64,000 nucleotides of DNA from Gemmatimonas sp. Its GTDB lineage: Bacteria > Gemmatimonadota > Gemmatimonadetes > Gemmatimonadales > Gemmatimonadaceae. The stretch's first letter is position 1. The number at the start of each line of letters is the position of its first letter. Under the pieces are notes generated by a model that ran no database searches, had not been told where the DNA came from, and was given only the letters and a program-made list of their open reading frames with translations. Below are positions 1 through 64,000 of this stretch, piece by piece. The stretch is taken from positions 32,001 to 96,000 of the forward strand of contig JANNVQ010000040.1 of assembly GCA_031414535.1 (NCBI GenBank). Direction: 5' to 3'. Both the position numbers and the translations under genes were made by a program.

Positions 1-497
1 TGCTGCTCGCGCTTTCGCAGCGGCCCGACCTGCTCGTGCTCGACGAGCCCACTGATGGTTTGGATCCCGTCGTGCGTCGCGACGTGCTCTCGGCGCTCGT
101 GGAGTTCGTGGACTCGCAGAAGGCCACCGTGCTCATCTCCTCGCATTTGGTGCACGAGCAGGAGCGCATCTGCGACTGGGTGGGTGTGATGGATGCTGGC
201 CGTCTGGTCGCGGAGCTACCAATGCAGGAGTTCCGCTCGGGGATTAAGCGCTTGCGCGTGCACCGTGCGCCGCTGGCGGCCGATGCGCTGCCTTGCGCGC
301 TGCTCAACCGCTCGACGAGCGGGCCCGACACCGAGACGTGGGTCGTGCGTGGCTGGCAGCCGGAGATGAAGGAGTGGTTCACGCGCGCGGGCGCTGAGCT
401 GCGCGACGTTGAGGATCTCGACCTGGAAGAGAGCTTCGTAGAAATGCTGAGCGGCGCCCGTGCCGCCAGCTCGGGCCCGCTCGTGGAGGGACGCTGA
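1..497 (+). CDS. ABC transporter ATP-binding protein, 5'-truncated by window edge
   Basis: Frame open from base 3; Walker B/D-loop LLVLDEPTDGLDP and H-loop ISSH. Confidence 0.9.
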   Translation, partial: LLALSQRPDLLVLDEPTDGLDPVVRRDVLSALVEFVDSQKATVLISSHLVHEQERICDWVGVMDAGRLVAELPMQEFRSGIKRLRVHRAPLAADALPCALLNRSTSGPDTETWVVRGWQPEMKEWFTRAGAELRDVEDLDLEESFVEMLSGARAASSGPLVEGR

Positions 498-1150
498 TGT
501 TTGCGATGGTGCTTCGTACCCAATGGAATTGGACGCGCGCTGCGGTGATTGGCTTTGCGGCGCTGGCCTTTGTGTTCCCCGCCTTGGCCTGGCGTCTCGC
601 CAGCGTCGCGTCGAACGGGCCGGACTCCCTGCAGGTCATGGATGGCTTTGCCGCACTCGGACCCATGCTTGGCTTCCTCTCCCTACTTGGCCCCTTCGTG
701 CTCTCCGCGCTGCCTTGGGGCATCGATCACGAGACTAAGCACGTGTATCCGCTCTCGCTGCCCATCACATGGACTCGCTGGGTGGCGATGCGCTTCGCGG
801 CCGGCGCGCTCACGCTGCTGCTACCGGCCTTGGCTTTGTACTTGGGATCGCGGCTGACACTTAGCATGCTTGAGCTGCCGCCACTGCTGCGCGGCTATGC
901 AGGGGCCTTGGCGTTCCGCTTCTTGCTCGCCTGCTTGGTGGCTTACGGGCTCACGTTTGCGCTCCAGTACTTGGCCGGCAAGCGTGCGGCGGTCGTCGCG
1001 CTCGTCCTTCTGTTGATTCTTTCAGCGCTGCTGATGGGGCTGGCAGTGCTCGGCATGAGCGACGTCGCGGAGTCCATTGGACGCGCGATATTCGAATGGC
1101 CCGGACCGCTCGCTATCTTCGTTGAGCCGTGGACCTTGATCGATGTCTGA
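497..1150 (+). CDS. ABC-2 type permease-like membrane protein
   Basis: About 6 hydrophobic segments; TGATG overlap with the ATPase; YPLSLPITW motif. Confidence 0.7.
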   Translation: MFAMVLRTQWNWTRAAVIGFAALAFVFPALAWRLASVASNGPDSLQVMDGFAALGPMLGFLSLLGPFVLSALPWGIDHETKHVYPLSLPITWTRWVAMRFAAGALTLLLPALALYLGSRLTLSMLELPPLLRGYAGALAFRFLLACLVAYGLTFALQYLAGKRAAVVALVLLLILSALLMGLAVLGMSDVAESIGRAIFEWPGPLAIFVEPWTLIDV

Positions 1151-2150
1151 GTTCCGTTTCTTCCGTCGCGCTGCATCGGCCCTGGCGCTCGCACTTTGCG
1201 CCGCCTTGCCAGCGTCCGCGCAGTCGTCTGCCGAGCTGGCGCTGCGCCGCGATTCCCTCGACCTGCGGTACAAGGCCGCTCGCGCTCGACTCGACACCGC
1301 GCAGAACTTGGCCCGTGCCGTACCGGACGATTCCTTGCTGCTGCATGGCGCCATCCTGCGCTTCAATAGCGCGAATCTCGACGAGCGCGAGCGGCGTAGC
1401 CTCACGCGCGCCTTCGACGTGGCCGCGGCAGATTTGCAGTCGCTCTTCGGCCCGGACGGCACGTCCCTGTTGGAAGGGCAGATCTGGTTCGTGACGGTTA
1501 CGGGACCGTTCACCGGGCGTAGTAAGGCGCAGCTTGGACTTGAGACGCTGGAGAACGGCCGTCGCACCACAGAGTCCTTGAACCTGCCCATTCGCACTGA
1601 AGGAGTCGTGGACATTGTGCGCCGGCGATCTGGGCGCCAGTTGGTGTCCACGCAACCGCGCATTCGCGACTGGACTGCGGGATTCAGATTGGATGAAGAA
1701 CCAACGACGACGCACTACTTCGCGCACCGGCATCTCGCCTTGCACCAATCGGGCCCTGCGCGTCGCTGCGCTCGGGGAAGCATCGATGCCTGCGCCGACA
1801 TCTTTGATCCCTCCGTTCGAGATCGCTGGTTTGATCCCACGGACATCGTAAACGTGGATCGCGACCCCACGAGCGGTGCCGTGCGCGAGTCCGTGCTGCG
1901 CTACGCGGTGGAGCTCGACGGTCCGGGAGTGCTGCGCGCGTTCCAATCGCCAGCCGACAGCACGCGTGATCGTATTGACTTCATCGCCGCCGCGGTCAAC
2001 CAGGAGCCCGACGAGTTTCTCCGAGGCTGGCAGGCTCGCCTCGCGGAGGCCGGTGCGGTGCGAGTGCGCGCAACGCCAGGCAGCGTCGTAGCCGCACTGG
2101 GATGGTTTGCACTCTGCGGGATTGTCGCCACGCGCCGGAGGCCCAAGTGA
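1143..2150 (+). CDS. Exported protein with C-terminal membrane anchor, unknown function
   Basis: Signal peptide (ALPASA), C-terminal TM plus RRRPK; overlaps upstream gene. Confidence 0.75.
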   Translation: MSEFRFFRRAASALALALCAALPASAQSSAELALRRDSLDLRYKAARARLDTAQNLARAVPDDSLLLHGAILRFNSANLDERERRSLTRAFDVAAADLQSLFGPDGTSLLEGQIWFVTVTGPFTGRSKAQLGLETLENGRRTTESLNLPIRTEGVVDIVRRRSGRQLVSTQPRIRDWTAGFRLDEEPTTTHYFAHRHLALHQSGPARRCARGSIDACADIFDPSVRDRWFDPTDIVNVDRDPTSGAVRESVLRYAVELDGPGVLRAFQSPADSTRDRIDFIAAAVNQEPDEFLRGWQARLAEAGAVRVRATPGSVVAALGWFALCGIVATRRRPK

Positions 2151-3229
2151 TCCGCCGATTCCTCACGCTCGCGGCCGTCCCCGCGACGGTCTTCGCGTTC
2201 TATACCATCGCCCCCAAGCCAGGCGAGCGCCAGTCGCTCCGGCTCAGCGTATTTGATCGTCTGCCAGCGGTCTCCTCTGCGTACGTGGAGCAAAGCCGCT
2301 TAGCAGACACGTTACGGGCCGTGACCTTTGCCTTGCAGCGAACCGTGGCTTGGGAAGTCGCGCGCGCCGTACCCGCGGGGCCCTCGCTCACGGACGTCGT
2401 GGTGTTGCCGGGCGTTCCATCGGACGTTGCCCAACACTTTGCGAAGCGAGCGCGCGAACAGTTCGCGCGCTACGCCCAACCGCGCGTGCCGCTTCGCGTC
2501 GTCATCTCGGCAAACGACCAAGCGCTGGGATACCGCAAATACACCGTGTTGCCACAGACCCAGGCCCAGCCCTGCGTTGTCGTCATCCAGATTTCTCCCA
2601 AAGTACGCGGACTCCCCCCCGCCGATGGCGATGGGCTCATCGGTGCCTGCGGCTTCTACGCAAAGTTTGGTCGCCCTGGAAGCGGCATGCTGGAGTGGCT
2701 CAAGAATTCGCGCGGCATCGCTGCGGCAATCGACACGAGCGCAGGGATGAGTCCGCGCCGGCAAACGCGGGAGAAACTTGCCGGTGCAGAAATCGGATTC
2801 TCGGCGTTCGAGGCAGCCTGTCTTGCCGGCCGCGATGATGGCTGCGTGGCGGCCGTACTCGATCCTCTTGGCGCGCAACAATCGCGCCCAATCATCGTGC
2901 CCACGGAGCAGACCATTGGCGTGTTTTCCTCAGGCCCAAGCTCGGGACAGTATGTGCCTGGCAACACCTTGGCCAACCTTCGCGCCCACGTCGGCGATGC
3001 GCGCTTCCAGGACATCTGGTCCTCGTCCGAGCGCGTGGACCAAGCGTATGAAACGGCAACGGGCGAACACATCGCTGTGTTCGCCCGCAAACTCCTACTC
3101 CTCGATACTTACCCGCACAAACCCGGCCCGCTGCGCGGCGGTCTCCCGCTGCTTTTGGGCCTGAGCATCGGCCTCACCGCAGCGGCGTGGGCCATTGCAC
3201 ACACGCGCCGCGAGCGCAGTGGAACCTGA
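2147..3229 (+). CDS. Exported/membrane-anchored protein, probable paralog of upstream gene
   Basis: GTGA overlap start at 2147; N- and C-terminal hydrophobic segments; CxxGx4C motif. Confidence 0.7.
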   Translation: MIRRFLTLAAVPATVFAFYTIAPKPGERQSLRLSVFDRLPAVSSAYVEQSRLADTLRAVTFALQRTVAWEVARAVPAGPSLTDVVVLPGVPSDVAQHFAKRAREQFARYAQPRVPLRVVISANDQALGYRKYTVLPQTQAQPCVVVIQISPKVRGLPPADGDGLIGACGFYAKFGRPGSGMLEWLKNSRGIAAAIDTSAGMSPRRQTREKLAGAEIGFSAFEAACLAGRDDGCVAAVLDPLGAQQSRPIIVPTEQTIGVFSSGPSSGQYVPGNTLANLRAHVGDARFQDIWSSSERVDQAYETATGEHIAVFARKLLLLDTYPHKPGPLRGGLPLLLGLSIGLTAAAWAIAHTRRERSGT

Positions 3230-3235
3230 TACTGA

Positions 3236-3814
3236 TCAGGGTTGCGCGGTCATCGCCGCAACCTTGGTCTGTACCATGTCTCTGATGCGAATCTCGAGAT
3301 CGCCCATGGACACGCACCGCACGTCCTGCGTGCTTGACGTCACGGGATTGCGACCGGTCGCCTGAATGGTGGTCCCCACCACGGCACCGCCACTCGGGTT
3401 GGCGGTCACGTTCGTCATGATGGTCATCGTGATGGAATAGGTCTCGGCGTTCTCGATGGTCCCCGAGCGGCCGCAGTCGATGTAGCGCTGCATGGGAATG
3501 CGTCCGATCTGGCGACGCGTGCGCCAGCCATCATTGCCGAGCAGCTTGCGTCCATCGTCCTTCATCGTGAGCGGGATGCCGAGCTCCTCGTAAACCTGAG
3601 GCAGCACGGACCAGACCTGCGCGGCGGTGCCGGTCGAGAGCAAGCGGATGTTGTTGTCCACGTTGGCCGTGTTGAGCGAGACGCCGCCGCCACCAGAAGA
3701 CGTGACGACGCGTTCGGTGCGCACGGTTGGCGCGCCGACGGGCGCGGGCCCAGACGATGCACCGCTACAGGCGGCGGTTACGAGCACAACGGCTGCGAAG
3801 AGCGGGCGACGCAT
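3236..3814 (-). CDS. Hypothetical lipoprotein
   Basis: Lipobox TAAC after signal peptide; GAGGT RBS. Confidence 0.75.
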   Translation of the reverse strand: MRRPLFAAVVLVTAACSGASSGPAPVGAPTVRTERVVTSSGGGGVSLNTANVDNNIRLLSTGTAAQVWSVLPQVYEELGIPLTMKDDGRKLLGNDGWRTRRQIGRIPMQRYIDCGRSGTIENAETYSITMTIMTNVTANPSGGAVVGTTIQATGRNPVTSSTQDVRCVSMGDLEIRIRDMVQTKVAAMTAQP

Positions 3815-3826
3815 GGGAGACCTCGG

Positions 3827-3894
3827 GCGAGTGTTGGCGAGAGTTGGCGAGAGTTTGCGAGAGCTTGCGAGAGCTTGCGAGAGCTTGCAAGAGC
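3827..3894. repeat. 10-bp tandem repeat (GAGCTTGCGA consensus), about 6-7 degenerate copies
   Basis: gtgttggcga gagttggcga gagtttgcga gagcttgcga gagcttgcga gagcttgcaa. Confidence 0.9.
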
Positions 3895-3938
3895 CTTCAG
3901 AGGCGCTACCCCAGTCAGACAGGGCACTTGCCGAGAAG

Positions 3939-5234
3939 TTAACGCTCTGGACTGGCGGTCCGCACTTCCCTCAAGAGCTCGGCTCTGAAGCGGTGGTAAT
4001 CCACCTCGGTGGAGTGCCGTGGCCCTGCCTCCCAGTTGTAGTGCGGGCTCGCGAGTTCGGCGGCGATGGAGGCACTCAGGTTCAGGGGGCGGCGGTAGCG
4101 TCCCTTGATCTCCAAGCAGGCCAGCCGGGCCTGATGATCCGCCAAGGGCCAGATGCAGCCCAATGGCTGAAACAGCCCAATGAAATACAGCGTGGGATAG
4201 TCCCCGTGAAACATCTTCCGCCACAGCGGCACCTGCTCCGCGTCTTCGAAGTTGGCGATGGCGGCGTCAAAGAATGGGAACGTGATCTTGAATCCCGTGG
4301 CGGCAACTACGACGTCGTATTGCTCGCGAGAGCCATCGGTGAATTGCACCCCATCGCCATCCCAACTCTTGATGCCAGGCTTCGGGACGATGCGCCCGTG
4401 GCGAATCACATCGAGCAGGTCCGAGTTCACCGTGGGGTGGTGATTCATCACCGGCTGCGTGTTCTCGGGGAGTCCGATGTCGGCGTAGCGGCCTTGCACT
4501 AGGCGCATGAGCCGCGTGAGGCCGACCTGACGCAGCACGCGCGGGAGCCACGTGGAGCGCGAGGCGAGGACGTCCGCAGGCAAGCCGAAGAGGTACTTGG
4601 GAATGAACCACTGCGGGCGGCGCATAGACAGATGCACGGAGGCCGCAACGCGCGCGGCTTCCACGGCCACGTCGCAGGCCGAGTTGCCGGCGCCGATCAC
4701 CAGAATGCGCTGGTCGCGCCACGAATCATCTACGCGCTTGAAGTCGTGCGAGTGCAGATACTTGCCCGTGAACTCGCCGGGATAGCTGGGGTGACGCGGA
4801 TTCCAGTGATGGCCATTGGCGACCATCAGATGGGTGTAGCGCGCGGTGGTATCCGCTCCAGCGGCGTTGCGCACGCTCACATCCCACTGATCACCCTGCA
4901 CCGGAGTGGCATTGAGCACCTGATGATGGAACTGCACGCGCTCGAGCACGCCAAACTGCCGCGCGTAGGACTCGAAGTAGGCCTGCACCTGGCGATGATT
5001 CGGATAATCCGGGTACGTGGCGGGCATCGGGAAATCCTCGTACGACGACAGCGTCTTGGACGAGATGATGTGCGTGTTTTCGTAGACGCTCGAGTGCCCG
5101 GTGGCGTCGTCGAAGACCCAATTGCCCCCAACGGCCCCCGAGCGCTCGAAGTGGTCGTACGGGATGCCCGCTTCGAGGCAATTCTTGGCGGCGGTAAGGC
5201 CTGAGGGCCCGGCTCCAATGATGCAGACTCGCAT
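3939..5234 (-). CDS. Flavin-containing monooxygenase (class B, FMO-like)
   Basis: GAGPSG FAD motif, FxGxxxHSxxF FMO motif, GAGNSA NADPH motif, ATGF. Confidence 0.92.
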   Translation of the reverse strand: MRVCIIGAGPSGLTAAKNCLEAGIPYDHFERSGAVGGNWVFDDATGHSSVYENTHIISSKTLSSYEDFPMPATYPDYPNHRQVQAYFESYARQFGVLERVQFHHQVLNATPVQGDQWDVSVRNAAGADTTARYTHLMVANGHHWNPRHPSYPGEFTGKYLHSHDFKRVDDSWRDQRILVIGAGNSACDVAVEAARVAASVHLSMRRPQWFIPKYLFGLPADVLASRSTWLPRVLRQVGLTRLMRLVQGRYADIGLPENTQPVMNHHPTVNSDLLDVIRHGRIVPKPGIKSWDGDGVQFTDGSREQYDVVVAATGFKITFPFFDAAIANFEDAEQVPLWRKMFHGDYPTLYFIGLFQPLGCIWPLADHQARLACLEIKGRYRRPLNLSASIAAELASPHYNWEAGPRHSTEVDYHRFRAELLREVRTASPER

Positions 5235-5269
5235 GGCGTGAAATTAGGCCGCGTCGCGTAAGAACGCGA

Positions 5270-5303
5270 CGAAGCCCCGCAGACGGAGGTCGGCGGGGCT
5301 TCG
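5270..5303. terminator. GC-rich hairpin, probable terminator of the tRNA operon
   Basis: CGAAGCCCCGC...GCGGGGCTTCG inverted repeat. Confidence 0.65.
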
Positions 5304-5320
5304 AGAATTTTACATGTCAG

Positions 5321-5392
5321 AGCCACAGGTGGGAATTGAACCCACGACCGCTCGATTACGAATCGAGTGCTCTACCCCTGAGCTACTGTGGC
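5321..5392 (-). tRNA. tRNA-Thr(CGT)
   Basis: Cloverleaf; anticodon arm CTCGA-TTCGTAA-TCGAG. Confidence 0.95.
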
Positions 5393-5427
5393 GGGGAGAG
5401 GATCCCACCTGCAACCTGCACTGCAAA

Positions 5428-5509
5428 TGCCCTGGCGCGGACTCGAACCGCGACGCCTTGCGGCACCACCCCCTCAAGATGGCGTGTCTACCAATTTCAC
5501 CACCAGGGC
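5428..5509 (-). tRNA. tRNA-Leu(GAG)
   Basis: Long variable arm; loop TTGAGGG; GGTTCGAGTCC T-arm. Confidence 0.95.
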
Positions 5510-5573
5510 GAACTCGGACGGAAGACGGATGACGGATGCTAACAGCTACCGTCATGCGTTATCCATCTTCCAA

Positions 5574-5648
5574 CGGGAGCGACGGGGCTCGAACCCGCGA
5601 CCTCTCGAGTGACAGTCGAGTGCTCTAACCAAACTGAGCTACGCCCCC
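5574..5648 (-). tRNA. tRNA-Asp(GTC)
   Basis: Anticodon arm CTCGA-CTGTCAC-TCGAG. Confidence 0.95.
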
Positions 5649-5737
5649 AAACACATTCCTTCCGTGCTACCGACGGGCGTGGCGCGCTGTGTACTCGCGT
5701 CCATCGTCCGTCTTCCGTCCGCCCGTTAGGGCGAAAG

Positions 5738-5809
5738 TAGCCCCAACGGGAATCGAACCCGTCTCTGCACCTTGAAAGGGTGCCGTCCTAACCGATAGAC
5801 GATGGGGCC
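5738..5809 (-). tRNA. tRNA-Glu(TTC)
   Basis: Anticodon arm GCACC-CTTTCAA-GGTGC. Confidence 0.95.
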
Positions 5810-5841
5810 GACGAACTACTGACCTGCACCTGCAAACCACA

Positions 5842-5914
5842 TAGCGGTAACGGGATTCGAACCCGTGTTCCAGCCTTGAGAGGGCCGTGTCCTAGTCCCC
5901 TAGACGATACCGCC
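5842..5914 (-). tRNA. tRNA-Glu(CTC)
   Basis: Anticodon arm CGGCC-CTCTCAA-GGCTG. Confidence 0.95.
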
Positions 5915-6007
5915 GTAGATGCTGCATGACGGATGACGGATGCTTCACGCAGCGACCGTATCCGACATTCCTGCGCCCTGCTTCCGTCATCCGTCTTCCG
6001 TCAGAAA

Positions 6008-6080
6008 CAGGCCCGGCGGGAATCGAACCCCCAACCGCCGGTTTTGGAGACCGGTGCTCTACCAATTGAGCTACGGACCT
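6008..6080 (-). tRNA. tRNA-Trp(CCA)
   Basis: Anticodon arm CCGGT-CTCCAAA-ACCGG. Confidence 0.95.
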
Positions 6081-6093
6081 AAGACCCACGAGG

Positions 6094-6168
6094 GGTGGCT
6101 GACGGGAATCGAACCCGCGACCCTCGGAACCACAATCCGATGCTCTAACCGACTGAGCTACAGCCACC
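6094..6168 (-). tRNA. tRNA-His(GTG), with encoded G-1
   Basis: Anticodon arm TCGGA-TTGTGGT-TCCGA; G-1:C73 pair. Confidence 0.95.
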
Positions 6169-6198
6169 ATAGCCCGGTTCAAAAACCGGGAGACACGG

Positions 6199-6227
6199 AA
6201 ACTAGTGGAGCACTCGATGCTTATCAA
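6199..6227 (-). promoter_or_regulatory. Sigma70-like promoter for tRNA operon
   Basis: TTGATA-N17-TAGTTT on minus strand. Confidence 0.6.
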
Positions 6228-6288
6228 CCCGGACGGATGACGAATGACGGACGCTTCGAGCATCCGTCGTCCGTCATCCGTCTTCAAC

Positions 6289-6855
6289 TCAGTCCTTCGC
6301 CCTATCCATATACTCGCCGGTGTTCGGATTCACGCGAACCCGCTCGCCCGAGGCGATGAACTCCGGCACATTGATCGTCACGCCATTCTCGAGGACCGCC
6401 GGCTTGGTGCTCGCCGTCTTCGTCGCCGTCTTCATCACAGGCGCCGTGTCCACAATCTCAAAGTTCAAGAACTGCGGAAGCTGCACCGACATCGGCTTCC
6501 CGTTATAAAACTCCACCATCACCATCATGTTGTCCTGCATCCACTGCGCGTTGTCGCCCAGTGTCTCGTCGTCCATCTCCATCTGCTCGTAGTTGTCCGT
6601 GTTCATGAAGTGGTACGCGTCACCACCCTTGTACAAGAACTGCAGCTCCTGCGTCTCCATGTCCGCCTTGTGGATCTGGTCGTCGGCGCGGAACCGGTGC
6701 TCGAAGTTGTTGCCTGAGCGCAGGTTCTTGAGCTTGGCCTGCACCATCGCGCGCAGATTGCCCGGCGTGTGGTGACGGAACTCGATGATACGGCAGGGAT
6801 CGTTTTCAAACACGATCACCATCCCGCGACGGATCTGGGTAGCCGGAAGAGCCAT
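6289..6855 (-). CDS. efp: Elongation factor P
   Basis: 188 aa; KPAVLENG..VPEFI..GE.VRVN..TGEY C-terminal signature; loop HTPGNLR. Confidence 0.95.
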   Translation of the reverse strand: MALPATQIRRGMVIVFENDPCRIIEFRHHTPGNLRAMVQAKLKNLRSGNNFEHRFRADDQIHKADMETQELQFLYKGGDAYHFMNTDNYEQMEMDDETLGDNAQWMQDNMMVMVEFYNGKPMSVQLPQFLNFEIVDTAPVMKTATKTASTKPAVLENGVTINVPEFIASGERVRVNPNTGEYMDRAKD

Positions 6856-6909
6856 TGGTCAGGCCAAAAAGAACGAGGTGAATCAGGACGTAAACGTAGA
6901 CAGCCTAGA

Positions 6910-6939
6910 AGTTTAACCCCGATTCACCCCGTTGGTCAA
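6910..6939 (-). promoter_or_regulatory. Sigma70-like promoter for efp
   Basis: TTGACC-N18-TAAACT. Confidence 0.5.
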
Positions 6940-7022
6940 CGGAGCTCGGCCAAGTGCCTAGATACCGGCCCGGGTGCCGGCCAACCGGACATTCCCCGGC
7001 TTGGCATGGGGGAGACTGCACC

Positions 7023-7748
7023 TCAGCGGGTCACCGCCCTGGGCACTTCGCGCAGAAGAGGCGAGAGCGTCAGCCACATATTGCGCGCGGCAATGCGTGC
7101 GCCCTCCTCTGTGGGATGAATGCCGTCGGGCTGATTGAGTTTAGACACGCCGGCGACTCCGTCGAGGAAGAACGGAATGAGGGTCACGCCCTGATCGGCC
7201 GCAACCGTCATAAAGAGATCGTGAAAGCGTCGCGTGTACGCCTGCCCAAGATTGGGTGGCGCTTCCATCTGCGCGAGCAGGATGCGCACCTGCGGGTTCA
7301 TGGCGCGCACTTTGAGGACGATTCCAACGATATTGGCCGCGGTCGTGTCGGGCTCCAAGCCGCGCAGGCCGTCATTGGCGCCGGTCTCAATGACCACCAC
7401 ATCGGGCTTGTCGCGTAACAGCCAATCGACGCGCCGCAGAGCGCCCGCCGAGGTCTCCCCGGAGAGTCCCGCATTCACCACTTGGATAGCCAGCCCGTTG
7501 GAATCGGCGAGCTGCTGGATCACCGCGGGGTAGGACGAGTCAGGATCGAGCCCCAGCCCGGCCGTGAGCGACGTGCCCACAAAGAGCACTCTGACACGTC
7601 CGTCCGTTGCCTGCGTAGGGACCACGGTAGTTGATTCCACCGGAACCTGCGCTACTGCGGCAGGCTTCGTCTCTGAGCCGCCGCAGGCCGTGAGCACTAG
7701 GCTCGCAGCCGCGCAGCTCCCTCGTACCATCAGTCCACTCAATCGCAT
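7023..7748 (-). CDS. tesA: Arylesterase/acyl-CoA thioesterase I (SGNH/GDSL), lipoprotein
   Basis: GTSL, NAGLSGETS, GANDGLRG, DGIHP blocks; lipobox LTAC. Confidence 0.9.
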   Translation of the reverse strand: MRLSGLMVRGSCAAASLVLTACGGSETKPAAVAQVPVESTTVVPTQATDGRVRVLFVGTSLTAGLGLDPDSSYPAVIQQLADSNGLAIQVVNAGLSGETSAGALRRVDWLLRDKPDVVVIETGANDGLRGLEPDTTAANIVGIVLKVRAMNPQVRILLAQMEAPPNLGQAYTRRFHDLFMTVAADQGVTLIPFFLDGVAGVSKLNQPDGIHPTEEGARIAARNMWLTLSPLLREVPRAVTR

Positions 7749-8453
7749 ATGCTCGTCGCTCGCGCTTTGACGAAGGAATACCGCAGCGGCACTGCCGCAT
7801 TGGCCGTGCTGCGTGATGTGTCGTTCGAGATTCCCAAAGGGGCCTTCGTCGCCATCGTAGGGCCCTCTGGCAGCGGCAAGACGACGCTCCTCGGCCTGCT
7901 TGCAGGACTCGACCAGCCGTCCCGCGGTGCCGTTGTTCTAGACGGATCAGACATGACGAAGCTCGACGAAGATGCTCGTGCGCGGCTCCGTGGGGAGAAA
8001 GTTGGGTTCATTTTCCAATCCTTTCAACTCATTCCTACACTTACGGCCCAAGAAAACGTCCAGGTCCCTCTGGAACTTCAGGGCCGTGCCGATGCCTCCG
8101 AGCGCGCGCGAGACCTCCTCGGCCGCGTTGGCCTGGGCGACCGCTTGGACCACTTCCCTACCCAGCTCTCCGGTGGTGAACAGCAGCGCGTCGCCATTGC
8201 GCGAGCCTTCGCCAATGAACCGCGCATCCTCTTTGCCGACGAACCCACCGGCAACCTCGATGGTGCCACGGGTGCGAAAATCGTCGCGCTGCTCGATCAG
8301 CTCAACCGCGAGTCCGGTGCCACGGTGGTGATTGTCACGCACGACCTCGGGCTCGCCGAGCATGCGCAGCGCGTGATTCGCCTGCGCGACGGGGTGGTGG
8401 TGGAAGATCGCCCCGGGGCGGGTGCCGCCATGCCGGTGGAGAAGGGCGCGTGA
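7749..8453 (+). CDS. ybbA: ABC ATP-binding protein, YbbA/LolD-like
   Basis: [26 protein letters not shown]; divergent from tesA. Confidence 0.88.
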
Positions 8454-10996
8454 AGGCTCCCATCTCTACGCTCTTCCGCCTCGCGTGGCGGGAGAGCCGC
8501 ACCGCGCGCAAGCGCCTGTTGCTCTACATGAGCAGCATCTCGCTGGGCGTCGCGGCACTCGTCGCCATCGATTCGTTCGCGGCCAATGTGCAGCGCTCAA
8601 TCAAAGAGCAGTCGCGCACGCTGATGGGTGGTGACGTCAATCTGCGCGCGCGGCAGTTCTTTAGTCCGGCAGCGGATTCCCTCCTCGACTCGCTCGCGAC
8701 GGCAGGCTTCCCCTACGCCAAGGTAACGAGCTTCGCTTCGATGGCGAGCGCGCAACCCAGCGGCAACACGCGGCTCACGCAGGTGCGCGCAGTGACGGAA
8801 GGCTTCCCGTTTTACGGGGAAGTGCTCACCGAGCCGGCGAATCAGTGGAAGGACCTGCACGTGGGCAATGCGGTGATGGTGGACCCCTCGCTGCTCATCG
8901 GTCTCGATGCGCGCGTTGGTGATTCGCTCCAGATCGGCTACGCACGCTTCGAGATTCGTGCGTCCATCACCAACATTCCCGGCGATCCCGGCATCGCGGC
9001 CACGATTGGGCCTCGCGTATTCATCTCTGCCAAGAACCTCGCCGCGACCGGCCTGCTCGGGCTCGGCGCTCGCGCCGAGTACGAGGCGGTACTCAAGTTG
9101 CCCGAGGGCACGCGCACGCCCATTTGGGTAGCGCCACTGCGACCCAAGTTCGAAAAGGCCAACATTCGGCTGCGCACGGTCGAAGAACGTGAAGGAGATC
9201 TCACGGAAGCCATCGAGCAGTTAGCACGCTTCCTTTCGGTAGTGGGACTCATTGCCCTGTTGCTCGGTGGCATTGGCGTGGCCAGCGGCGTCAACGCGTT
9301 CGTACAACGAAAAATTGATACCGTCGCGGTGCTGCGATGCTTAGGCGCATCAAGCGCACAGGTCCTCACGATCTATCTCGTGCAGGCTGCCGTGATGGGC
9401 TTTGTGGGCGCTGCGGCGGGAGTCGTGTTGGGTGTCGGTATTCAGTTCGGGCTACCGGTGTTGCTCGGCGATTTCCTGCCTGTGGACGTGACGGTGGCCT
9501 TAGTGCCCAATGCAATCCTGCTGGGTCTTGGCATCGGCGTGTGGGTGGCCGTCGTGTTCGCGCTGCGTCCGCTGCTCGTGCTGCGACGCGTGTCGCCGCT
9601 ACAGGCCATCCGGCGCGACGATGACGCGCTGGATGAATCACGCCGCAGAGACTCACTGACGCAGATCACCAACCTCGCACTCGTTGCGAGTGTGTTTGGC
9701 TTGGCTATCAACCGCGCCGAGACGCTCGAGCAGGGTGTGTTCTTCGCCCTCGGTGTGTTCTTGTCTATCGGCCTGCTGTGGTTCAGCGCGGTGATGCTCT
9801 CGAAACTGACGCGCCGTTTGATTTCGCCGCGTTGGCCTTACGTGCTGCGCCAGGGTGTGGCCAACTTGCATCGTCCGGCGGCGCAGACGCAGGCGGTGGT
9901 CTTGGCACTGGGATTTGGCTCCTTCCTCGTGACGACCATTATCCTCGTGCAGGCGAACCTGCTCAAGGCGTTTGATCTCACGGCCGCGAACTCGCGCGGC
10001 AATCTCGTGTTCTTCGACGTGCAGAACGATCAACGCGAAGGCCTCTCGACACTCGTCACGTCCAACGGGCATGCCTTGGTGAGCGAAACGCCGATCGTGA
10101 CTATGCGATTCGCGGGCGGTAATGGACTGAACGCCGAGGATTGGGCCGAGAAGGTAGGCATCCCGGCGCGCAACTGGGCCATTCGCCGCGAGTATCGCTC
10201 CACCTATCGCGATTCCACGGTGGAGACGGAGACCCTACTCAGCGGCAAATGGTTTGGGGACCGCGAGTTGGCACCGGGCCTCTATGAGGTCTCGCTCGAA
10301 CGCGACATCACCGCCGAACTGAAGGCAACTGTGGGCGACACGCTGGTGTGGGACGTGCAGGGCGTGCAAATCCGCACGATTCTCACCAGCACACGCGAAG
10401 TGGACTGGGGTCGCTTTGAACCCAACTTCTTTGCGGTCTTCCCGACGGCCGCGTTGAAGGGAGCGCCAGCGCAGTTCGTCACCATCGCCGCCGTCGCAAG
10501 CGACACCGCGGTTGCGCGCTTGCAGCGCGAGGCCGTGCGCAGCTATCCGAACGTGTCGAGCATTGACCTCTCACTCGTGCGTGGCACCATCACACAGATC
10601 GTGAGCAAGGTCACGCTGACGGTGCGATTCCTCGCGCTGTTCTCGCTAGCGATGGGCATCCCGGTGCTCTTCTCCGCCGTGGCGGCCACGCGACGCGATC
10701 GTTTGCGCGAGGGCGTGTTGCTCAAGACGCTCGGCGCAACGCGCGCACAGATTGGGCGCATCCTGCTCGCGGAATACGCGGTACTTGGCGTGCTTGGAAG
10801 TCTCACGGGTATGGTCTTGGCCGTTGGCGGCGCTTGGGGTCTGGTTACCTTTGTGTTCCAAGGCACCTTCGCCTTCGCGGCATTGCCCGCGTTTGGGATT
10901 GCCGCGGCGATGACGGGACTCGCGATATCCATTGGCCTGCTCACCGGGCGCGACGTGTTCCGCGAAACCCCGATGGCCGCGTTGCGCGAGAACTAG
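8450..10996 (+). CDS. ybbP: FtsX-family ABC permease, YbbP-like
   Basis: 848 aa; two FtsX-like halves (LRCLGAS, LKTLGATR); tesA-ybbA-ybbP synteny. Confidence 0.85.
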   Translation: MKAPISTLFRLAWRESRTARKRLLLYMSSISLGVAALVAIDSFAANVQRSIKEQSRTLMGGDVNLRARQFFSPAADSLLDSLATAGFPYAKVTSFASMASAQPSGNTRLTQVRAVTEGFPFYGEVLTEPANQWKDLHVGNAVMVDPSLLIGLDARVGDSLQIGYARFEIRASITNIPGDPGIAATIGPRVFISAKNLAATGLLGLGARAEYEAVLKLPEGTRTPIWVAPLRPKFEKANIRLRTVEEREGDLTEAIEQLARFLSVVGLIALLLGGIGVASGVNAFVQRKIDTVAVLRCLGASSAQVLTIYLVQAAVMGFVGAAAGVVLGVGIQFGLPVLLGDFLPVDVTVALVPNAILLGLGIGVWVAVVFALRPLLVLRRVSPLQAIRRDDDALDESRRRDSLTQITNLALVASVFGLAINRAETLEQGVFFALGVFLSIGLLWFSAVMLSKLTRRLISPRWPYVLRQGVANLHRPAAQTQAVVLALGFGSFLVTTIILVQANLLKAFDLTAANSRGNLVFFDVQNDQREGLSTLVTSNGHALVSETPIVTMRFAGGNGLNAEDWAEKVGIPARNWAIRREYRSTYRDSTVETETLLSGKWFGDRELAPGLYEVSLERDITAELKATVGDTLVWDVQGVQIRTILTSTREVDWGRFEPNFFAVFPTAALKGAPAQFVTIAAVASDTAVARLQREAVRSYPNVSSIDLSLVRGTITQIVSKVTLTVRFLALFSLAMGIPVLFSAVAATRRDRLREGVLLKTLGATRAQIGRILLAEYAVLGVLGSLTGMVLAVGGAWGLVTFVFQGTFAFAALPAFGIAAAMTGLAISIGLLTGRDVFRETPMAALREN

Positions 10997-11024
10997 GCGC
11001 GCAGCCGCCGCGCAGCCGCTACGC

Positions 11025-13544
11025 TCAGTTGACGCGGAGGATGGCGAGGCGCGCCGTGCTGGGAGGCGGCGCGCCGTTCGTTGCACTCAAGCTGATAAAG
11101 CGCCGCGTGCCGGCCGCGCCCGGCGTGACTCTGACGAGTTGAAATCCGCCGGGTGCGAGCTCCGATACCGTAAGCGTAAAGTTTCCGACCGGCGCGAGTG
11201 CCTGCAGCGGATGCGCACGCGAGTAGCGTGTGTCGGTGGCGATCGCGGTGCCGCAAGGACCGAGGTCCCCGCACAGGCCAGCAAAAATGCTGCTCAGATT
11301 CCACGAGGGGAACCGCAGTGTCGGATCCGCGCTTGTGGTCGCGGCGCGTCCATCCGTGGCCAGCGCCAGCGACCAACGGCCGAGCATCTGCTCCCAGGTG
11401 CGGCCCGCGCGAGCTTCCAGATTGGCGACGCCGGACTGTGGATTCACCGTCAACTGCTGCGTGAATGTCGCCTCGGCAGTGGCGCTATGGTCCATGGCCC
11501 AGCGCAGCAAAGACCATCCGCTGCCGTAGTACGAGAAGTCGCCACCGGTGAGGGCGCCCAAGGGAGAGCGCGCGCTCGGTGCGCTCAGGAAATCCCAGAG
11601 GCCATCGAAAGTCGGCTTCATGAGCGCTGGGGTGTCGGCGCAGGTCCCATCGCCGCGGGCGGCGAGAATCTCACAGCGAATCGTGGCGTACTCTGTGTCG
11701 CCAGTGGCGCTGGCAGAGGTTAGGGCCCGCGTGAACAATTCCTCCGCGTGCTGTGCGGTGGCTTCCTCGAGCCATGACTCCTCAAGCGGAAGGTTGCGCA
11801 CGATGCGTTCGGCGAAGCTGACGACGTGTTTGAGTTCATGGGCGACCGTTCCGCGCACGGTATGCCGCCAACGCCTGATGGCCACGGCTGCATCCAGATC
11901 GCCGGAGAGTGTTGGGACCTGCAGGTAGAGCATCTCCCCGAAGTTGCTAGCGGCAAACTGTGAGCGGGCAAAGAAATCACAGGTTACGACGGCGCCAAAC
12001 ACCGCTCCGCCGCGCATCGCGTTCAGTTCCGGCGTCAGCGCGATGACGATGCGGTTGTTTCCATCGAGCCTGCCGTCCATCACCAAGGGATCGCCGAAGC
12101 GCGTAATGATGGGCCAGACGAGGTTGTCTATCTCTGCGCCAAGGCGTTGGATGGCGACGTCCATCTGCCCCGCGAGCAACGGTGTGGAGCCGAGGCGTGT
12201 GGCGGTATCCTCCACGATGTACACACGGCTTCCGGCGTATACGGTGCGCGCTTGAATGCTGCGGTACGTGGTGCAGATGTTGGCTGCGTCGAGATTCGGG
12301 ACGCGCACCGCGGTGAGCTCTCCGATGGGAGCGACTTGGAGTTCCGACATCACCGACGCTGAAATGCGCTCAGCGAGGGCTTTGCGCGAGGCCTCCATAA
12401 TTGCGAGGTGCGCGTCGCTGACTCTCGGCGTAGCGGAAGACGCTACCGCTTGAATGCTCAGCGGTGTGGCAATCCCAGCTCTCGCCTCGAAGCTGAGGTT
12501 CAGCGACCCTGCGCCCAGCGCACGCGCCGTGTTCAGGATGGATACCAGGTACTCGCCTTCGCCGGGAAGCTCGAGGCAACGCAGATCGCCAGCGCCCGTG
12601 AGTACAAGCGCCTCACCGACGGCGGGAGCGCGTTGCGGTGCGAGTTCGAGCCCCGCGCTAATCGCCGCAACGCCACCGAGTGCGGTGACCTGTACCGCGA
12701 CGGTTGCGGTGGGGAGGCAGGGGAGCGTAGTCGTATTGAGCCGCGCCGTGATGAGCGAATCGTTCACCGTGAGTAGCTGCGCCGGCCGACCGTCGACGTA
12801 TACCGAGGTCCCGGTCCCCGTGGGCTGCAATTGCGAACCGCGGATGGTGAATGTTGTACCCGGACCAATCAGCGCGGGCGAAATAGACGCAATCATGGGC
12901 GCTGTGGCGCTCGGAGCCGGCGCCACGCGCACGATGACATCGCGCGACGCGCCATCTGCAAACACGCGAATAACGGCTCGCCCCACCGCCACTGGAGTCA
13001 CAACTCCGAGTGCGTTGACGGACGCGATGCGCGGCGCGTCACTGGTCCACACGAGTGGCGCGCCGATGATTTCCTGACCGGATGCGTCAAACGGCGTTGC
13101 CGAGAGCTGTGCAGTTGAGCCCGGCAGAATCAAGGAGACTGAGTCCGTACTTGGCACGAGCGTCACAGCCGGTGGATTCACCAACTGCAACTCGCGCTCA
13201 GCGACGACGCGCCCCACTGAGGCACGCACGACGCCCACGCCAGGGGCAAGCGCGAGGAGTCCACCTGCGGCATCCACAGAAAGCTTTGTCGGCGTGAGCG
13301 ACTTCCATTTCACGGGCCCAGCAGATGGATCATCGACGACTTCGCCCGCGCCATTGACCACGACGGCCAGAGCTTGAAGCAACACACCTGGGCGCAGGGT
13401 GTCGGAATAGAGCACAATGGCAACACGCCGCACATCACCTGGCGCGATGGCCGACTCGCACCCCAAGAGCGACGCGAGCAGCGTCAGCCCAAAGAGCCAC
13501 TTCGCGGGCACAAGACCCGCGCCGGGAGCGGGGAATCGGCGCAT
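11025..13544 (-). CDS. Lipoprotein with Ig-like (Big_2), IPT/TIG and zincin metallopeptidase-like domains
   Basis: Lipobox LLGC; WTSDAPRIASV Ig motif; HELKH...WLEEATA. Confidence 0.75.
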   Translation of the reverse strand: MRRFPAPGAGLVPAKWLFGLTLLASLLGCESAIAPGDVRRVAIVLYSDTLRPGVLLQALAVVVNGAGEVVDDPSAGPVKWKSLTPTKLSVDAAGGLLALAPGVGVVRASVGRVVAERELQLVNPPAVTLVPSTDSVSLILPGSTAQLSATPFDASGQEIIGAPLVWTSDAPRIASVNALGVVTPVAVGRAVIRVFADGASRDVIVRVAPAPSATAPMIASISPALIGPGTTFTIRGSQLQPTGTGTSVYVDGRPAQLLTVNDSLITARLNTTTLPCLPTATVAVQVTALGGVAAISAGLELAPQRAPAVGEALVLTGAGDLRCLELPGEGEYLVSILNTARALGAGSLNLSFEARAGIATPLSIQAVASSATPRVSDAHLAIMEASRKALAERISASVMSELQVAPIGELTAVRVPNLDAANICTTYRSIQARTVYAGSRVYIVEDTATRLGSTPLLAGQMDVAIQRLGAEIDNLVWPIITRFGDPLVMDGRLDGNNRIVIALTPELNAMRGGAVFGAVVTCDFFARSQFAASNFGEMLYLQVPTLSGDLDAAVAIRRWRHTVRGTVAHELKHVVSFAERIVRNLPLEESWLEEATAQHAEELFTRALTSASATGDTEYATIRCEILAARGDGTCADTPALMKPTFDGLWDFLSAPSARSPLGALTGGDFSYYGSGWSLLRWAMDHSATAEATFTQQLTVNPQSGVANLEARAGRTWEQMLGRWSLALATDGRAATTSADPTLRFPSWNLSSIFAGLCGDLGPCGTAIATDTRYSRAHPLQALAPVGNFTLTVSELAPGGFQLVRVTPGAAGTRRFISLSATNGAPPPSTARLAILRVN

Positions 13545-13610
13545 TGTGATGTTCTTACCTTATGCAAACCCCAACTCCCGCGCCACCGTTCCGCGCGTAG
13601 ATTCTCGACT

Positions 13611-14168
13611 ATGCGCATCTCGCCCAGAGAGTGGTCGGCCGGTCGGAGCTGGCAATGGCGCGCGCCGCTGTTCGTGCTGCTGCTCTGGCAGGCCACCAAA
13701 CCCCTACGCGAGGCGGGCCCCAGCCTCTTTGGCGGCATCACGTTTGGCGCCCACGAGTTCGGCCACCTGTTCTTCGCATTCTTCGGCGAGTGGATGGGCA
13801 TCGCAGGCGGTTCCCTGATGCAATTGCTTATCCCCATCGGCGCCGCGGCCGTAGTACTCCGCTCGCGCGACTGGTTCGGCGCAGCAGTCTGCGGTCTCTT
13901 TCTCGCGTCCAGCCTCGGTGATCTTTCGTGGTACGTAGCCGATGCGCGTGCGCTAGAGCTGGACCTCGTGAGCTTCTCGCCAGATGGCGGCGAGCACGAC
14001 TGGCAATATCTGCTGAGTCACGCGGGTCTTCTCAAGCACGATCAAACGCTCGCCCGCCTCGCCCGACTCCTTGGCTGGATGTTGGTCTTCACATCCAGCC
14101 TGTTTGCCGCACGTCTGTTTTATTGGATGGCGACGGAGAAGCCTACGCCTAGCGAGTCCGACACCTAG
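13611..14168 (+). CDS. Membrane protein with HExGH motif (M50-like)
   Basis: HEFGH in TM context; leaderless-type start TAGATT-N7-ATG. Confidence 0.7.
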   Translation: MRISPREWSAGRSWQWRAPLFVLLLWQATKPLREAGPSLFGGITFGAHEFGHLFFAFFGEWMGIAGGSLMQLLIPIGAAAVVLRSRDWFGAAVCGLFLASSLGDLSWYVADARALELDLVSFSPDGGEHDWQYLLSHAGLLKHDQTLARLARLLGWMLVFTSSLFAARLFYWMATEKPTPSESDT

Positions 14169-14418
14169 GCCGCTCCGGCGGGCGGCCAGCGCACTGAATG
14201 CTTTCCGCCATGCCGGCAGAGATTGTTCCGCACGCCGTGTTGACCGCCGTCTTCAAGGCCTCGGCCTCATCCACGCCTGACGCGCTCGCGCAGTTCGTCT
14301 TGCCGTTGAAGGTCACGCAGGCATCGCACTCCACCTGCTGCGCACTCAGCGTGGAATACAGCAACAGGCCGGCGAAGCCGACCGCGATAATAATCGTGAT
14401 GATCGTGCTCTTTTTCAT
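14149..14418 (-). CDS. Small Cys-rich exported/anchored protein
   Basis: N-terminal TM, 6 Cys; start abuts upstream stop. Confidence 0.7.
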   Translation of the reverse strand: MKKSTIITIIIAVGFAGLLLYSTLSAQQVECDACVTFNGKTNCASASGVDEAEALKTAVNTACGTISAGMAESIQCAGRPPERPRCRTR

Positions 14419-15594
14419 CTACTGGGAACCGGTGGGATTGATGCGCATCGAACCTGGGAGGGCGTCGAGCAACGGCCGCAAGTCGGTTGCGCGGTCCAGC
14501 GAAGTGACGAAGGTTAGTCCATCAAGTGTGACGACGAGCATTCGCGACACGCCATACACAACGACGGTCCCACGCTCGGCGTGGACCACGTTGCAATCGG
14601 CCTCGACAAAGTGGACGTTGCCCACGGCTCCGTTGCCGTCGTCGTCCAGATCCCGCGCCCGGCGCAGCGAGGCCCAGGTACCGACGTCGTCCCAGCCAAA
14701 CTCGCCTTGAATGACGAGCAGGCGCTGAGTGCGCTCGAGAAGTCCACGCTCCAACGACGTAGCACGCACCATGCCGACGAAGGAGGGAAGGTTCCCGTGT
14801 TGCAGTGAATCGAGTCCGCCGCTGACTTCGGGCGTGTGGGCACGTAACTCGCTGAGGATGGTCTCAGCGGCACCCACGAGGATTCCCGAGTGCCAACGCG
14901 CGCCGGACTTGATGAGCCGCTCCGCCTCGTGCTCGCTCGGCTTCTCCGTGTAGGCAAGCGTCGTGGCCACCCCGCCCCGCGCGAGCGGAGTATCGAGGTC
15001 GAGTGCAGGGCCTGGCATCACATAGCCAAAACCCGTTTCGGGGCGCGACGGCTGAATGCCAATGGACACCAGCGCGCCCTCGCGGGCCGCGTACGCGCCA
15101 GCGCGACGCAGCGTCTGACGAAACTCCTGAGCAAAATCCACGGCGAGATCGGCGTGAATGGCAACGCACATAGCCGAGGGGCCCGCTCGACGCGACAACT
15201 CCTGCGCCCCCCAAGCCAGCGCGGCCGCCGTGCCCAACGGGTGCGGCTCCACAAGCACATTCTCATCAGGAACGTCCTTCGTCACCGAACGAATGGCCGG
15301 CGCGATGTCGCGACTCGTGAGAATCAAGACGCGCTCGGGCGGAATGGCCGGCTGCAGGCGTCCCACCGTTTCCTCAATCAGTGTCTGCTCGGACACCAGC
15401 GCGAGCAGCGGCTTGGGACGCGCTGGCGTAGACAGCGGCCAAAAGCGAGAGCCGATGCCGCCAGCGAAGACGATGGCCCACAGCGTGACGTCCGTCTCCG
15501 GTTCACTGAATGCGACGGGTTGTTCGGCGGGCATAGTGCCCACTGCTGACGCGCTGGACGAGCTGACGCTGGGCTTGTTACCGGGAATCGACAT
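14419..15594 (-). CDS. manC: Mannose-1-phosphate guanylyltransferase
   Basis: AGGIGSRFWPLS...PK, PETGFGY, EKP, WDDVGTW. Confidence 0.88.
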   Translation of the reverse strand: MSIPGNKPSVSSSSASAVGTMPAEQPVAFSEPETDVTLWAIVFAGGIGSRFWPLSTPARPKPLLALVSEQTLIEETVGRLQPAIPPERVLILTSRDIAPAIRSVTKDVPDENVLVEPHPLGTAAALAWGAQELSRRAGPSAMCVAIHADLAVDFAQEFRQTLRRAGAYAAREGALVSIGIQPSRPETGFGYVMPGPALDLDTPLARGGVATTLAYTEKPSEHEAERLIKSGARWHSGILVGAAETILSELRAHTPEVSGGLDSLQHGNLPSFVGMVRATSLERGLLERTQRLLVIQGEFGWDDVGTWASLRRARDLDDDGNGAVGNVHFVEADCNVVHAERGTVVVYGVSRMLVVTLDGLTFVTSLDRATDLRPLLDALPGSMRINPTGSQ

Positions 15595-15643
15595 ATCTCA
15601 AAAACCTAGAAGGGGCTCAGCGTCATCGCCACGGCTCGGCCAA

Positions 15644-16963
15644 TTAACCGAGCACGAGAATGCCAACCGCGGCCACTGCCCACACTAGCAGCATGCCCGG
15701 TATCGCGAACTTGAGCCAACGGCCGTACGAGACTTTGGCATTCAACAGCATAGCGAAGAGCGCGCCGTTTGTAGGATTCACCGCATCCGTGAACACGCCA
15801 CCGGCGGAAAATGCCAATACCGCCGCATCGCGCGTGAATCCCAGAAGATCAGCCAGTGGTGCCATGATGGGCATGGTCAAAATCGCTTGGCCGCTGGTGG
15901 AGGGCACGCCGATGTGAATGAGCGCGTGCGCGGGGATCATCAGAATGGCCGCCGCCTCTCCAGGCACGGCCTGCAGTGGGAGCACGATGCCCGCAATGAT
16001 GGTGTCAATCACCTTTCCATCCGTGAGCACCAAGCTGATGCCGCGCGCGACGCCAATAAGCACTGCGGCGCCCACCATGCCTTCCATGCCCTTGATGAAC
16101 CCAACGGCCGTCTCGGCGAGGCTGAGCCGTTGCAAGGCGCCCACGACGAACGCGCCCACGATGAATAGGGCCGAGAGCTCATTGATGCCCCAGCCCCAGC
16201 GCAGCACGCCGATAGCATAGCAGATGATGGGAATCACCAGTGCCACAAGCGAGAGGCCGTCGCGCCAGGTCGGCGGCTCCAGCGCTGGCGCGGCCACGTC
16301 CGCCAGCGCGTCGTCCTTCTTGGCTAGCGAGAGCGTGTAGGTCAGCCATACGGCCAGCGCGACCAGCAATACCGTGATGCGCAGCGGTGCCGCAGAGAGC
16401 GGCGTCAGCTCGGCGGCCTTGAGTGCCGCACCGGTGCCGAAGGGATTCGTTGGCCCGAACGCTGCGCCCACCATCGCGGAGCCCATGCTCATTGCGAGCG
16501 CCGTGATGGCACCAAAGCCGAGCCCTCGTGAGAGCACCACTAGCACGGGAATCAACGCGATGAACTCTTCATGCATCTGCTCGGCCGCGCCCAAGCTCGC
16601 GAAGATGAGGCCCAGCACCACCACGAGCACTCGAGGCCGCCGCGTGCGTCCGATCAGTGCGCCGAGGAGCCGAGCCAGAGCGCCGGTGGCATCGAGCAAC
16701 GTAAAGGCCGCCCCGGCCGCGAAGATGGTGAAGATCACCTCGGCGCCGTTCGCGAAGCCCCGTGGCACGGCCACCAGGGCGTCGAAGATGCCAACCGGCG
16801 CGGATGTGACCGTGGCGTAGGTGCCTGGCACTACGACGGCGGCTCCCGTGACGGCATCAATCCGCCGCTCGTACGAGCCAGCCGGCAGCCACCAGGTCAA
16901 CAGGGCCGCAAAAGCCACGCCCCCCAGCAGCAAGACGAGCGGGTGCGGCGCGCGAAGCGTCAC
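15644..16963 (-). CDS. YfcC/DcuC-like ion transporter family membrane protein
   Basis: PAGSYER, NPF, PSTSGQA..TMPIMAPL; many TMs. Confidence 0.85.
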   Translation of the reverse strand: MTLRAPHPLVLLLGGVAFAALLTWWLPAGSYERRIDAVTGAAVVVPGTYATVTSAPVGIFDALVAVPRGFANGAEVIFTIFAAGAAFTLLDATGALARLLGALIGRTRRPRVLVVVLGLIFASLGAAEQMHEEFIALIPVLVVLSRGLGFGAITALAMSMGSAMVGAAFGPTNPFGTGAALKAAELTPLSAAPLRITVLLVALAVWLTYTLSLAKKDDALADVAAPALEPPTWRDGLSLVALVIPIICYAIGVLRWGWGINELSALFIVGAFVVGALQRLSLAETAVGFIKGMEGMVGAAVLIGVARGISLVLTDGKVIDTIIAGIVLPLQAVPGEAAAILMIPAHALIHIGVPSTSGQAILTMPIMAPLADLLGFTRDAAVLAFSAGGVFTDAVNPTNGALFAMLLNAKVSYGRWLKFAIPGMLLVWAVAAVGILVLG

Positions 16964-17817
16964 GACTGCGTCGGTACGTGAGACGCTGCGGGAGGACGCG
17001 TGGGCTGCGGCTTTGGGCGGAACGGCATCGTGAGCAAAGCCGCGATGCTGCTGTGCTCCTTCGGGTCCATGTGCGTATCAATGCCGTATACGAGTTGCGC
17101 CCGATCAATCGTGCGGAAGGTGCCGAACATCCGGTCCCAGATTGAGAAGATGTTGCCGTAGTTGGAATCGGTGTGTGGCAGCACAAAGTGGTGATGCACC
17201 TTGTGCATGTTCGGCGAGACGATGACCCAACTGAGTGCGCGATCGAGCGCGGCAGGAATCGTGATATTGGCGTGGTTGAACTGGCTGAGCACCACGCTCA
17301 TCGCCTGATAGAGGAAGACCATCCACAGCGGCGCACCCACGATGACCACGGCGAGCGCCGTGAAGGCGAAACGCACCACGCTTTCACCCGGGTGATGACG
17401 ATTGGCCGTCGTGGTGTCTACGTGCGTATCGCTGTGATGCACGAGATGCAGCTTCCACAGCGGCGGCGTGTGATGCGAGACCCAGTGCGCGAGCCAGGCG
17501 GAAATGAGATCAAGCACCAGCAAGGCAACGAGCGTAGAGACCAACAGTGGCATGGCCGGCAACAGGAAAAGCAGGCCGAACTCTCGCGCGATGGCCCATT
17601 CCGACGCGCGTAGGAGCAGGAATGCCAACGCGAAATTGACGACGATGGTCGTGGCGGTGAAGAAGAAGTTCACCAAGGCGTGCGGCCACTTCCGGTACTG
17701 AAAGCGGAAGAGCGGCAACGCGGATTCCCAAATCCAGAAGCTGGCGATGCCGCCGGCGAGGATCAATGCGCGGTGCGACGAGGGGATGGTCGCGAAATAG
17801 TCTGCGATGGCATTCAT
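16960..17817 (-). CDS. Sterol desaturase/fatty acid hydroxylase family
   Basis: His boxes HWVSH, HLVHH, HKVHH; SNYG..FSIWDRMFGT. Confidence 0.9.
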   Translation of the reverse strand: MNAIADYFATIPSSHRALILAGGIASFWIWESALPLFRFQYRKWPHALVNFFFTATTIVVNFALAFLLLRASEWAIAREFGLLFLLPAMPLLVSTLVALLVLDLISAWLAHWVSHHTPPLWKLHLVHHSDTHVDTTTANRHHPGESVVRFAFTALAVVIVGAPLWMVFLYQAMSVVLSQFNHANITIPAALDRALSWVIVSPNMHKVHHHFVLPHTDSNYGNIFSIWDRMFGTFRTIDRAQLVYGIDTHMDPKEHSSIAALLTMPFRPKPQPTRPPAASHVPTQS

Positions 17818-17875
17818 AAGGAGAGCAATCTAGGTCGCCGGATGCACGGACCGCAGGACCGGGCAGCATCTGAAC

Positions 17876-17903
17876 TTGACAATAAGTTAGGACATCCTAA
17901 ATT
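17876..17903 (+). promoter_or_regulatory. Sigma70 promoter with DtxR/MntR-type operator in the spacer
   Basis: TTGACA-N16-TAAATT; TTAGG-ACAT-CCTAA at 17887-17900. Confidence 0.75.
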
Positions 17904-17909
17904 GACAGC

Positions 17910-18731
17910 ATGACTGGAATTCTCGAGTTCTTTGGCCGCACCGATCCCGTGATCGGCGCGCTGATTGCGACGACGTTCACTTGGCTGGTGACGGCAGCGG
18001 GCGCGTCGGTGGTGCTCTTCGTGCCCAACATGAGTCGGCAGTGGCTCGATGCCATGCTCGGCTTCACGGGCGGAGTTATGGTGGCGGCGAGCTTTTGGTC
18101 CCTGCTCGCCCCGGCCATCGAGATGAGCGAACGCATGGGCGTGCCCGGTTGGCTGCCCGCGGCCGTGGGATTCGGGGCCGGCGCAATGTTCATCTATGCG
18201 CTCGATAAAATCCTGCCGCATCTGCACCTCAACTTCGATACGTCCAAAACCGAGGGCGTGCAGACACCCTGGCATCGCACCACGCTACTCGTGCTAGCCA
18301 TCACGCTACACAACATCCCTGAAGGTCTCGCCGTCGGCGTGCTGTTTGGCGGTGTGGCGGCCGGCATGCCGGAGGCCACGATTGGCGGTGCGGTGGCACT
18401 CGCGATTGGCATTGGCTTGCAGAACTTTCCCGAGGGCATCGCCGTGTCCATGCCGCTGCGCCGGGCCGGCTTGGGCAAGTGGAAGAGCTTTGGCTTCGGT
18501 CAGGCCTCGGCGATGGTCGAGCCAGTGGCCGGAGTGGTAGGTGCTGCCGCGGTACTCTTTATGCAGCCCATCCTGCCCTATGCCTTGGCCTTCGCCGCTG
18601 GCGCCATGATTTACGTGGTCGTGGAGGAAGTGATTCCTGAGACCCAGCAAGCCGACAACACCGACATCGCCACGCTTGGCTTCATCGGCGGCTTCATCAT
18701 CATGATGATTCTGGACGTTGCGCTGGGCTGA
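17910..18731 (+). CDS. ZIP family divalent metal transporter (GufA/ZupT)
   Basis: HNIPEG, QNFPEG, EEVIPE motifs. Confidence 0.93.
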   Translation: MTGILEFFGRTDPVIGALIATTFTWLVTAAGASVVLFVPNMSRQWLDAMLGFTGGVMVAASFWSLLAPAIEMSERMGVPGWLPAAVGFGAGAMFIYALDKILPHLHLNFDTSKTEGVQTPWHRTTLLVLAITLHNIPEGLAVGVLFGGVAAGMPEATIGGAVALAIGIGLQNFPEGIAVSMPLRRAGLGKWKSFGFGQASAMVEPVAGVVGAAAVLFMQPILPYALAFAAGAMIYVVVEEVIPETQQADNTDIATLGFIGGFIIMMILDVALG

Positions 18732-18748
18732 GCCAGCGCAACGGTCAG

Positions 18749-19258
18749 TCAGGTCACGCGCTCGCGCACCATTACGACTGCGCTCGCGGGGCAAGCAGAG
18801 GTGAACTCGACGTTCGCCTTGATCTCCGCAGGCACCGCATCACGCGCGATGGGCTTGAAGCCAAAAGACGGGAAGTAGTGCTCCGCCGTCGTCGTCAGCA
18901 AATACAGGGCGTGGGCCCCGCGCGACTCGGCATCGCGGATGACGCGTGTGACGAGCGCACGACCCAGTCCCTTGCCCTTCCACGACTCGGCCACGGCGAC
19001 CGAGCGCAGCAGTGCGTGCTCGTCCGCACCGCAATGCTCAATACCTGCCACACCCACGAGCCTGCCTCCCTGCTCTGCCACCACAAAGGAGTCCAGCGCC
19101 TGCGCCACGCCATCAAGTGGAAGCTTGCTCTCCGTGAGCAAGGCCTCGACTGCGGCAAGATCCGAGCGTTGCGCGCCGCGCAGAATTACCGGCGCGCTCA
19201 GCTCTGCAGACGGGGAGAGCGAGGTGGCCTGCGGTATGTGATCAACCCTAATGCTCAT
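18749..19258 (-). CDS. arsN2: Arsenic resistance N-acetyltransferase (GNAT)
   Basis: LLRSVAV..GKGLG; YLLTTTA; C-terminal EF..CPASA. Confidence 0.85.
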   Translation of the reverse strand: MSIRVDHIPQATSLSPSAELSAPVILRGAQRSDLAAVEALLTESKLPLDGVAQALDSFVVAEQGGRLVGVAGIEHCGADEHALLRSVAVAESWKGKGLGRALVTRVIRDAESRGAHALYLLTTTAEHYFPSFGFKPIARDAVPAEIKANVEFTSACPASAVVMVRERVT

Positions 19259-20139
19259 TGTGCCTCCGGCTTCGTGGCCCGTACGAATCCACTCAAGAAC
19301 TTACCCTCCATCTGGGCGGCAAACGCAACTGAATCGAGGCCCGTGTTCTCCAACAGCGTGGCGGCGTCCTCGGCCGTATAGATGCGCGTCGGCTCGATGC
19401 TCGGATTCTCGAAGCCCACCTCGCGTAGCAGGCTCAGAAACTCCTGCTCCTCGAGTGCACCAGCGATGCAGCCCATCCACAACTCCGCGTTACGACGCAA
19501 GTCCGCATGCACCTCGCCCCGCACCATCACATCACTGACCGCAAAGCGGCCGCCCGGCTTGAGGACGCGAAAGGCCTCCGAAAGCGTCTTGCGCTTGTCG
19601 CCGGAAAGGTTGATCACGCAGTTGGAGATGATGACATCTACGGTGGCACTGGGCAGCGGAATCTCTTCGATGTGGCCTTTGAGGAACTCCACGTTCGTCG
19701 CGCCCGCCGCCACCTTGTTGGCGTTCGCGATGGCGAGCATCTCATCCGTCATATCGAGCCCGTAAGCCTTGCCCGTCGGTCCGACGCGCTTGGCCGAGAG
19801 CAGCACGTCAATGCCACCGCCCGAGCCAAGGTCGAGTACGGTCTCGCCTGCGCGGAGGTCGGCGAGCGCCGTGGGATTCCCACAGCCGAGTGATGCAAGC
19901 AGTGCGTTGGCGGGAATGCCCGCGGCCTGGCCTTCGTCGTAGAGGTCCGAGGTGATGGGATCCCAAGATGCCGTGGAGCTCCCGCAGCAGCCGCTGGAGC
20001 CCTCAGCGGGAGACCCGCAAGTCGCTGCGGTCTCGCCCTCGATGACGCGGCGTGCCGCATCGCCGTAGCGATCACGCACGGCGTCGCGGAGGGTGTTGAC
20101 GGGTTCTGCAGCGGCGGGGCGGCGCTTGAGCTGTTCCAT
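19255..20139 (-). CDS. arsM: Arsenite S-adenosylmethionine methyltransferase
   Basis: [29 protein letters not shown]. Confidence 0.93.
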
Positions 20140-20151
20140 CGGAACTACCTC

Positions 20152-20167
20152 ACCAATAAAATTTGAT
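20152..20167. promoter_or_regulatory. Second ArsR-type box, in front of the arsM RBS
   Basis: ACCAA-N6-TTGAT (ATCAA-N6-TTGGT on minus). Confidence 0.55.
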
Positions 20168-20187
20168 ACGTCAGAATAAAAAAAGGA

Positions 20188-20508
20188 TCAGCAGCAGGAC
20201 GAGGCGATGCGGCGCCCCGAAGGGCGGAGCGCAATGAGGAGGCGTTCCGCCTCCTGAAATGGTTCACGCTCGAGCGCGTAGTGCGACCAGCGGCCCTCGC
20301 GACGATCGGAGACGAGGCCAGCATCCTTCAACACTTTCAGGTGATACGAGAGCCTCGACTGCGCGATGTCGAGGTGCTCCATCAGGTCGCACACGCAGTG
20401 CTCGCCGTCGAGCAGGATCTGGATGATTTGCAACCGAGCCTCGTCGGACAGCGCGTGGAAGAGCTGCGCGGTCCGTGCGGCGTTGGCGGGGCGGGCTGCG
20501 ACGGTCAT
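20188..20508 (-). CDS. arsR: ArsR/SmtB family repressor
   Basis: EHCVCDL box, SYHLKVL HTH, C-terminal CC. Confidence 0.93.
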   Translation of the reverse strand: MTVAARPANAARTAQLFHALSDEARLQIIQILLDGEHCVCDLMEHLDIAQSRLSYHLKVLKDAGLVSDRREGRWSHYALEREPFQEAERLLIALRPSGRRIASSCC

Positions 20509-20514
20509 ACGGGG

Positions 20515-20542
20515 ATTATATCAGATTTACTTGATATGTCAA
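20515..20542 (-). promoter_or_regulatory. Consensus sigma70 promoter with overlapping ArsR operator
   Basis: TTGACA-N16-TATAAT-N6-ATG; ATATCA-N8-TGATAT at 20518-20537. Confidence 0.85.
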
Positions 20543-20549
20543 TTCCCTG

Positions 20550-21119
20550 CTAGAGCGCTTCGTCGAGCGCCTCGCGAAAAATGGCCGGCAAATCGATACT
20601 GAGCGCGGGGCCACCGAATACGGGAGTCCAAGCGAGTGACCCAGAAATCAGCTCGGCCCGTTCATCGCTGGGACGCCAGCGTTCCACGAGGCGCGCGTCC
20701 GGATCTACAATCCAGTACTCCGCCACCGCTTGGGACTGATAGATGAGCCGCTTCTTGTGCCGGTCGGCACGGGCGCTGCCGGGCGAGAGCACCTCAACCG
20801 CGAGGATGAGGTCGCGGCTTTCGCTCCAGATGCGCGGAGGGCGGCTGCGCCAAGGGATAGCGAAGAGGTCCGGCTGCAGCACGCGCTTGCTGGAGAACTC
20901 GATGTCCGCGGGCGAGAGGCGCACGCGAGCCGTTCGCGTGGACTTTGCCCACGGACTCATCAGGAGATGCAGCTCTTCCAGCACCGCGTTGTGCGGCGGG
21001 GTTGGCGCGGGGCTCACGTAGAGCTCGCCGTCGAGCACTTCGTAGCGCTTGCCATCGTCCGGGAGCGCGCGCCAGCGCTCAGCGGTCCATTCGGATTCGA
21101 GTAAGGCGGCCATACCCAT
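20550..21119 (-). CDS. Uma2 family (PD-(D/E)XK) putative endonuclease
   Basis: YEVLDGEL, QPDL, VEVLSPG, EYWIVDP. Confidence 0.88.
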   Translation of the reverse strand: MGMAALLESEWTAERWRALPDDGKRYEVLDGELYVSPAPTPPHNAVLEELHLLMSPWAKSTRTARVRLSPADIEFSSKRVLQPDLFAIPWRSRPPRIWSESRDLILAVEVLSPGSARADRHKKRLIYQSQAVAEYWIVDPDARLVERWRPSDERAELISGSLAWTPVFGGPALSIDLPAIFREALDEAL

Positions 21120-21225
21120 AGCTACGCTCGGCTCGGCGGTTTGTGCAATAGTGCATTCGCGAAGCTGCCGAGGAGGCGCTCTCGACTCGGCATCACGGCA
21201 TTGCGGGTAGCTACCGGACACGACA

Positions 21226-21257
21226 ACGCCCCTCCGCCAGAAATGGCGAAGGGGCGT
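21226..21257 (-). terminator. Hairpin downstream of tRNA-Ile
   Basis: ACGCCCCT-CCGCCA-GAAA-TGGCGA-AGGGGCGT. Confidence 0.6.
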
Positions 21258-21269
21258 CAGTTGCCGGAG

Positions 21270-21343
<74 letters not shown>

Positions 21344-21510
21344 GGCGAGCCTCGAAATAAAGCGGATTATGAGTCTAGGGTCAACCGCAGGCCAACCGAT
21401 TCCTCTCTCGTGAGCTGGGCGAGAGGTCCCACCAACGCGGGACCCTCCCGACTTGCGCCCAGCCCCATCCCAGAGCCACACTCGCAGTACTCTCTAGCCT
21501 CCCTACCGCG

Positions 21511-23070
21511 ATGTTCGAATCCGCCGAACAAGGCCTCACGCTCTCCGACTCCGCCTACGAGCGCCGCCTTCGTAGCCTACGCCCTGCCCTACTCAAGGCG
21601 CACTTTGCGCTGGAGCGTACCAATCGACAAGTGATTGTCATCGTCTCGGGCGGCAATGCCAGTGGTAAAGGCGAACTGGTGCATCGCCTGAACGAATGGC
21701 TGGACCCACGCGGCGTCACCACCACGGCATTTTGGGACCCGTCCAGCGAGGAGGAGGAACGACCGCACATGTGGCGATTCTGGCGCGCGATGCCAGGGGC
21801 CGGCAAGATCGGTGTGTTCTTTGGGTCTTGGTACACGCGCCCCATCATCGAGCGGGTCACGAAGACGCGGCGGAAGCGCGAGTTCTTGCCTGAGCTCGAC
21901 CGCATCGTCAGGATGGAGCGCATGCTCACCGATGCCGGCATCCATCTTGTGAAGCTCTGGCTTCACCTTCCCAAATCGAGCCAGCACGCGCGCCTCAAAG
22001 GGTTGGAGAAGGAGGGGCGACTCGCTCCCACCGATTGGGAGCACTTCGAGCAGTACAATCGGTTTCGACGCGTGTCGGAACATGCGATTGAACACACCCA
22101 TCAGCCGAATGCCCCGTGGAACGTCATTGATGCCGGTGATCGCCGACATCGGGAAGTTGCCGCGGGGCGGCTCCTGCTCAGTTCACTTGAAGCCGCGGTA
22201 GCCGAGTGCGAGGAGCAGCGAGCGGCAGCGCCGGCAGCGAGAAATACCGCGACCAATACCGCGACCAATACCGCGACCAATCCCGCGACCAATACCGCGA
22301 CCAATACCGCGACCAATCCCGCGGTATCGCGCGCCTATGTGGCGGGTCCATCTGTGCTCGACCAAACGGACCTCGCGCAGCGCCTGACGGTTTCGGCATA
22401 CGAAGAGCAGCTGCGGGAGCTCCAGGGCCAGTTGGCGCGGTTGGTATGGCGCGCGCGCGCGGCTCACGTGCCTGCCGTGCTCGCGTTTGAGGGCTGGGAC
22501 GCCGCCGGCAAGGGCTCGGCGATTCGCCGCGTCACGCAGGCCATGGACCCCCGCCTCTACCGGGTGGTGGGCGTGGCTGCCCCATCCGACGAGGAACGGG
22601 CCCAACACTACCTCTGGCGTTTCTGGCGTCAGCTTCCGCGTGATGGCCGCATCACGATTTTCGACCGCACCTGGTATGGCCGGGTGCTCGTGGAGCGCGT
22701 CGAGGGATTTGCCCCAGTGGCGGATTGGGACCGGGCGTTCTTCGAGATCAACGCCTTCGAGCGCCAGTTAACCGAACACGGCACTGCGCTGGCGAAGTTC
22801 TGGATTCACATCAGTCCGGACGAACAGCTCAAGCGCTTCAAGGAGCGCGAGCGGGTGGCGTGGAAGCGACACAAGATCACCGACGAAGACTGGCGCAACC
22901 GAAAGAAGATGCCGGCGTATCGGGAAGCGGTGGAAGAGATGCTCACGCGTTGCAGTCCGCCTGAAGCGCCGTTCACGGTGGTGGCGGGCAACGACAAGCG
23001 ATTCGCCCGGGTGCAGATTCTCCGAACCATCGTGCAGCGCCTCAGCGCGGTCGTGGACGCGGCGAGTTAG
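21511..23070 (+). CDS. pap: Two-domain polyphosphate kinase 2 (polyP:AMP phosphotransferase)
   Basis: Two PPK2 domains; EGWDAAGKG, FDRTWYGRVLVERV. Confidence 0.9.
   Translation: MFESAEQGLTLSDSAYERRLRSLRPALLKAHFALERTNRQVIVIVSGGNASGKGELVHRLNEWLDPRGVTTTAFWDPSSEEEERPHMWRFWRAMPGAGKIGVFFGSWYTRPIIERVTKTRRKREFLPELDRIVRMERMLTDAGIHLVKLWLHLPKSSQHARLKGLEKEGRLAPTDWEHFEQYNRFRRVSEHAIEHTHQPNAPWNVIDAGDRRHREVAAGRLLLSSLEAAVAECEEQRAAAPAARNTATNTATNTATNPATNTATNTATNPAVSRAYVAGPSVLDQTDLAQRLTVSAYEEQLRELQGQLARLVWRARAAHVPAVLAFEGWDAAGKGSAIRRVTQAMDPRLYRVVGVAAPSDEERAQHYLWRFWRQLPRDGRITIFDRTWYGRVLVERVEGFAPVADWDRAFFEINAFERQLTEHGTALAKFWIHISPDEQLKRFKERERVAWKRHKITDEDWRNRKKMPAYREAVEEMLTRCSPPEAPFTVVAGNDKRFARVQILRTIVQRLSAVVDAAS
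22243..22323 (+). repeat. 12-bp in-frame tandem repeat AATACCGCGACC, about 7 copies (NTAT/NPAT)
   Basis: Direct reading; lies in the interdomain linker. Confidence 0.95.
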
Positions 23071-23103
23071 ATCGCTCGCGCTCGCGCGTCAACTGACATG
23101 AAA

Positions 23104-23131
23104 GCGGGGGGCGCCAATTGGCGCCCCCCGC
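23104..23131. terminator. Perfect palindromic hairpin between convergent genes
   Basis: GCGGGGGGCGCC-AATT-GGCGCCCCCCGC. Confidence 0.75.
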
Positions 23132-23159
23132 ATCGCATCACTGCCTTCAGCGGCCCAAC

Positions 23160-23449
23160 TCACTCGTCGAAGCGCCCAGGATGGGGCTTCTCCTCGTCGT
23201 CCGCATCAAACTCGTCGTCGAGATCAATCAGGTCGTCGTCGAGATCATCATCATCGTCGTCGTCATCATCGTCATCGTCGAGGTCGTCCTCATCCTCGTC
23301 GAGATCATCTTCATCGTCGAATTCGCCGTCCTCGTCGAGGTCAGCGTCGAATCCATCCATGTTCTCTTCGTCTTCGGTCGCCAACCGCCACGGCGCCGCC
23401 ACGCTACCAACCATCGTCCGCGTTCTCCCTGAAAGTGATCCTGCAAACA

Positions 23450-23450
<1 letters not shown>
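23160..23450 (-). CDS. Small, extremely acidic (poly-Asp/Glu) protein; start uncertain (23450, 23414 or 23360)
   Basis: TAATG overlap with typA stop; 44 of last 66 aa are D/E; mixed GAC/GAT codons. Confidence 0.65.
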
Positions 23451-25288
<1,838 letters not shown>

Positions 25289-25312
25289 AGCACGGAAAGA
25301 TAACAGGAACGA

Positions 25313-25466
25313 GGAGCGAAGAGCGAAAGAGAAAAGCGAAAATCGAGGCCGGAGGCGGAAAGGTTACAAGGCGGGAGGGGGAAGGCCTTCCCCTTCCTGC
25401 CTTGGACCCTCCCTAGTTCGCTCTTCAGCGACTTCGATGTTCCGCTGTCGCTCTTCGCTCCTCGCT
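25313..25466. repeat. Inverted pair of GAGCGAA heptamer arrays flanking the typA upstream region
   Basis: gagcgaagagcgaaagagaaaagcgaa facing tcgctcttcgctcctcgct. Confidence 0.7.
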
Positions 25467-27036
25467 ATTTCTTCCCGCCCATCTTGGGCGGAGCCGCCCC
25501 GGGCTTGACCGAGGCCGCCTCGTCACCGTCCATAAAGCTGGTATCGATGTTTTTGGCCTTGAGCTGGTTCACGAAGGACGTCTTGTCCACCGACTTCATA
25601 TAGGCCTCCTTCGGCTCCACCAGCTTCTTCTCCACGAGGTCCAAGAGGGTGTCGTTCATGGTAATCATGCCGAGCCGCTTGGAGGTCTGCATGATGGAGG
25701 GGATCTGGAAGGTCTTGCCCTCACGAATGAGGTTGGACACCGCCGAGGTCACCAGCAGGATTTCGCGGGCCGCCACGCGGCCGCCGCCAATCTTCTTGCA
25801 GAGCACCTGTGAGACCACGCCCTTGAGCGACTCGGAGAGCATGGTGCGCACCTGCTCTTGACGGTCGGCCGGAAACTGGTCAATCAGTCGGTCAATGGTG
25901 CTGGCCGCCGTGGTGGTATGCAGGGTGCCGAACACCAAGTGGCCCGTTTCGGCCGTCTCAATGGCGATGGCCACCGTCTCGAGGTCGCGGAGTTCGCCCA
26001 CGAGGATGATGTCGGGGTCCTCGCGAAGGGCCGCGCGCAGGGCAGACTTGAAGCTGCCCGTGTGCACGCCCACCTGACGCTGCGTCATGATGCAGTTCTT
26101 GTTCTCATGCACGAATTCAATGGGGTCTTCAATCGTGATCACGTGGTCGGAACGTGAACGGTTCACGAGGTCTACGAGGCCCGAGAGCGTGGTGGACTTA
26201 CCCGAGCCCGTGGGGCCGGTGACCAACACGAGGCCCTTGGTGAGATAGCAGAGGTTCTGCACCTCTTGGGAGAGGCCCAGTTGATCGGCCGTAATAATGG
26301 TGTTGGGAATGACGCGGAAGACCGCGGCCACACCCTTGCGATCGCGTAGCACGTTAGCCCGGAAGCGTGCCACACCGGTGATCTCGTACGCAAAGTCGGA
26401 GTCGTTGGTCTTGTCGAACTCTTCCTTGTTGCGGTCCGGCATGATGGAACGCAGTAAGGACTCCATCGTGGCGGGGTCAATCTTGGGCTGCCCCTCGACG
26501 CGGTGCATTTCGCCGCTCTTGCGAAGGATCGGCGGCTCACCGACGCGCATATGCAGGTCAGACGCACCTTGGTCAACCAGCATCCGAAGGAGCTGCTCCA
26601 TGGCTGCCCGTGCCTGCTCAGGGTCAGCAGCGGCCTCCTTCACATTGGGCATCGCGGCGGAAGCGCTCGGCGCTTCCGCATCCGCTGGCACGACAACCCG
26701 AGTGAACATGCCGGTGGCGCGCTTGAACTCGCCGTCGGCGTCCACCTGGATGCGAACAGACAGTTTTCCATCGCCCAGCACCATGGCCCGAACGGCAAAG
26801 ACCGAATCTTCGCTCGAGTACTGGAATTTGGTCGGTTGCTTGGCGTCGAGGGCCGCGTGCGCCGGAGCGGGCGCAATCTCCTTGAGGAGCGCCACAATCT
26901 GCGGGGCGGCCAGCGGCTTCGTCACGGGCTTTTCCGCCCCTTCCGAGAGCAGGACGACGGCATTCCCCTCCGTGAGCACCAGTTCGTCGGCGCGGTTGGA
27001 GATCATCACGGAGAGCAACTTGTCGAGTTGAGCCAT
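25465..27036 (-). CDS. pilT: Type IV pilus retraction ATPase PilT/PilU family with extra N-terminal domain
   Basis: GPTGSGKST, TIEDPIE, GHLVFGTLHT, AVSNLIRE. Confidence 0.9.
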   Translation of the reverse strand: MAQLDKLLSVMISNRADELVLTEGNAVVLLSEGAEKPVTKPLAAPQIVALLKEIAPAPAHAALDAKQPTKFQYSSEDSVFAVRAMVLGDGKLSVRIQVDADGEFKRATGMFTRVVVPADAEAPSASAAMPNVKEAAADPEQARAAMEQLLRMLVDQGASDLHMRVGEPPILRKSGEMHRVEGQPKIDPATMESLLRSIMPDRNKEEFDKTNDSDFAYEITGVARFRANVLRDRKGVAAVFRVIPNTIITADQLGLSQEVQNLCYLTKGLVLVTGPTGSGKSTTLSGLVDLVNRSRSDHVITIEDPIEFVHENKNCIMTQRQVGVHTGSFKSALRAALREDPDIILVGELRDLETVAIAIETAETGHLVFGTLHTTTAASTIDRLIDQFPADRQEQVRTMLSESLKGVVSQVLCKKIGGGRVAAREILLVTSAVSNLIREGKTFQIPSIMQTSKRLGMITMNDTLLDLVEKKLVEPKEAYMKSVDKTSFVNQLKAKNIDTSFMDGDEAASVKPGAAPPKMGGKK

Positions 27037-28085
27037 CAGTGGAGTGCCGGAGTGAGGGAAGACGAAGTGAGTTCGCCGCAGCAGGCCGCGAGCGGTTCAC
27101 CTTCGAGTTGAATCGTAGTGTGATGAATACCAAAGCGCGCGACCGCTTCATGAAGGTCCGCGAGCACGCGCGGATGCTCCGTGACCGCCGGCGCAATGGC
27201 GTGCGCGCTCATGGCCACCACGCCGGAGGTAAGCGTCCACACGTGCAGGTCGTGCACGGCCCCGACGCCGCGTACCTCGGACATCGCCCTGCGCAGCGAT
27301 TCGGCGTCAATGTGCGCGGGGGTGTTCTCGAGCAGCACGTCCACTGCGTCCTTCACGAGGCGCCAGGCGCCTCGCATGATGAGCAAGGTAACGGCGATTG
27401 ACGCGATGGGGTCGGCGAGGGTCCAGCCAACGGTTTGCACTGCAACGGCGGCAATGATGACCGCCACCGAACCCAAGAGGTCCGACACCACGTGCAGGTA
27501 GGCACCGCGAAGATTTAGCGACTGATCTTGGTGCGCGTGCAGCAACCACGCACTCAATCCATTTGCAATCAGCCCCGCGATGGCCACGCCGAGCATCACG
27601 CTACCGCCCACGGGCTCGGGGGCGCGCAGCCGGGCGAAGGACTCCACGAGAATCCACGCCGAGAGCAGCAGGAGCGCCGCGCCATTCAAGAAGGCCGCGA
27701 GAATCTCCCAACGCAAATGCCCGTATGTGCGCTGCGGCGTCGCGGGTCGGCGGCTGAACCCCGCGACGAAGAGGGAGAGGCCCAAGGCACCGGCGTCGGT
27801 AAGCATGTGCCCAGCGTCCGCCAACAGGGCCATCGAGTTGGAGAGCAGTCCCCCAACGACCTCGGCCACGAGTAGCAACGACGTGACACCGAGCGCGATC
27901 GCGAGGCGCTTCGTGGACGCTCCGTGATGATGAGGTCCCGCGTGATCGTGGCCGTGCTCAAGTTCGTGCGCGTGCACGTGTGCGTGCACGTGTGCGTCCG
28001 GAGGGCCGGAGGCGCGGGCGCCCGTTGGGCGCTGCGCCTGACAGTCCTCAAACGACGGTGTGTTGGGCTCGCGGGACGTCGGCAT
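27036..28085 (-). CDS. czcD: Cation diffusion facilitator (CzcD/ZitB)
   Basis: LLADAGHMLTD, HVVSD, VHDLHVW; His-rich N-terminus. Confidence 0.9.
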   Translation of the reverse strand: MPTSREPNTPSFEDCQAQRPTGARASGPPDAHVHAHVHAHELEHGHDHAGPHHHGASTKRLAIALGVTSLLLVAEVVGGLLSNSMALLADAGHMLTDAGALGLSLFVAGFSRRPATPQRTYGHLRWEILAAFLNGAALLLLSAWILVESFARLRAPEPVGGSVMLGVAIAGLIANGLSAWLLHAHQDQSLNLRGAYLHVVSDLLGSVAVIIAAVAVQTVGWTLADPIASIAVTLLIMRGAWRLVKDAVDVLLENTPAHIDAESLRRAMSEVRGVGAVHDLHVWTLTSGVVAMSAHAIAPAVTEHPRVLADLHEAVARFGIHHTTIQLEGEPLAACCGELTSSSLTPALH

Positions 28086-28122
28086 ACCTACGGGGTAATC
28101 TCACGCGCGGACGCGCTCAGGG

Positions 28123-29034
28123 CTAGACGGAACGGCCCAGGCGTTTGGCAATGGCGGCCGCAGTCAAAATCGCCTGAATCATCGAATTGGGGTCGGCCTT
28201 CCCCTGCCCCGCAATATCCAAGGCCGTACCGTGATCAGGCGAGGTGCGCGGAAACGGAAGGCCCAGCGTCACGTTCACGCCCTCGCCGAAGCTGGCCACC
28301 TTGATGGCCGTCATTCCCACATCGTGGTAGGGGGCGATGACGGCGTCGAACTCGCCGCGCATGGCCCGCACGAACACGGTGTCGGCAGGAAATGGCCCAG
28401 CCGCGCCACATTCGCGCGCCGCCGGAGCGAGAATGCGCTCGTCTTCATCACCGAAACGCCCACCGTCGCCGGCGTGCGGATTCATAGCGCAGAGAGCCAA
28501 TCGAGGCTCCGCAATGCCAAACCACTCTTGCAAGCCTTGCCGCGTAATCCGCGCCGCACGTACCACAGCGGCCTGCGTGAGCTGCTGCGGCACGTCCCGC
28601 AACGCGATGTGCGCAGTCGCGAGCACCACGCGCAGCTTCGGCGAGGCGAGCATCATAGCAGTGGGCGCGCCGGTGAGCCGCTCGAGCATCTCTGTGTGGC
28701 CCGGATCGCTGTAGCCGGCATCAGCGAGTGCGAGCTTATCAATCGGCGCCGTCACGATACCCTGCACCGCTCCCTGCCGCGCTAGCTCCACGGCCCGCTC
28801 AATGGCCTTCGCGGCGAGTCCACCCGCCACCGCAGCAATCTCGTGCGTGGACTTGCCAGGGCGGCCGTGCCATTCGCCGACAGACTCCTCCACCGCCACG
28901 CCAGCGCCCGTGGGACCCACCACAATGCAGTGCGCGGCGTCCGCGACCTCGGGGGTCGCGAGCGCCGCGCGCACAATCTCCGCGCCGATGCCGCGCGGGT
29001 CGCCAAGAGTGACCGCGAGCGTCGGACGCGTCAC
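28123..29034 (-). CDS. pdxA: 4-hydroxythreonine-4-phosphate dehydrogenase
   Basis: GDPRGIGAE, GHTE, NPHAG, YHD, RTSPDHGTA. Confidence 0.95.
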   Translation of the reverse strand: MTRPTLAVTLGDPRGIGAEIVRAALATPEVADAAHCIVVGPTGAGVAVEESVGEWHGRPGKSTHEIAAVAGGLAAKAIERAVELARQGAVQGIVTAPIDKLALADAGYSDPGHTEMLERLTGAPTAMMLASPKLRVVLATAHIALRDVPQQLTQAAVVRAARITRQGLQEWFGIAEPRLALCAMNPHAGDGGRFGDEDERILAPAARECGAAGPFPADTVFVRAMRGEFDAVIAPYHDVGMTAIKVASFGEGVNVTLGLPFPRTSPDHGTALDIAGQGKADPNSMIQAILTAAAIAKRLGRSV

Positions 29035-30359
29035 AATCGCAAGGAGACGTAGTACTCGCGCCGTAGAATATCTAACGTGCGGCGCGTGGAGCGCTCCTCA
29101 CGCAGTTGCTGGCGCACGCGCTCCTGATATTCGTCAAGGGTCCACTGGCCCGCCGCCTTGGCGGTAGTGACCTGCGCGAAGATGTATTTCCGCAGGTTGG
29201 TGCTCGGATCAGGGATTGGGAAGACCTCCGAGAAGGCCCCGACGCCAAGCTGGCGCAACGCCAAACGATACTCGGGCGGTAACGAGTCAATCGGCACGCC
29301 ATCGGGAATGCTGCGTTCCTCAGACCGATCGTGGAACTTGGCCACGACCGTGTCATAGGGCATGCCGGCCTTCCACAAAGCGAGCGCCGAATCCGCGCGG
29401 GCCTTGGCAACCGTGGCGTCCGCTTCGTCCATGGTGGGGCGAATCAGAATGTGGCGCGCGCGCACTTCACCCGCGCGCACACGGTCCACACGCATCACGT
29501 GGAAGCCGAACTCAGTCTCGACCACCGGACTGATACGACCCGGCAGCAAGGCGAACATCATGTTGTCGAAGGCCTGCACCATGACGCCGCGACGATTCCA
29601 ACCGAGGTCACCGCCTTGTGTTGCCGAACCATCCATCGACACAGCGCGCGCGAGAGAGTCGAAGTCCGCTCCGGCCTCGAGTTGCGCACGGATTGAGTCA
29701 ATGCGCGCCCGTGCCTTGGCCATATTCTCAGCACGTGGCCGCGGAGAAATCACAATCTGTCGGAACGCGACCATCGCTGGGCGGGGTCCCAAGCGCGCCT
29801 TCAAGCGCTCGAAGGCCTCCGCCACATCGCGCTCCGTAACGTTGACCGGCGCCAAGCGGCCGAGTGCACGCAAGGTATCGAGCGCCTTTCGCTGACGCTC
29901 GTCACGCTGCGCCTGTTCAATCGTACGCTTGCGATACTCCTCAGGCGTACCAAATCCCTCACGGCGCAACGCCTCTCGGAACTCCGCCTCCGTGGCAAAC
30001 TGGCCACGAATCTGATCCATCTGCTGCTCGACCTTGGCCGACACTTCTGTTTCGGGAACCTCGAGCTTGTAGTCCGTCGCAACGGCGACAAGCACTTCCT
30101 CATCCACGAGCTGCTCAAGCATCTGGCGCGCGAAGGCGTACTGCCCCGCCGAGTCAGGAGGCAACTGCATCCCGTTGGCACGCGCGGCGTTGATGCGCTC
30201 CAGCACCTCACTCCAGAGAATGGGCTTGCTGGCCACAACCGCGACCACCCGATCAATGGGGATGATCCGCATGCCCGACATCGACTCCTGCGCCGCCACG
30301 GGGGCGGCGCAGAGGCCGAGGCCGACGAGGGCCGAGAGCGCGCGGAGAAAACGCTTCAT
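29031..30359 (-). CDS. surA: SurA-like periplasmic chaperone/parvulin PPIase
   Basis: Signal peptide, DRVVAVV, GGDLG, FGFH; adjacent to pdxA. Confidence 0.85.
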   Translation of the reverse strand: MKRFLRALSALVGLGLCAAPVAAQESMSGMRIIPIDRVVAVVASKPILWSEVLERINAARANGMQLPPDSAGQYAFARQMLEQLVDEEVLVAVATDYKLEVPETEVSAKVEQQMDQIRGQFATEAEFREALRREGFGTPEEYRKRTIEQAQRDERQRKALDTLRALGRLAPVNVTERDVAEAFERLKARLGPRPAMVAFRQIVISPRPRAENMAKARARIDSIRAQLEAGADFDSLARAVSMDGSATQGGDLGWNRRGVMVQAFDNMMFALLPGRISPVVETEFGFHVMRVDRVRAGEVRARHILIRPTMDEADATVAKARADSALALWKAGMPYDTVVAKFHDRSEERSIPDGVPIDSLPPEYRLALRQLGVGAFSEVFPIPDPSTNLRKYIFAQVTTAKAAGQWTLDEYQERVRQQLREERSTRRTLDILRREYYVSLRL

Positions 30360-31789
30360 CACGGGTTGGGTGTTGGCATCGGCACGGCAGACGGCGGCTG
30401 GGTGCTACCCGCCGTCGAATCAGCGACCGCGCGCAGGCGCGTGGCCTCTGCGAGCGCACGCTCCAAGCCAGCCGGCACCACGCGCCACTCAAAGCGATCG
30501 CGCAACACGAGCGCAACCTGCTCGGGAACTTCAATGAAGCCCGCCTCGCCCTTCACCAGCGAGCGGAGGTAGGCGTTGGCACGGTTGGCGGCCAGCGCTT
30601 CACGCGCCGACTCGTTGTCCGTGGTGTCGCCGAGCTGCGTCGGCGAGAGGTTGAGCTGCGTCATCGAACCCGTAACGGCACCCCAAAACGCGTTGCGCGC
30701 TTCGCGCATCGTGTTCGAGTCCGGCTCCACGCCCAGCGAGTCCGCACGCTTCAACAACAACTCGTTGCGCATGATGTTCATGACAAACTGCGGAATCAGC
30801 GAATCTGGCGCTTCCATCAACTGCGGGCGAATCTGCGACTGCGCCGGGAAGGCGGCCATCCACTGCGCCATACGGCCAGCGGTGAGGTCAACTTTGCGCG
30901 AGGTCGCGATGGTCGTGCGGTCATCGCGGTAGGCGTCAATGTCCTCAGCCATTGCCTTCACCAAGCGCGCGGCGTTGGACTTCACCTGCACATTCTGGCC
31001 GACTTCGGCGCTGGCGAAGAAGGTGCTCTCCGCCTTCTGGGTCAGACGGGCCGCGTACTGCTCGCCAAACTGGGTCTTCACTTCATCCCAAGTGCTGCGG
31101 CGAATGATGTGGTAGCCGAACTGGGTCTCGACCACGCCCGTGATGGCACCTGGCGCGACGCTGAGAATGCCCTTCTCGAACTCCGGCACCATGGTGCCCG
31201 GTGGGAACACACCGTAATCACCGCCGCGGTCCTTGGAGCCCGGATCGGTGGAGCGGGTGCGAGCCACACGGCCAAAGGTCGCTGAGGTAACGGTGCGAGC
31301 GATACCTTCGGCCTCGCGACGTAGGGAATCATTTGCCGCCGTGCCCAGCCCTTCGGGCTGCTTGGAGATCAAGATGTGCGCGGCGCCGAGGAGTTCACCG
31401 GCCTCGTAGGCCGCCTTGAACTTGGCGCTATCGGGCGTCGCGGCGGCGCGGGAGTACTCCTCGTAGAGCTTCGTGAGCCGCATCTGCTCGATGGTGGACC
31501 ACATGCCTTGGTTGGCCAACTCGACGGTGCCGAGCGTGTCACCCTTCGAGGAGGCGAGGCCGAGGAGCTGGTAGTTCACCCACATTTGAGCGATGGTGCG
31601 GACAACGTCGGCTCGGAGGGGAACCTGTGGTGCAGCGGCCATCATGTCGGCCAGCTGCGTGACGGTCAGTTCCTGGCTTCCGGCGCGCGCGACGACGTCC
31701 ACATGGGAAGTCATGGCGTCCTTAATGGCACCGCAGGCAGTGGCGGCCGTGAGCACAACGGCGAGCAGGGAGAGGCGAAGGCGAGTCAT
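30359..31789 (-). CDS. Parvulin-type PPIase lipoprotein
   Basis: Lipobox ATAC; HILI..DPGS..GGDYG..MVPEFE..QFGYHII. Confidence 0.85.
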   Translation of the reverse strand: MTRLRLSLLAVVLTAATACGAIKDAMTSHVDVVARAGSQELTVTQLADMMAAAPQVPLRADVVRTIAQMWVNYQLLGLASSKGDTLGTVELANQGMWSTIEQMRLTKLYEEYSRAAATPDSAKFKAAYEAGELLGAAHILISKQPEGLGTAANDSLRREAEGIARTVTSATFGRVARTRSTDPGSKDRGGDYGVFPPGTMVPEFEKGILSVAPGAITGVVETQFGYHIIRRSTWDEVKTQFGEQYAARLTQKAESTFFASAEVGQNVQVKSNAARLVKAMAEDIDAYRDDRTTIATSRKVDLTAGRMAQWMAAFPAQSQIRPQLMEAPDSLIPQFVMNIMRNELLLKRADSLGVEPDSNTMREARNAFWGAVTGSMTQLNLSPTQLGDTTDNESAREALAANRANAYLRSLVKGEAGFIEVPEQVALVLRDRFEWRVVPAGLERALAEATRLRAVADSTAGSTQPPSAVPMPTPNP

Positions 31790-31823
31790 TGGTGCCGAAA
31801 AGAGGAAAATGAGATGAACACTG

Positions 31824-34800
31824 TTACCGCAAATCGGGCTCGATGGTCCTCAGCGCCCGGACAATACCTTCCAAAAGAGATGAGCCGCCGAGTCGCGTAA
31901 GCCTGAGCGACAACGGTTGGACCCGGGCCACGTCCACCTGGAACTGCACCTCCCGGAACGCGGCCGCGAGCGGCTTTAGACGCGGAACGGCGTCAGCCCT
32001 GAAGTTAATGCGGGCCTCATCGCCACGCACCAGCATAGCCTCCACACCCAGCCCAGCCCCGAGGAGCCTGAGCTTGGCCACGACGAGGTAGGCTTCGGCC
32101 TGAGCCGGGAGGGGCCCAAACCGGTCGCGAATCTCAGAGCGCAGGGCGTCAACATCTGCGGCGACCTTGGCCGCACCGAGCCGGCGGTACAAGTCCAACT
32201 TCACCGCGGCGGACTCGATGAATTCGTCCGGCAGGTAGTGTGGCTGGTCGAGCGTGATATCGGCCGGGGGCGGTGGGGGGGCATCCGTGCCGCGCTTCAT
32301 GCGCTCCACGGTTTCGTCGAGCATGCGCAGGTAGAGGTCGAAACCCACCGCATGCACGAAGCCCGACTGCTCAGGGCCGAGCAGGTTGCCGGCACCGCGC
32401 AATTCCATGTCCTTGAGTGCCACGCGATACCCGGCACCAAGCTCGGTGTGGTGCTCGAGCACTCGCAAGCGACGCTCCGCGTCCTCGTCAATGCGGTCTG
32501 GCACCATCAAGTAGCAGTAGGCGCGGCGATGCGAGCGCCCCACGCGACCGCGCAGTTGGTAGAGCTGGGCGAGACCCAGCCGGTCAGCACGATCGAGAAA
32601 CATCGTATTAGCGTTGGGCACGTCAATGCCGCTCTCCACGATGAGGGTGGAGACCAGCACGTCAATCTCGCCCGCCACGAACTGGCGCATGACTTCCTCG
32701 AGCTCGCGTTCTTTCATTTGGCCGTGGCCAACGCCGACCCGTGCCCGTGGCACGATGCGCTTCACGTGATCGGCAACGGCGAGAATGGTCTCAATGCGAT
32801 TGTGCACGAAGAAGACCTGTCCACCGCGGTCGAGCTCGCGGGAAATACCTTCGTCAATCAAGGCATCGTCCCACGGTTCGATGAAGGTCAGCACCGGAGA
32901 GCGGTCGCGCGGCGGCGTCTGCATCAAGGTGAGGTCACGCAATCCCGCGAGCGACTGGTGTAGCGTTCGCGGAATTGGCGTCGCCGTGAGCGTGAGCACA
33001 TCCGTTTCCAGGCGGAGCTGCTTGAGGCGCTCCTTGTGCTTCACGCCAAAGCGATGCTCTTCATCCACGATGATGAGGCCGAGGGCATGAAAGGTCACGT
33101 CGGGGCTGAGCAAGCGGTGCGTGCCGATAACGACATCCACCTTGCCGTCGGCGAGGAGCTTGAGTGCCTCGCCTTGCTCCTTGGCCGTTTGGAAGCGGCT
33201 CATCACCGCGATGCGCACCGGGAAATCCGCAAAGCGATCGCCAAAGGTGCGCGCGTGCTGCTCGGCGAGCACGGTGGTGGGCACGAGCACCGCGACTTGG
33301 CGGCCGCTCTGCACCGCCTTGAAGGCCGCGCGCACGGCGATCTCCGTCTTGCCATAGCCCACGTCGCCGACGAGCACGCGATCCATGGGCCTGCCCTGCT
33401 CCATATCTAGCTTCACCTGTTCGGTGGCCGTTCGCTGGTCGGGCGTATCCTCAAAGAGGAAGGAGCTCTCGAGCTGCTTTTGCCAGGCCCCGTCCGGACT
33501 GTGCGGCGGACGGCTCGCCACTTTGCGACGCGCATAGAGGTCCAGCAACTCGGCCGTCATCTCGCGCAAGGCCGAACGCGTCTTGTCACGCTGCGCCGCC
33601 CAACGCTTAGCACCGAGTTTATGAAGTTTCGGCGCGGGCGTGTCGTCCGATTCCTCACCGGCCGCGCGGTACTTCTCCACTTGGTCGAGGCGGTAGAGCG
33701 GGACGTTCAGCCGATCGCCACCTTCGTACTCGATGACCGCGACCTCGATGGTGGTCTCACCGTGGAAAACCGTAGTCATGCCACGGTAGATGCCCACCCC
33801 GTGTTCGAGATGCACGACGAAGTCGCCATGCTTGAGCGCGGTAACGTGCTCGAGTGCGGCTCCGCTATTGTAGCGGCGTGCCCGACGGATGCGGCGATCG
33901 CGACGGAAAATCTCATGGTCGGTGAGGACGCGAAGCCCCTGCGCGCCGCGCGGAGGCAAGAGAAACCCTCCCGCGAGCACGCCGATGGCCAGCGTCAACC
34001 GATCTCTGGTCTCGCCGCCACCGCGCGCGCCTTCGAGCAACTCTTCGAGTCGCTCGGCTTGGCCGCTGTTGTCGCAGAGAATGAGCGTGGGCGTGCCGTC
34101 GCGCACCATGGCGCCCAGCTTGGCCATGTCGCGTTCCACCGGCTCAGGCGCGCGCAGCGGGAAGACCACGGCCCGCGGGTCGTCCTCGCTGGTGGCCATG
34201 ATTTCTAGGCGGGGGAAGCCGCGTAGATAGCCTTCGGCGCTTGACGGCGCCTGAAACAGTTCATCGCGCGAGGCTGCGTCTTCACCACGGCGACGCGCCA
34301 ACTCCAAATGATGCTGCGCCTCATTCCAGGTGCGCTCAAACTCATTGCGAGTCTGCGCGCCCAGCGGCATCACCATCAAGGTGCCCGGAGGAAACAACTC
34401 CGCGAGCGAGGCACGCGCGAACTTTACGTCGGCGTCTGCGCCCTGCACTTCTATAGGAAGAATTACGACGCGATCTACGGGCCCGGTGGCGCGTTGCGTG
34501 GCGACGTCGAATGCGCGGAGTTCCTCGAGTTCGTCACCCCAGAACTCCAAGCGTACGGGATCGCGCATGCCGAATCCGTACACGTCGAGGATGCCGCCGC
34601 GCACCGAATACTGCGCGACGTCTTCCACGAGGGCCACGCGCTCAAAACCCACACTCTCTAAGTGAGCCATCAGCTCTTCGAGGCGCCACGAATCGCCCTT
34701 CTTGAGTTCGAGGCGGGCGTCGGCGAGCGCTCGAGGGAGCCGCGTGCGCTCCTGCATGGCACGAGCCGTCGTGAGCAAGACCCGAACGCCACCCTTGGCC

Positions 34801-35132
34801 AAGGCCTCGAGCGTCTCCACGCGTTCACCCGCGACTTCAGCGTGAGGTTCGACTTCGCCGAAACCTTCTCGAGGCGGATACAGGGCGACGCCATCCGCCC
34901 CCAGCACCGATTGCAGATCCGCGTGCCAGCGTTCGGCGTCGGGCAGTTGATCGGCAATAACCACGAAGAGCCGATTGGGCTCGCGCTCGGACAACGCGGC
35001 GACGAGCACCGCGTCGGCGGAGCCGGCGAGTCCTCCGACCGCGAGGTGCCCGCTGGACTTGGGTAAAGTGCTGGCCAGCCGCGTGAACGCGGGCAGGGCC
35101 GCGAGTCGTTCAATAAGAAGCGGAAGCGGCAT
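31824..35132 (-). CDS. mfd: Transcription-repair coupling factor
   Basis: GDVGYGKTE, DEEH, TATPIPRT, QLRGRVGR; start via TGATG overlap. Confidence 0.96.
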   Translation of the reverse strand: MPLPLLIERLAALPAFTRLASTLPKSSGHLAVGGLAGSADAVLVAALSEREPNRLFVVIADQLPDAERWHADLQSVLGADGVALYPPREGFGEVEPHAEVAGERVETLEALAKGGVRVLLTTARAMQERTRLPRALADARLELKKGDSWRLEELMAHLESVGFERVALVEDVAQYSVRGGILDVYGFGMRDPVRLEFWGDELEELRAFDVATQRATGPVDRVVILPIEVQGADADVKFARASLAELFPPGTLMVMPLGAQTRNEFERTWNEAQHHLELARRRGEDAASRDELFQAPSSAEGYLRGFPRLEIMATSEDDPRAVVFPLRAPEPVERDMAKLGAMVRDGTPTLILCDNSGQAERLEELLEGARGGGETRDRLTLAIGVLAGGFLLPPRGAQGLRVLTDHEIFRRDRRIRRARRYNSGAALEHVTALKHGDFVVHLEHGVGIYRGMTTVFHGETTIEVAVIEYEGGDRLNVPLYRLDQVEKYRAAGEESDDTPAPKLHKLGAKRWAAQRDKTRSALREMTAELLDLYARRKVASRPPHSPDGAWQKQLESSFLFEDTPDQRTATEQVKLDMEQGRPMDRVLVGDVGYGKTEIAVRAAFKAVQSGRQVAVLVPTTVLAEQHARTFGDRFADFPVRIAVMSRFQTAKEQGEALKLLADGKVDVVIGTHRLLSPDVTFHALGLIIVDEEHRFGVKHKERLKQLRLETDVLTLTATPIPRTLHQSLAGLRDLTLMQTPPRDRSPVLTFIEPWDDALIDEGISRELDRGGQVFFVHNRIETILAVADHVKRIVPRARVGVGHGQMKERELEEVMRQFVAGEIDVLVSTLIVESGIDVPNANTMFLDRADRLGLAQLYQLRGRVGRSHRRAYCYLMVPDRIDEDAERRLRVLEHHTELGAGYRVALKDMELRGAGNLLGPEQSGFVHAVGFDLYLRMLDETVERMKRGTDAPPPPPADITLDQPHYLPDEFIESAAVKLDLYRRLGAAKVAADVDALRSEIRDRFGPLPAQAEAYLVVAKLRLLGAGLGVEAMLVRGDEARINFRADAVPRLKPLAAAFREVQFQVDVARVQPLSLRLTRLGGSSLLEGIVRALRTIEPDLR

Positions 35133-36940
35133 CAGGTCACCGCTGACGAACTGCGTCCGCGTCGTGCGAGCCAAGACTCGAGGACGAGCAACGCCAACGC
35201 CAGGAGAAGCAAGGGAGTGTCGAGCGCGCGACGACCACCGGCCGCGAAGGCTGCGCGCGCGAGCGTTTCGGGAGTGGGTTCGGCGCGCTCGGCGCCAATG
35301 ATGGTCTGCAGTGAATCCGAACTGAGCGCCGCGAGTTCGGACTCGGCCGACTCCGGATTCACCACCATCGCGCCCGCACGTTGATTAGCGCGGCGCCAGA
35401 AGTAGACGCCGGCACGGGTTGGCGCCGCGAGCTGATCGCCGGCGCGCACGATGCGACGCGTGCTGTCGGGCATCTCGAGCTCGCTCACGCCTGCAGGGAC
35501 GGTCACCGTGCTGCCAGGCGCCGCATCGCGCGCCACGCCAGCGGCGGAGGTGAGCCGCTCGCTGACGAGTCGGTCGAGCCAAGGCACGAATTCGGCGCGG
35601 AGCAGCAGGTTGGTGGCTTCGGCATCGGCTGCGGACGCGACCAATACATAGCCCTCACCAGCAATGGCCCAGGGTGCCGAGCCTACTCGCGCGAGCGTAT
35701 CAATACGCGCGGTGCCGGTGCCGGCTTGCTCAAGTGTGAACCATACGGTCGCCGTGGCCCCTTCAAGATCAGCGCCACGCAAAGGCGCCGGTCCGCTACG
35801 ACGGGCACCAAAGCGCCACGGAACTCCGGCGCGGGCCAGCGCGCGATTCGCATCAGCGACTTGCAGCGGGTCGCGTGGCGCGAAGAGCACCGCGGGACGT
35901 CGCGCGCGCTCGGCGCCGCCGATGAATACCGCGTTGCCGAGGCTTGCGCGTCCCGATTGCACGAGTGAGGCCACAGCTTCACGGAGGAAAGCATTGTCGG
36001 GCTCGGCGGAGAGTGCTGGCGCTTCACCGACGTGCACCGCAAAGTGGCGCTGGTCATCGCCGCGATACTCATCGCCCTCGAGCGCGAGCACGCCAGCTTG
36101 CCAGCCGCGCGTCGAGGATTGCGCGCGCGCCACGATGACGCCCCCCTGCTCCGCGCGACCGCGGGTGACAGTGCGTCCGTCGAGTGTGAGGCGCCACGAC
36201 GCGGAGTCACCGATTAGCGTTGCACGCACACCGCCGCGGGGGCTCCAATACGGAGGCTCCACCTCGAGAGTCGTGATCCCTCTGTTTCTCGGCGCCTCAA
36301 GTCCCGGCGCAAACAGGATGCGAGGCGCGGTGGCCGAATCTGGCGCGAGCCCAGCCCACTGCGAAGCCTGACCATCGGTGAGCAACAGCGTGCGGCGCTC
36401 TGGGAGCGCGGACCCCGCAATAACTGCCTCGGCGCGGCGCAGCGCGGCAGAGGCATCACCCGCTCCATCTATGGGCGTGAGTGAATCGAGCAGTGCCTGC
36501 AAGGCGGCTGGCTCGCCGCTCCGCACATCGCCATCCATGGTTACGAGGAACAGTTCGTCACCAGTGGACGCCGCGTTGATGGCACTGCGCGCCGCTCCCA
36601 CGAGTATGCGCAATGCCGGACCATCTCCGCGCACCGCGGCACTCGACGCCGAATTATCAATCACGATAGCCAGCGCCGTTGGCGGATGCCCAAAGCCTGG
36701 CAGAATCCCTATGGGGCGAGCCACGGCAAAGGACACGGCCAGCACGATGCCCACGCGCACCAACATCAAGAGCAGGTTGCGCAGCTTGACTTCGCGTGCG
36801 TGCTCACGCTCGGCGCGCAGCAGGTAGCGCACGGCTGGAAAGTCCACGCGCACACCCGTGCGGCGACGCAGCAGGTGCAACAGCAGTGGTACGCCGGCGA
36901 GGGCGGTGAGCAGCAGCGCCCACGGCGTGAGGAAACTCAC
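35132..36940 (-). CDS. BatA N-terminal/VWA domain membrane protein
   Basis: FLTP..PLLLHLL..FPA..L BatA motif; IDNSAS and LLTDG MIDAS; GTGA overlap. Confidence 0.85.
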   Translation of the reverse strand: MSFLTPWALLLTALAGVPLLLHLLRRRTGVRVDFPAVRYLLRAEREHAREVKLRNLLLMLVRVGIVLAVSFAVARPIGILPGFGHPPTALAIVIDNSASSAAVRGDGPALRILVGAARSAINAASTGDELFLVTMDGDVRSGEPAALQALLDSLTPIDGAGDASAALRRAEAVIAGSALPERRTLLLTDGQASQWAGLAPDSATAPRILFAPGLEAPRNRGITTLEVEPPYWSPRGGVRATLIGDSASWRLTLDGRTVTRGRAEQGGVIVARAQSSTRGWQAGVLALEGDEYRGDDQRHFAVHVGEAPALSAEPDNAFLREAVASLVQSGRASLGNAVFIGGAERARRPAVLFAPRDPLQVADANRALARAGVPWRFGARRSGPAPLRGADLEGATATVWFTLEQAGTGTARIDTLARVGSAPWAIAGEGYVLVASAADAEATNLLLRAEFVPWLDRLVSERLTSAAGVARDAAPGSTVTVPAGVSELEMPDSTRRIVRAGDQLAAPTRAGVYFWRRANQRAGAMVVNPESAESELAALSSDSLQTIIGAERAEPTPETLARAAFAAGGRRALDTPLLLLALALLVLESWLARRGRSSSAVT

Positions 36941-37857
36941 GGCTGACGCTGCCGGCGCGCGAAGGCCTTCCGCAAGGGAACACCGAAGGGCTCTGAGGTG
37001 AGCACCGTTTCGTAGATGGCGCCCGAGGAAGCGAAGCGCGCGCGCCACTCGTCCATGGCCTCGCTCACCGTCGCCATGTAGGCCTCGCGCACCTCGCTCG
37101 GCGTGGCCGCCAGCGATTCGCCGCCCTCGGGGTCCACGAACAAGGCTTCACCGCTCGGCAGGTCGAAGCTGCGCTCAGCGGGATCTAATAGATGCAGCAC
37201 GATTACATCGTGGCCTTGGGCGCGCAGCACACGCACGGCGTCCTCAACTTCAACGGCTTCGAGCAACAGATCTGAGATCAAGATGACCATGCCGCGGCGC
37301 TTCACGAGCGTCGCCGCTTGGCGGAGTGCGCCGGCGGCATCCGAACCCGGGCCGCCACCTTCCTCTGTGAGCGCCGTGACCAATCGCGAGAATTGCACCT
37401 GACGCGAGGCCGGGCTCATCGCGGAGCGCACTTGGTCATCGAAGCGAATGAGTCCCACCGCATCGCGCTGTCGGAGCAGAAGCAGCGACAAAGCGGCCGT
37501 GACCTGCTCCGCGTAGCGGCGCTTGGTGAGCAGGGTATCGGAGGACGCCCAATCCATGGACCGCGACACATCGAGCACAATGGTGCAGCGAAGGTTCGTC
37601 TCCTCCTCGTACTGCTTGATGAGCCACTTGTCGGCGCGAGCGGCAACCTTCCAATCCATGAAGCGCAGGTCGTCGCCGGGCTGATACGGGCGATGCTCCG
37701 CGAACTCCACAGAAAAGCCCTTTCGTGGCGAGCGGTGGAGGCCTGCCAGGACCCCGTCCACTAGCCAACGCGAAATGACCTCGAGGCGTCCAAGCGCCGC
37801 GAGGGTCCGGGGGTCCATCAGGTCGGGCCGCTGCTGGCCCGAGGGTTCGTTCGCCAT
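36937..37857 (-). CDS. DUF58 domain protein (MoxR-associated)
   Basis: GFSVEFAEHRPYQPGDDLR..DWK; LDVSRSM; ISD. Confidence 0.92.
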   Translation of the reverse strand: MANEPSGQQRPDLMDPRTLAALGRLEVISRWLVDGVLAGLHRSPRKGFSVEFAEHRPYQPGDDLRFMDWKVAARADKWLIKQYEEETNLRCTIVLDVSRSMDWASSDTLLTKRRYAEQVTAALSLLLLRQRDAVGLIRFDDQVRSAMSPASRQVQFSRLVTALTEEGGGPGSDAAGALRQAATLVKRRGMVILISDLLLEAVEVEDAVRVLRAQGHDVIVLHLLDPAERSFDLPSGEALFVDPEGGESLAATPSEVREAYMATVSEAMDEWRARFASSGAIYETVLTSEPFGVPLRKAFARRQRQP

Positions 37858-37997
37858 CTGGACGCGAAAGGTAGACGGGCGAACCTAGGTGTCCAAGTCC
37901 GGTTCTGGAGCCTCGGATGCACAAACCATGAGGTTTGCAACCGGACACGGTCCGAGCGAGACAGGTCATTCATCCCGCTCGTCCGCGTCTGAGAAGC

Positions 37998-38816
37998 CTA
38001 GTGACGGTCCGCGCTCATACGCGCGCGCCCTCCGAGCGCGCGGTCGGCATCGTCAATCGCGCGCCGCAGAATCCACGCCTTCTCCGTGGTATCGTGTTCG
38101 GCGTCGGCGTCACGTAGACCACGCTCCAAGGCGCGCCGCGTGGAAGTCGAGACGTTATCGCCGAGATTCAAGACGGCGCGAATCGCCACTTCGTAAATCG
38201 CGGCGGTGGCTGCTGGCTCGTCATCGTTGAAGAACGGCACTCCGCGGCGGACGGCCAGCGTCAGGAGCTCGCGTGCTTCGGTGTTCCGCTGGGCGCTGGC
38301 GCCGTCACGCATCCCGTCAGTGGGCGGCAGCAGCACTTCGTCAATCACGTGGATCACGCCGTTGGTGGCTCCGACGTCCGCGCGCACGACGGTGGCATTG
38401 TTGATCATCAGTGAACTGCCCTGGGCACGAATGCGGATGTTGCGGCCCTCGACGGTCTTCGCGGATGTGAGCTCGCGGGCGGCGGCGGCGTTTACCCGCC
38501 CCGGTACCACATGGTACAGGAGGATGGCGCGAAGTTGCGCGCGATTCTCAGGCTTGAGGAGATTCTCTACCGTACCGGCGGGTAGCCGGCGGAAGGCTTC
38601 GTCGGTGGGGGCGAATACCGTGAACGGTCCATTGCCACGCAAGGTCTCCGTGAGTCCTGCGGCGTCGAGGGCCGTGACCAGCGTGGCGAACTGGCCGGCG
38701 CTGCGTGCAACCGTGGGGATGTCACCGCGCTGGGCGGCGGCGGACGAAGTGACGAGCGAGGTGGCGAAGGCCAACAGCGCTACCGGAACAAAAAGACTGC
38801 GGCGCAAACGGAACAC
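37998..38816 (-). CDS. Secreted fasciclin (FAS1) domain protein with C-terminal helical extension
   Basis: TVFAPTDEAF, LLYHVV, NGVIHVID; AGGAG-N6-GTG start. Confidence 0.9.
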   Translation of the reverse strand: MFRLRRSLFVPVALLAFATSLVTSSAAAQRGDIPTVARSAGQFATLVTALDAAGLTETLRGNGPFTVFAPTDEAFRRLPAGTVENLLKPENRAQLRAILLYHVVPGRVNAAAARELTSAKTVEGRNIRIRAQGSSLMINNATVVRADVGATNGVIHVIDEVLLPPTDGMRDGASAQRNTEARELLTLAVRRGVPFFNDDEPAATAAIYEVAIRAVLNLGDNVSTSTRRALERGLRDADAEHDTTEKAWILRRAIDDADRALGGRARMSADRH

Positions 38817-38866
38817 GTGTGACTCCTGTCTCATGGGAAAGTGACCAGCTGGGTGTCGAGGACTGG

Positions 38867-38922
38867 TTCGCTTCCGGAGTGCTGTTTGGATGCACTGCAT
38901 CCAAATCCGCGCGTCTGGCGAA
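38867..38922. promoter_or_regulatory. Back-to-back SigK-type ECF promoters
   Basis: Minus CATCC-N17-CGAA and plus CATCC-N16-CGAA; palindrome 38885-38905. Confidence 0.75.
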
Positions 38923-39006
38923 CTATTGGGGAGCGGCTTCGCGAACCCGCGAGCCCACCTTCCCGTTCGACTTCCCGTGCCTTCTGCCTTCCGCCTTCCG
39001 TTTCAG

Positions 39007-39588
39007 ATGCCGATTGCGTTAGCAACGTCCCCTGATGACGCGCCTCTGGTGCTTGCCCGTATTGCGGCGGGTGACGAGCGCGCGGTCCGCGACTGCGTTG
39101 CCGCATTCGGGCCAATGCTCTTGGCCTTGGCGCGTCGTTGGTCGCCGAACCCTGCCGACGCCGAGGATGCGGTGCAGGAGATTTTCTTCGATCTCTGGCG
39201 CAACGCCGTGCGCTACGACCCCTCCAAAGCCAGCGAGCGCGGCTTCGTCGCCATGATTGCTCGGCGTCGCCTCATTGACCGGCACCGACGGCAACTGCGC
39301 ATGGTTCGCACAGAACCAGTACCTGATGGCTTCGACCTTCCAGATCCCGAGACGGATGAAGGCGACCGCGTGGGCGAAGCGATGGCGGCACGCGAGGTGC
39401 TCGCCCAGCTCACGCCGCAACAACGTCGGTTTATTGAGCGACACTTGCTGGACGGTAAGACTCACGAGGAGATTGCCGCTGAGACATCGGTGCCATTGGG
39501 CACAGTGAAATCGCACATTCGTCGCGGACTCTTGAAGGCACGCGCGCTACTAGGCGGGCGTGCCGCCGCGGCAGAGGAGGACGTATGA
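39007..39588 (+). CDS. ECF sigma factor, SigK-like
   Basis: DAEDAVQEIF..LW, IARRRLIDR, PLGTVKSHIRRGL. Confidence 0.92.
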   Translation: MPIALATSPDDAPLVLARIAAGDERAVRDCVAAFGPMLLALARRWSPNPADAEDAVQEIFFDLWRNAVRYDPSKASERGFVAMIARRRLIDRHRRQLRMVRTEPVPDGFDLPDPETDEGDRVGEAMAAREVLAQLTPQQRRFIERHLLDGKTHEEIAAETSVPLGTVKSHIRRGLLKARALLGGRAAAAEEDV

Positions 39589-40328
39589 CCACACCCGAAT
39601 CTTCATCGCAGTCTTTGGAATCCACGGCCGCTGAACTCGCGTCTGCTCTCGTGCAGCCCAGCGAGGCAGACGTTGCACTCGGCAGTGACTTGGCGGCGCG
39701 CATCATTGCCGATGGCGAAGCCGTGCTCCGTGCGCAGCGGATTGCCGACGCGCCTGGCTCTGGTGACGCCCAAAGTGGGTCGGTGATTGCCGTAGCTTCG
39801 GGTGCTGCGCCGGCGCGCGTACAGGCCTCGCGTTGGCGTGAGCGGAGTGCGTGGATGCTCGCGGTCGCCGCGAGCATTGCGTGGCTCTTGCTGCCGAGCC
39901 CGATTGCACCCATCCGTGACGAGGGGGCTCCCGCTGCACTGGTGGCACTGCGAGACTCACTCGCCGGCGATTCCGCGAGTGTGCAAGTGGCGTGGGCGCC
40001 GTCTACAGATCCAGCGGGGCGCAACGCTAGCGGCGATGTCGTGTGGCACGCCGCGTCGCAGCGTGGCGTGATGCGCTTCCGAGGGCTGGCGCCGAATGAC
40101 AAGCGCATCGCGCAGTATCAGCTGTGGATTGTGGATGCGAATCGTGATGCACGATATCCCGTGGATGGCGGCGTGTTTGATGTGAACGAGAGCGGAGAAG
40201 TGCTCGTCGCAATTGACGCGCGGCTCCCGGTTGGTCGCGCGACACTCTTCGCCGTCACGCTCGAAGCACCAGGCGGTGTGGTGGTGTCAACACGCGAACG
40301 ATTGGTGCTGGCGGCGCCGGCGGACTGA
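39585..40328 (+). CDS. Anti-sigma factor, RskA-like
   Basis: Single TM; YQLW, GGVF, FAVTLEAPGG. Confidence 0.88.
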   Translation: MTTPESSSQSLESTAAELASALVQPSEADVALGSDLAARIIADGEAVLRAQRIADAPGSGDAQSGSVIAVASGAAPARVQASRWRERSAWMLAVAASIAWLLLPSPIAPIRDEGAPAALVALRDSLAGDSASVQVAWAPSTDPAGRNASGDVVWHAASQRGVMRFRGLAPNDKRIAQYQLWIVDANRDARYPVDGGVFDVNESGEVLVAIDARLPVGRATLFAVTLEAPGGVVVSTRERLVLAAPAD

Positions 40329-40464
40329 GGTGGCGAGGGTGCGGCGGCAACTCGGGAACCCTCACTTCAATTGGGAGATGGAACGGATTCGTGTACCGGA
40401 CGCTTTGACCACGCTCATTCACAGTGCGTTCGTCGTGTCCTCATCACTTTTTGGAGTTCGGACC

Positions 40465-40977
40465 ATGTTCAAGTTGCGCACGCTGCCCCTCGCAGCGCTT
40501 TTGCTTTCCGGCATCGTCGTCGCGTGCGATGATGACGATCCGATTGCTCCGGTTCCGGAGCAGTTTGTTGCCGCACTCAGCGGTGCGAACGAAGTCCCGG
40601 CCGTCACCAGTGCGGCCAGCGGTTCGGCGACGTTCACGGCGGTTGGCGACACAGCGCTCACCTACACGATCACGGCGAACAACATCACCGGCGTGACGAT
40701 GGGACATATTCATGCTGCCGCCGCAGGGGTGAATGGCGGTGTGGTTGCATGGTTGCTTCCGCCGAACGGGACGGCAGCTCAGCCGGCAAGCGGCGCGCTC
40801 AACGGTCAGATTGCGACCGGCCGCATTAACGCGTCGTGGATCCGCGGCCTCTCTGGGGCGGCTCCCATCACGCTGGACTCGCTCAAGAGCCTGATGCGCC
40901 TTGGTCGTGTGTACGTGAACATTCACACCAGCACGAACGGCGGCGGTGAAATCCGCGGTCAGATCGTGCCGAACTGA
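40465..40977 (+). CDS. CHRD domain lipoprotein
   Basis: Lipobox VVAC; LSGANEVP, GHIH, YVNIHT..GEIRGQ. Confidence 0.9.
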   Translation: MFKLRTLPLAALLLSGIVVACDDDDPIAPVPEQFVAALSGANEVPAVTSAASGSATFTAVGDTALTYTITANNITGVTMGHIHAAAAGVNGGVVAWLLPPNGTAAQPASGALNGQIATGRINASWIRGLSGAAPITLDSLKSLMRLGRVYVNIHTSTNGGGEIRGQIVPN

Positions 40978-40982
40978 TTGGG

Positions 40983-41017
40983 TGTCGCGGGTGCGGCAGA
41001 TTGCCGAACCCGCGACA
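40983..41017 (+). terminator. Hairpin after CHRD gene
   Basis: TGTCGCGGGT-GCGGCA-GAT-TGCCGA-ACCCGCGACA. Confidence 0.6.
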
Positions 41018-41261
41018 TGTTGGTGTGATTCGCAACTTTTTGGACGGCGCGGTTCCGCGCGCGGAGGAGTCCACTCGTGGTCGCTTGGGTGGGCGGCGTG
41101 ATCGACGGACTCGCGGGCCACGCGGGCGGGTGGCGGCCTGCGCTCTACCCCGCCCCCCGCGGACGCAGCAAAACCTGTCAGGCGTTGGAACGACGCGGTG
41201 CCCCGGCTAGCTTTAGAGGTTCCTAGCTTTGCTGCCCGCTCCTCCGCCCTAACTTGCTGCC

Positions 41262-43061
41262 GTGACCCAGCTGTCCCTGATCCGCAACTTCTGCATCGTC
41301 GCCCACATCGACCACGGGAAGTCCACCCTGGCCGACCGCCTTATCGAGGCGACGGGCATGCTCCAGAAGCGCGAAATGAAGGCCCAGGTGATGGACACCC
41401 TGGACCTCGAGCGCGAGCGCGGCATCACGATCAAACTCAATGCCGTCCGGATGTCATACGATGCCAAGGACGGCGTCACCTACGAGCTGAACCTGATTGA
41501 CACGCCCGGGCACGTGGACTTCACCTACGAAGTCTCGCGCTCCTTGGCTGCCTGCGAAGGCGCAATTCTCGTCGTGGACGCCTCACAGGGCATTCAGGCG
41601 CAGACCCTGTCCAATCTGTTCCTCGCGATGGACGCGGGCCTCGAGATTATCCCGATCCTCAACAAGATTGACCTCCCAGGCGCCGAGCCCGAGAAGCGTC
41701 GTCAGGAAGTGGTGGATCTCATTGGCTGCGCGCCCGAGGACATTCTCCTCGTGAGCGCCAAGGAAGGTTTGGGCATCCCCGAGTTGCTCGAGAAGGTCGT
41801 AGAGAAGGTGCCGCCGCCAAAGGGCGACGTGAACGGCCAGCTTCGTGCGCTCATTTACGATTCGTATTACGACAAGTATCGCGGGGCCATTCCAAGTGTG
41901 CGCGTCGTGGACGGCACGCTGAAGAAGGGGATGAAAATCGCGTTTGGCGCCTCCGAGTCTGTGTACGAAGTGCTTGAGGTTGGCTACAACCAACTGCGCC
42001 AGGTGCCCGCTAAGCAGCTCACGTCCGGCGAAGTGGGCTACGTCGTGGCCAGCGTGAAGTCGGTGCGCGAGACGCGCGCGGGCGACACCATCTTTGACGC
42101 CGAGAACAAGGCCACGCAGGCGCTTCCGGGTTATCAGGCGGTGCGTTCGTTTGTGTTTGCCGGCATCTTCCCCACCGACACGCAGCAGTACGAAGACCTG
42201 CGCGACGCGCTGGAGCGTTTGCAGCTCAACGACGCGTCGCTCAACTATCTCCCCGAGACGTCCACGGCGCTGGGCTTCGGTTTCCGCTGCGGCTTCCTCG
42301 GCCTTCTCCATATGGAGATTGTGAAGGAGCGCCTCGAGCGTGAGTTCGATCTCGACCTCGTCACGACGGTCCCGAGCGTGGAGTACCACGTGAAGAAGAC
42401 TGACGGCGAGGATGTGGTCGTCGAGAATCCCGCGCTGATGCCGCCGGCTGGCAACATCGACTACATCGAAGAGCCCTACGTAAAGGCTCGCATCATGGTC
42501 CCCACCGAGTACATCGGACCCATCATGACGCTGGGCACGGAGCGCCGCGGCGAGTACAAGGGGATGAACTACATCGATACCGCGCGAGTGGAAATCGATT
42601 GGGAGTTCCCGCTTGGCGAAATCATTCTCGACTTCTTCGACAAGCTCAAGTCCATCTCACGCGGCTATGCCTCGCTGGACTACGAACTCATTGGTTATCG
42701 CAAGAGCGACCTGCAGCGCCTCGACATGCTCATCAACGGCGACCCGATTGACGCGTTCTCCGTCATCGTGCACGTGGACAAGGCGTATGAATGGGGCCGC
42801 AAGGTGGCCGACAAGCTCAAGGATCTAATTCCGCGCCAGCTCTTCGAAGTCGCGATTCAGGCCGCGCTGGGCCAGAAGGTGATTGCCCGCTCTACCGTGA
42901 AGGCGCTGCGCAAGGATGTGCTCGCCAAGTGCTACGGCGGCGATATCTCGCGCAAGCGCAAGCTTCTCGAGAAGCAGAAGGAAGGCAAAAAGCGTATGAA
43001 GCAGGTGGGATCAGTGGAGATCCCACAGGAAGCCTTCCTCGCGGTGCTACAGGTCGACTAA
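41262..43061 (+). CDS. lepA: Elongation factor 4
   Basis: [38 protein letters not shown]. Confidence 0.97.
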
Positions 43062-43081
43062 ACCCACCCCGTCGAGCGCGG

Positions 43082-44260
43082 CTAGTTGCCGCCGCGCTCG
43101 AAGGTCAGTTGGTACGGTCCCACGGTGCCCGCACCGAGCGAGCTAACGCGAATCACGTAGGTCCCCGCGCGCGTCACGCGCACCTCTAACATCGAGTCGA
43201 GATCGCCGCCGCTGTCGTCATCCGTGGCGATCTCATTGAACGCGCCGCCGAGCGTCGTGCCCCAGCGCAGGTAGGAGTCGAACTCCCCTGAGCGCATGGT
43301 GATGCGGAAGGAATCGCCGGCCGCGGCCGTGACCACGTACTCGTGGAAGTAGCCGCCACCATCCAGCTCGGGGTCAGAGGTTGTGAGTTCACCACTCACC
43401 GTCTGGCCAACCTCGATGGGACGCTGGATGACCGCCACCACTGGGGCATCCGACACGGACAGCGAGTAGTTGCCGCGTCCGTCCTCGCCAAGCGAACGCG
43501 CGATGATCTTGTACTCGCCGTTCAATTCCAACACGACGCGCGCGTTGGTGCCGCCTGCGCCATCGTCATCGGTGGCCACCTGCTCCTCGCCGTCAGCATT
43601 CACCTTGTAGACGTGCAGGTAGGCGTCGAAGCTCTCCGCCGTCATCTGGATGCGGACGCGCTGTCCCTTCCCGCGGATGGTATAGACATCGTGGGGCTGA
43701 TCTCCATCGTCCTCGCGGAGGGGAGAGTCGTCCGTCAGTTCGCCCTCAACAGATTGTCCGATCGCGATGGAGCGGGCGGCGGGCGGTGGCGCGGGCTGCT
43801 GCTCGACAATTTGGACCGTAAACGCCCCTGCCCCGTCCTCTGAGAGTGCCTGGGCAACAAGGAAGTAGCTCCCGTTGGCCGGTGGCTTGAAGCGCAGGCG
43901 AGAATTGCTGCCCTCGCCTCCATCGTCGTCCGACGCCAGTTCCTCGGTGAGCACACCCACCTGCCGTGCCACCCAGACGTAGGAGTCGAGGTCGGGAGCT
44001 TCCATGGTGATGATGTAGCGCTTGTCGGCTCGCGCCTCAAAGCGGTACACCCGGAAGGCACCGCGTCCGCCCATTTTGGTCTCGGATGCGCGCAACTCAT
44101 CATTCACAGGCGTAGCAAAACGAATCAGGCGCGGCGCTCCAGCCGCTTGCGGTGCCGGGCGCGCAGGCGGACGGCCACCCTGCGCCTCTACGGCCTCCGT
44201 CGCGGTGGCCAAGCCGACCAGCGCCGCCGCAGCGGCGATTCCATTCCGAGTTAGACGCAT
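43082..44260 (-). CDS. Secreted protein with three PPC (pre-peptidase C-terminal)-like repeats
   Basis: Signal peptide; three D[SA]Y...DDD[GS][GA] units. Confidence 0.8.
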   Translation of the reverse strand: MRLTRNGIAAAAALVGLATATEAVEAQGGRPPARPAPQAAGAPRLIRFATPVNDELRASETKMGGRGAFRVYRFEARADKRYIITMEAPDLDSYVWVARQVGVLTEELASDDDGGEGSNSRLRFKPPANGSYFLVAQALSEDGAGAFTVQIVEQQPAPPPAARSIAIGQSVEGELTDDSPLREDDGDQPHDVYTIRGKGQRVRIQMTAESFDAYLHVYKVNADGEEQVATDDDGAGGTNARVVLELNGEYKIIARSLGEDGRGNYSLSVSDAPVVAVIQRPIEVGQTVSGELTTSDPELDGGGYFHEYVVTAAAGDSFRITMRSGEFDSYLRWGTTLGGAFNEIATDDDSGGDLDSMLEVRVTRAGTYVIRVSSLGAGTVGPYQLTFERGGN

Positions 44261-44391
44261 GCACACCCCCAGTTGAGGCCGTCAGGATGGGACGGCAGTG
44301 ACCAAATATGGAACCGCAACCGACCAAGGGCGAGGGGACAGCCTGCGCTCCTCTCATTGTCGCTCACAATCGGCGCCGGTAGCTTTCCCCC

Positions 44392-44961
44392 ATGTCTGAA
44401 GCCGCCATTCGTACGTTGGTCGCGGAAAATCCTGGCCAAGCCACCGTTGAGGAGTACACCCTGGTGTATCGCGTGCTCGCAGCACGCGTGCCCTGCCGTC
44501 TCCTCATCTTCGGCGTAGGCCGTGATACCCCGCTCTGGCTCGATATCAACAAGGGCGGTACGACCGTCTTCCTTGAGGACGTGAAGAAGTGGGCGGCGTT
44601 TGCCCGCGAAGCCTCACCGGGCAGCGTCGTGCACGACGTGGACTACGGGCTCGTCCGTCGCTTTATGTGGCCCATCATGCGCCGCATGCCCGAGCGCTTG
44701 ATGATGACGGACCTTAGCCCGGAAGTGCGCAACACCAAGTGGGACGTCATTCTCGTAGACGCCCCGCGCGGCACACGGTGGAGCGCGCCTGGCCGCATGA
44801 AGAGCGTCTACACGGCCAAGGTGCTCGGCGAGGAGAGCGGCGCCGACGTCTTCGTGCACGATTGCCATCGCGCAGTGGAACGCGAGAGCGCCGAGCAGTT
44901 TCTGCGCGCCGACCGCTTTGTGGCGCAGGCCGGCAGCATGCGGCACTACCGCCTGCGCTGA
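44392..44961 (+). CDS. DUF579/Polysacc_synt_4 (GXM/IRX15-like) putative polysaccharide O-methyltransferase
   Basis: LLIFGVG.D, GGTTVFLED, WDVILVDAP.G, PGRM, DVFVHD..R.VE. Confidence 0.8.
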   Translation: MSEAAIRTLVAENPGQATVEEYTLVYRVLAARVPCRLLIFGVGRDTPLWLDINKGGTTVFLEDVKKWAAFAREASPGSVVHDVDYGLVRRFMWPIMRRMPERLMMTDLSPEVRNTKWDVILVDAPRGTRWSAPGRMKSVYTAKVLGEESGADVFVHDCHRAVERESAEQFLRADRFVAQAGSMRHYRLR

Positions 44962-44978
44962 GTCGCGGGTCCTCGCCG

Positions 44979-46160
44979 ATGCGCATCGGGATAGACATGC
45001 GCGTGCCTGCGCCCAAGGGACCCGGGCAGCAGCGCTATCTCTGGCGGCTCGGCGCGTGGCTCGCCGCACAGGGACACGAGCTGCACTTCATGACGGTCCT
45101 GAGGCAAAACGGCGACATCATCGCCCCGCCCGGGGCGAGCTACCACGACTACTCCGCGCTGTCGGCATCGCGGCTACGCGTAGCGGTGAGCGATCTCTCG
45201 CTCGACGCGCTGCTGCTCAACCCCGAGCGATCGCGCCCGTTTCGCGGCTTGCCGGCCAATGTGCTACGCTCCGCGTACGGCACGGAACAGTACATCCAAA
45301 AGCTGCGCTCGTTCCGGCATCCGTTGGAATGGACGGCGCGCAAAGCCCTGCGTGGCGCGCCGTGGACGCTCGCCGAGATGCACTTCGAGCGGCAGTTCTA
45401 CGAAGGAACACAGCCGGCACCGGACGTGATTGCGCAGTCGCGCTACATGCGCGAGCAGATTCTTGGCAGCTATCGCATCCCCGAGTCGCAGGTGCACGTC
45501 GTGTTGAATGCCGTGGACGTGCAGGAATACACACCGGCGCGGCGACTCGCGCTGCGCCAGGAGATGCGGGCACGCTGGAACATCCCCGCGGAAGCACTGT
45601 GCCTGCTGTTTCTCGGGCACAACTTTCGCTTAAAAGGCCTGTGGCAAATTCTCCAAGTGCTACCAACGCTCGGGAAGCTCGGGCGCCCCGTGCATTTGCT
45701 CGTCGCCGGCAAGGGTACCGGGGAGCCGCAACGTCGCAAGGCGCAGCGCCTAGTGCGCTCCCACGGACTTGAGCGGCAGGTGACATTCGCGGGTGACGTG
45801 CGGCCATCGCTCAGCGCCCACGCGGCGGCCGATGCGCTGCTGCACCTCTCTTGGCATGACTCCTTTGGATTTGTGTCGCTTGAGGCGATGGCCACCGGCT
45901 TGCCAGTCATCACGACGCGCTACGTTGGCGCGGCGGAGCTTATTCGCGATGGGGAGTCCGGCCTCATTGTTGATCCAGCGGAGGACCGCCAGATTGCCGA
46001 CGCCATCCGACGCCTCAGCGACGATAGCTGGCGCGAAAAGGTCGGCATTGCCGCCGCCGCGGAAGGCGCGAAGCACGATGAGCCGCAGAACTTCGAGCAA
46101 GTGCACGCGGTGATTCGCACGGCCGTCGGCCGCGGCGCGGGTCCCATTCGCGCACGATAG
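44979..46160 (+). CDS. Glycosyltransferase family 4 (WaaG/RfaG-like)
   Basis: FLGHNFRLKG, DSFGFVSLEAMATGLPV. Confidence 0.9.
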   Translation: MRIGIDMRVPAPKGPGQQRYLWRLGAWLAAQGHELHFMTVLRQNGDIIAPPGASYHDYSALSASRLRVAVSDLSLDALLLNPERSRPFRGLPANVLRSAYGTEQYIQKLRSFRHPLEWTARKALRGAPWTLAEMHFERQFYEGTQPAPDVIAQSRYMREQILGSYRIPESQVHVVLNAVDVQEYTPARRLALRQEMRARWNIPAEALCLLFLGHNFRLKGLWQILQVLPTLGKLGRPVHLLVAGKGTGEPQRRKAQRLVRSHGLERQVTFAGDVRPSLSAHAAADALLHLSWHDSFGFVSLEAMATGLPVITTRYVGAAELIRDGESGLIVDPAEDRQIADAIRRLSDDSWREKVGIAAAAEGAKHDEPQNFEQVHAVIRTAVGRGAGPIRAR

Positions 46161-46169
46161 CTTTCGGTC

Positions 46170-47171
46170 ATGACAGCCACAGCTGAGAGCAAGCGCTACA
46201 TCATTGGCGTGGATTTGGGCGGCACCAACATTGTGATTGGCGCCGTCAGCCTTGATGGGAGCCAGCAGTTTGGGATGCACAGCATTCCCACGCGTGCGGA
46301 CTTGGGCTCAGACGCGGTTGTCGAACGCATTGCCCAATTGGTGGAGCGCGTGGCGGCGGAAACGATGTCCGCCACCGGGGCATCGCGCGCGCAGATCCTC
46401 GGCGTGGGCATCGGATCGCCGGGCCCGCTGGACCGCGAGACTGGCGTGGTGATCCTCACCCCCAATCTCGGCTGGACCAACTTCCCGCTGCGCGACCGCA
46501 TCTGTTCCGCCGTGCAGCTGCCTGCCACGCTCGACAACGACGCCAACTGTGCCACGCTCGGCGAGTGGTGGCTGGGCGCCGCGCGAGGCGCGCAGCATGT
46601 GGTGGGCCTGACGATTGGCACGGGTATCGGCGGCGGACTCATTCTCAACGGGCGCTTGTTTCACGGCGTGAGCGACGTGGCCGGCGAAGTTGGGCACACG
46701 ACCATTGACGCCAACGGGCGCCGCTGCGGATGCGGCAATTACGGATGCCTCGAGGCGTACGCATCGGGCCCCGCCATCGCGGAGCGCGCACGCGAGGCAC
46801 TGGCCGGTGGCGAACCCTCGGCGATGCCAGCGCTCGTGAGCGGAGATCTGTCGCGGTTGAGCGCCGCCATCGTCTACGATGCAGCCAAACAAGGCGATCG
46901 ACTCGCGCAGGAGGTGGTGCGCGAGACCGCGCGCATCCTCGGTATCGGCATTGCCAATCTGCTCAACGTCTTCAACCCCGAAGTCGTGGTGCTCGCCGGC
47001 GGCGTGACGCAGGCTGGGGACCAGCTCTTCGAACCACTGCGAGCGGAGGTGCGGCGGCGCGCCTTCAAGCCCGCGGTGGACGCCTGTCGCATCGTGCCCG
47101 GTGCGCTGCAGGGTAATGCGGGAGTGATTGGCGCCGCGGCCACGTTCGCGCAGCAGCAGGGGCTGATGTGA
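46170..47171 (+). CDS. ROK family sugar kinase (glucokinase-like)
   Basis: GVDLGGT, NDAN, GTGIGGG, EVGH..CGCG..GCLE. Confidence 0.93.
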   Translation: MTATAESKRYIIGVDLGGTNIVIGAVSLDGSQQFGMHSIPTRADLGSDAVVERIAQLVERVAAETMSATGASRAQILGVGIGSPGPLDRETGVVILTPNLGWTNFPLRDRICSAVQLPATLDNDANCATLGEWWLGAARGAQHVVGLTIGTGIGGGLILNGRLFHGVSDVAGEVGHTTIDANGRRCGCGNYGCLEAYASGPAIAERAREALAGGEPSAMPALVSGDLSRLSAAIVYDAAKQGDRLAQEVVRETARILGIGIANLLNVFNPEVVVLAGGVTQAGDQLFEPLRAEVRRRAFKPAVDACRIVPGALQGNAGVIGAAATFAQQQGLM

Positions 47172-48136
47172 GCGCTGGCGCAGGAGAGGGAACGGGTGCC
47201 CGCCCCCGACGCAAACGGCTCGGCGTGATTGGGACCTTCGTCTGGGACGTGATTCATGGTCGGGACATTCATTCTGCGGCGGTGGAGGAATGGGGTGGCA
47301 TCACCTACGCGCTCTCCGCCTGCGATGCAGCCTTGAGCGCAAGCTGGGAACTCGTGCCGCTTGTGAAGGTGGGCTCCGACCTCGCCCCGCAGGCGCGCGA
47401 CTTCCTGCGCTCGCTACGAACCATCGCGCTGGATGCGCAGCCGATTGTGGTGCCACAACGGAACAATCGGGTGGAGCTGCGTTACTTCTCGGACGAGCGC
47501 CGCAGCGAAGTGTTGAGCGGAGGTGTGCCGGGCTGGAGTTGGGCCGGCCTCCAGCCCCTGCTCCGCGATGTGGACGCGCTGTACATCAACCTCATCAGTG
47601 GCTTTGAGCTCGATTTAGAAACGGCGCAGCTTATCCGCCAGCACTTCAAGGGCCCCATCTACTGCGATTTGCACTCGCTCACGCTGGCCTTGGAGCCCAA
47701 TGGCCTTCGGACCTGGCGGCAGATTCCAGAAGTGGCGGCGTGGTGCGCCTGTTTTGACGTGCTACAGGTGAATGAGGACGAAGTGGCCATGATGGCGGCC
47801 GACCCATTGGCCCTGGCGACCATGGCCTTGGGCTCCGGCGTGAAGACGCTGTTCGTGACCCTTGGGAGGCGCGGAGTCGTCTATTTCGAGGAGGCCGGCC
47901 CGGGCAGGCCGCTCCGGACGGCGCTGCTGCCCGCGTCGGTTGCGAGAGTTGACGGCCCGGGTGATCCCACGGGCTGCGGAGATGTGTGGGGCGCAACGTA
48001 TTTCTCTCGTGCCGTCGCGGGTGATACATTGCAGGTTGCCGTGCGAGCGGCATGTGACGCTGCAGCGCGCAACGTTGAACATCGGGGGGCCACCGGCCTC
48101 GCCCATCACCTTCGCGGAGAGCTACACCCGCTGTGA
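47168..48136 (+). CDS. PfkB family carbohydrate kinase
   Basis: QVNEDE, VTLGRRG, DPTGCGDVWG. Confidence 0.85.
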   Translation: MSAGAGEGTGARPRRKRLGVIGTFVWDVIHGRDIHSAAVEEWGGITYALSACDAALSASWELVPLVKVGSDLAPQARDFLRSLRTIALDAQPIVVPQRNNRVELRYFSDERRSEVLSGGVPGWSWAGLQPLLRDVDALYINLISGFELDLETAQLIRQHFKGPIYCDLHSLTLALEPNGLRTWRQIPEVAAWCACFDVLQVNEDEVAMMAADPLALATMALGSGVKTLFVTLGRRGVVYFEEAGPGRPLRTALLPASVARVDGPGDPTGCGDVWGATYFSRAVAGDTLQVAVRAACDAAARNVEHRGATGLAHHLRGELHPL

Positions 48137-49026
48137 CTGCCGTCATCTCCGTCCCCGCGTTCCTCGATGAGCAATCGTTCGAGCAAGTGCTCGAGCAGGT
48201 GGCGCCGCTCGCCCCCGACGCGAAGATGCTTGTGGACGCACGGCACACGCGCTTCGCCACGCCCTTTGGGCTAACCGCCCTCCTCTGCTTGGCACAGTCT
48301 CGAGCGGAGAAGCCCGACTTTACGCCGCCCTCTGACGATGATGTGAAGTCCTATTGGGCGCGTTCGGCGTTCTTCCGCTACGCCGAGGAGCTGTTCACGC
48401 TGCGTGGCCCCGTGCCTCGCGCCCGCGCCTCGCAGGATTCGGACGTGTTGCTCGAAGTCACGCCGATCGCCAAGAGCGAAGATGTGCACGAGGTCGTGGA
48501 ACGGGTGCGCGAGCGCGCCACGCACATCCTCACGCACAAGCTGCGCTTGGAGACCCGCGCCACGATGGGCTTCGCGATGTCGCTCTCGGAAGCCTGCCAG
48601 AACATCGTGGAGCACGCAGGCCGCGGTGGCTGGGTGGGCGTGCAGGTCTACAATTGGGCCAAGCGCCGAGTCGGGCGTCAGGTGGTGGTCATCTCAGTCG
48701 CCGATGCGGGCCAAGGCTTCCGCCGCTCGCTGGACACCGCCCGAGTGCGCGCCATCGCGGGTGACCGCTGGAGCGACGGCGAGGCGCTCGAGGCCGCCGT
48801 GACGCAGGGCTACAGTCGTCACACCGAGCCAGGCCGCGGACAAGGCCTCAAGGGTATCAAGGGCTACGTGCATCGCCACGATGGTCGCCTAAGCATCCGC
48901 TCGGGCTCGGCGCGCATGACCATTGTGCCACCCTGGGATGACTCGCCCGCCCGCGAGGACGGACTCCCGATGTTCATCGGGTCTCAGTTGCAGATCATCA
49001 TCCCCGAACGAGCGGAGGGCGCGTGA
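48133..49026 (+). CDS. STAS-like plus GHKL (HATPase_c) protein, anti-sigma/Ser-kinase-like
   Basis: N-box EACQNIVEHA, G1 DAGQG, G2 GRGQGL; no H-box; N-terminal VDARHTRFATPFG. Confidence 0.8.
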   Translation: MTAVISVPAFLDEQSFEQVLEQVAPLAPDAKMLVDARHTRFATPFGLTALLCLAQSRAEKPDFTPPSDDDVKSYWARSAFFRYAEELFTLRGPVPRARASQDSDVLLEVTPIAKSEDVHEVVERVRERATHILTHKLRLETRATMGFAMSLSEACQNIVEHAGRGGWVGVQVYNWAKRRVGRQVVVISVADAGQGFRRSLDTARVRAIAGDRWSDGEALEAAVTQGYSRHTEPGRGQGLKGIKGYVHRHDGRLSIRSGSARMTIVPPWDDSPAREDGLPMFIGSQLQIIIPERAEGA

Positions 49027-49574
49027 CACACATTGACGTCCGCTCCGCCCTGAACCAGTCGCTGCCGGGCAACTATTCCGACCTCATCACCCGAAACACG
49101 GGCGTGCTCGTGCGCTCGGTGATTGAGGAGCGGCTTGCCGGGCTCGCCGACGGCACGGTGGCCTTTCTCGACTTCTCGCACATTCGGCTGCTCGACCGCT
49201 CCTGCGCGGATGAGATTCTCTCCAAGCTCATGCTGCCCATGACGACGGACCACCCGCCACGCGATGGATACGTTGTGCTGCACGGTCTCGATGAATTCCA
49301 CCTTGAGATTATCGAGGCGGTGCTGGAGACCCATCAGTTGGCCCTCGTGGTGCAGCTGCCGAGTCTCGAAGCCCGGCTTGTGGGTTCCGTCACCGAGCAG
49401 GAGCGTCGCTGTTGGGAGCAGGTGATGCGTCAGGGTGGAGCGATTGCCGACACATTGGCCATCGAGATTGGGATGCCCTGCGAGTCCTGCCAAGAGATGC
49501 TCGAAGGCCTCGCCAAGCGACGTTTGCTGCGCTGCGTGGCCAATCGGTTTCTGCCGCTTGGGCAAGCCGCCTGA
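49023..49574 (+). CDS. STAS-like (DUF4325-like) plus winged-HTH protein
   Basis: FLDFSHIRLLDRSCADE; C-terminal HTH-like pattern; GTGA overlap. Confidence 0.7.
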   Translation: MTHIDVRSALNQSLPGNYSDLITRNTGVLVRSVIEERLAGLADGTVAFLDFSHIRLLDRSCADEILSKLMLPMTTDHPPRDGYVVLHGLDEFHLEIIEAVLETHQLALVVQLPSLEARLVGSVTEQERRCWEQVMRQGGAIADTLAIEIGMPCESCQEMLEGLAKRRLLRCVANRFLPLGQAA

Positions 49575-49876
49575 TGCGTGGGTTTCAGCCTTTACAGGTT
49601 GTCGGCTTCATCGCCACGAAAAAGAGCGATGAAGAGCGTGGTCCCTTGGTGCGGATTAAGCCCGAGGACGCGCGGAAGCGTCTGATTGCGGATGGCGAAC
49701 TCGTGTGGGTGTACGGGCCGCGACGCCACGAACTCGCACCCGTGGTGTACGATGACACGCTGCCGCGCGGCGGCGTTGTGGTACGGGATCTCGGCGGCCT
49801 CACCGTCACCGAAATCGTGAAGCTCGTGAAAATGGATGTGGACCACCGCCCCGTCCTGACCAAGTCCCTGACTTAA
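49574..49876 (+). CDS. Stand-alone molybdopterin dinucleotide-binding-like (double-psi barrel) domain
   Basis: RIKPEDARKRLIADGELVWV...PRGGV; TGATG overlap. Confidence 0.75.
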   Translation: MRGFQPLQVVGFIATKKSDEERGPLVRIKPEDARKRLIADGELVWVYGPRRHELAPVVYDDTLPRGGVVVRDLGGLTVTEIVKLVKMDVDHRPVLTKSLT

Positions 49877-49881
49877 GCGCG

Positions 49882-51042
49882 ATGCCAAAGCCGAAGAAGC
49901 CAAGTCTCGCCACGCTCGCCATTCACGGCGCCCGTGACGCCCACGCCCACGCCCACGGCGACGCCGTCGTCGAGCCACTCGTCCAGAGCGTGAACCATCG
50001 GCAGCAGCCGGGCACGGCCGATGGCCTGCTCTACACGCGCTACGGCAACACCCCGAACGCGGCGCGCGTGCAAAAGCGCATCGCGCTGCTCGAAGGTGCC
50101 GAGTCGGCGCTGCTGCTCTCGAGCGGCATGGGGGCCACCGCCTGCGCGATGCTCGCCCTGCTCCGCCCCGGCGACCACCTGCTGTCCTCGCAGTACATCT
50201 ACGGTGGCACCTACCGCCTCTTCATGGAAGAGTTCGTGCGGATGGGGATTGACGTGCAACTCGTCGATCCTTGGGAGCCGCGCGTCTGGCGCAAGAACAT
50301 CAGGAAAGAGACTCGCGCCATCTTCCTCGAGACGCCGGTGAATCCGACATGCCGCGTGCTCGATTTGCGCCCCATCTCTTTCCTCACGCGCAACTCCGGC
50401 ATCGCGCTCGTGGTCGATTCGACCTTCGCGAGTCCCATCAACTTCCGACCGCTGGAGCACGGCGCCGACGTCGTCATTCACTCGGCCACCAAGTACCTAA
50501 ACGGCCATCACGACGTCCTCATGGGCGTGGTCTGCGGCAGCGAACCGTACATTGAAGAAGTGCTGCAGAAGGAAATGCTCTGGGGTCAGACACCGGACCC
50601 CTTTGCGTGCTGGTTGCTGGAGCGCGGCCTGAAGACACTCGACGTGCGCGTGAAGCGCGCCAACGAGACGGCGCAGAAAATCGCGCAGTGGGCCGAGAAG
50701 CGGAAGGAAGTGGTGCAGGTGCACTACCCTGGCCTCAAGTCGCATCCCGATCACGACGTCGCCAAGGACATGCTCGATGGCTACGGCGGTATGCTCGCGC
50801 TGGAACTGAAAGGCGGCGGCAAGGCCGCGGACCGCTTCCTCAAAAAGCTCGAGGTCATCACGCACGCGCCCTCGCTGGGCGGCGTGGATTCCCTCGTCTG
50901 CGAGCCTCGCTACACCTCACACGCCAAGATGACGTCGGCGCAGCGGGCTGCCATCGGCATCCCTGATGGCTTCCTGCGCTTCAGCATCGGGCTCGAGTCT
51001 GCCGATGATCTCATCGCGGATCTCGAGCAGGCGCTCAAATAA
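49882..51042 (+). CDS. PLP-dependent trans-sulfuration enzyme (cystathionine gamma-synthase/Met gamma-lyase family)
   Basis: YTRYGN.P, SSGM, ETPVNP, SATKYLNGH, SLGG. Confidence 0.92.
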   Translation: MPKPKKPSLATLAIHGARDAHAHAHGDAVVEPLVQSVNHRQQPGTADGLLYTRYGNTPNAARVQKRIALLEGAESALLLSSGMGATACAMLALLRPGDHLLSSQYIYGGTYRLFMEEFVRMGIDVQLVDPWEPRVWRKNIRKETRAIFLETPVNPTCRVLDLRPISFLTRNSGIALVVDSTFASPINFRPLEHGADVVIHSATKYLNGHHDVLMGVVCGSEPYIEEVLQKEMLWGQTPDPFACWLLERGLKTLDVRVKRANETAQKIAQWAEKRKEVVQVHYPGLKSHPDHDVAKDMLDGYGGMLALELKGGGKAADRFLKKLEVITHAPSLGGVDSLVCEPRYTSHAKMTSAQRAAIGIPDGFLRFSIGLESADDLIADLEQALK

Positions 51043-51045
51043 GAG

Positions 51046-51728
<683 letters not shown>

Positions 51729-51732
<4 letters not shown>

Positions 51733-52577
51733 AGCTTGCCTTCCGTGAAGCCATTCGTGCATTCAATCGCGCGCCGATGCTGAGCATGCTCTCGGTGACG
51801 ACCATCGCGTTCTCGCTGTTCGCCTTCGGATTGTTTGGGCTCGTGGCGCTCAACCTGCGCAACGCCCTCCAGCAGGTTGAGGACCGCGTGGAGGTCCGAG
51901 GATTCATCTCAGCCGGCACGTCCCCCGAAGCCGTGAGCGCGGCCGTGGACGATGTGGCCCTGTTCCCGGAAGTAGGCAGCGTGAAGCTGGTCACAGAGGC
52001 GCAAGCGCTCGAGCGTGCGCGGCGTGAGCTCCGCGAGTTCACCGATGTGTTTGAAGAGGGCTTGTTGCCAGCGAGCATCGAAGTCCGCATGAAGCCGGGC
52101 CTCCGCGACCCGGAGACGGTGCGCACCGTGGCCAAACGTTTGGAGAACTACGACTTCATTGATGACGTGCGCTTTGGCGAGGAGTGGGTGGAGAATCTCC
52201 ACCGTCTCCGCAACATCGCCACCGGCGCGGGTTTGGCACTGGGCGTCACGTTCGCGCTCGTGGCCATCATCATCATTGGCTCCACCATCCGCATGGCCGT
52301 GCTCGCGCGCAGCCGCGAGATTGCCATTATGCGGCTCGTTGGCGCGACGGACGGCTTCATTCGACTTCCCTTCCTTATTGAAGGGGCCATCAAGGGCACG
52401 CTGGGCGGTCTGCTGGCGCTCGTGCTCACCTGGATCGCCGTCGTCGTATCAGGACGATGGGTATTGCAGGTGCAGTTCTTCGAGACCTCGCTCATGTTCG
52501 CGGGGATTCTTGCGGGCGCAGGCATCGGCCTGCTCGGCAGCGCGCTCTCCGTCGGGCGCCACTTGAAGAAGGTTTGA
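51729..52577 (+). CDS. ftsX: Cell division permease FtsX
   Basis: REIAIMRLVGAT..FIRLPFLIEG. Confidence 0.92.
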
Positions 52578-52580
52578 CGG

Positions 52581-53849
52581 ATGACGGATGACGGACGATG
52601 GAAGTCGAGCATTTGGAATATCCGGCGTGCGGCCGCGCTCGTGGTCGTGTCCTTGTGGCTTCCGTCCTCCGTCCCGCAGTCGGTGAGCGCGCAACAGCGC
52701 CCCGCCCTACCGCCCTCCGCCGCGCAGTCCGCCGAGAACATTCGGCGCGAGCAACTGGAACTTGAGCGCTTGCGGCAGGAGCGCCGCCAGCTTGAAGCGC
52801 GGATGCGGGACTATCAGCGCAGCGCGCAAAACGTCTCGCAGGAGCGCCAGAACCTTGAACGTCAGGCGCAGGCCACCGCGCGCGTGGTCCGGTCGCTCGA
52901 CAACCAACTGGGCACGCTCTACCTGGAAGTGGACAACGTGAACGGCTCGCTTGTCCGCACCCAAGACGAGTTGATGATCAAGCGCGCCATCCTCACGCAT
53001 CGCGTGCAGGAGATTTACAAGCGTGGTCCCTTGTACTCGCTGGAGGCCTTGCTCTCGGCTGAGAGCTTCGGCTCGCTGGTGGCGCGCTATAAGTATCTCC
53101 ATCTCGTCGCCCAGCGCGACCGCACGCTGCTGGCGCGAGTGGAGCAACTCAACGCACAGATCAACTCGCAGCGCTCACTCCTCGTGCGCCTGCAGAGTGA
53201 TGTGGAGAGCAACCGCCGTGAGAAGGCGGAAGAAGAGGCGCGTCTGCGCCGTCTTGAATTACAGCGCGGTCGGACGCTCGCGCAGATCGAAGCTCAGCAA
53301 CGCACGGCCCAAGCGCGCCTCCAACAAATTGCGCGCGACGAACAGCGCCTGACCAACGTGATCACGGCACTCGAGGAATCGCGCCGCCGTGCCGACGCCG
53401 CCGCTGCGCGCACGGGTGCCGCCCCACGGGCCAGCAGCATCACCACCGCCGACCTCGGCCGCCTTGACTGGCCCGTGGAGGGCAATGTGGTGTACCGCTA
53501 CGGTCGCGTGGTGAACCCCAACAACACGTCCATTACGTGGAACGGAATGGGCATCGGTGCGGCAGCCGGAACGCCGGTTAAGGTCATTGCGGATGGTGAA
53601 GTCGTGTTCGCCGAGCAGGCGGGCACCTACGGCCTGACGATGATTGTGCAACATGGCGGTGGCGCGTACACGATGTACGCCTCACTGCAAGAGATTCACG
53701 CGCGCCGCGGTTCTCGCGTGACCAAGGGGCAGACGATCGGGACCGTAGGACAAGCCGATCCCGATCTTTCGCCGAGACTGCACTTTGAGATTCGCCCCAA
53801 CGGCGGGCGGGCAGTGGATCCGTTAGAGTGGCTGCGCCGCCAGCGTTAG
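52581..53849 (+). CDS. envC: Murein hydrolase activator EnvC (coiled coil plus degenerate M23); start uncertain
   Basis: Coiled coil; WPVEG, WNG replacing HxxxD, LHFEIR. Confidence 0.88.
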   Translation: MTDDGRWKSSIWNIRRAAALVVVSLWLPSSVPQSVSAQQRPALPPSAAQSAENIRREQLELERLRQERRQLEARMRDYQRSAQNVSQERQNLERQAQATARVVRSLDNQLGTLYLEVDNVNGSLVRTQDELMIKRAILTHRVQEIYKRGPLYSLEALLSAESFGSLVARYKYLHLVAQRDRTLLARVEQLNAQINSQRSLLVRLQSDVESNRREKAEEEARLRRLELQRGRTLAQIEAQQRTAQARLQQIARDEQRLTNVITALEESRRRADAAAARTGAAPRASSITTADLGRLDWPVEGNVVYRYGRVVNPNNTSITWNGMGIGAAAGTPVKVIADGEVVFAEQAGTYGLTMIVQHGGGAYTMYASLQEIHARRGSRVTKGQTIGTVGQADPDLSPRLHFEIRPNGGRAVDPLEWLRRQR

Positions 53850-54304
53850 CGCAGGGCGCTTCCAGCCGCGACCGTAATGTTGACCGGGAAGGGACCGAAG
53901 TCCTCGTGGTTCTCCTCGATGTGCAAAAGCGAGAATGACACTGAGCGCACGCCCGCCGTGGTGCCGGTCAGGGTGCCGGCAAACGGGCCGGTGCGCGCGA
54001 AGGTGATGCCAGAACCCGGTGTGACGTTCACCTGAAAGTCAGCCTCGCGCTCCACGAGCGCGTTGGCCATCGCGGCGTCGAGGAACTGCACGCTCACAGC
54101 CGTCGCCACGCCGGAGTTAATGGTAATGCTACCCGTCACCGCTCCGGTTGAGTTCACGGTGATCTGCTGGGCTCCAGCCGTGATTCGCATGAAGTCCACT
54201 TCCACCTCTTGCACGCCGTCGTCCTTACAACCGGCCACACCGAGGGACAGTGCGACAAGCGCGAGTGCGGCAAAGCGGCGGGTAGAGCTGACAGTCTTCA
54301 ACAT
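53846..54304 (-). CDS. Lipoprotein co-transcribed with TonB receptor, possible metal binder
   Basis: Lipobox VAGC; HIEENHEDF. Confidence 0.75.
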   Translation of the reverse strand: MLKTVSSTRRFAALALVALSLGVAGCKDDGVQEVEVDFMRITAGAQQITVNSTGAVTGSITINSGVATAVSVQFLDAAMANALVEREADFQVNVTPGSGITFARTGPFAGTLTGTTAGVRSVSFSLLHIEENHEDFGPFPVNITVAAGSALR

Positions 54305-54367
54305 CGTACAGGATTCTCCTCGTGGAAGTAGTGTGTGCGCGGCCTCTGCCGCGCGGGTGGTGAACAG

Positions 54368-56638
54368 CTAGAATTGCACCCGGTAGAGCAGGACGACGTT
54401 GCGCCCTGCCTCGGGGATGATCTCCTTGGTCCGTGAGAGGTGCTCACGGATCTCGGAGTTGAGTAGGTTGTCCACGCGTAGCGTGAAGCTGTGCAGTCGC
54501 TGGCCAAGCACGAGGCGCCAGCCGAGGTGTGCATCGAGTGTGGCGTACCCCGCTGTCTCCGTCTCGAAATCCCCAATCAGACGTTGCGCCGCCGACATGC
54601 GAATCCCGCCGCCGTAGGACCACACAGGCGTCTCATGGCGGAGACCCACGCGCCCGTTGAGCGGTGGCATAAGGGGCAAGAAGCGCGACTCAATGCGGTT
54701 CGGCTCGCCATTCAAGCCAGGAATGGTGTCGCGATTCCCGCTGATGCTGCCACGCACGTAGCTTACCGTGCTCTCGAGGACGAGATGGTCGACGAGCGTC
54801 ACCTCCATCTCGCCCTCTGCACCAATGAGGACCGCGTCCTCATTGGTGAACTGAAACTTCCAGCGCTCGCCAACGCGTCCAAGCTCGCCAGTGTTGCGTG
54901 GGAACAGATAACCGTTCATTTGATTCGCAAAGGCGGCAACTTCAGCCCGCACACGGCTCCGCTGCACTCGCACGAAGACATCCGCACCCAATCCAGTCTC
55001 CTGCGAGTTGCGTGGATTGCCAACGTCGTACGAGTAGGCCGCGAGGTGCGGGCCATCGGAGTACAGCTCGTTGAAGTCCGGCGTACGGAAGGAGCGGCTG
55101 ACGCTCGCGCCCAGCCGCAGGCCATTTCGCGCCGTGTAGATGGTACCCAGCGATGCGCTCAGTGAACCGAAAGTTCGCGCCACGGTCGGCAAGGTGTCAT
55201 TGCCCACCACGATGTTGCGCGGATCAAGTGGGATAAATCGCGCGAAGTCGTAGCGAAGCCCCGCCTGCGCACGCCAAGGTCCCGCCCCAAACTCCTCCAC
55301 CATGAATGCGGCCGCCGACCAATCCGCCGTCGGCGTGGCGCGGATGGCGCCCGAAGGATTGATGTCGCGGTACTGCGCCCGAAAGCCAAGCACCCCTCCT
55401 TCGGCGGGCCCCGCGTGCGCGTGCCGCGCCACAACCTCGAGCACGGACATCAACTGGTCGAAGCTCGTCGCCACGTTTCCGCTGGCCGTCACCTCGTCGT
55501 GGTTGTAGGCCGTAAACGTCGCCGTGGCCTTCACGCTTTCAAATCGCCCACTCGCCGGATGCCAGTCGGTCTCGCTACGAACCGTGTGTCGTTGCATGCG
55601 GATATTCACGCCGCCGGGATGCGCACCCACGAAGCCGCCAGGAATCCCATACTCGTTGCCGTAATAACGATACGAGAGTCCGCTGTATCCCCAATCGCCA
55701 ACCTTGGAGACGCCGAGCGCCGCGCCGGCGGATGTAACTCCGGTGTTGCCGAGACGCCCCGCGGGCGTGCGGAGGTCTCCGGCCAAGCGCCCGCTTCCTT
55801 CAGCGCGCACGGAGAAACCCAGTACCGGCAGCTCCACGTATCCACCAAGCGTGCCACCATCATTCACTGAGCTCGCCTGCGCACTCATCTCTCCGTGAAC
55901 ATGTTGCGTGGCCACGGCCGGCACTTCTTGACGAATGACATTGACCACGCCGCCAAGCGCACTGGATCCGTAGAGCAATGACATCGGCCCACGAACGACT
56001 TCTACCTTCTGTGCCGTGAGCGCATCCACCGCCACCGCGTGGTCCATGGACGTACTGGAGAGATCTCCCGGCCGTTGGCCATCTTCGAGCACGATGACGC
56101 GGTCGCCACTTAAGCCTCGAATGACGGGACGCGCCGTGGCCGGACCCATCGACGCCATCGAGACGCCAGGCGTTCCGCGGATGGTGGAGCCTAAGGTGCC
56201 ATCCAGTGCACGGTCGAGCTTGGCATCGGACAACACATTGGTCGCCGTGATGGCGTCCACTGCATTGCGCTCCGACACCTGACCCGTGACTACCGTGGCG
56301 CTCAGCTGCAGCGGCGAAGGACGCATAGCGACCCGCAACGAATCCATCCCCACGCGCACCACCAACTGCTGGGATTGAGACTGATACCCGATGCGTTGCA
56401 CGGTCAGCTGATAGGAACCCGGAAGCACGGCGCCAAGCGAGAAGGTGCCGTCCTCGTGCGCCCTCACCTCACGATGCAATTCAACGAGGCGCACTAACGC
56501 GGCAGGCAGGGGAGCGCCGGTGGACGCGTCATTCACGCGTCCCACGACAATCGCCGCTTGGGCCCTGAGGCTTGAGCTATTCACGGCGAGCACGACGGCA
56601 ACGAGCGCCGCACGCTTCGCGATGGCGGAACGAATCAT
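54368..56638 (-). CDS. TonB-dependent receptor (ZnuD-like metal uptake)
   Basis: N-terminal CarboxypepD_reg-like; RPVIRG, DHAV, EVVRGP plug; C-terminal Phe. Confidence 0.9.
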   Translation of the reverse strand: MIRSAIAKRAALVAVVLAVNSSSLRAQAAIVVGRVNDASTGAPLPAALVRLVELHREVRAHEDGTFSLGAVLPGSYQLTVQRIGYQSQSQQLVVRVGMDSLRVAMRPSPLQLSATVVTGQVSERNAVDAITATNVLSDAKLDRALDGTLGSTIRGTPGVSMASMGPATARPVIRGLSGDRVIVLEDGQRPGDLSSTSMDHAVAVDALTAQKVEVVRGPMSLLYGSSALGGVVNVIRQEVPAVATQHVHGEMSAQASSVNDGGTLGGYVELPVLGFSVRAEGSGRLAGDLRTPAGRLGNTGVTSAGAALGVSKVGDWGYSGLSYRYYGNEYGIPGGFVGAHPGGVNIRMQRHTVRSETDWHPASGRFESVKATATFTAYNHDEVTASGNVATSFDQLMSVLEVVARHAHAGPAEGGVLGFRAQYRDINPSGAIRATPTADWSAAAFMVEEFGAGPWRAQAGLRYDFARFIPLDPRNIVVGNDTLPTVARTFGSLSASLGTIYTARNGLRLGASVSRSFRTPDFNELYSDGPHLAAYSYDVGNPRNSQETGLGADVFVRVQRSRVRAEVAAFANQMNGYLFPRNTGELGRVGERWKFQFTNEDAVLIGAEGEMEVTLVDHLVLESTVSYVRGSISGNRDTIPGLNGEPNRIESRFLPLMPPLNGRVGLRHETPVWSYGGGIRMSAAQRLIGDFETETAGYATLDAHLGWRLVLGQRLHSFTLRVDNLLNSEIREHLSRTKEIIPEAGRNVVLLYRVQF

Positions 56639-56720
56639 TGACTGACCTGAAAATGGATGGGACGCCGAGGGCATCCCGAGGACAAGAAGGCGCGGCCGAT
56701 TGGCCTGCGCCGCAGTCAAC

Positions 56721-57080
56721 TCAACCGAGCGGCGGGGCTCGGGAGGACCGTCCGTCCAAGAAGTGCATCTCAAGCGGAGCCACACCGCGCACTCCGGTCG
56801 CTGGCGCGCCGGCGTCGGCGATGCGGGGAATCTCGATTGATGCCGGTGCCGCAACCGCGCGTAGCCCGTGAGCCAGCTGGCAGATGTCGCAAGCATCGCC
56901 ATGGGAGTCGGGGCAATGCCCACCATCCGCGTCCTCGATGTGCAACACCACCTGCTGCCCGTGATCCACGAAGCCGTCGGCCACTGGAGCGCCAGCCACA
57001 AGGCCCACGTAAAACAAAAACCAGAGCCCCGAAAGCACGCGCCAAACCACGCCCCGACCCTTTGGGGCCGAGCGGCGCAT
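56721..57080 (-). CDS. DUF2946-like leader peptide with CxxC and C-terminal RAPP (start 57080 or 57107)
   Basis: TM segment, H-rich HCPDSHGDACDIC, SRAPPLG-stop directly upstream of the TBDR. Confidence 0.8.
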   Translation of the reverse strand: MRRSAPKGRGVVWRVLSGLWFLFYVGLVAGAPVADGFVDHGQQVVLHIEDADGGHCPDSHGDACDICQLAHGLRAVAAPASIEIPRIADAGAPATGVRGVAPLEMHFLDGRSSRAPPLG

Positions 57081-57234
57081 TGGGCTCACTGGGGACAGAA
57101 GCGACATGACAGAATCAGTAGTTGGGAAGATCCTTCTTTTCAACCCCAAGCGACGCAACGGGTTCCCCTTCAAGGGGTTAGGGGTCCTCCAAGAATCCCC
57201 CAACAGCAGACGGACCCGCTAGATTTCCTCTCCT

Positions 57235-59493
57235 ATGAAGCGAGAGGACGCCCTCGAGTACCACGCGCGCGGACGACCCGGCAAAATTGCCGTCGTGCCG
57301 ACCAAGCCGCTGACCAATCAGCGCGATTTGGGGCTCGCCTACTCGCCTGGCGTGGCCGAGCCCTGCCTCGAGATTAAGAACAACCCCGAGGATGCGTACA
57401 AGTACACCGCCAAGGGTAATCTCGTCGCCGTCGTCACCAACGGCACCGCCGTGCTCGGACTCGGCAACATTGGCGCCCTCGCCGGCAAGCCAGTGATGGA
57501 AGGCAAGGGCAACCTCTTCAAGCAGTTCGCTGACATCGATGTGTTCGATCTCGAGATTGGCTCCGAGGATCCGGACGATGTCATCAAGTTCTGCCAGCTC
57601 CTTGAGCCCACCGTGGGCGGCATCAATCTCGAGGACATCAAGGCACCGGACTGTTTTTACATCGAAGAGACGCTGCGCCGGACGCTCAAGATTCCGGTCT
57701 TTCATGATGACCAACACGGCACGGCCATCATCTCCGGCGCGGCACTGCTCAACGCCCTCGAGGTGAGCGGCAAGGACATCACCCAGGTGAAGGTCACGTT
57801 CTCCGGCGCCGGTGCGGCGGCCATTTCCACGGCCGAGCACTACGTCCGCCTCGGCGTGAAGCGCGAGCACATTCTGATGTGCGACCGCAAGGGCGTCATC
57901 TACGAAGGCCGCGTCGAGGACATGGATCCGTACAAGGCACGCTTCGCCAACGTGACGAGCAAGCGCACAATCGCCGACGCGCTCGATGGCGCTGATGTGT
58001 TTGTGGGACTCTCGGTGGCGGGAGCCGTGAGCGGTGCGATGGTGGCCAAGATGGCGAAAGCGCCCATCATCTTCGCGCTGGCGAATCCCGTGCCTGAGAT
58101 CTCGCCTGACGAAGTACGCTCGGTGCGCAGCGATGCCATCATCGCCACCGGACGTTCCGATTATCCGAACCAGGTCAACAACGTCCTTGGCTTTCCCTTC
58201 ATCTTCCGTGGCGCGCTCGACGCCCGCGCCACAACCATCAACGAAGAGATGAAGATGGCAGCCACGCGCGCGCTCGCGCAGTTGGCCAAGGACGATGTGC
58301 CAGAGAGCGTGAGCGCGCTCTACGGCCTGAGCAACGTGAAGTTCGGGCCAGAGTACCTCATTCCCTTCCCCTTCGACCCCCGCGCACTACTCACGGTGGC
58401 CCCGGCGGTGGCATGGGCAGCCGTGGCAAGCGGCGTCGCGAAGGATTTTATTGATCTCGACGAATATCGCAATCAGCTCGAGAACCGGCTTGGCCGCGCT
58501 CGCGGCGTGATGCGTGGGTTGGTTACGCGCGCGTCTCGTGAACCCAAGCGCGTGGTATTCCCAGAGGGCGAAGATCCCAAAATCATTCGCGCCGCGCGCA
58601 TCCTCTCGGATGACGGCATCGCGCACCCCATTTTGCTCGGCCGCAAAGATCGCGTGACCGCAACGGCCGAAGAATTGGGCGTGTCGCTCGACAGCATCCA
58701 GGTTGAGGAACCCGGCCTGAGCGCGCAACGCGAGCGCTACGCGGACTACCTCTGGCAGCGCCGCCAGCGCAAAGGCCTCTCGCTCACCGAAGCCGGCCAG
58801 CGCGTCGCGCGAGCCACGACCTTTGGCTCGGTGATGGTGGCCCTTGGCGACGCCGATGCGCTCGTCGGTGGAGTGGGCAAGCACTATCCCGAGACCATTC
58901 GCCCGGCGCTCGAAGTCATTGGCGCGGACCCGCGCCACGGCATCGTCAGCGGCCTGTATATGCTGGTGTTCGAGAAGCACATCGTCTTCTTCGGCGACAC
59001 CACGGTGAACATCGAACCGACGTCGGAGCAGCTCGCGCAGATTGCCTGGTCCGCTGCGTCGTTGGCACGCACGTTTGGCATCTCGCCAAAGATTGCGATG
59101 CTCTCGTTCTCCAACTTCGGTTCGGTCAAGCATCCAGAGTCGGAGAAGGTAGCCCAAGCGGTGCGGATGCTGCGCCTTCGCGACCCATCGCTCGTGGTAG
59201 ACGGCGAGATGCAGGCCGATACCGCATTCAGCGCCGACATTCTCTCGGCGCGCTACCCGTTCTCGGCGCTCAAGGAAGCCGCGAACGTTTTGATTTTCCC
59301 CAACCTCAGCGCGGGGAACATCGCGTATAAATTGCTTACACAGCTGGGCGGGGCCACGGCGATTGGCCCCATCCTCGTTGGCATGCAACACCCTGTGCAC
59401 GTTTTGGAACAGGGCGCCGACGTGCAGGAGATCGTCAACATGGCCGCCGTTGCAGTGATTGATGCGCAGCAACGCTCCCGTCCCACCACCTGA
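57235..59493 (+). CDS. maeB: NADP-dependent malic enzyme with PTA domain
   Basis: [21 protein letters not shown]-terminal PTA-like DGEMQAD. Confidence 0.96.
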
Positions 59494-59500
59494 CTTTCCC

Positions 59501-61114
59501 ATGACCACTGCCAACACTGCCCCCTCGCGCGAGAGCAGCACCGGACTCGGCGCCCAGGGTTTGAACCCCTCCGGCACGCTTCGCTGGAACCTCGAAGCAC
59601 CCGAACTCGTGCAGGCCGCAATCCTCAAGGGCGAAGGCGAACTCGCCCACATGGGGCCCTTCGTCGCCGTCACCAAGCCCCACACCGGTCGCTCACCCAA
59701 CGACAAGTTCGTCGTGAAGGAGCCGAGCACCGAGAAGGACGTGGATTGGGGCAAAGTGAACCAGCCCCTCACGGAAGCGCACTTTGAGATTTTGCTCGCC
59801 GATGTGAAGGCCTATCTCAACGGGCAGAGCGAGCTCTTTGTGCAGGATCTGTACTGCGGCGCCGACGCGGCCTACCGCCTCTCCTGCCGCTACGTGACGC
59901 CCAATGCCTGGCACGCCAACTTCGTCCGGAACATGTTCATTCGTCCGGACGTCGCGGAACTCGCGAACTTCGCACCGAACTTCGCTATTCTGCACGCACC
60001 GGAGTTTCAGGCTGATCCGGCCAAGCACGGGACGCGTACGGGCACCTTCATCGTACTGAATCTGGCCAAGCGCACCATTCTCATCGGCGGCACGCGCTAC
60101 GCGGGCGAGCTCAAGAAGTCGATGTTCACGGTGATGAACTACCTGCTGCCCAAGCAGGGCGTGCTGTCCATGCACTGCTCGGCGAACATCGGCAAGGATG
60201 GCGACACCGCGCTGTTCTTCGGTCTCTCGGGTACCGGCAAGACCACGCTCTCAGCGGACCCCGAGCGCGGCCTGATTGGCGACGACGAGCACGGCTGGAG
60301 CGAGCACGGCGTGTTCAACTTCGAAGGCGGCTGCTACGCCAAGGTTATCAACCTCTCCAAGGAACACGAGCCCGACATCTACGCCACCACCCAGATGTTT
60401 GGTACGGTCCTCGAGAACGTGGTGCTGGAGCCAGGCACCAAGCGCGTGGACTTCGCCTCGCAGGCAATTACCGAGAACACGCGCGCCTCGTATCCCCTGC
60501 ACTACATCCGCAATCACGTGCCCAGCGGCCGCGGCAATCATCCGCAGCACGTGGTGTTCCTGACGGCTGATGCTTTTGGCGTACTACCGCCGATTGCCAA
60601 GCTCACGCCCGAGCAGGCGATGTATTACTTCCTCTCGGGCTACACGGCCAAGCTGGCCGGCACCGAGCGCGGCGTGACCGAACCGCAGGCCACCTTCTCG
60701 GCCTGCTTCGGCGCGGTGTTCCTCGTGTGGCACCCCACCAAGTACGCCGAGATGCTCGGCGAACTACTCAAGAAGCACAAGGCGCAGGTGTGGCTGGTGA
60801 ATACCGGATGGAGCGGCGGCGCCTACGGGGTTGGCTCGCGAATGAAGCTCCCGTACACGCGTGCCATGGTACGCGCTGCGCTCTCGGGCGACCTCGAGCA
60901 GGCTGATACAGTGAAGGATCCGATCTTCGGATTGCATCTTCCTGTCCACGTGGATGGCGTGCCGAACGAAGTTCTCAACCCGCGCAATACGTGGAAAGAC
61001 AGCGCGGCGTATGACGCGCAGGCCAAGAAGCTCGCCGGGATGTTTTTTGAGAACATCAAGAAGTTCGGTGAGGCGGTGTCGGCGGAAATTCTGGCGGCTG
61101 GGCCGAAGGGATAA
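59501..61114 (+). CDS. pckA: Phosphoenolpyruvate carboxykinase (ATP)
   Basis: GLSGTGKTTLS, LIGDDEHGW, NFEGGCYAK. Confidence 0.97.
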   Translation: MTTANTAPSRESSTGLGAQGLNPSGTLRWNLEAPELVQAAILKGEGELAHMGPFVAVTKPHTGRSPNDKFVVKEPSTEKDVDWGKVNQPLTEAHFEILLADVKAYLNGQSELFVQDLYCGADAAYRLSCRYVTPNAWHANFVRNMFIRPDVAELANFAPNFAILHAPEFQADPAKHGTRTGTFIVLNLAKRTILIGGTRYAGELKKSMFTVMNYLLPKQGVLSMHCSANIGKDGDTALFFGLSGTGKTTLSADPERGLIGDDEHGWSEHGVFNFEGGCYAKVINLSKEHEPDIYATTQMFGTVLENVVLEPGTKRVDFASQAITENTRASYPLHYIRNHVPSGRGNHPQHVVFLTADAFGVLPPIAKLTPEQAMYYFLSGYTAKLAGTERGVTEPQATFSACFGAVFLVWHPTKYAEMLGELLKKHKAQVWLVNTGWSGGAYGVGSRMKLPYTRAMVRAALSGDLEQADTVKDPIFGLHLPVHVDGVPNEVLNPRNTWKDSAAYDAQAKKLAGMFFENIKKFGEAVSAEILAAGPKG

Positions 61115-61117
61115 CGG

Positions 61118-61182
61118 GACGGAAGACGGATGACGGAAGAAGGGGCGGGATTTGGCTGATGTTCGCCAGTCTCGCCCCTTTC
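61118..61182. terminator. GACGGAW x3 array followed by hairpin between convergent pckA and fic
   Basis: GACGGAA GACGGAT GACGGAA; AAGGGGCGGGA...TCTCGCCCCTT. Confidence 0.6.
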
Positions 61183-61264
61183 GTTCTCGGTGAAGTTGCA
61201 CGATTGTCGCTGCACTTTCGCCAGGCGTTCTATCCGCGCTCAACGCAGGCTGCAGCCAGATGCC

Positions 61265-62383
61265 CTAGCGCTCGACCGGCGAAGCGAGCACCAGCCGATA
61301 ACTCACACTCCGCCCTCCCGCCGCATTCGGAACCAGGACCCCGTACGCCACCAATTCTTTCACGTCCCTCAGCGCCGTATCACTCGAACACTTCGCAATC
61401 GTCGCATACTTCGAAGTCGTGAGATTCCCAACCCAATCTCCAAGCATTCGCGTCAACACGAGTCGCTGGCGCTCGTTGGCGCCGCGCGAATTCACCAGCT
61501 CCCAAATCCGCGCGTCGCGCAACACACGATCCATCGAGGTATCCGCGCGCGCAAACGAGCGATCCAAGCATCCGAGAAACCACGCAATCCACGACGTGAT
61601 GTCCACGCCGCCGCGCTGCGCTCGCTCCAACTGCCGGTAGTACTCCGCGTGCTCGGCCTCAATCTGCGCAGACATACTATAGAACCGCTCGCGTCGCCCA
61701 TCCGCGCGCGCCAACGCCAAGTCCGCAATCGCTCGCGCAATGCGCCCGTTGCCATCGTCAAACGGATGAATGGTCACAAACCAAAAATGCGCCACTGCTG
61801 CGCGCAGCACGGGGTCCAGCGCCGTCGGTGAGTTCATCCACTCGAAGAACTTCTCCATCTCACTGTGCACATTCTCCGCCGCGGGAGCTTCAAAGTGCAC
61901 CCGCGGCTCAGCCGGCGATCCGGACACCACCTGCATCGGACCCTGCTCGTCGCTACGCCACGCACCTACGGCGAGGCGGAGGCGCGGTTTACTCCCCACC
62001 GGAAACAGCGCCGAATGCCAGTCAAACAATCGCTGCGCCGAGAGCGGCTCCGCGTAGCGCTGCGTGGCATCGAGCATCATCTGCACCACACCATCCACCG
62101 CGCGACTCGACTCCGACAGTCCTCCCGCCGCGATGCCAAGGCGGCGCGCTATGGACGATCGCACCTCGGCAGGCGGCAGTTGCTCGCCCTCAATCGCCGA
62201 GGACTTCACCACATCACTCGTGAGCGCGGAGAGTTCTGCCTCCTTGCGCGCCTCCAGTCCAAGCGCGCTCAGGCGACCCACCAGCAGACCCTGCCGATGA
62301 CGCACGGCCGATAGCTGCCCAGCCAAGGATTCAGTATCCCAGGTCAGGCGTGGCCACTCTGTGTTGCTATGGATGTAAGTCAT
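61265..62383 (-). CDS. Fic family protein (DUF4172-Fic-HTH)
   Basis: HPFDDGNGRIAR; SSAIEG; C-terminal CSSDTALRDVKEL HTH. Confidence 0.92.
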   Translation of the reverse strand: MTYIHSNTEWPRLTWDTESLAGQLSAVRHRQGLLVGRLSALGLEARKEAELSALTSDVVKSSAIEGEQLPPAEVRSSIARRLGIAAGGLSESSRAVDGVVQMMLDATQRYAEPLSAQRLFDWHSALFPVGSKPRLRLAVGAWRSDEQGPMQVVSGSPAEPRVHFEAPAAENVHSEMEKFFEWMNSPTALDPVLRAAVAHFWFVTIHPFDDGNGRIARAIADLALARADGRRERFYSMSAQIEAEHAEYYRQLERAQRGGVDITSWIAWFLGCLDRSFARADTSMDRVLRDARIWELVNSRGANERQRLVLTRMLGDWVGNLTTSKYATIAKCSSDTALRDVKELVAYGVLVPNAAGGRSVSYRLVLASPVER

Positions 62384-62480
62384 ATTCACCGCAGGTTATG
62401 CGGTGAATATTGCCAGTTGCGGCGAATAGGTCAACTAATAACCGCAGATTTTGCGGCGAATAGCAATTCTAGTCGCCGCA
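62382..62480. promoter_or_regulatory. Array of TATTCRCCGCA/TGCGGYGAATA operator-like sites
   Basis: Perfect 12-bp IR at 62382-62410, second IR at 62436-62462, half-sites at 62418 and 62470. Confidence 0.75.
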
Positions 62481-62527
62481 AACGCCGTAACCCATTGTCA
62501 CTACAATAGATATATTCATCCGCGCAT

Positions 62528-63745
62528 ATGCCCACTCTCCGCGACCCCCTCTGGAACAACATCCGCATCGAGGGCCCGTACCTCCGGCTCCTCGACTCAG
62601 CGCCGTTCCAGCGCCTGCGTTATGTGCGCCAACTCGGTCTCGCCCACCTCGTGTATCCGGGCGCGACGCACTCGCGATTTGAGCATGCCTTGGGCGCGTA
62701 TCACTTGGCGCAGGAAACAGTCCGCATCCTCCGCGAGACGAGCGTCGCGGAAGGCTTCCGCGAACTCGATGGTCGCATCGTCGGAGCGGCCGCGCTCCTG
62801 CACGACATCGGACATTACCCGTTTTCTCATGCGCTCGAAGAGCTAGGCGTTCCGCATCACGAGACGGTCGCGGGGCCCCTCATCGCCGAAGGACCGGTCG
62901 GAGACATTCTCCGCGCCGAGTTCTCCGCGGACGCCCCAGAGCGCATTCTCGCGCTGGTGCGCGGCGAGAGCATGGAGCCCTTGCAAGGCCTCATCTCCGG
63001 CAGCATTGACCTCGACAAAATTGACTACCTCAAGCGCGACGCGATGAACTGCGGCGTCTCGTACGGCGAGGTGGATGTGGACCGCCTGCGCCACGCGCTG
63101 GTAGTGGTAACGGATCAAGCGACGGGCCGGCGCGCCGTCGGCCTGCACGAGCGCGGATTGAGCGCGCTGGAGTCACTGCTCTTCGCCAAGTATCAGATGT
63201 ACCGCAACGTCTACTGGCACCACGCGGTGCGCTCGGCCACGGCGATGTACAAGCGCCTGGTGGAGGACGCGCTGGGCGACGGCACGCTCGACCCCATGCA
63301 ACTCGCCAGGTTCACAGACGAGGGCATCCTGCACGCCATGGAGACTGGGACGCGGCCGCTGCTCTCGGCGATCCGCGAACGGCGGCTCTTCAAGCGCGCG
63401 CTCGAAGTCCCCGCCTTTGCACTCGCGGAGCACGACCTGGAATGGCTTGCGGACGACCGAGCACGCACGCGCCGAGCCGAGGACGCGCTGGCGGGGCAAT
63501 TGGGACTCAAGCCGGGCGAGCTCTTGCTAGACTATCCGCGCAAGGAACGGATGCTCGGTCTCGACCTGCCGCTGCTGAGCAAGAACGGCAATGTGCATCG
63601 CCTGACTGACGACGGAATCGCCGGGACCCTCAACTTGCCGATTCTCGGTGAGCAGTTGTATCAGTCGGCGCGCTGGCTGCGGGTATTTACGTCGGAGCGT
63701 CGTGCGATTCCCTTGGCTTCGGTGATGTCTGTCCTGAACGGGTGA
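62528..63745 (+). CDS. HD-domain phosphohydrolase (YwfO/SAMHD1-like dNTPase family)
   Basis: FQRLR..RQLG..HSRFEH, LLHDIGH.PFSH, DLDKIDYL.RD. Confidence 0.9.
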   Translation: MPTLRDPLWNNIRIEGPYLRLLDSAPFQRLRYVRQLGLAHLVYPGATHSRFEHALGAYHLAQETVRILRETSVAEGFRELDGRIVGAAALLHDIGHYPFSHALEELGVPHHETVAGPLIAEGPVGDILRAEFSADAPERILALVRGESMEPLQGLISGSIDLDKIDYLKRDAMNCGVSYGEVDVDRLRHALVVVTDQATGRRAVGLHERGLSALESLLFAKYQMYRNVYWHHAVRSATAMYKRLVEDALGDGTLDPMQLARFTDEGILHAMETGTRPLLSAIRERRLFKRALEVPAFALAEHDLEWLADDRARTRRAEDALAGQLGLKPGELLLDYPRKERMLGLDLPLLSKNGNVHRLTDDGIAGTLNLPILGEQLYQSARWLRVFTSERRAIPLASVMSVLNG

Positions 63746-63757
63746 AGCCGTTCGCTT

Positions 63758-63949
63758 TTAAGGTGCAGGCGCCTGCTGCTTGTTCTTCCCGTGCGCTTCG
63801 GCGAGCATCTTCCCGATGCCACGGTAAAAGGCCGCATCGGAACCCCGTCCTTCCTCCGCCATCGAGAGCGCGCAGCGCTCCAACGCGTACAGGATATTGC
63901 CGAGGTAGAGCTCAGAAAGCCCCGCGACCGTGGTGGGCTGCTCAGCCAC
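63758..63949 (-). CDS. Small hypothetical protein
   Basis: 63 aa, plausible composition, convergent with HD gene. Confidence 0.55.
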   Translation of the reverse strand: MAEQPTTVAGLSELYLGNILYALERCALSMAEEGRGSDAAFYRGIGKMLAEAHGKNKQQAPAP

Positions 63950-64000
63950 CGGTATTCTCGAGCCCCATTACCTGTACGACGATGGCGGTGATGTTGTCGA

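Follow-up and report, generated by a model that had tools for sequence, protein, structure and literature searches.

A CapK/CapS-like kinase–substrate pair inherited across eight Gemmatimonadetes families, with loss of DNA-binding features in the substrate

A STAS–GHKL kinase and a STAS–wHTH protein are encoded side by side in a housekeeping operon of Gemmatimonas sp. (contig JANNVQ010000040.1; the window analysed is 64,000 nucleotides long), and our preferred reading, to which we give a probability of about 55%, is that they form a CapK/CapS-derived pair in which single-stranded DNA (ssDNA) triggers phosphorylation of Ser60 of the substrate and the phosphorylation state acts on a protein contact, not on an operator. 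A sequence-only reading had taken this for a new partner-switching system coupled to two sugar kinases. The architecture is not new, as CapK/CapS is a published STAS–GHKL kinase with a STAS–wHTH partner acting on DNA (Chambers et al., EMBO J 2026, PMC13373217; PDB 9Z71–9Z73). What stood of the partner-switch proposal was a SpoIIAB-like kinase, a STAS–wHTH partner and an invariant acceptor serine; the novelty and the sugar coupling did not. In the literature only the CapK/CapS paper and a preprint were relevant, with nothing found for DUF4325 plus STAS or for a Gemmatimonad STAS domain kinase, and ‘Gemmati’ and ‘Longimicrob’ are absent from the 12 supplements of PMC13373217 covered (files 1–10, 12 and 13 of 14). 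Unless another count is given, results refer to 40 loci from the class (class loci) and to 80 loci from a sister clade (L073–L152).

The pair belongs to a chain of five ORFs (Table 1) whose existence, overlaps (4, 4, 4 and 1 bp from ROK to barrel) and annotation as two sugar kinases and a lone double-psi barrel (Pfam Molydop_binding, 32 bits against a cut-off of 26.8) agree with the sequence-only reading. The chain extends beyond five genes, with a GT4 gene 9 nt upstream and the Cys/Met lyase gene and then ftsE downstream (gaps of 5 and 3 nt). A sigma-70 promoter scan of positions 40900–54400 gave 0 sites. In 37/40 class loci the kinase gene adjoins the substrate gene with no room for a promoter between the two. 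The placement of the chain upstream of ftsEX–envC holds for this window, where ftsE follows the lyase gene, but ftsEX–envC follows in only 22/40 class loci. As had been noted, neither a sigma factor nor a PP2C gene lies nearby (none among the 11 neighbouring genes scanned); a separate canonical RsbV–RsbW–PP2C cluster of the same genome is on contig C41. No immune operon stands beside the pair, the neighbours being housekeeping genes, and the single PADLOC match (DrmA, 1.3e-9) is restricted to the GHKL part of the kinase. The barrel gene was ruled out as a core part because it is confined to one family: it adjoins the pair in 30/30 loci of its own family and, with the barrel of the window as query, was found in 10/10 genomes of that family and 0/45 others.

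Table 1. Features of the gene chain and of the adjoining insertion-site marker (positions counted from the first nucleotide of the window)
Feature	Position	Strand	Remarks
ROK sugar kinase, glucokinase-like	46170..47171	+	Pfam ROK 2.4e-74; older host operon member; pair-free in families f9, f11 and f12
PfkB-family kinase	47168..48136	+	Pfam PfkB 5.7e-11; older host operon member
CapK/VapK-like kinase	48133..49026	+	STAS aa 1-93 and SpoIIAB-like GHKL aa 103-295
Phe41 of kinase	48253..48255	+	Position matching VapK ssDNA-binding Phe54; equivalence read by eye from appendix sequence
Catalytic Asn157, N-box of kinase	48601..48603	+	Equivalent to CapK N218
CapS-like substrate	49023..49574	+	STAS (DUF4325-like) and a wHTH whose recognition helix is degenerate and whose wing is shortened
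Ser60 of substrate, predicted phospho-acceptor	49200..49202	+	Equivalent to CapS S54
Stand-alone double-psi beta-barrel protein	49574..49876	+	Pfam PF01568; family-specific add-on
Cys/Met PLP lyase	49882..51042	+	Adjoins PfkB directly in sister family; marks insertion site of the pair

For the kinase, Pfam gave HATPase_c (3e-7) and a weak STAS_2 match (0.043). In the structural model (pLDDT 82) the GHKL part matches SpoIIAB best (1l0o; Z 13.4, rmsd 2.6, 135 residues aligned), SpoIIAB ranking above histidine-kinase domains, and the N-terminal part matches STAS proteins (Z 9.2, rmsd 2.4, 88 aligned). This bears out the earlier description of a GHKL ATPase with a STAS-like N-terminus and no His-box; no DHp/His-box with a receiver partner was found in the system, the partner being a STAS protein. 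The STAS sensor domain has Pro at the usual Ser position. N157 is kept in 40/40 class loci and 29/29 sister kinases and the G-boxes, like substrate S60, are invariant. At H119, CapK has Asn and a Nostoc kinase has Ser. The pair shares with SpoIIAB/SpoIIAA and RsbW/RsbV this GHKL domain and a D-x-S acceptor in a STAS domain, but differs in the fusion of the kinase to STAS, in the wHTH of the substrate and in that neither a sigma factor nor a PP2C is linked to it.

The substrate gave a weak Pfam match to a TrmB-type wHTH (0.026), and in its model (pLDDT 88) residues 1–117 match STAS domains (Z 8.9–9.6) and residues 121–183 wHTH domains (Z 10.5), so that both folds suggested for the D-x-S protein were recovered by structure search. 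The serine of D-x-S-C-A-D-E is present in 144/145 aligned representative rows and in 40/40 class loci, the phospho-motif being 91% identical across the class. The CESC to which attention had been drawn is not a family feature (CxxC in 0/40 class loci and 20/72 close homologues), and a metal or redox site was rejected for want of conservation. Z-alpha domains, which carry Asn and Tyr in helix 3, rank high for this short-winged wHTH, but helix 3 here has no conserved Asn/Tyr and Z-DNA binding was rejected. No fused longer forms of the substrate were found, which is weak evidence.

The likeness to CapK/CapS lies in the order of the genes (kinase, then STAS–wHTH), in the alignment of the catalytic Asn and of the acceptor serines (Ser60 on CapS Ser54) and in a locus without a phosphatase. 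Full-length alignment of the kinase with E. coli CapK gave E 5.8e-5, and the Nostoc kinase bridges the class kinase toward CapK (E 1.3e-16). Direct comparison of the class substrates (A1) with CapS is weak (E 0.02), so homology rests on a chain of profiles through the sister-clade substrates (A4), with E 1.8e-34 from A1 to A4 and 2e-11 from A4 to CapS; neither A1 nor A2 retrieved CapS in sequence searches of the PDB, although 9z71 was in the copy searched, and CapS structures were not among the fold-search matches listed (Foldseek library to April 2026). The sister clade, for whose pairs no published description was found in the literature, has hosts in Nitrospirota, Nitrospinota, Brocadiae and Deltaproteobacteria and has an identical D-[YF]-S-C-A-D-E motif.

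CapK/CapS is marked by ssDNA-activated phosphorylation and dimer dissociation, and its palindromic operator lies between the kinase and substrate genes or 3′ of the substrate gene (PMC13373217). The class pair has no intergenic operator and its substrate has lost N145 and the full GG wing of CapS, whereas the sister clade retains a full wHTH and an operator that overlaps the promoter. The recognition motif N-x-[AS]-[SG]-x-R occurs in 1/40 class loci against 69/80 sister loci, the wing has lost 4–6 residues (9–11 in the class, 14–16 in the sister clade and 15 in CapS), and the net charge is −0.65 against +4.3. The sister-clade operator was found in 45/80 sister loci but in 0/70 class loci and not in this genome; six sets of flanking regions from the class yielded no conserved palindrome in a scan that recovered the sister operator as a positive control. 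The DNA-binding motif, the wing and the operator have been lost jointly in the class, and the direct action on DNA proposed by the sequence-only reading is doubtful in this lineage. As the class substrate has neither the DNA-gripping residues nor the binding site of its relatives, it likely signals through protein contacts.

The wHTH fold and hydrophobic core are kept in 39/40 class loci, an observation that speaks against a lost DNA output. It fits the idea, which we regard as unlikely, that the substrate continues to work as a repressor in the manner of CapS, released by phosphorylation, with distant promoters carrying a site that is altered, GC-rich or of low specificity. Also retained are the core Leu residues and, after helix 3, one or two Arg; CapS biochemistry (PMC13373217) offers a precedent, and as the class is GC-rich an AT-rich operator could have drifted beyond recognition. 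Such a repressor would have to work with the recognition-helix Asn, Ser and Arg gone, a shortened wing, neutral charge and no conserved palindrome in its flanking regions, and with a recognition helix far more variable than in sister-clade substrates when kinases of like divergence are compared (at 60–70% kinase identity, recognition-helix identity is 0.38 in the class and 0.95 in the sister clade).

In the protein-contact reading that we prefer, the GHKL domain would phosphorylate Ser60, by comparison with CapK/CapS and SpoIIAB/AA, and the trigger would be ssDNA bound in the groove between the STAS and GHKL domains of the kinase, as suggested by conserved groove residues and by the repair genes that accompany the pair in the sister clade. 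Kinase position 41 is W or F in 40/40 class loci, the W175 position is aromatic in 38/39, and positions 178/179 and 182 retain Arg (a basic loop); the groove may thus be VapK-like, the match to F54 having been made by eye. VapK/VapS (VapKSC, PDB 9Z7O, PMC13373217) also has a kinase without HTH, and its ssDNA activation is argued from a model and genetics only (PMC13373217). The class kinase starts with STAS at residue 1, unlike CapK with its N-terminal HTH, which is dispensable in assays (PMC13373217). The alignment with CapK begins at CapK residue 68 against residue 10 of the class kinase. The position of CapK W68, which is needed for ssDNA activation (PMC13373217), is not conserved, being Phe in this genome and Ser in 19/40 class loci, an observation against an ssDNA trigger. 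The output would be release of a partner from the substrate, as VapS releases its partner by protein contact (PMC13373217), or of the kinase itself (partner switching). Unlike VapS, which carries a short C-terminal helix, the substrate carries a wHTH, and unlike VapKSC the class locus has no PIN toxin among its annotated neighbours: no PIN/VapC gene stands third, the genes after the pair encoding the barrel protein, the Cys/Met lyase, penicillin amidase or YpdA.

That the kinase was instead rewired to a non-DNA signal (RNA, a nucleotide or an envelope metabolite), the pair being a serine switch for some housekeeping function (translation, LPS core synthesis or division, for example), seems to us rather improbable. 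The position inside a lepA–GT9–ROK–PfkB–lyase–ftsEX block, the class-specific invariant residues W167, W213, P61 and R179 and the unconserved W68 position would suit it, but most invariant kinase columns, aromatic 41 included, are common to the repair-associated sister clade, and the neighbours are older than the pair.

The same neighbours underlay the proposal of a switch that, by way of ROK and PfkB, would sense or control the recycling of sugars or cell-wall sugars, which we consider very unlikely. ROK is near the pair in 39/40 class loci and PfkB in 35/40, with 4-bp overlaps, but lepA is equally linked (39/40). The model is largely refuted by the empty site: the sister family carries lepA–ROK–PfkB–lyase with nothing at the position of the pair, and the block is pair-free in f9, f11 and f12. 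PfkB is absent beside 5/40 pairs and was not found in four genomes that retain the pair, and neither ROK nor PfkB was found near the 80 sister-clade substrate loci. ROK and PfkB are older neighbours and bystanders to the pair.

The kinase was found in 181/181 genomes of eight Gemmatimonadetes families (f1–f8), as a single match in 173, and the substrate in 51/51 tested genomes of these families against 0/20 from f9–f12. In the kinase tree the class sequences group together (support 0.999) inside the sister clade, with a branching order like that of the lepA tree; the pair has been inherited vertically across the eight families. A vestigial kinase–substrate loop without current output, as lost DNA output and the failure to find a partner might suggest, is scarcely credible given this retention, in genomes of about 2 Mb included, and the class-wide identity of the phospho-motif.

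Sister-clade pairs flank restriction-modification (R-M), rmuC, dinG, mutS and addAB genes, with repair genes in 40/80 loci (RmuC in 27) and R-M genes in 35/80. In contrast to this cargo, no repair or R-M genes matching the sister-clade queries were found in the 40 class loci, apart from nfo after envC (13/40), which counts against our preferred reading. The history was probably that a DNA-damage repressor module of Nitrospirota/Deltaproteobacteria type entered the operon on the stem of the eight families, at a site flanked by pfkB and the lyase gene, then lost its own promoter and has been kept since. This genome encodes LexA and with it an SOS regulator, which likewise weighs against our reading, and the pair as a LexA replacement was ruled out. 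Only tentatively do we suggest that a transcription switch of immunity and DNA repair, captured once on the Gemmatimonadetes stem, became a class-wide post-translational ssDNA pathway, a DNA-damage checkpoint by Ser phosphorylation beside LexA, with a protein partner and not a promoter as its output.

The published CapK/CapS is a mobile system, described only as controlling immune operons (PMC13373217); here a relative is a core pair fixed throughout a class that is abundant in soil and fresh water, a case of a defence regulator turning into a core signalling module. That the DNA output was probably shed while the phospho-serine stayed invariant points to a further target, and the sister clade provides a ready ancestral comparison, with an intact operator–repressor circuit before R-M and DNA-repair genes.

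The five overlapping ORFs of the sequence-only reading are present as claimed, with overlaps of 4, 4, 4 and 1 bp, and lie in a longer series of same-strand genes that extends from those for a methyltransferase and GT4 (44392) to ftsE-ftsX-envC (53849). Homologues with names are from Gemmatimonadota. Both folds expected of the kinase, a GHKL ATPase and a STAS-like N-terminus, were recovered in its predicted model: residues 103–295 gave SpoIIAB as top structural match (Z 13.4, rmsd 2.6, 135 aligned) and residues 1–93 matched STAS proteins (Z 9.2). The model of the partner protein (the substrate) likewise gave the proposed STAS (1–117, Z 8.9–9.6) and wHTH (121–183, Z 10.5) domains. The D-x-S serine, Ser60, was found in 144 of 145 aligned rows of distant representatives and in all 40 loci from the class Gemmatimonadetes (class loci), a sample that is not random as it was hand-picked to cover the eight families with the pair (f1–f8). 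The CESC of the wHTH was not upheld as a feature, CxxC not being family-wide (0/40 class loci, 20/72 close homologues).

Coordinates of features in the window and in related loci and genomes
Feature	Location	Coordinates	Strand
Presumed fasciclin-like protein, divergent from presumed ECF sigma factor and RskA-like anti-sigma gene (from translations only)	window	37998–40328	
Bacterial IRX15/GXM-like gene (plant glucuronoxylan methyltransferase family), then GT4	window	44392–44961	
ROK	window	46170–47171	+
PfkB	window	47168–48136	+
STAS-GHKL kinase	window	48133–49026	+
STAS-wHTH substrate	window	49023–49574	+
Double-psi barrel	window	49574–49876	+
Cys/Met lyase	window	49882–51042	+
nfo	L052	12789–13655	
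YpdA-like or Mrp/ApbC gene after the pair	L039	6524–7531	
YpdA-like or Mrp/ApbC gene after the pair	L037	10138–11154	
YpdA-like or Mrp/ApbC gene after the pair	L034	11902–12816	
HTH-less CapKS-like pair, then unknown gene and Prok-E2_A/ThiF fusion (Nostoc plasmid AP018224.1)	L072	4004–8765	
Intact CapKS-like circuit (Nitrospirota, Nitrospinota, Brocadiae)	L073	6925–7003	
Further intact circuits (same groups)	L106, L120, L128, L134, L140, L145		
Distinct canonical STAS/RsbV-RsbW-PP2C cluster	G000, contig C41	15698–18039	

The architecture had been put forward as a candidate new partner switch, but a STAS-GHKL kinase with a STAS-wHTH protein is the published CapK/CapS design. According to Chambers et al. 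(EMBO J 2026, PMC13373217), ssDNA activates CapK (HTH-STAS-GHKL), and phosphorylation of CapS (STAS-wHTH) by CapK at S54 makes the CapS dimer fall apart and let go of its operator; VapK, a form without the HTH, frees a PIN toxin from VapS. With one E. coli capKS locus as reference, the kinase profile could be aligned with the whole of CapK (E 5.8e-5, probability 66%), pairing N157 with N218 and F10 with W68, and a Nostoc plasmid pair lying ahead of an E2/ThiF system bridged the two kinases (E 1.3e-16 and 1.1e-5). The substrate matched CapS weakly when compared directly (E 0.02) and firmly through an intermediate profile (E 1.8e-34 and 2e-11), with S60 aligned to S54. The likeness is probably on the input side; the class pair lacks the HTH of CapK, the DNA contacts of CapS, the operator and the immune context. 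No publication on a Gemmatimonadetes branch of such pairs was found in the literature searched.

That the STAS-wHTH protein may act directly on DNA, as had been proposed, is doubtful for the class: the wHTH hydrophobic core is kept in 39/40 class loci, so the fold survives, but the recognition motif, full wing and operator are gone. A recognition-helix N-x-[AS]-[SG]-x-R and a long wing are common to CapS, Nostoc and the sister clade (L073–L152), the motif occurring in 69/80 sister proteins (best 80 of 589) versus 1/40 class proteins, with wings of 14–16 versus 9–11 residues and mean net charges of +4.3 versus −0.65. At matched kinase identities of 60–70%, recognition helices of the sister clade share an identity of 0.95 and those of the class 0.38, whereas the phospho-motif is 91% identical throughout the class. 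A palindromic element over a sigma-70-like −10 box lies directly after the kinase stop in 15–16 of 34 sister regions (shuffled backgrounds ≤0.25), and the full element was found in 45/80 sister loci (best 80 of 589) versus 0/70 class loci, with none in the window's genome. When applied to six sets of class regions, the same scan gave no comparable palindrome, and the best matches there were mostly in coding DNA; this negative is weakened by the much higher GC content of the class.

The sister loci are the best 80 of 589 that were confirmed after scanning with a profile built from homologues outside the class; many are on short contigs, and they are mostly from Nitrospirota, Nitrospinota, Brocadiae and Deltaproteobacteria. 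Among these best 80 of 589 a kinase is visible in 34, often with a variable cassette between it and the substrate; 35 loci have R-M genes and 40 have repair genes (RmuC 27, all Pfam-confirmed; DinG 12, MutS 10, AddA 7, OGG 5). In the intact circuits of Nitrospirota, Nitrospinota and Brocadiae the kinase gene is followed by a promoter whose −10 box is covered by the palindromic operator, a type II R-M cassette that varies, the capS-like gene, and rmuC, dinG, mutS or addAB, an arrangement that resembles a small regulon for DNA damage and a hotspot for R-M genes. In five loci from Omnitrophota/Planctomycetia-labelled MAGs (L074, L075, L077, L080, L122) a CapS-like gene directly precedes a flgBC-fliEFGHIJ flagellar operon, possibly a second domestication; four have kinase and operator, and L074 is without a visible kinase.

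The proposed coupling to sugar through ROK and PfkB is not borne out, as both are bystanders: the block exists without the pair in f9 and f11/f12 (4/5 f11/f12 loci). Both f9 genomes have lepA-ROK-PfkB-lyase, where PfkB lies directly against the lyase and neither kinase nor substrate gave a match; the PfkB query used found no PfkB in four genomes in which the pair is retained, and neither sugar-kinase gene lay near the sister substrates (0/80 loci, best 80 of 589). Neighbours in the 40 class loci were ROK (39), lepA (39), PfkB (35), the lyase (28), ftsEX-envC (22), GT9 (17), nfo (13; Endonuclease IV, after envC on the same strand) and the barrel (4). The barrel, counted earlier as part of the unit, is family-restricted (10/10 Gemmatimonadaceae genomes, 0/45 others). 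In the window the IRX15/GXM-like gene and GT4 fill the lepA–ROK slot where many relatives carry GT9. Downstream of the pair, some families have a YpdA-like disulfide reductase (four loci) or Mrp/ApbC Fe-S carrier (10 loci) which, with the lyase and the invariant Cys61 of the substrate, weakly hint at a thiol theme.

The kinase profile matched 182 of 201 genomes of the phylum: all 181 from f1–f8 (a single match in 173), one weak partial match in f9 (1.1e-5) and none of 18 from other classes. The unpublished genome G156 is one of these 181 and supplies one of the 30 loci taken from the window's own family; none of the claims rests solely on it. The substrate was present in 51/51 f1–f8 genomes tested and 0/20 from f9–f12; in class loci the two genes share strand and locus in 40/40 and abut in 37/40. 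One genome (G077, contigs C4 and C50) has two complete pairs. The class kinases form a single clade (support 0.999) that falls within the kinases of the sister clade, and their tree sorts largely by family, as lepA does (FastTree only). On the lepA tree f9 is the sister group of f1–f8 (support 0.948; FastTree only). A single insertion on the stem of f1–f8 is the simplest history; less simply, the pair may have been gained earlier and then lost in f9.

In favour of a possible ssDNA trigger, kinase residue 41 is aromatic (W or F) in 40/40 class loci and corresponds, by eye against the appendix sequence (numbering offset by five), to VapK F54, which PMC13373217 gives as required for phage defence; the loop matching CapK K237/K239 and VapK K180/K181 is still aromatic and basic. 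Against such a trigger, 19/40 class loci have Ser where CapK has W68, and sister-clade repair and R-M queries had no match in these 40. LexA is present in the window's genome (G000), with two further LexA-like matches on its contigs C27 and C41. The kinase STAS domain has an invariant Pro at the would-be acceptor-Ser position, which fits a putative sensor role. On balance ssDNA is a somewhat favoured candidate trigger; by analogy with CapK, the GHKL kinase would very probably transfer phosphate to the substrate Ser, and the output would quite likely be other than sequence-specific DNA binding. These odds are rough estimates and not independent of one another, and for the three steps combined we put the probability at about 0.55 that the Gemmatimonadetes pair would work in this way.

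Follow-up and report, generated by a model that had tools for sequence, protein, structure and literature searches.

The most probable account of this locus, in which we place about as much trust as doubt, is that a leader gene with an RAPP stalling motif likely controls the gene for a ZnuD-like importer downstream of it, and that an 8-bp stem over the importer start codon is likely not the switch. A ribosome would likely stall at the RAPP end of the leader until metal binds the nascent chain, and the importer would likely be switched on when metal is scarce, a direction that we infer; zinc is our best guess for the metal sensed. We analyzed a 64,000-nucleotide stretch of Gemmatimonas sp. DNA (the window), and positions are counted from its first letter.

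The leader gene and the receptor

The leader is very probably a DUF2946 gene of the CruR/CutF type. It matches Pfam PF11162 by a narrow margin (25.5 bits against a gathering cut-off of 23.7, E 2.5e-5), and the protein consists of a hydrophobic N-terminal segment, a His/acidic/Cys region, a CxxC and then RAPP-LG-stop. The coding features are as follows.

56721 to 57107, minus strand: leader open reading frame, 128 aa, DUF2946 family by its Pfam match
56880 to 56891, minus strand: CxxC (CDIC), likely metal-binding as judged from the residues
56730 to 56741, minus strand: RAPP codons, where the ribosome is predicted to stall with its P site on the first Pro (56735-56733)
54368 to 56638, minus strand: TonB-dependent receptor, 756 aa, with an N-terminal carboxypeptidase-regulatory-like domain (Pfam)
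53846 to 54304, minus strand: lipoprotein-like open reading frame, 152 aa, directly downstream of the receptor

The start codon of the leader was inferred by comparing the upstream sequences of orthologues, and its UGA stop codon is at 56723-56721. The leader is the first gene of its operon, with a divergent upstream neighbour (57235, plus strand) and the TonB receptor downstream. RAPP is followed by two residues (LG) before the stop, and 46 residues separate the CxxC from the Arg of RAPP. CruR has 45 residues between CxxC and RAPP, and a CruR-type spacing of 45 within one or two residues taken from that source includes our leader (PMC9426467). The Pfam match and this spacing bear out the preliminary description, which had recognized an RAPP arrest-type leader ahead of the receptor. 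By analogy with the homologues, arrest at RAP/P and metal sensing are likely. Homologous leaders are present at 27 orthologous loci, and the related loci carry the labels Gemmatimonas or Gemmatimonadaceae. Pro-Pro and a tail of 2-3 codons are retained in 27/27, and the distance from leader to receptor is 69-101 nt across the clade (82 nt in this genome). All full-length leaders have a hydrophobic stretch after a basic region, as judged by eye; several of the orthologous leaders have no CxxC or have TGPP in place of RAPP.

The closest solved structure to the receptor is ZnuD (PDB 4rdr, E 1.2e-34). The best NCBIfam model is also ZnuD (NF038289), with a score of 184 bits that is far below the cut-off of 950, and nothing in the receptor alignment corresponds to ZnuD residues 255-316. 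By sequence, the receptor is ZnuD-like, not ZnuD. Its start at the AUG at 56638 agrees with the N-termini of the orthologues. An alternative AUG inside hairpin 2 (56674) was rejected because those N-termini align with the AUG at 56638. The lipoprotein-like open reading frame, which is likely in the same operon, matched no Pfam or NCBIfam family above cut-off, and its Atlas clusters are unnamed.

A predicted stem over the receptor start codon

The gap between leader and receptor contains the following elements.

56714 to 56749, minus strand: H0, a predicted hairpin whose loop carries the Pro-Pro codons, from the consensus fold of the 8 closest loci
56713 to 56720, minus strand: 5' arm of the outer stem, GUUGACUG, directly 3' of the leader UGA
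56689 to 56711, minus strand: hairpin 1, conserved in position and with covariation
56659 to 56677, minus strand: hairpin 2, followed by AUCCAUUUUC, a weak terminator-like match
56649 to 56668, minus strand: C-rich, G-poor stretch, -30 to -11 of the receptor start
56645 to 56648, minus strand: AGGU, a weak SD-like word outside the 8-bp stem
56637 to 56644, minus strand: 3' arm of the outer stem, CAGUCAAU, which covers A and U of the receptor start codon (AUG at 56638)

The preliminary description located its elements correctly on the minus strand, and a fold of the 88 nt reproduces the structure that it described, at -40.8 kcal/mol. None of 200 shuffles was as stable (z -4.51), a score that refers to the entire 88-nt fold including two GC-rich hairpins and not to the outer stem by itself. 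The outer stem is 8 bp long and spans -6 to +1 of the receptor, predicted to mask the initiation region; the first base of its 5' arm is the 10th past the last Pro codon (which ends at 56730). It had been described as lying beside AGGU. The AU of the AUG is indeed in the stem, but AGGU itself is not, and AGGU was not found in the closest orthologues. When the start region was shuffled 5000 times, the 8-bp complement alone was reached in 24, in a test done after the site had been chosen. In folds with no ribosome, the probability of the outer stem varied with the sequence context and was between 0.03 and 0.95 in the 18 contexts folded.

The preliminary description had also proposed that the 5' arm is within reach of a stalled ribosome and that stalling melts the stem. 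In RAPP-type arrest the first Pro occupies the P site (PMC10951233), and the CruR toeprint places the stall likewise (PMC12992588). The mRNA channel of the ribosome holds 11 nt beyond +1, i.e. to about +12 (PMC7282821). Because the P site is on the first Pro codon, the distance is counted from there, and the 5' arm is at +16 to +23, beginning 3-4 bases beyond the channel, a little further than the stalled ribosome is predicted to reach. In folds of the downstream sequence only, the outer stem kept a probability of 0.97-0.98 when bases to +12 were removed, 1.00 when bases to +15 were removed (first free base +13 or +16; 0.97-1.00 together), and 0.88-0.94 when bases to +18 were removed. The predicted energy to open the start region was 6.1 kcal/mol in the free RNA, 5.6 and 6.7 with a stalled ribosome, and 3.0-3.3 when the ribosome sat on the stop codon, the only modelled ribosome position that opens the outer stem. 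Removal of the 5' arm is predicted to decrease the opening energy by ~3 kcal/mol. When the footprint reached +13 and upstream sequence was free to pair across the ribosome, the opening energy decreased by more than 1 kcal/mol in 4/18 contexts (by 1.2-3.4) and increased in 1/18, so that the effect of the footprint was not uniform. The general idea of a stem melted by stalling fits the paralogues and other genera, but the stem flagged in this genome stays closed under the footprint in the downstream-only folds.

Conservation in orthologues, the absence of which the preliminary description had named as grounds against its model, was not found. All 8 pairs are present in this genome alone among the 27 orthologous loci; of the 26 others, 25 have no more than 5 of the 8 pairs in the flagged register and one has 7. 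Pairs were counted by anchoring on the stop and the AUG because automatic alignments handle the 3' region poorly. In this genome the 9-mer after the stop pairs with its own start region better than shuffles do (p 0.005); the match is weak when the 8 closest loci are taken (Fisher 0.016, for one of ten segment pairs tried). Two close orthologues (L003 and L031) have perfect 9-bp stems centred on the stop, and 6/27 orthologues have stop-centred stems of at least 7 bp, versus 16% of non-cognate combinations. Because the outer stem is private to this genome and is predicted to be beyond the reach of a stalled ribosome, it is probably not a switch melted by stalling.

Comparison with orthologues and paralogues

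We compared 27 orthologues, which form one clade (SH-aLRT 98, quick tree), with 13 genus paralogues and, from other genera, 19 orthologue-like and 22 paralogue-like loci. The loci share ancestry, and all p-values therefore overstate the significance. A permutation test of cognate against non-cognate duplexes gave no signal in the 27 orthologues (p 0.36; 0.83 with a wider 3' segment), and was positive in the 13 paralogues (p 5e-5 and 4e-4), the 19 orthologue-like loci (p 4e-4) and the 22 paralogue-like loci (p 5e-5). In the paralogues and other genera the predicted duplex is a locus-specific stem centred on the leader stop codon, within the footprint. The footprint changed the opening energy by +0.1 kcal/mol in the 27 orthologues, by -2.4 to -4.2 in the 13 paralogues and by -3.9 to -4.8 in the 22 paralogue-like loci; a stall would thus, by prediction, make the start of the paralogues 2-5 kcal/mol easier to open. 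The 19 orthologue-like loci have the cognate duplex, with a non-significant footprint effect (p 0.21-0.31). The orthologue clade (n = 27) has lost the signal of a cognate stop-centred stem. In the paralogues and other genera, this long-range stem would be the switch, following SecM/CutF logic.

In the orthologue clade, which also carries a C-rich tract, the stop region would instead fold back onto the RAPP codons as H0. H0 pairs the R-S-S-R-A codons (56749-56737) with the tail, stop and GUUGACU (56730-56714). Paired cells make up 97.7% in the 8 closest loci, and 8/11 pairs are invariant, with one two-sided (compensatory) change, in this genome, and one single-sided change; this support comes mostly from invariant columns under coding constraint and from a single double change. 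The pairing is cognate-specific in the 27 orthologues (permutation p 0.01). Hairpin 1 is retained across the clade, and 4/8 of its pairs are changed on both sides in 8 close loci. The UCCUCC of the Ser-Ser codons was considered for an anti-SD role and rejected, as it did not pair with the segment from -26 to +4 around the start (mean z +0.4 to +0.8). There were no matches to Rfam models at E up to 5 within 56300-57400 and no promoter-like sites in a sigma-70 scan of 53500-57400.

The C-rich stretch is predicted to be unpaired in its portion past hairpin 2. C exceeds G by at least 4 in 27/27 orthologues, versus 4/19, 6/13 and 10/22 in the other groups; among 1082 starts called roughly in this genome the share is about 25%. 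C is also in excess over G when 78-nt windows are centred anywhere between +10 and +130 of the stall site, and the genome has a rho gene above the family cut-off. As a best guess for the clade we favour CruR-like control that acts on the transcript, by Rho-dependent termination or by decay after the ribosome leaves, a tentative reading that we put somewhat below even chances. Against a Rho route, the intergenic region is mostly hairpins, the C-rich stall codons would be masked by H0 after the ribosome departs, and the C-rich tract is at least 55 bases beyond the footprint, with a genome background that comes from crude start calls.

Alternative explanations

The reading of the preliminary description, that the 8-bp stem (extending into the stop codon) blocks initiation and that a stalled ribosome destabilizes it and licenses translation, is unlikely, although it is the strongest of the alternatives. 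The stem would be a downstream-shifted variant of the stop-centred stem. It forms in most local folds, stop-centred stems are found family-wide, cognate-specific and inside the footprint, CutF is a precedent (PMC9973294), and the footprint cuts the opening energy in the 4/18 contexts noted above. However, the arm begins 3-4 bases outside the channel, the stem survives every footprint up to +18 in downstream-only folds, it is not kept in 25/26 orthologues, and AGGU is outside it and missing in close relatives. A switch that runs the other way is quite improbable. In the absence of a ribosome H0 would hold the post-stop arm, stalling would melt H0 and free +16 to +23 to close the start, and a ribosome at the stop would open it. 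H0 competes with the outer stem for +16 and +19 to +22, in this genome the stem has a probability of 0.71-0.90 in free RNA and of 1.00 with a stalled ribosome, and opening costs 3.0-3.3 kcal/mol at the stop versus 5.6-6.7 stalled. Stalling would turn the importer off, so that metal-induced stalling would be needed, as is reported for CutF (bioRxiv 10.1101/2025.02.05.636593). Among the 8 closest loci the footprint closes the start by more than 1 kcal/mol in 5 and opens it in 1, but this effect is non-significant (p 0.11 and 0.25) and is nil over the 27. The pairing partner also varies by locus, a terminating ribosome leaves the barrier unlowered in L002 and L031, and termination is short-lived.

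It is slightly less probable still that coupling has decayed in the orthologue clade, with the leader persisting, an open C-rich standby region giving constitutive initiation of the receptor, and the stem a chance pairing. The nil footprint effect over 27 orthologues and the leaders with no CxxC or with TGPP for RAPP fit this reading, but Pro-Pro, the 2-3 codon tail (27/27), the intergenic length and hairpin 1 are retained clade-wide, which points to selection. The least probable reading, a very unlikely one, is that hairpin 2 and AUCCAUUUUC form a leaky intrinsic terminator with fixed or ribosome-modulated read-through. A terminator scan flags hairpin 2, but it found 2 sites versus 3.4 expected in shuffles. 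The U's of the "U-rich run" described after hairpin 2 are present, but there are just four, beginning 6 nt past the stem, and the closest orthologues have no U run there. Hairpin 2 is identical in all constrained folds printed, which leaves no antiterminator.

Relation to known systems

The leader class is already published: CruR and CutF are characterized, and uORFs with RAPP have been reported before TonB receptors. CruR (Bp2923, DUF2946/PF11162) precedes bfrG/crtA in Bordetella pertussis (PMC9426467), and its arrest has been demonstrated (PMC12992588). Our locus shares with CruR a DUF2946 leader with a hydrophobic N-terminus and a CxxC about 45 residues ahead of a C-terminal RAPP, its place as the first gene before a TonB-dependent transporter, a long structured intergenic region, and a C>G bias near the stop. 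In contrast to CruR, the receptor here is ZnuD-like and not CrtA/OprC-like by best models; the intergenic region is 82 nt versus 162; a lipoprotein-like open reading frame follows and not a PepSY gene; and a predicted hairpin, H0, covers the stall codons, of which the CruR descriptions say nothing in the sections consulted.

CutF precedes cutO in Rhodobacter capsulatus (PMC9973294; bioRxiv 10.1101/2025.02.05.636593) and is a DUF2946 leader whose stalling is proposed to melt a stem hiding the initiation site of the next gene, a logic into which the stop-centred stems predicted in the paralogues and other genera fit. It differs in having CxxxC and PPP motifs, in stalling when copper-bound, and in that its target is a detoxifying oxidase; the stem of CutF covers a real SD, whereas the stem here hides the AU of the AUG, begins at +16 and is unconserved. 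SecM, MifM, VemP and the RAPP monitoring substrates ApdA/ApdP (PMC10951233, PMC10987492) have RAP/P-type stall chemistry in common, and there the stalled ribosome breaks a stem over a downstream SD. They differ in that they monitor protein export, precede sec/yidC genes and have no metal site.

PMC12992588 reports RAPP/RGPP uORFs before TonB-dependent receptors across Gram-negative bacteria; almost all of these uORFs have a signal sequence. Gemmatimonad names are absent from its main text and from the 10 of its supplementary files that were searched, and the term stem-loop is absent from the main text. A literature search for DUF2946/RAPP leaders in Gemmatimonadota turned up no paper, and the supplement text that was searched gave 0 hits for taxon names.

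In a single bacterial family, one kind of leader precedes two receptor paralogues, and the mRNA architecture predicted to couple them is not the same: most groups have a long-range stem around the stop codon of the leader, and the orthologue clade has a stall-site hairpin and a C-rich tract. These loci are natural paired constructs for how DUF2946 stalling is read out, by initiation or by Rho. Because the receptor is ZnuD-like and some leaders have no CxxC, they are also candidates for sensing a metal other than copper. If the switch that runs the other way were true, the leader family would drive both on-switches (the stop-codon stem of the paralogues) and off-switches (the orthologue clade), and the difference would come from rewiring about 20 bases of mRNA.

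The leader and receptor genes

The leader ORF encodes 128 aa and scored above the Pfam cut-off for DUF2946. It contains a CDIC motif and then RAPP-LG-stop, with 46 residues between CDIC and RAPP. The next gene encodes a TonB-dependent receptor, for which ZnuD was both the best solved relative and the best NCBIfam model, with a score far below the cut-off. We take ZnuD to import zinc, from the name of the NCBIfam model; the metal sensed or imported at this locus is a guess. Named records of receptors that are 72-83% identical came from Gemmatimonas or Gemmatimonadaceae MAGs. A lipoprotein-like ORF 3' of the receptor gene (53846-54304, minus strand) has a C-terminal His/Glu motif, LLHIEENHEDF, and is possibly a metal-binding partner of the receptor. 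A family search with this ORF found nothing over the cut-off, and its Atlas neighbours (score 0.95-0.96) were unnamed clusters from Balneolota and Gemmatimonadota.

A pattern scan of the genome for the leader gave eight matches, with a true-looking leader ahead of a receptor at this locus only. The genome contains a rho gene. A second, more distant receptor of the same type (29% identical) is encoded at G000:C5:96808-98703, where the scan detected no CxxC-RAPP leader.

A promoter-like block is conserved 5' of the leader in the window (57108-57166, minus strand) and at loci L002, L003, L004, L006, L007, L008, L031 and L047. It consists of GGAACCC...GGGGTTG(T)GA, ~17 nt, then TA..(A/C)TT, 13-14 nt 5' of the leader start codon. 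This position suggests a leaderless transcript, and the AACCC/GGGTT inverted repeat could be an operator. The block was not scored in the sigma-70 scan.

Loci compared

From a first set of 49 loci (L001-L049), 40 were kept, after five without a leader or incomplete and four duplicates or near-duplicates were dropped. The kept loci comprised 27 orthologues, counting the window's own, and 13 paralogues. In 80 additional loci from the family, a leader was recognised by pattern in 42, and the other 38 lacked one or were incomplete; removal of one duplicate left 19 orthologue-like and 22 paralogue-like loci, one of the latter (L206) from the same genus. Each start was picked by hand among in-frame AUGs. 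In a quick tree the two receptor groups were split with support of 100, and the 27 orthologues formed one clade with support of 98. The p-values from these sets overstate the evidence, because the loci are related.

The stem at the receptor start

All of the elements in the preliminary description were found on the minus strand:

56723-56721, minus strand, leader stop codon UGA (sequence)
56720-56713, minus strand, 5' arm of the stem, GUUGACUG (sequence)
56711-56689 and 56677-56659, minus strand, two hairpins (sequence and fold)
56648-56645, minus strand, AGGU (sequence)
56644-56637, minus strand, 3' arm of the stem, CAGUCAAU, over the receptor AUG at 56638 (sequence)

The fold was reproduced in the 88-nt stretch (z -4.51), and the 8-bp complement alone was equalled in 24 of 5000 shuffles in a post hoc test. 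In 18 contexts with more flanking sequence and no ribosome, the probability of the stem ranged from 0.03 to 0.95. An Rfam search of the locus gave no matches.

The proposal that stalling at RAPP opens this stem was not supported. Counted from 56735, the first base of the Pro codon predicted to be in the P site, the leader stop is at +13 to +15 and the 5' arm at +16 to +23; according to the accessible text of PMC7282821, the mRNA channel of the bacterial ribosome has room for 11 nt beyond +1. In folds of the RNA beyond the ribosome, the stem had a probability of 0.97-0.98 when the first free base was +13, 1.00 at +16, 0.88-0.94 at +19 and 0 at +22. It was closed in the stalled folds (0.97-1.00), and the energy for opening the start region (-15 to +9) was 5.6 and 6.7 kcal/mol with the stalled ribosome, compared to 6.1 kcal/mol for free RNA and 3.3 and 3.0 kcal/mol with a ribosome at the stop codon. 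However, among 18 contexts in which upstream mRNA was free to pair across the ribosome, the +13 footprint lowered the barrier by >1 kcal/mol in four and raised it in one.

Nor was the stem conserved. With the loci anchored on the stop codon and AUG, the window had all eight pairs, one orthologue had seven, and the remaining 25 had five or fewer. The longest pairing run between the 11 post-stop bases and the start region was 8 in the window and ≤6 in the 26 other orthologues. Across the 27, cognate duplexes (both arms from one locus) were not better than non-cognate ones (p 0.36; p 0.83), and the footprint shifted mean opening energy by +0.1 kcal/mol. Most likely, this stem is not the stall-melted switch.

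The consensus fold of the eight closest loci contained hairpin 1 (56689..56711) and a different helix, H0 (56714..56749), which pairs the codons preceding Pro-Pro with the leader tail, stop and GUUGAG/C. Its single double change (C-G to G-C) is borne by the window genome and accounts for the GAC in the 5' arm of the stem. Support for H0 is thin because 8 of 11 pairs are invariant. H0 was cognate-specific across the 27 orthologues (p 0.01) and not in the other three groups (p 0.84, 0.33, 0.20). Among the closest relatives, a CUCGG tail occurs together with CGA as the Arg codon, and a CGCG tail with CGC (L004, L005, L008, L011).

Stop-centred stems in the wider family

A stall-melted stem was supported in the wider family in another register, that of the stop codon. 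We defined a stop-centred helix as ≥7 bp including the whole stop codon, with the partner ≤45 nt from the AUG. Such helices occurred in 9 of 13 genus paralogues (45% for non-cognate arms), 16 of 22 other paralogue-like loci (21%), 9 of 19 other orthologue-like loci (19%) and 6 of 27 loci in the window's clade (16%). UAA stops pair with UUA or UUG, and UGA stops with UCA or UCG. Outside the window's clade, cognate specificity had p-values of 5e-5 to 4e-4. With the footprint in place, opening cost 2.4-4.2 kcal/mol less in the 13 genus paralogues (p 0.002-0.06) and 3.9-4.8 kcal/mol less in the 22 paralogue-like loci (p ~3e-5 to 5e-5), with no significant effect in the 19 orthologue-like loci. A GGAG lies within the stem at L163, L167, L177 and L189, and the end of the stem adjoins the AUG there.

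Possible readout in the window's clade

Between -30 and -11 of the receptor start, C outnumbered G by 4 or more in all 27 loci of the window's clade, compared to 4 of 19 orthologue-like loci, 6 of 13 genus paralogues, 10 of 22 paralogue-like loci and ~25% of the 1082 starts called crudely across the genome. In the window, C also exceeded G in 78-nt windows whose centres lie +10 to +130 from the stall site. In CruR, as described in the accessible part of PMC9426467, Rho-dependent termination occurs at a C>G bubble once the ribosome is released. A similar transcript-level route is our best guess for this clade, and a tentative one; the case is weak because hairpins take up most of the region, a long distance separates the tract from the footprint, and the tract would be accounted for equally well by an open standby site for SD-less initiation. 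An inverted switch, with the start region closing upon stalling, has a low probability; in its favour, five of the eight closest loci close by >1 kcal/mol under the footprint and one opens (p 0.11). Termination at an intrinsic terminator in this locus is unlikely.

Variant leaders and start regions

Several orthologous leaders (L009-L015, L032, L035-L037, L040) lack CxxC, with one Cys there, and retain H, H-x-[ED]-[DG], C and H upstream of it. Those of L013-L015 and L040 end in TGPP instead of R[AG]PP. The leaders without CxxC or with TGPP may have a different metal site or weakened arrest. A GGAG SD is present in L009-L015, L032, L035-L038, L040 and L049; among the folds listed, these have a local hairpin with the AUG in or near the loop, in which GACGCC pairs with GGCGUU in the first codons. 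In several, the leader tail GGCG-UGA resembles GGCGUU.

A RAPP-type ORF end was also found upstream of 69 of 77 distant receptor loci (~30% identical; L050-L126), which are AT-rich and mostly on marine-labelled metagenome contigs. In 37 distinct loci of this set, the Ala-Pro-Pro codons mostly pair with the GGAG SD; the footprint cut mean opening energy by 6.7 kcal/mol, opening 34 and closing one (automatic starts, without a non-cognate control). In these models, such pairing would add a third architecture to those of the leader class.

Relation to known systems

Stall-melted stems have a precedent within the DUF2946 family in CutF, as presented in the accessible portions of PMC9973294 and bioRxiv 10.1101/2025.02.05.636593. 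SecM-type logic is described in the accessible text of PMC10987492, and a copper receptor under CruR control in that of PMC12914433. RAPP uORFs 5' of TonB receptors are reported to be general in Gram-negative bacteria (PMC12992588). In the literature and the supplementary text searched, no members from Gemmatimonadota were described. The preliminary description was accurate as an observation and supported only in part in its interpretation, and the window locus is a further member of an already published leader class.
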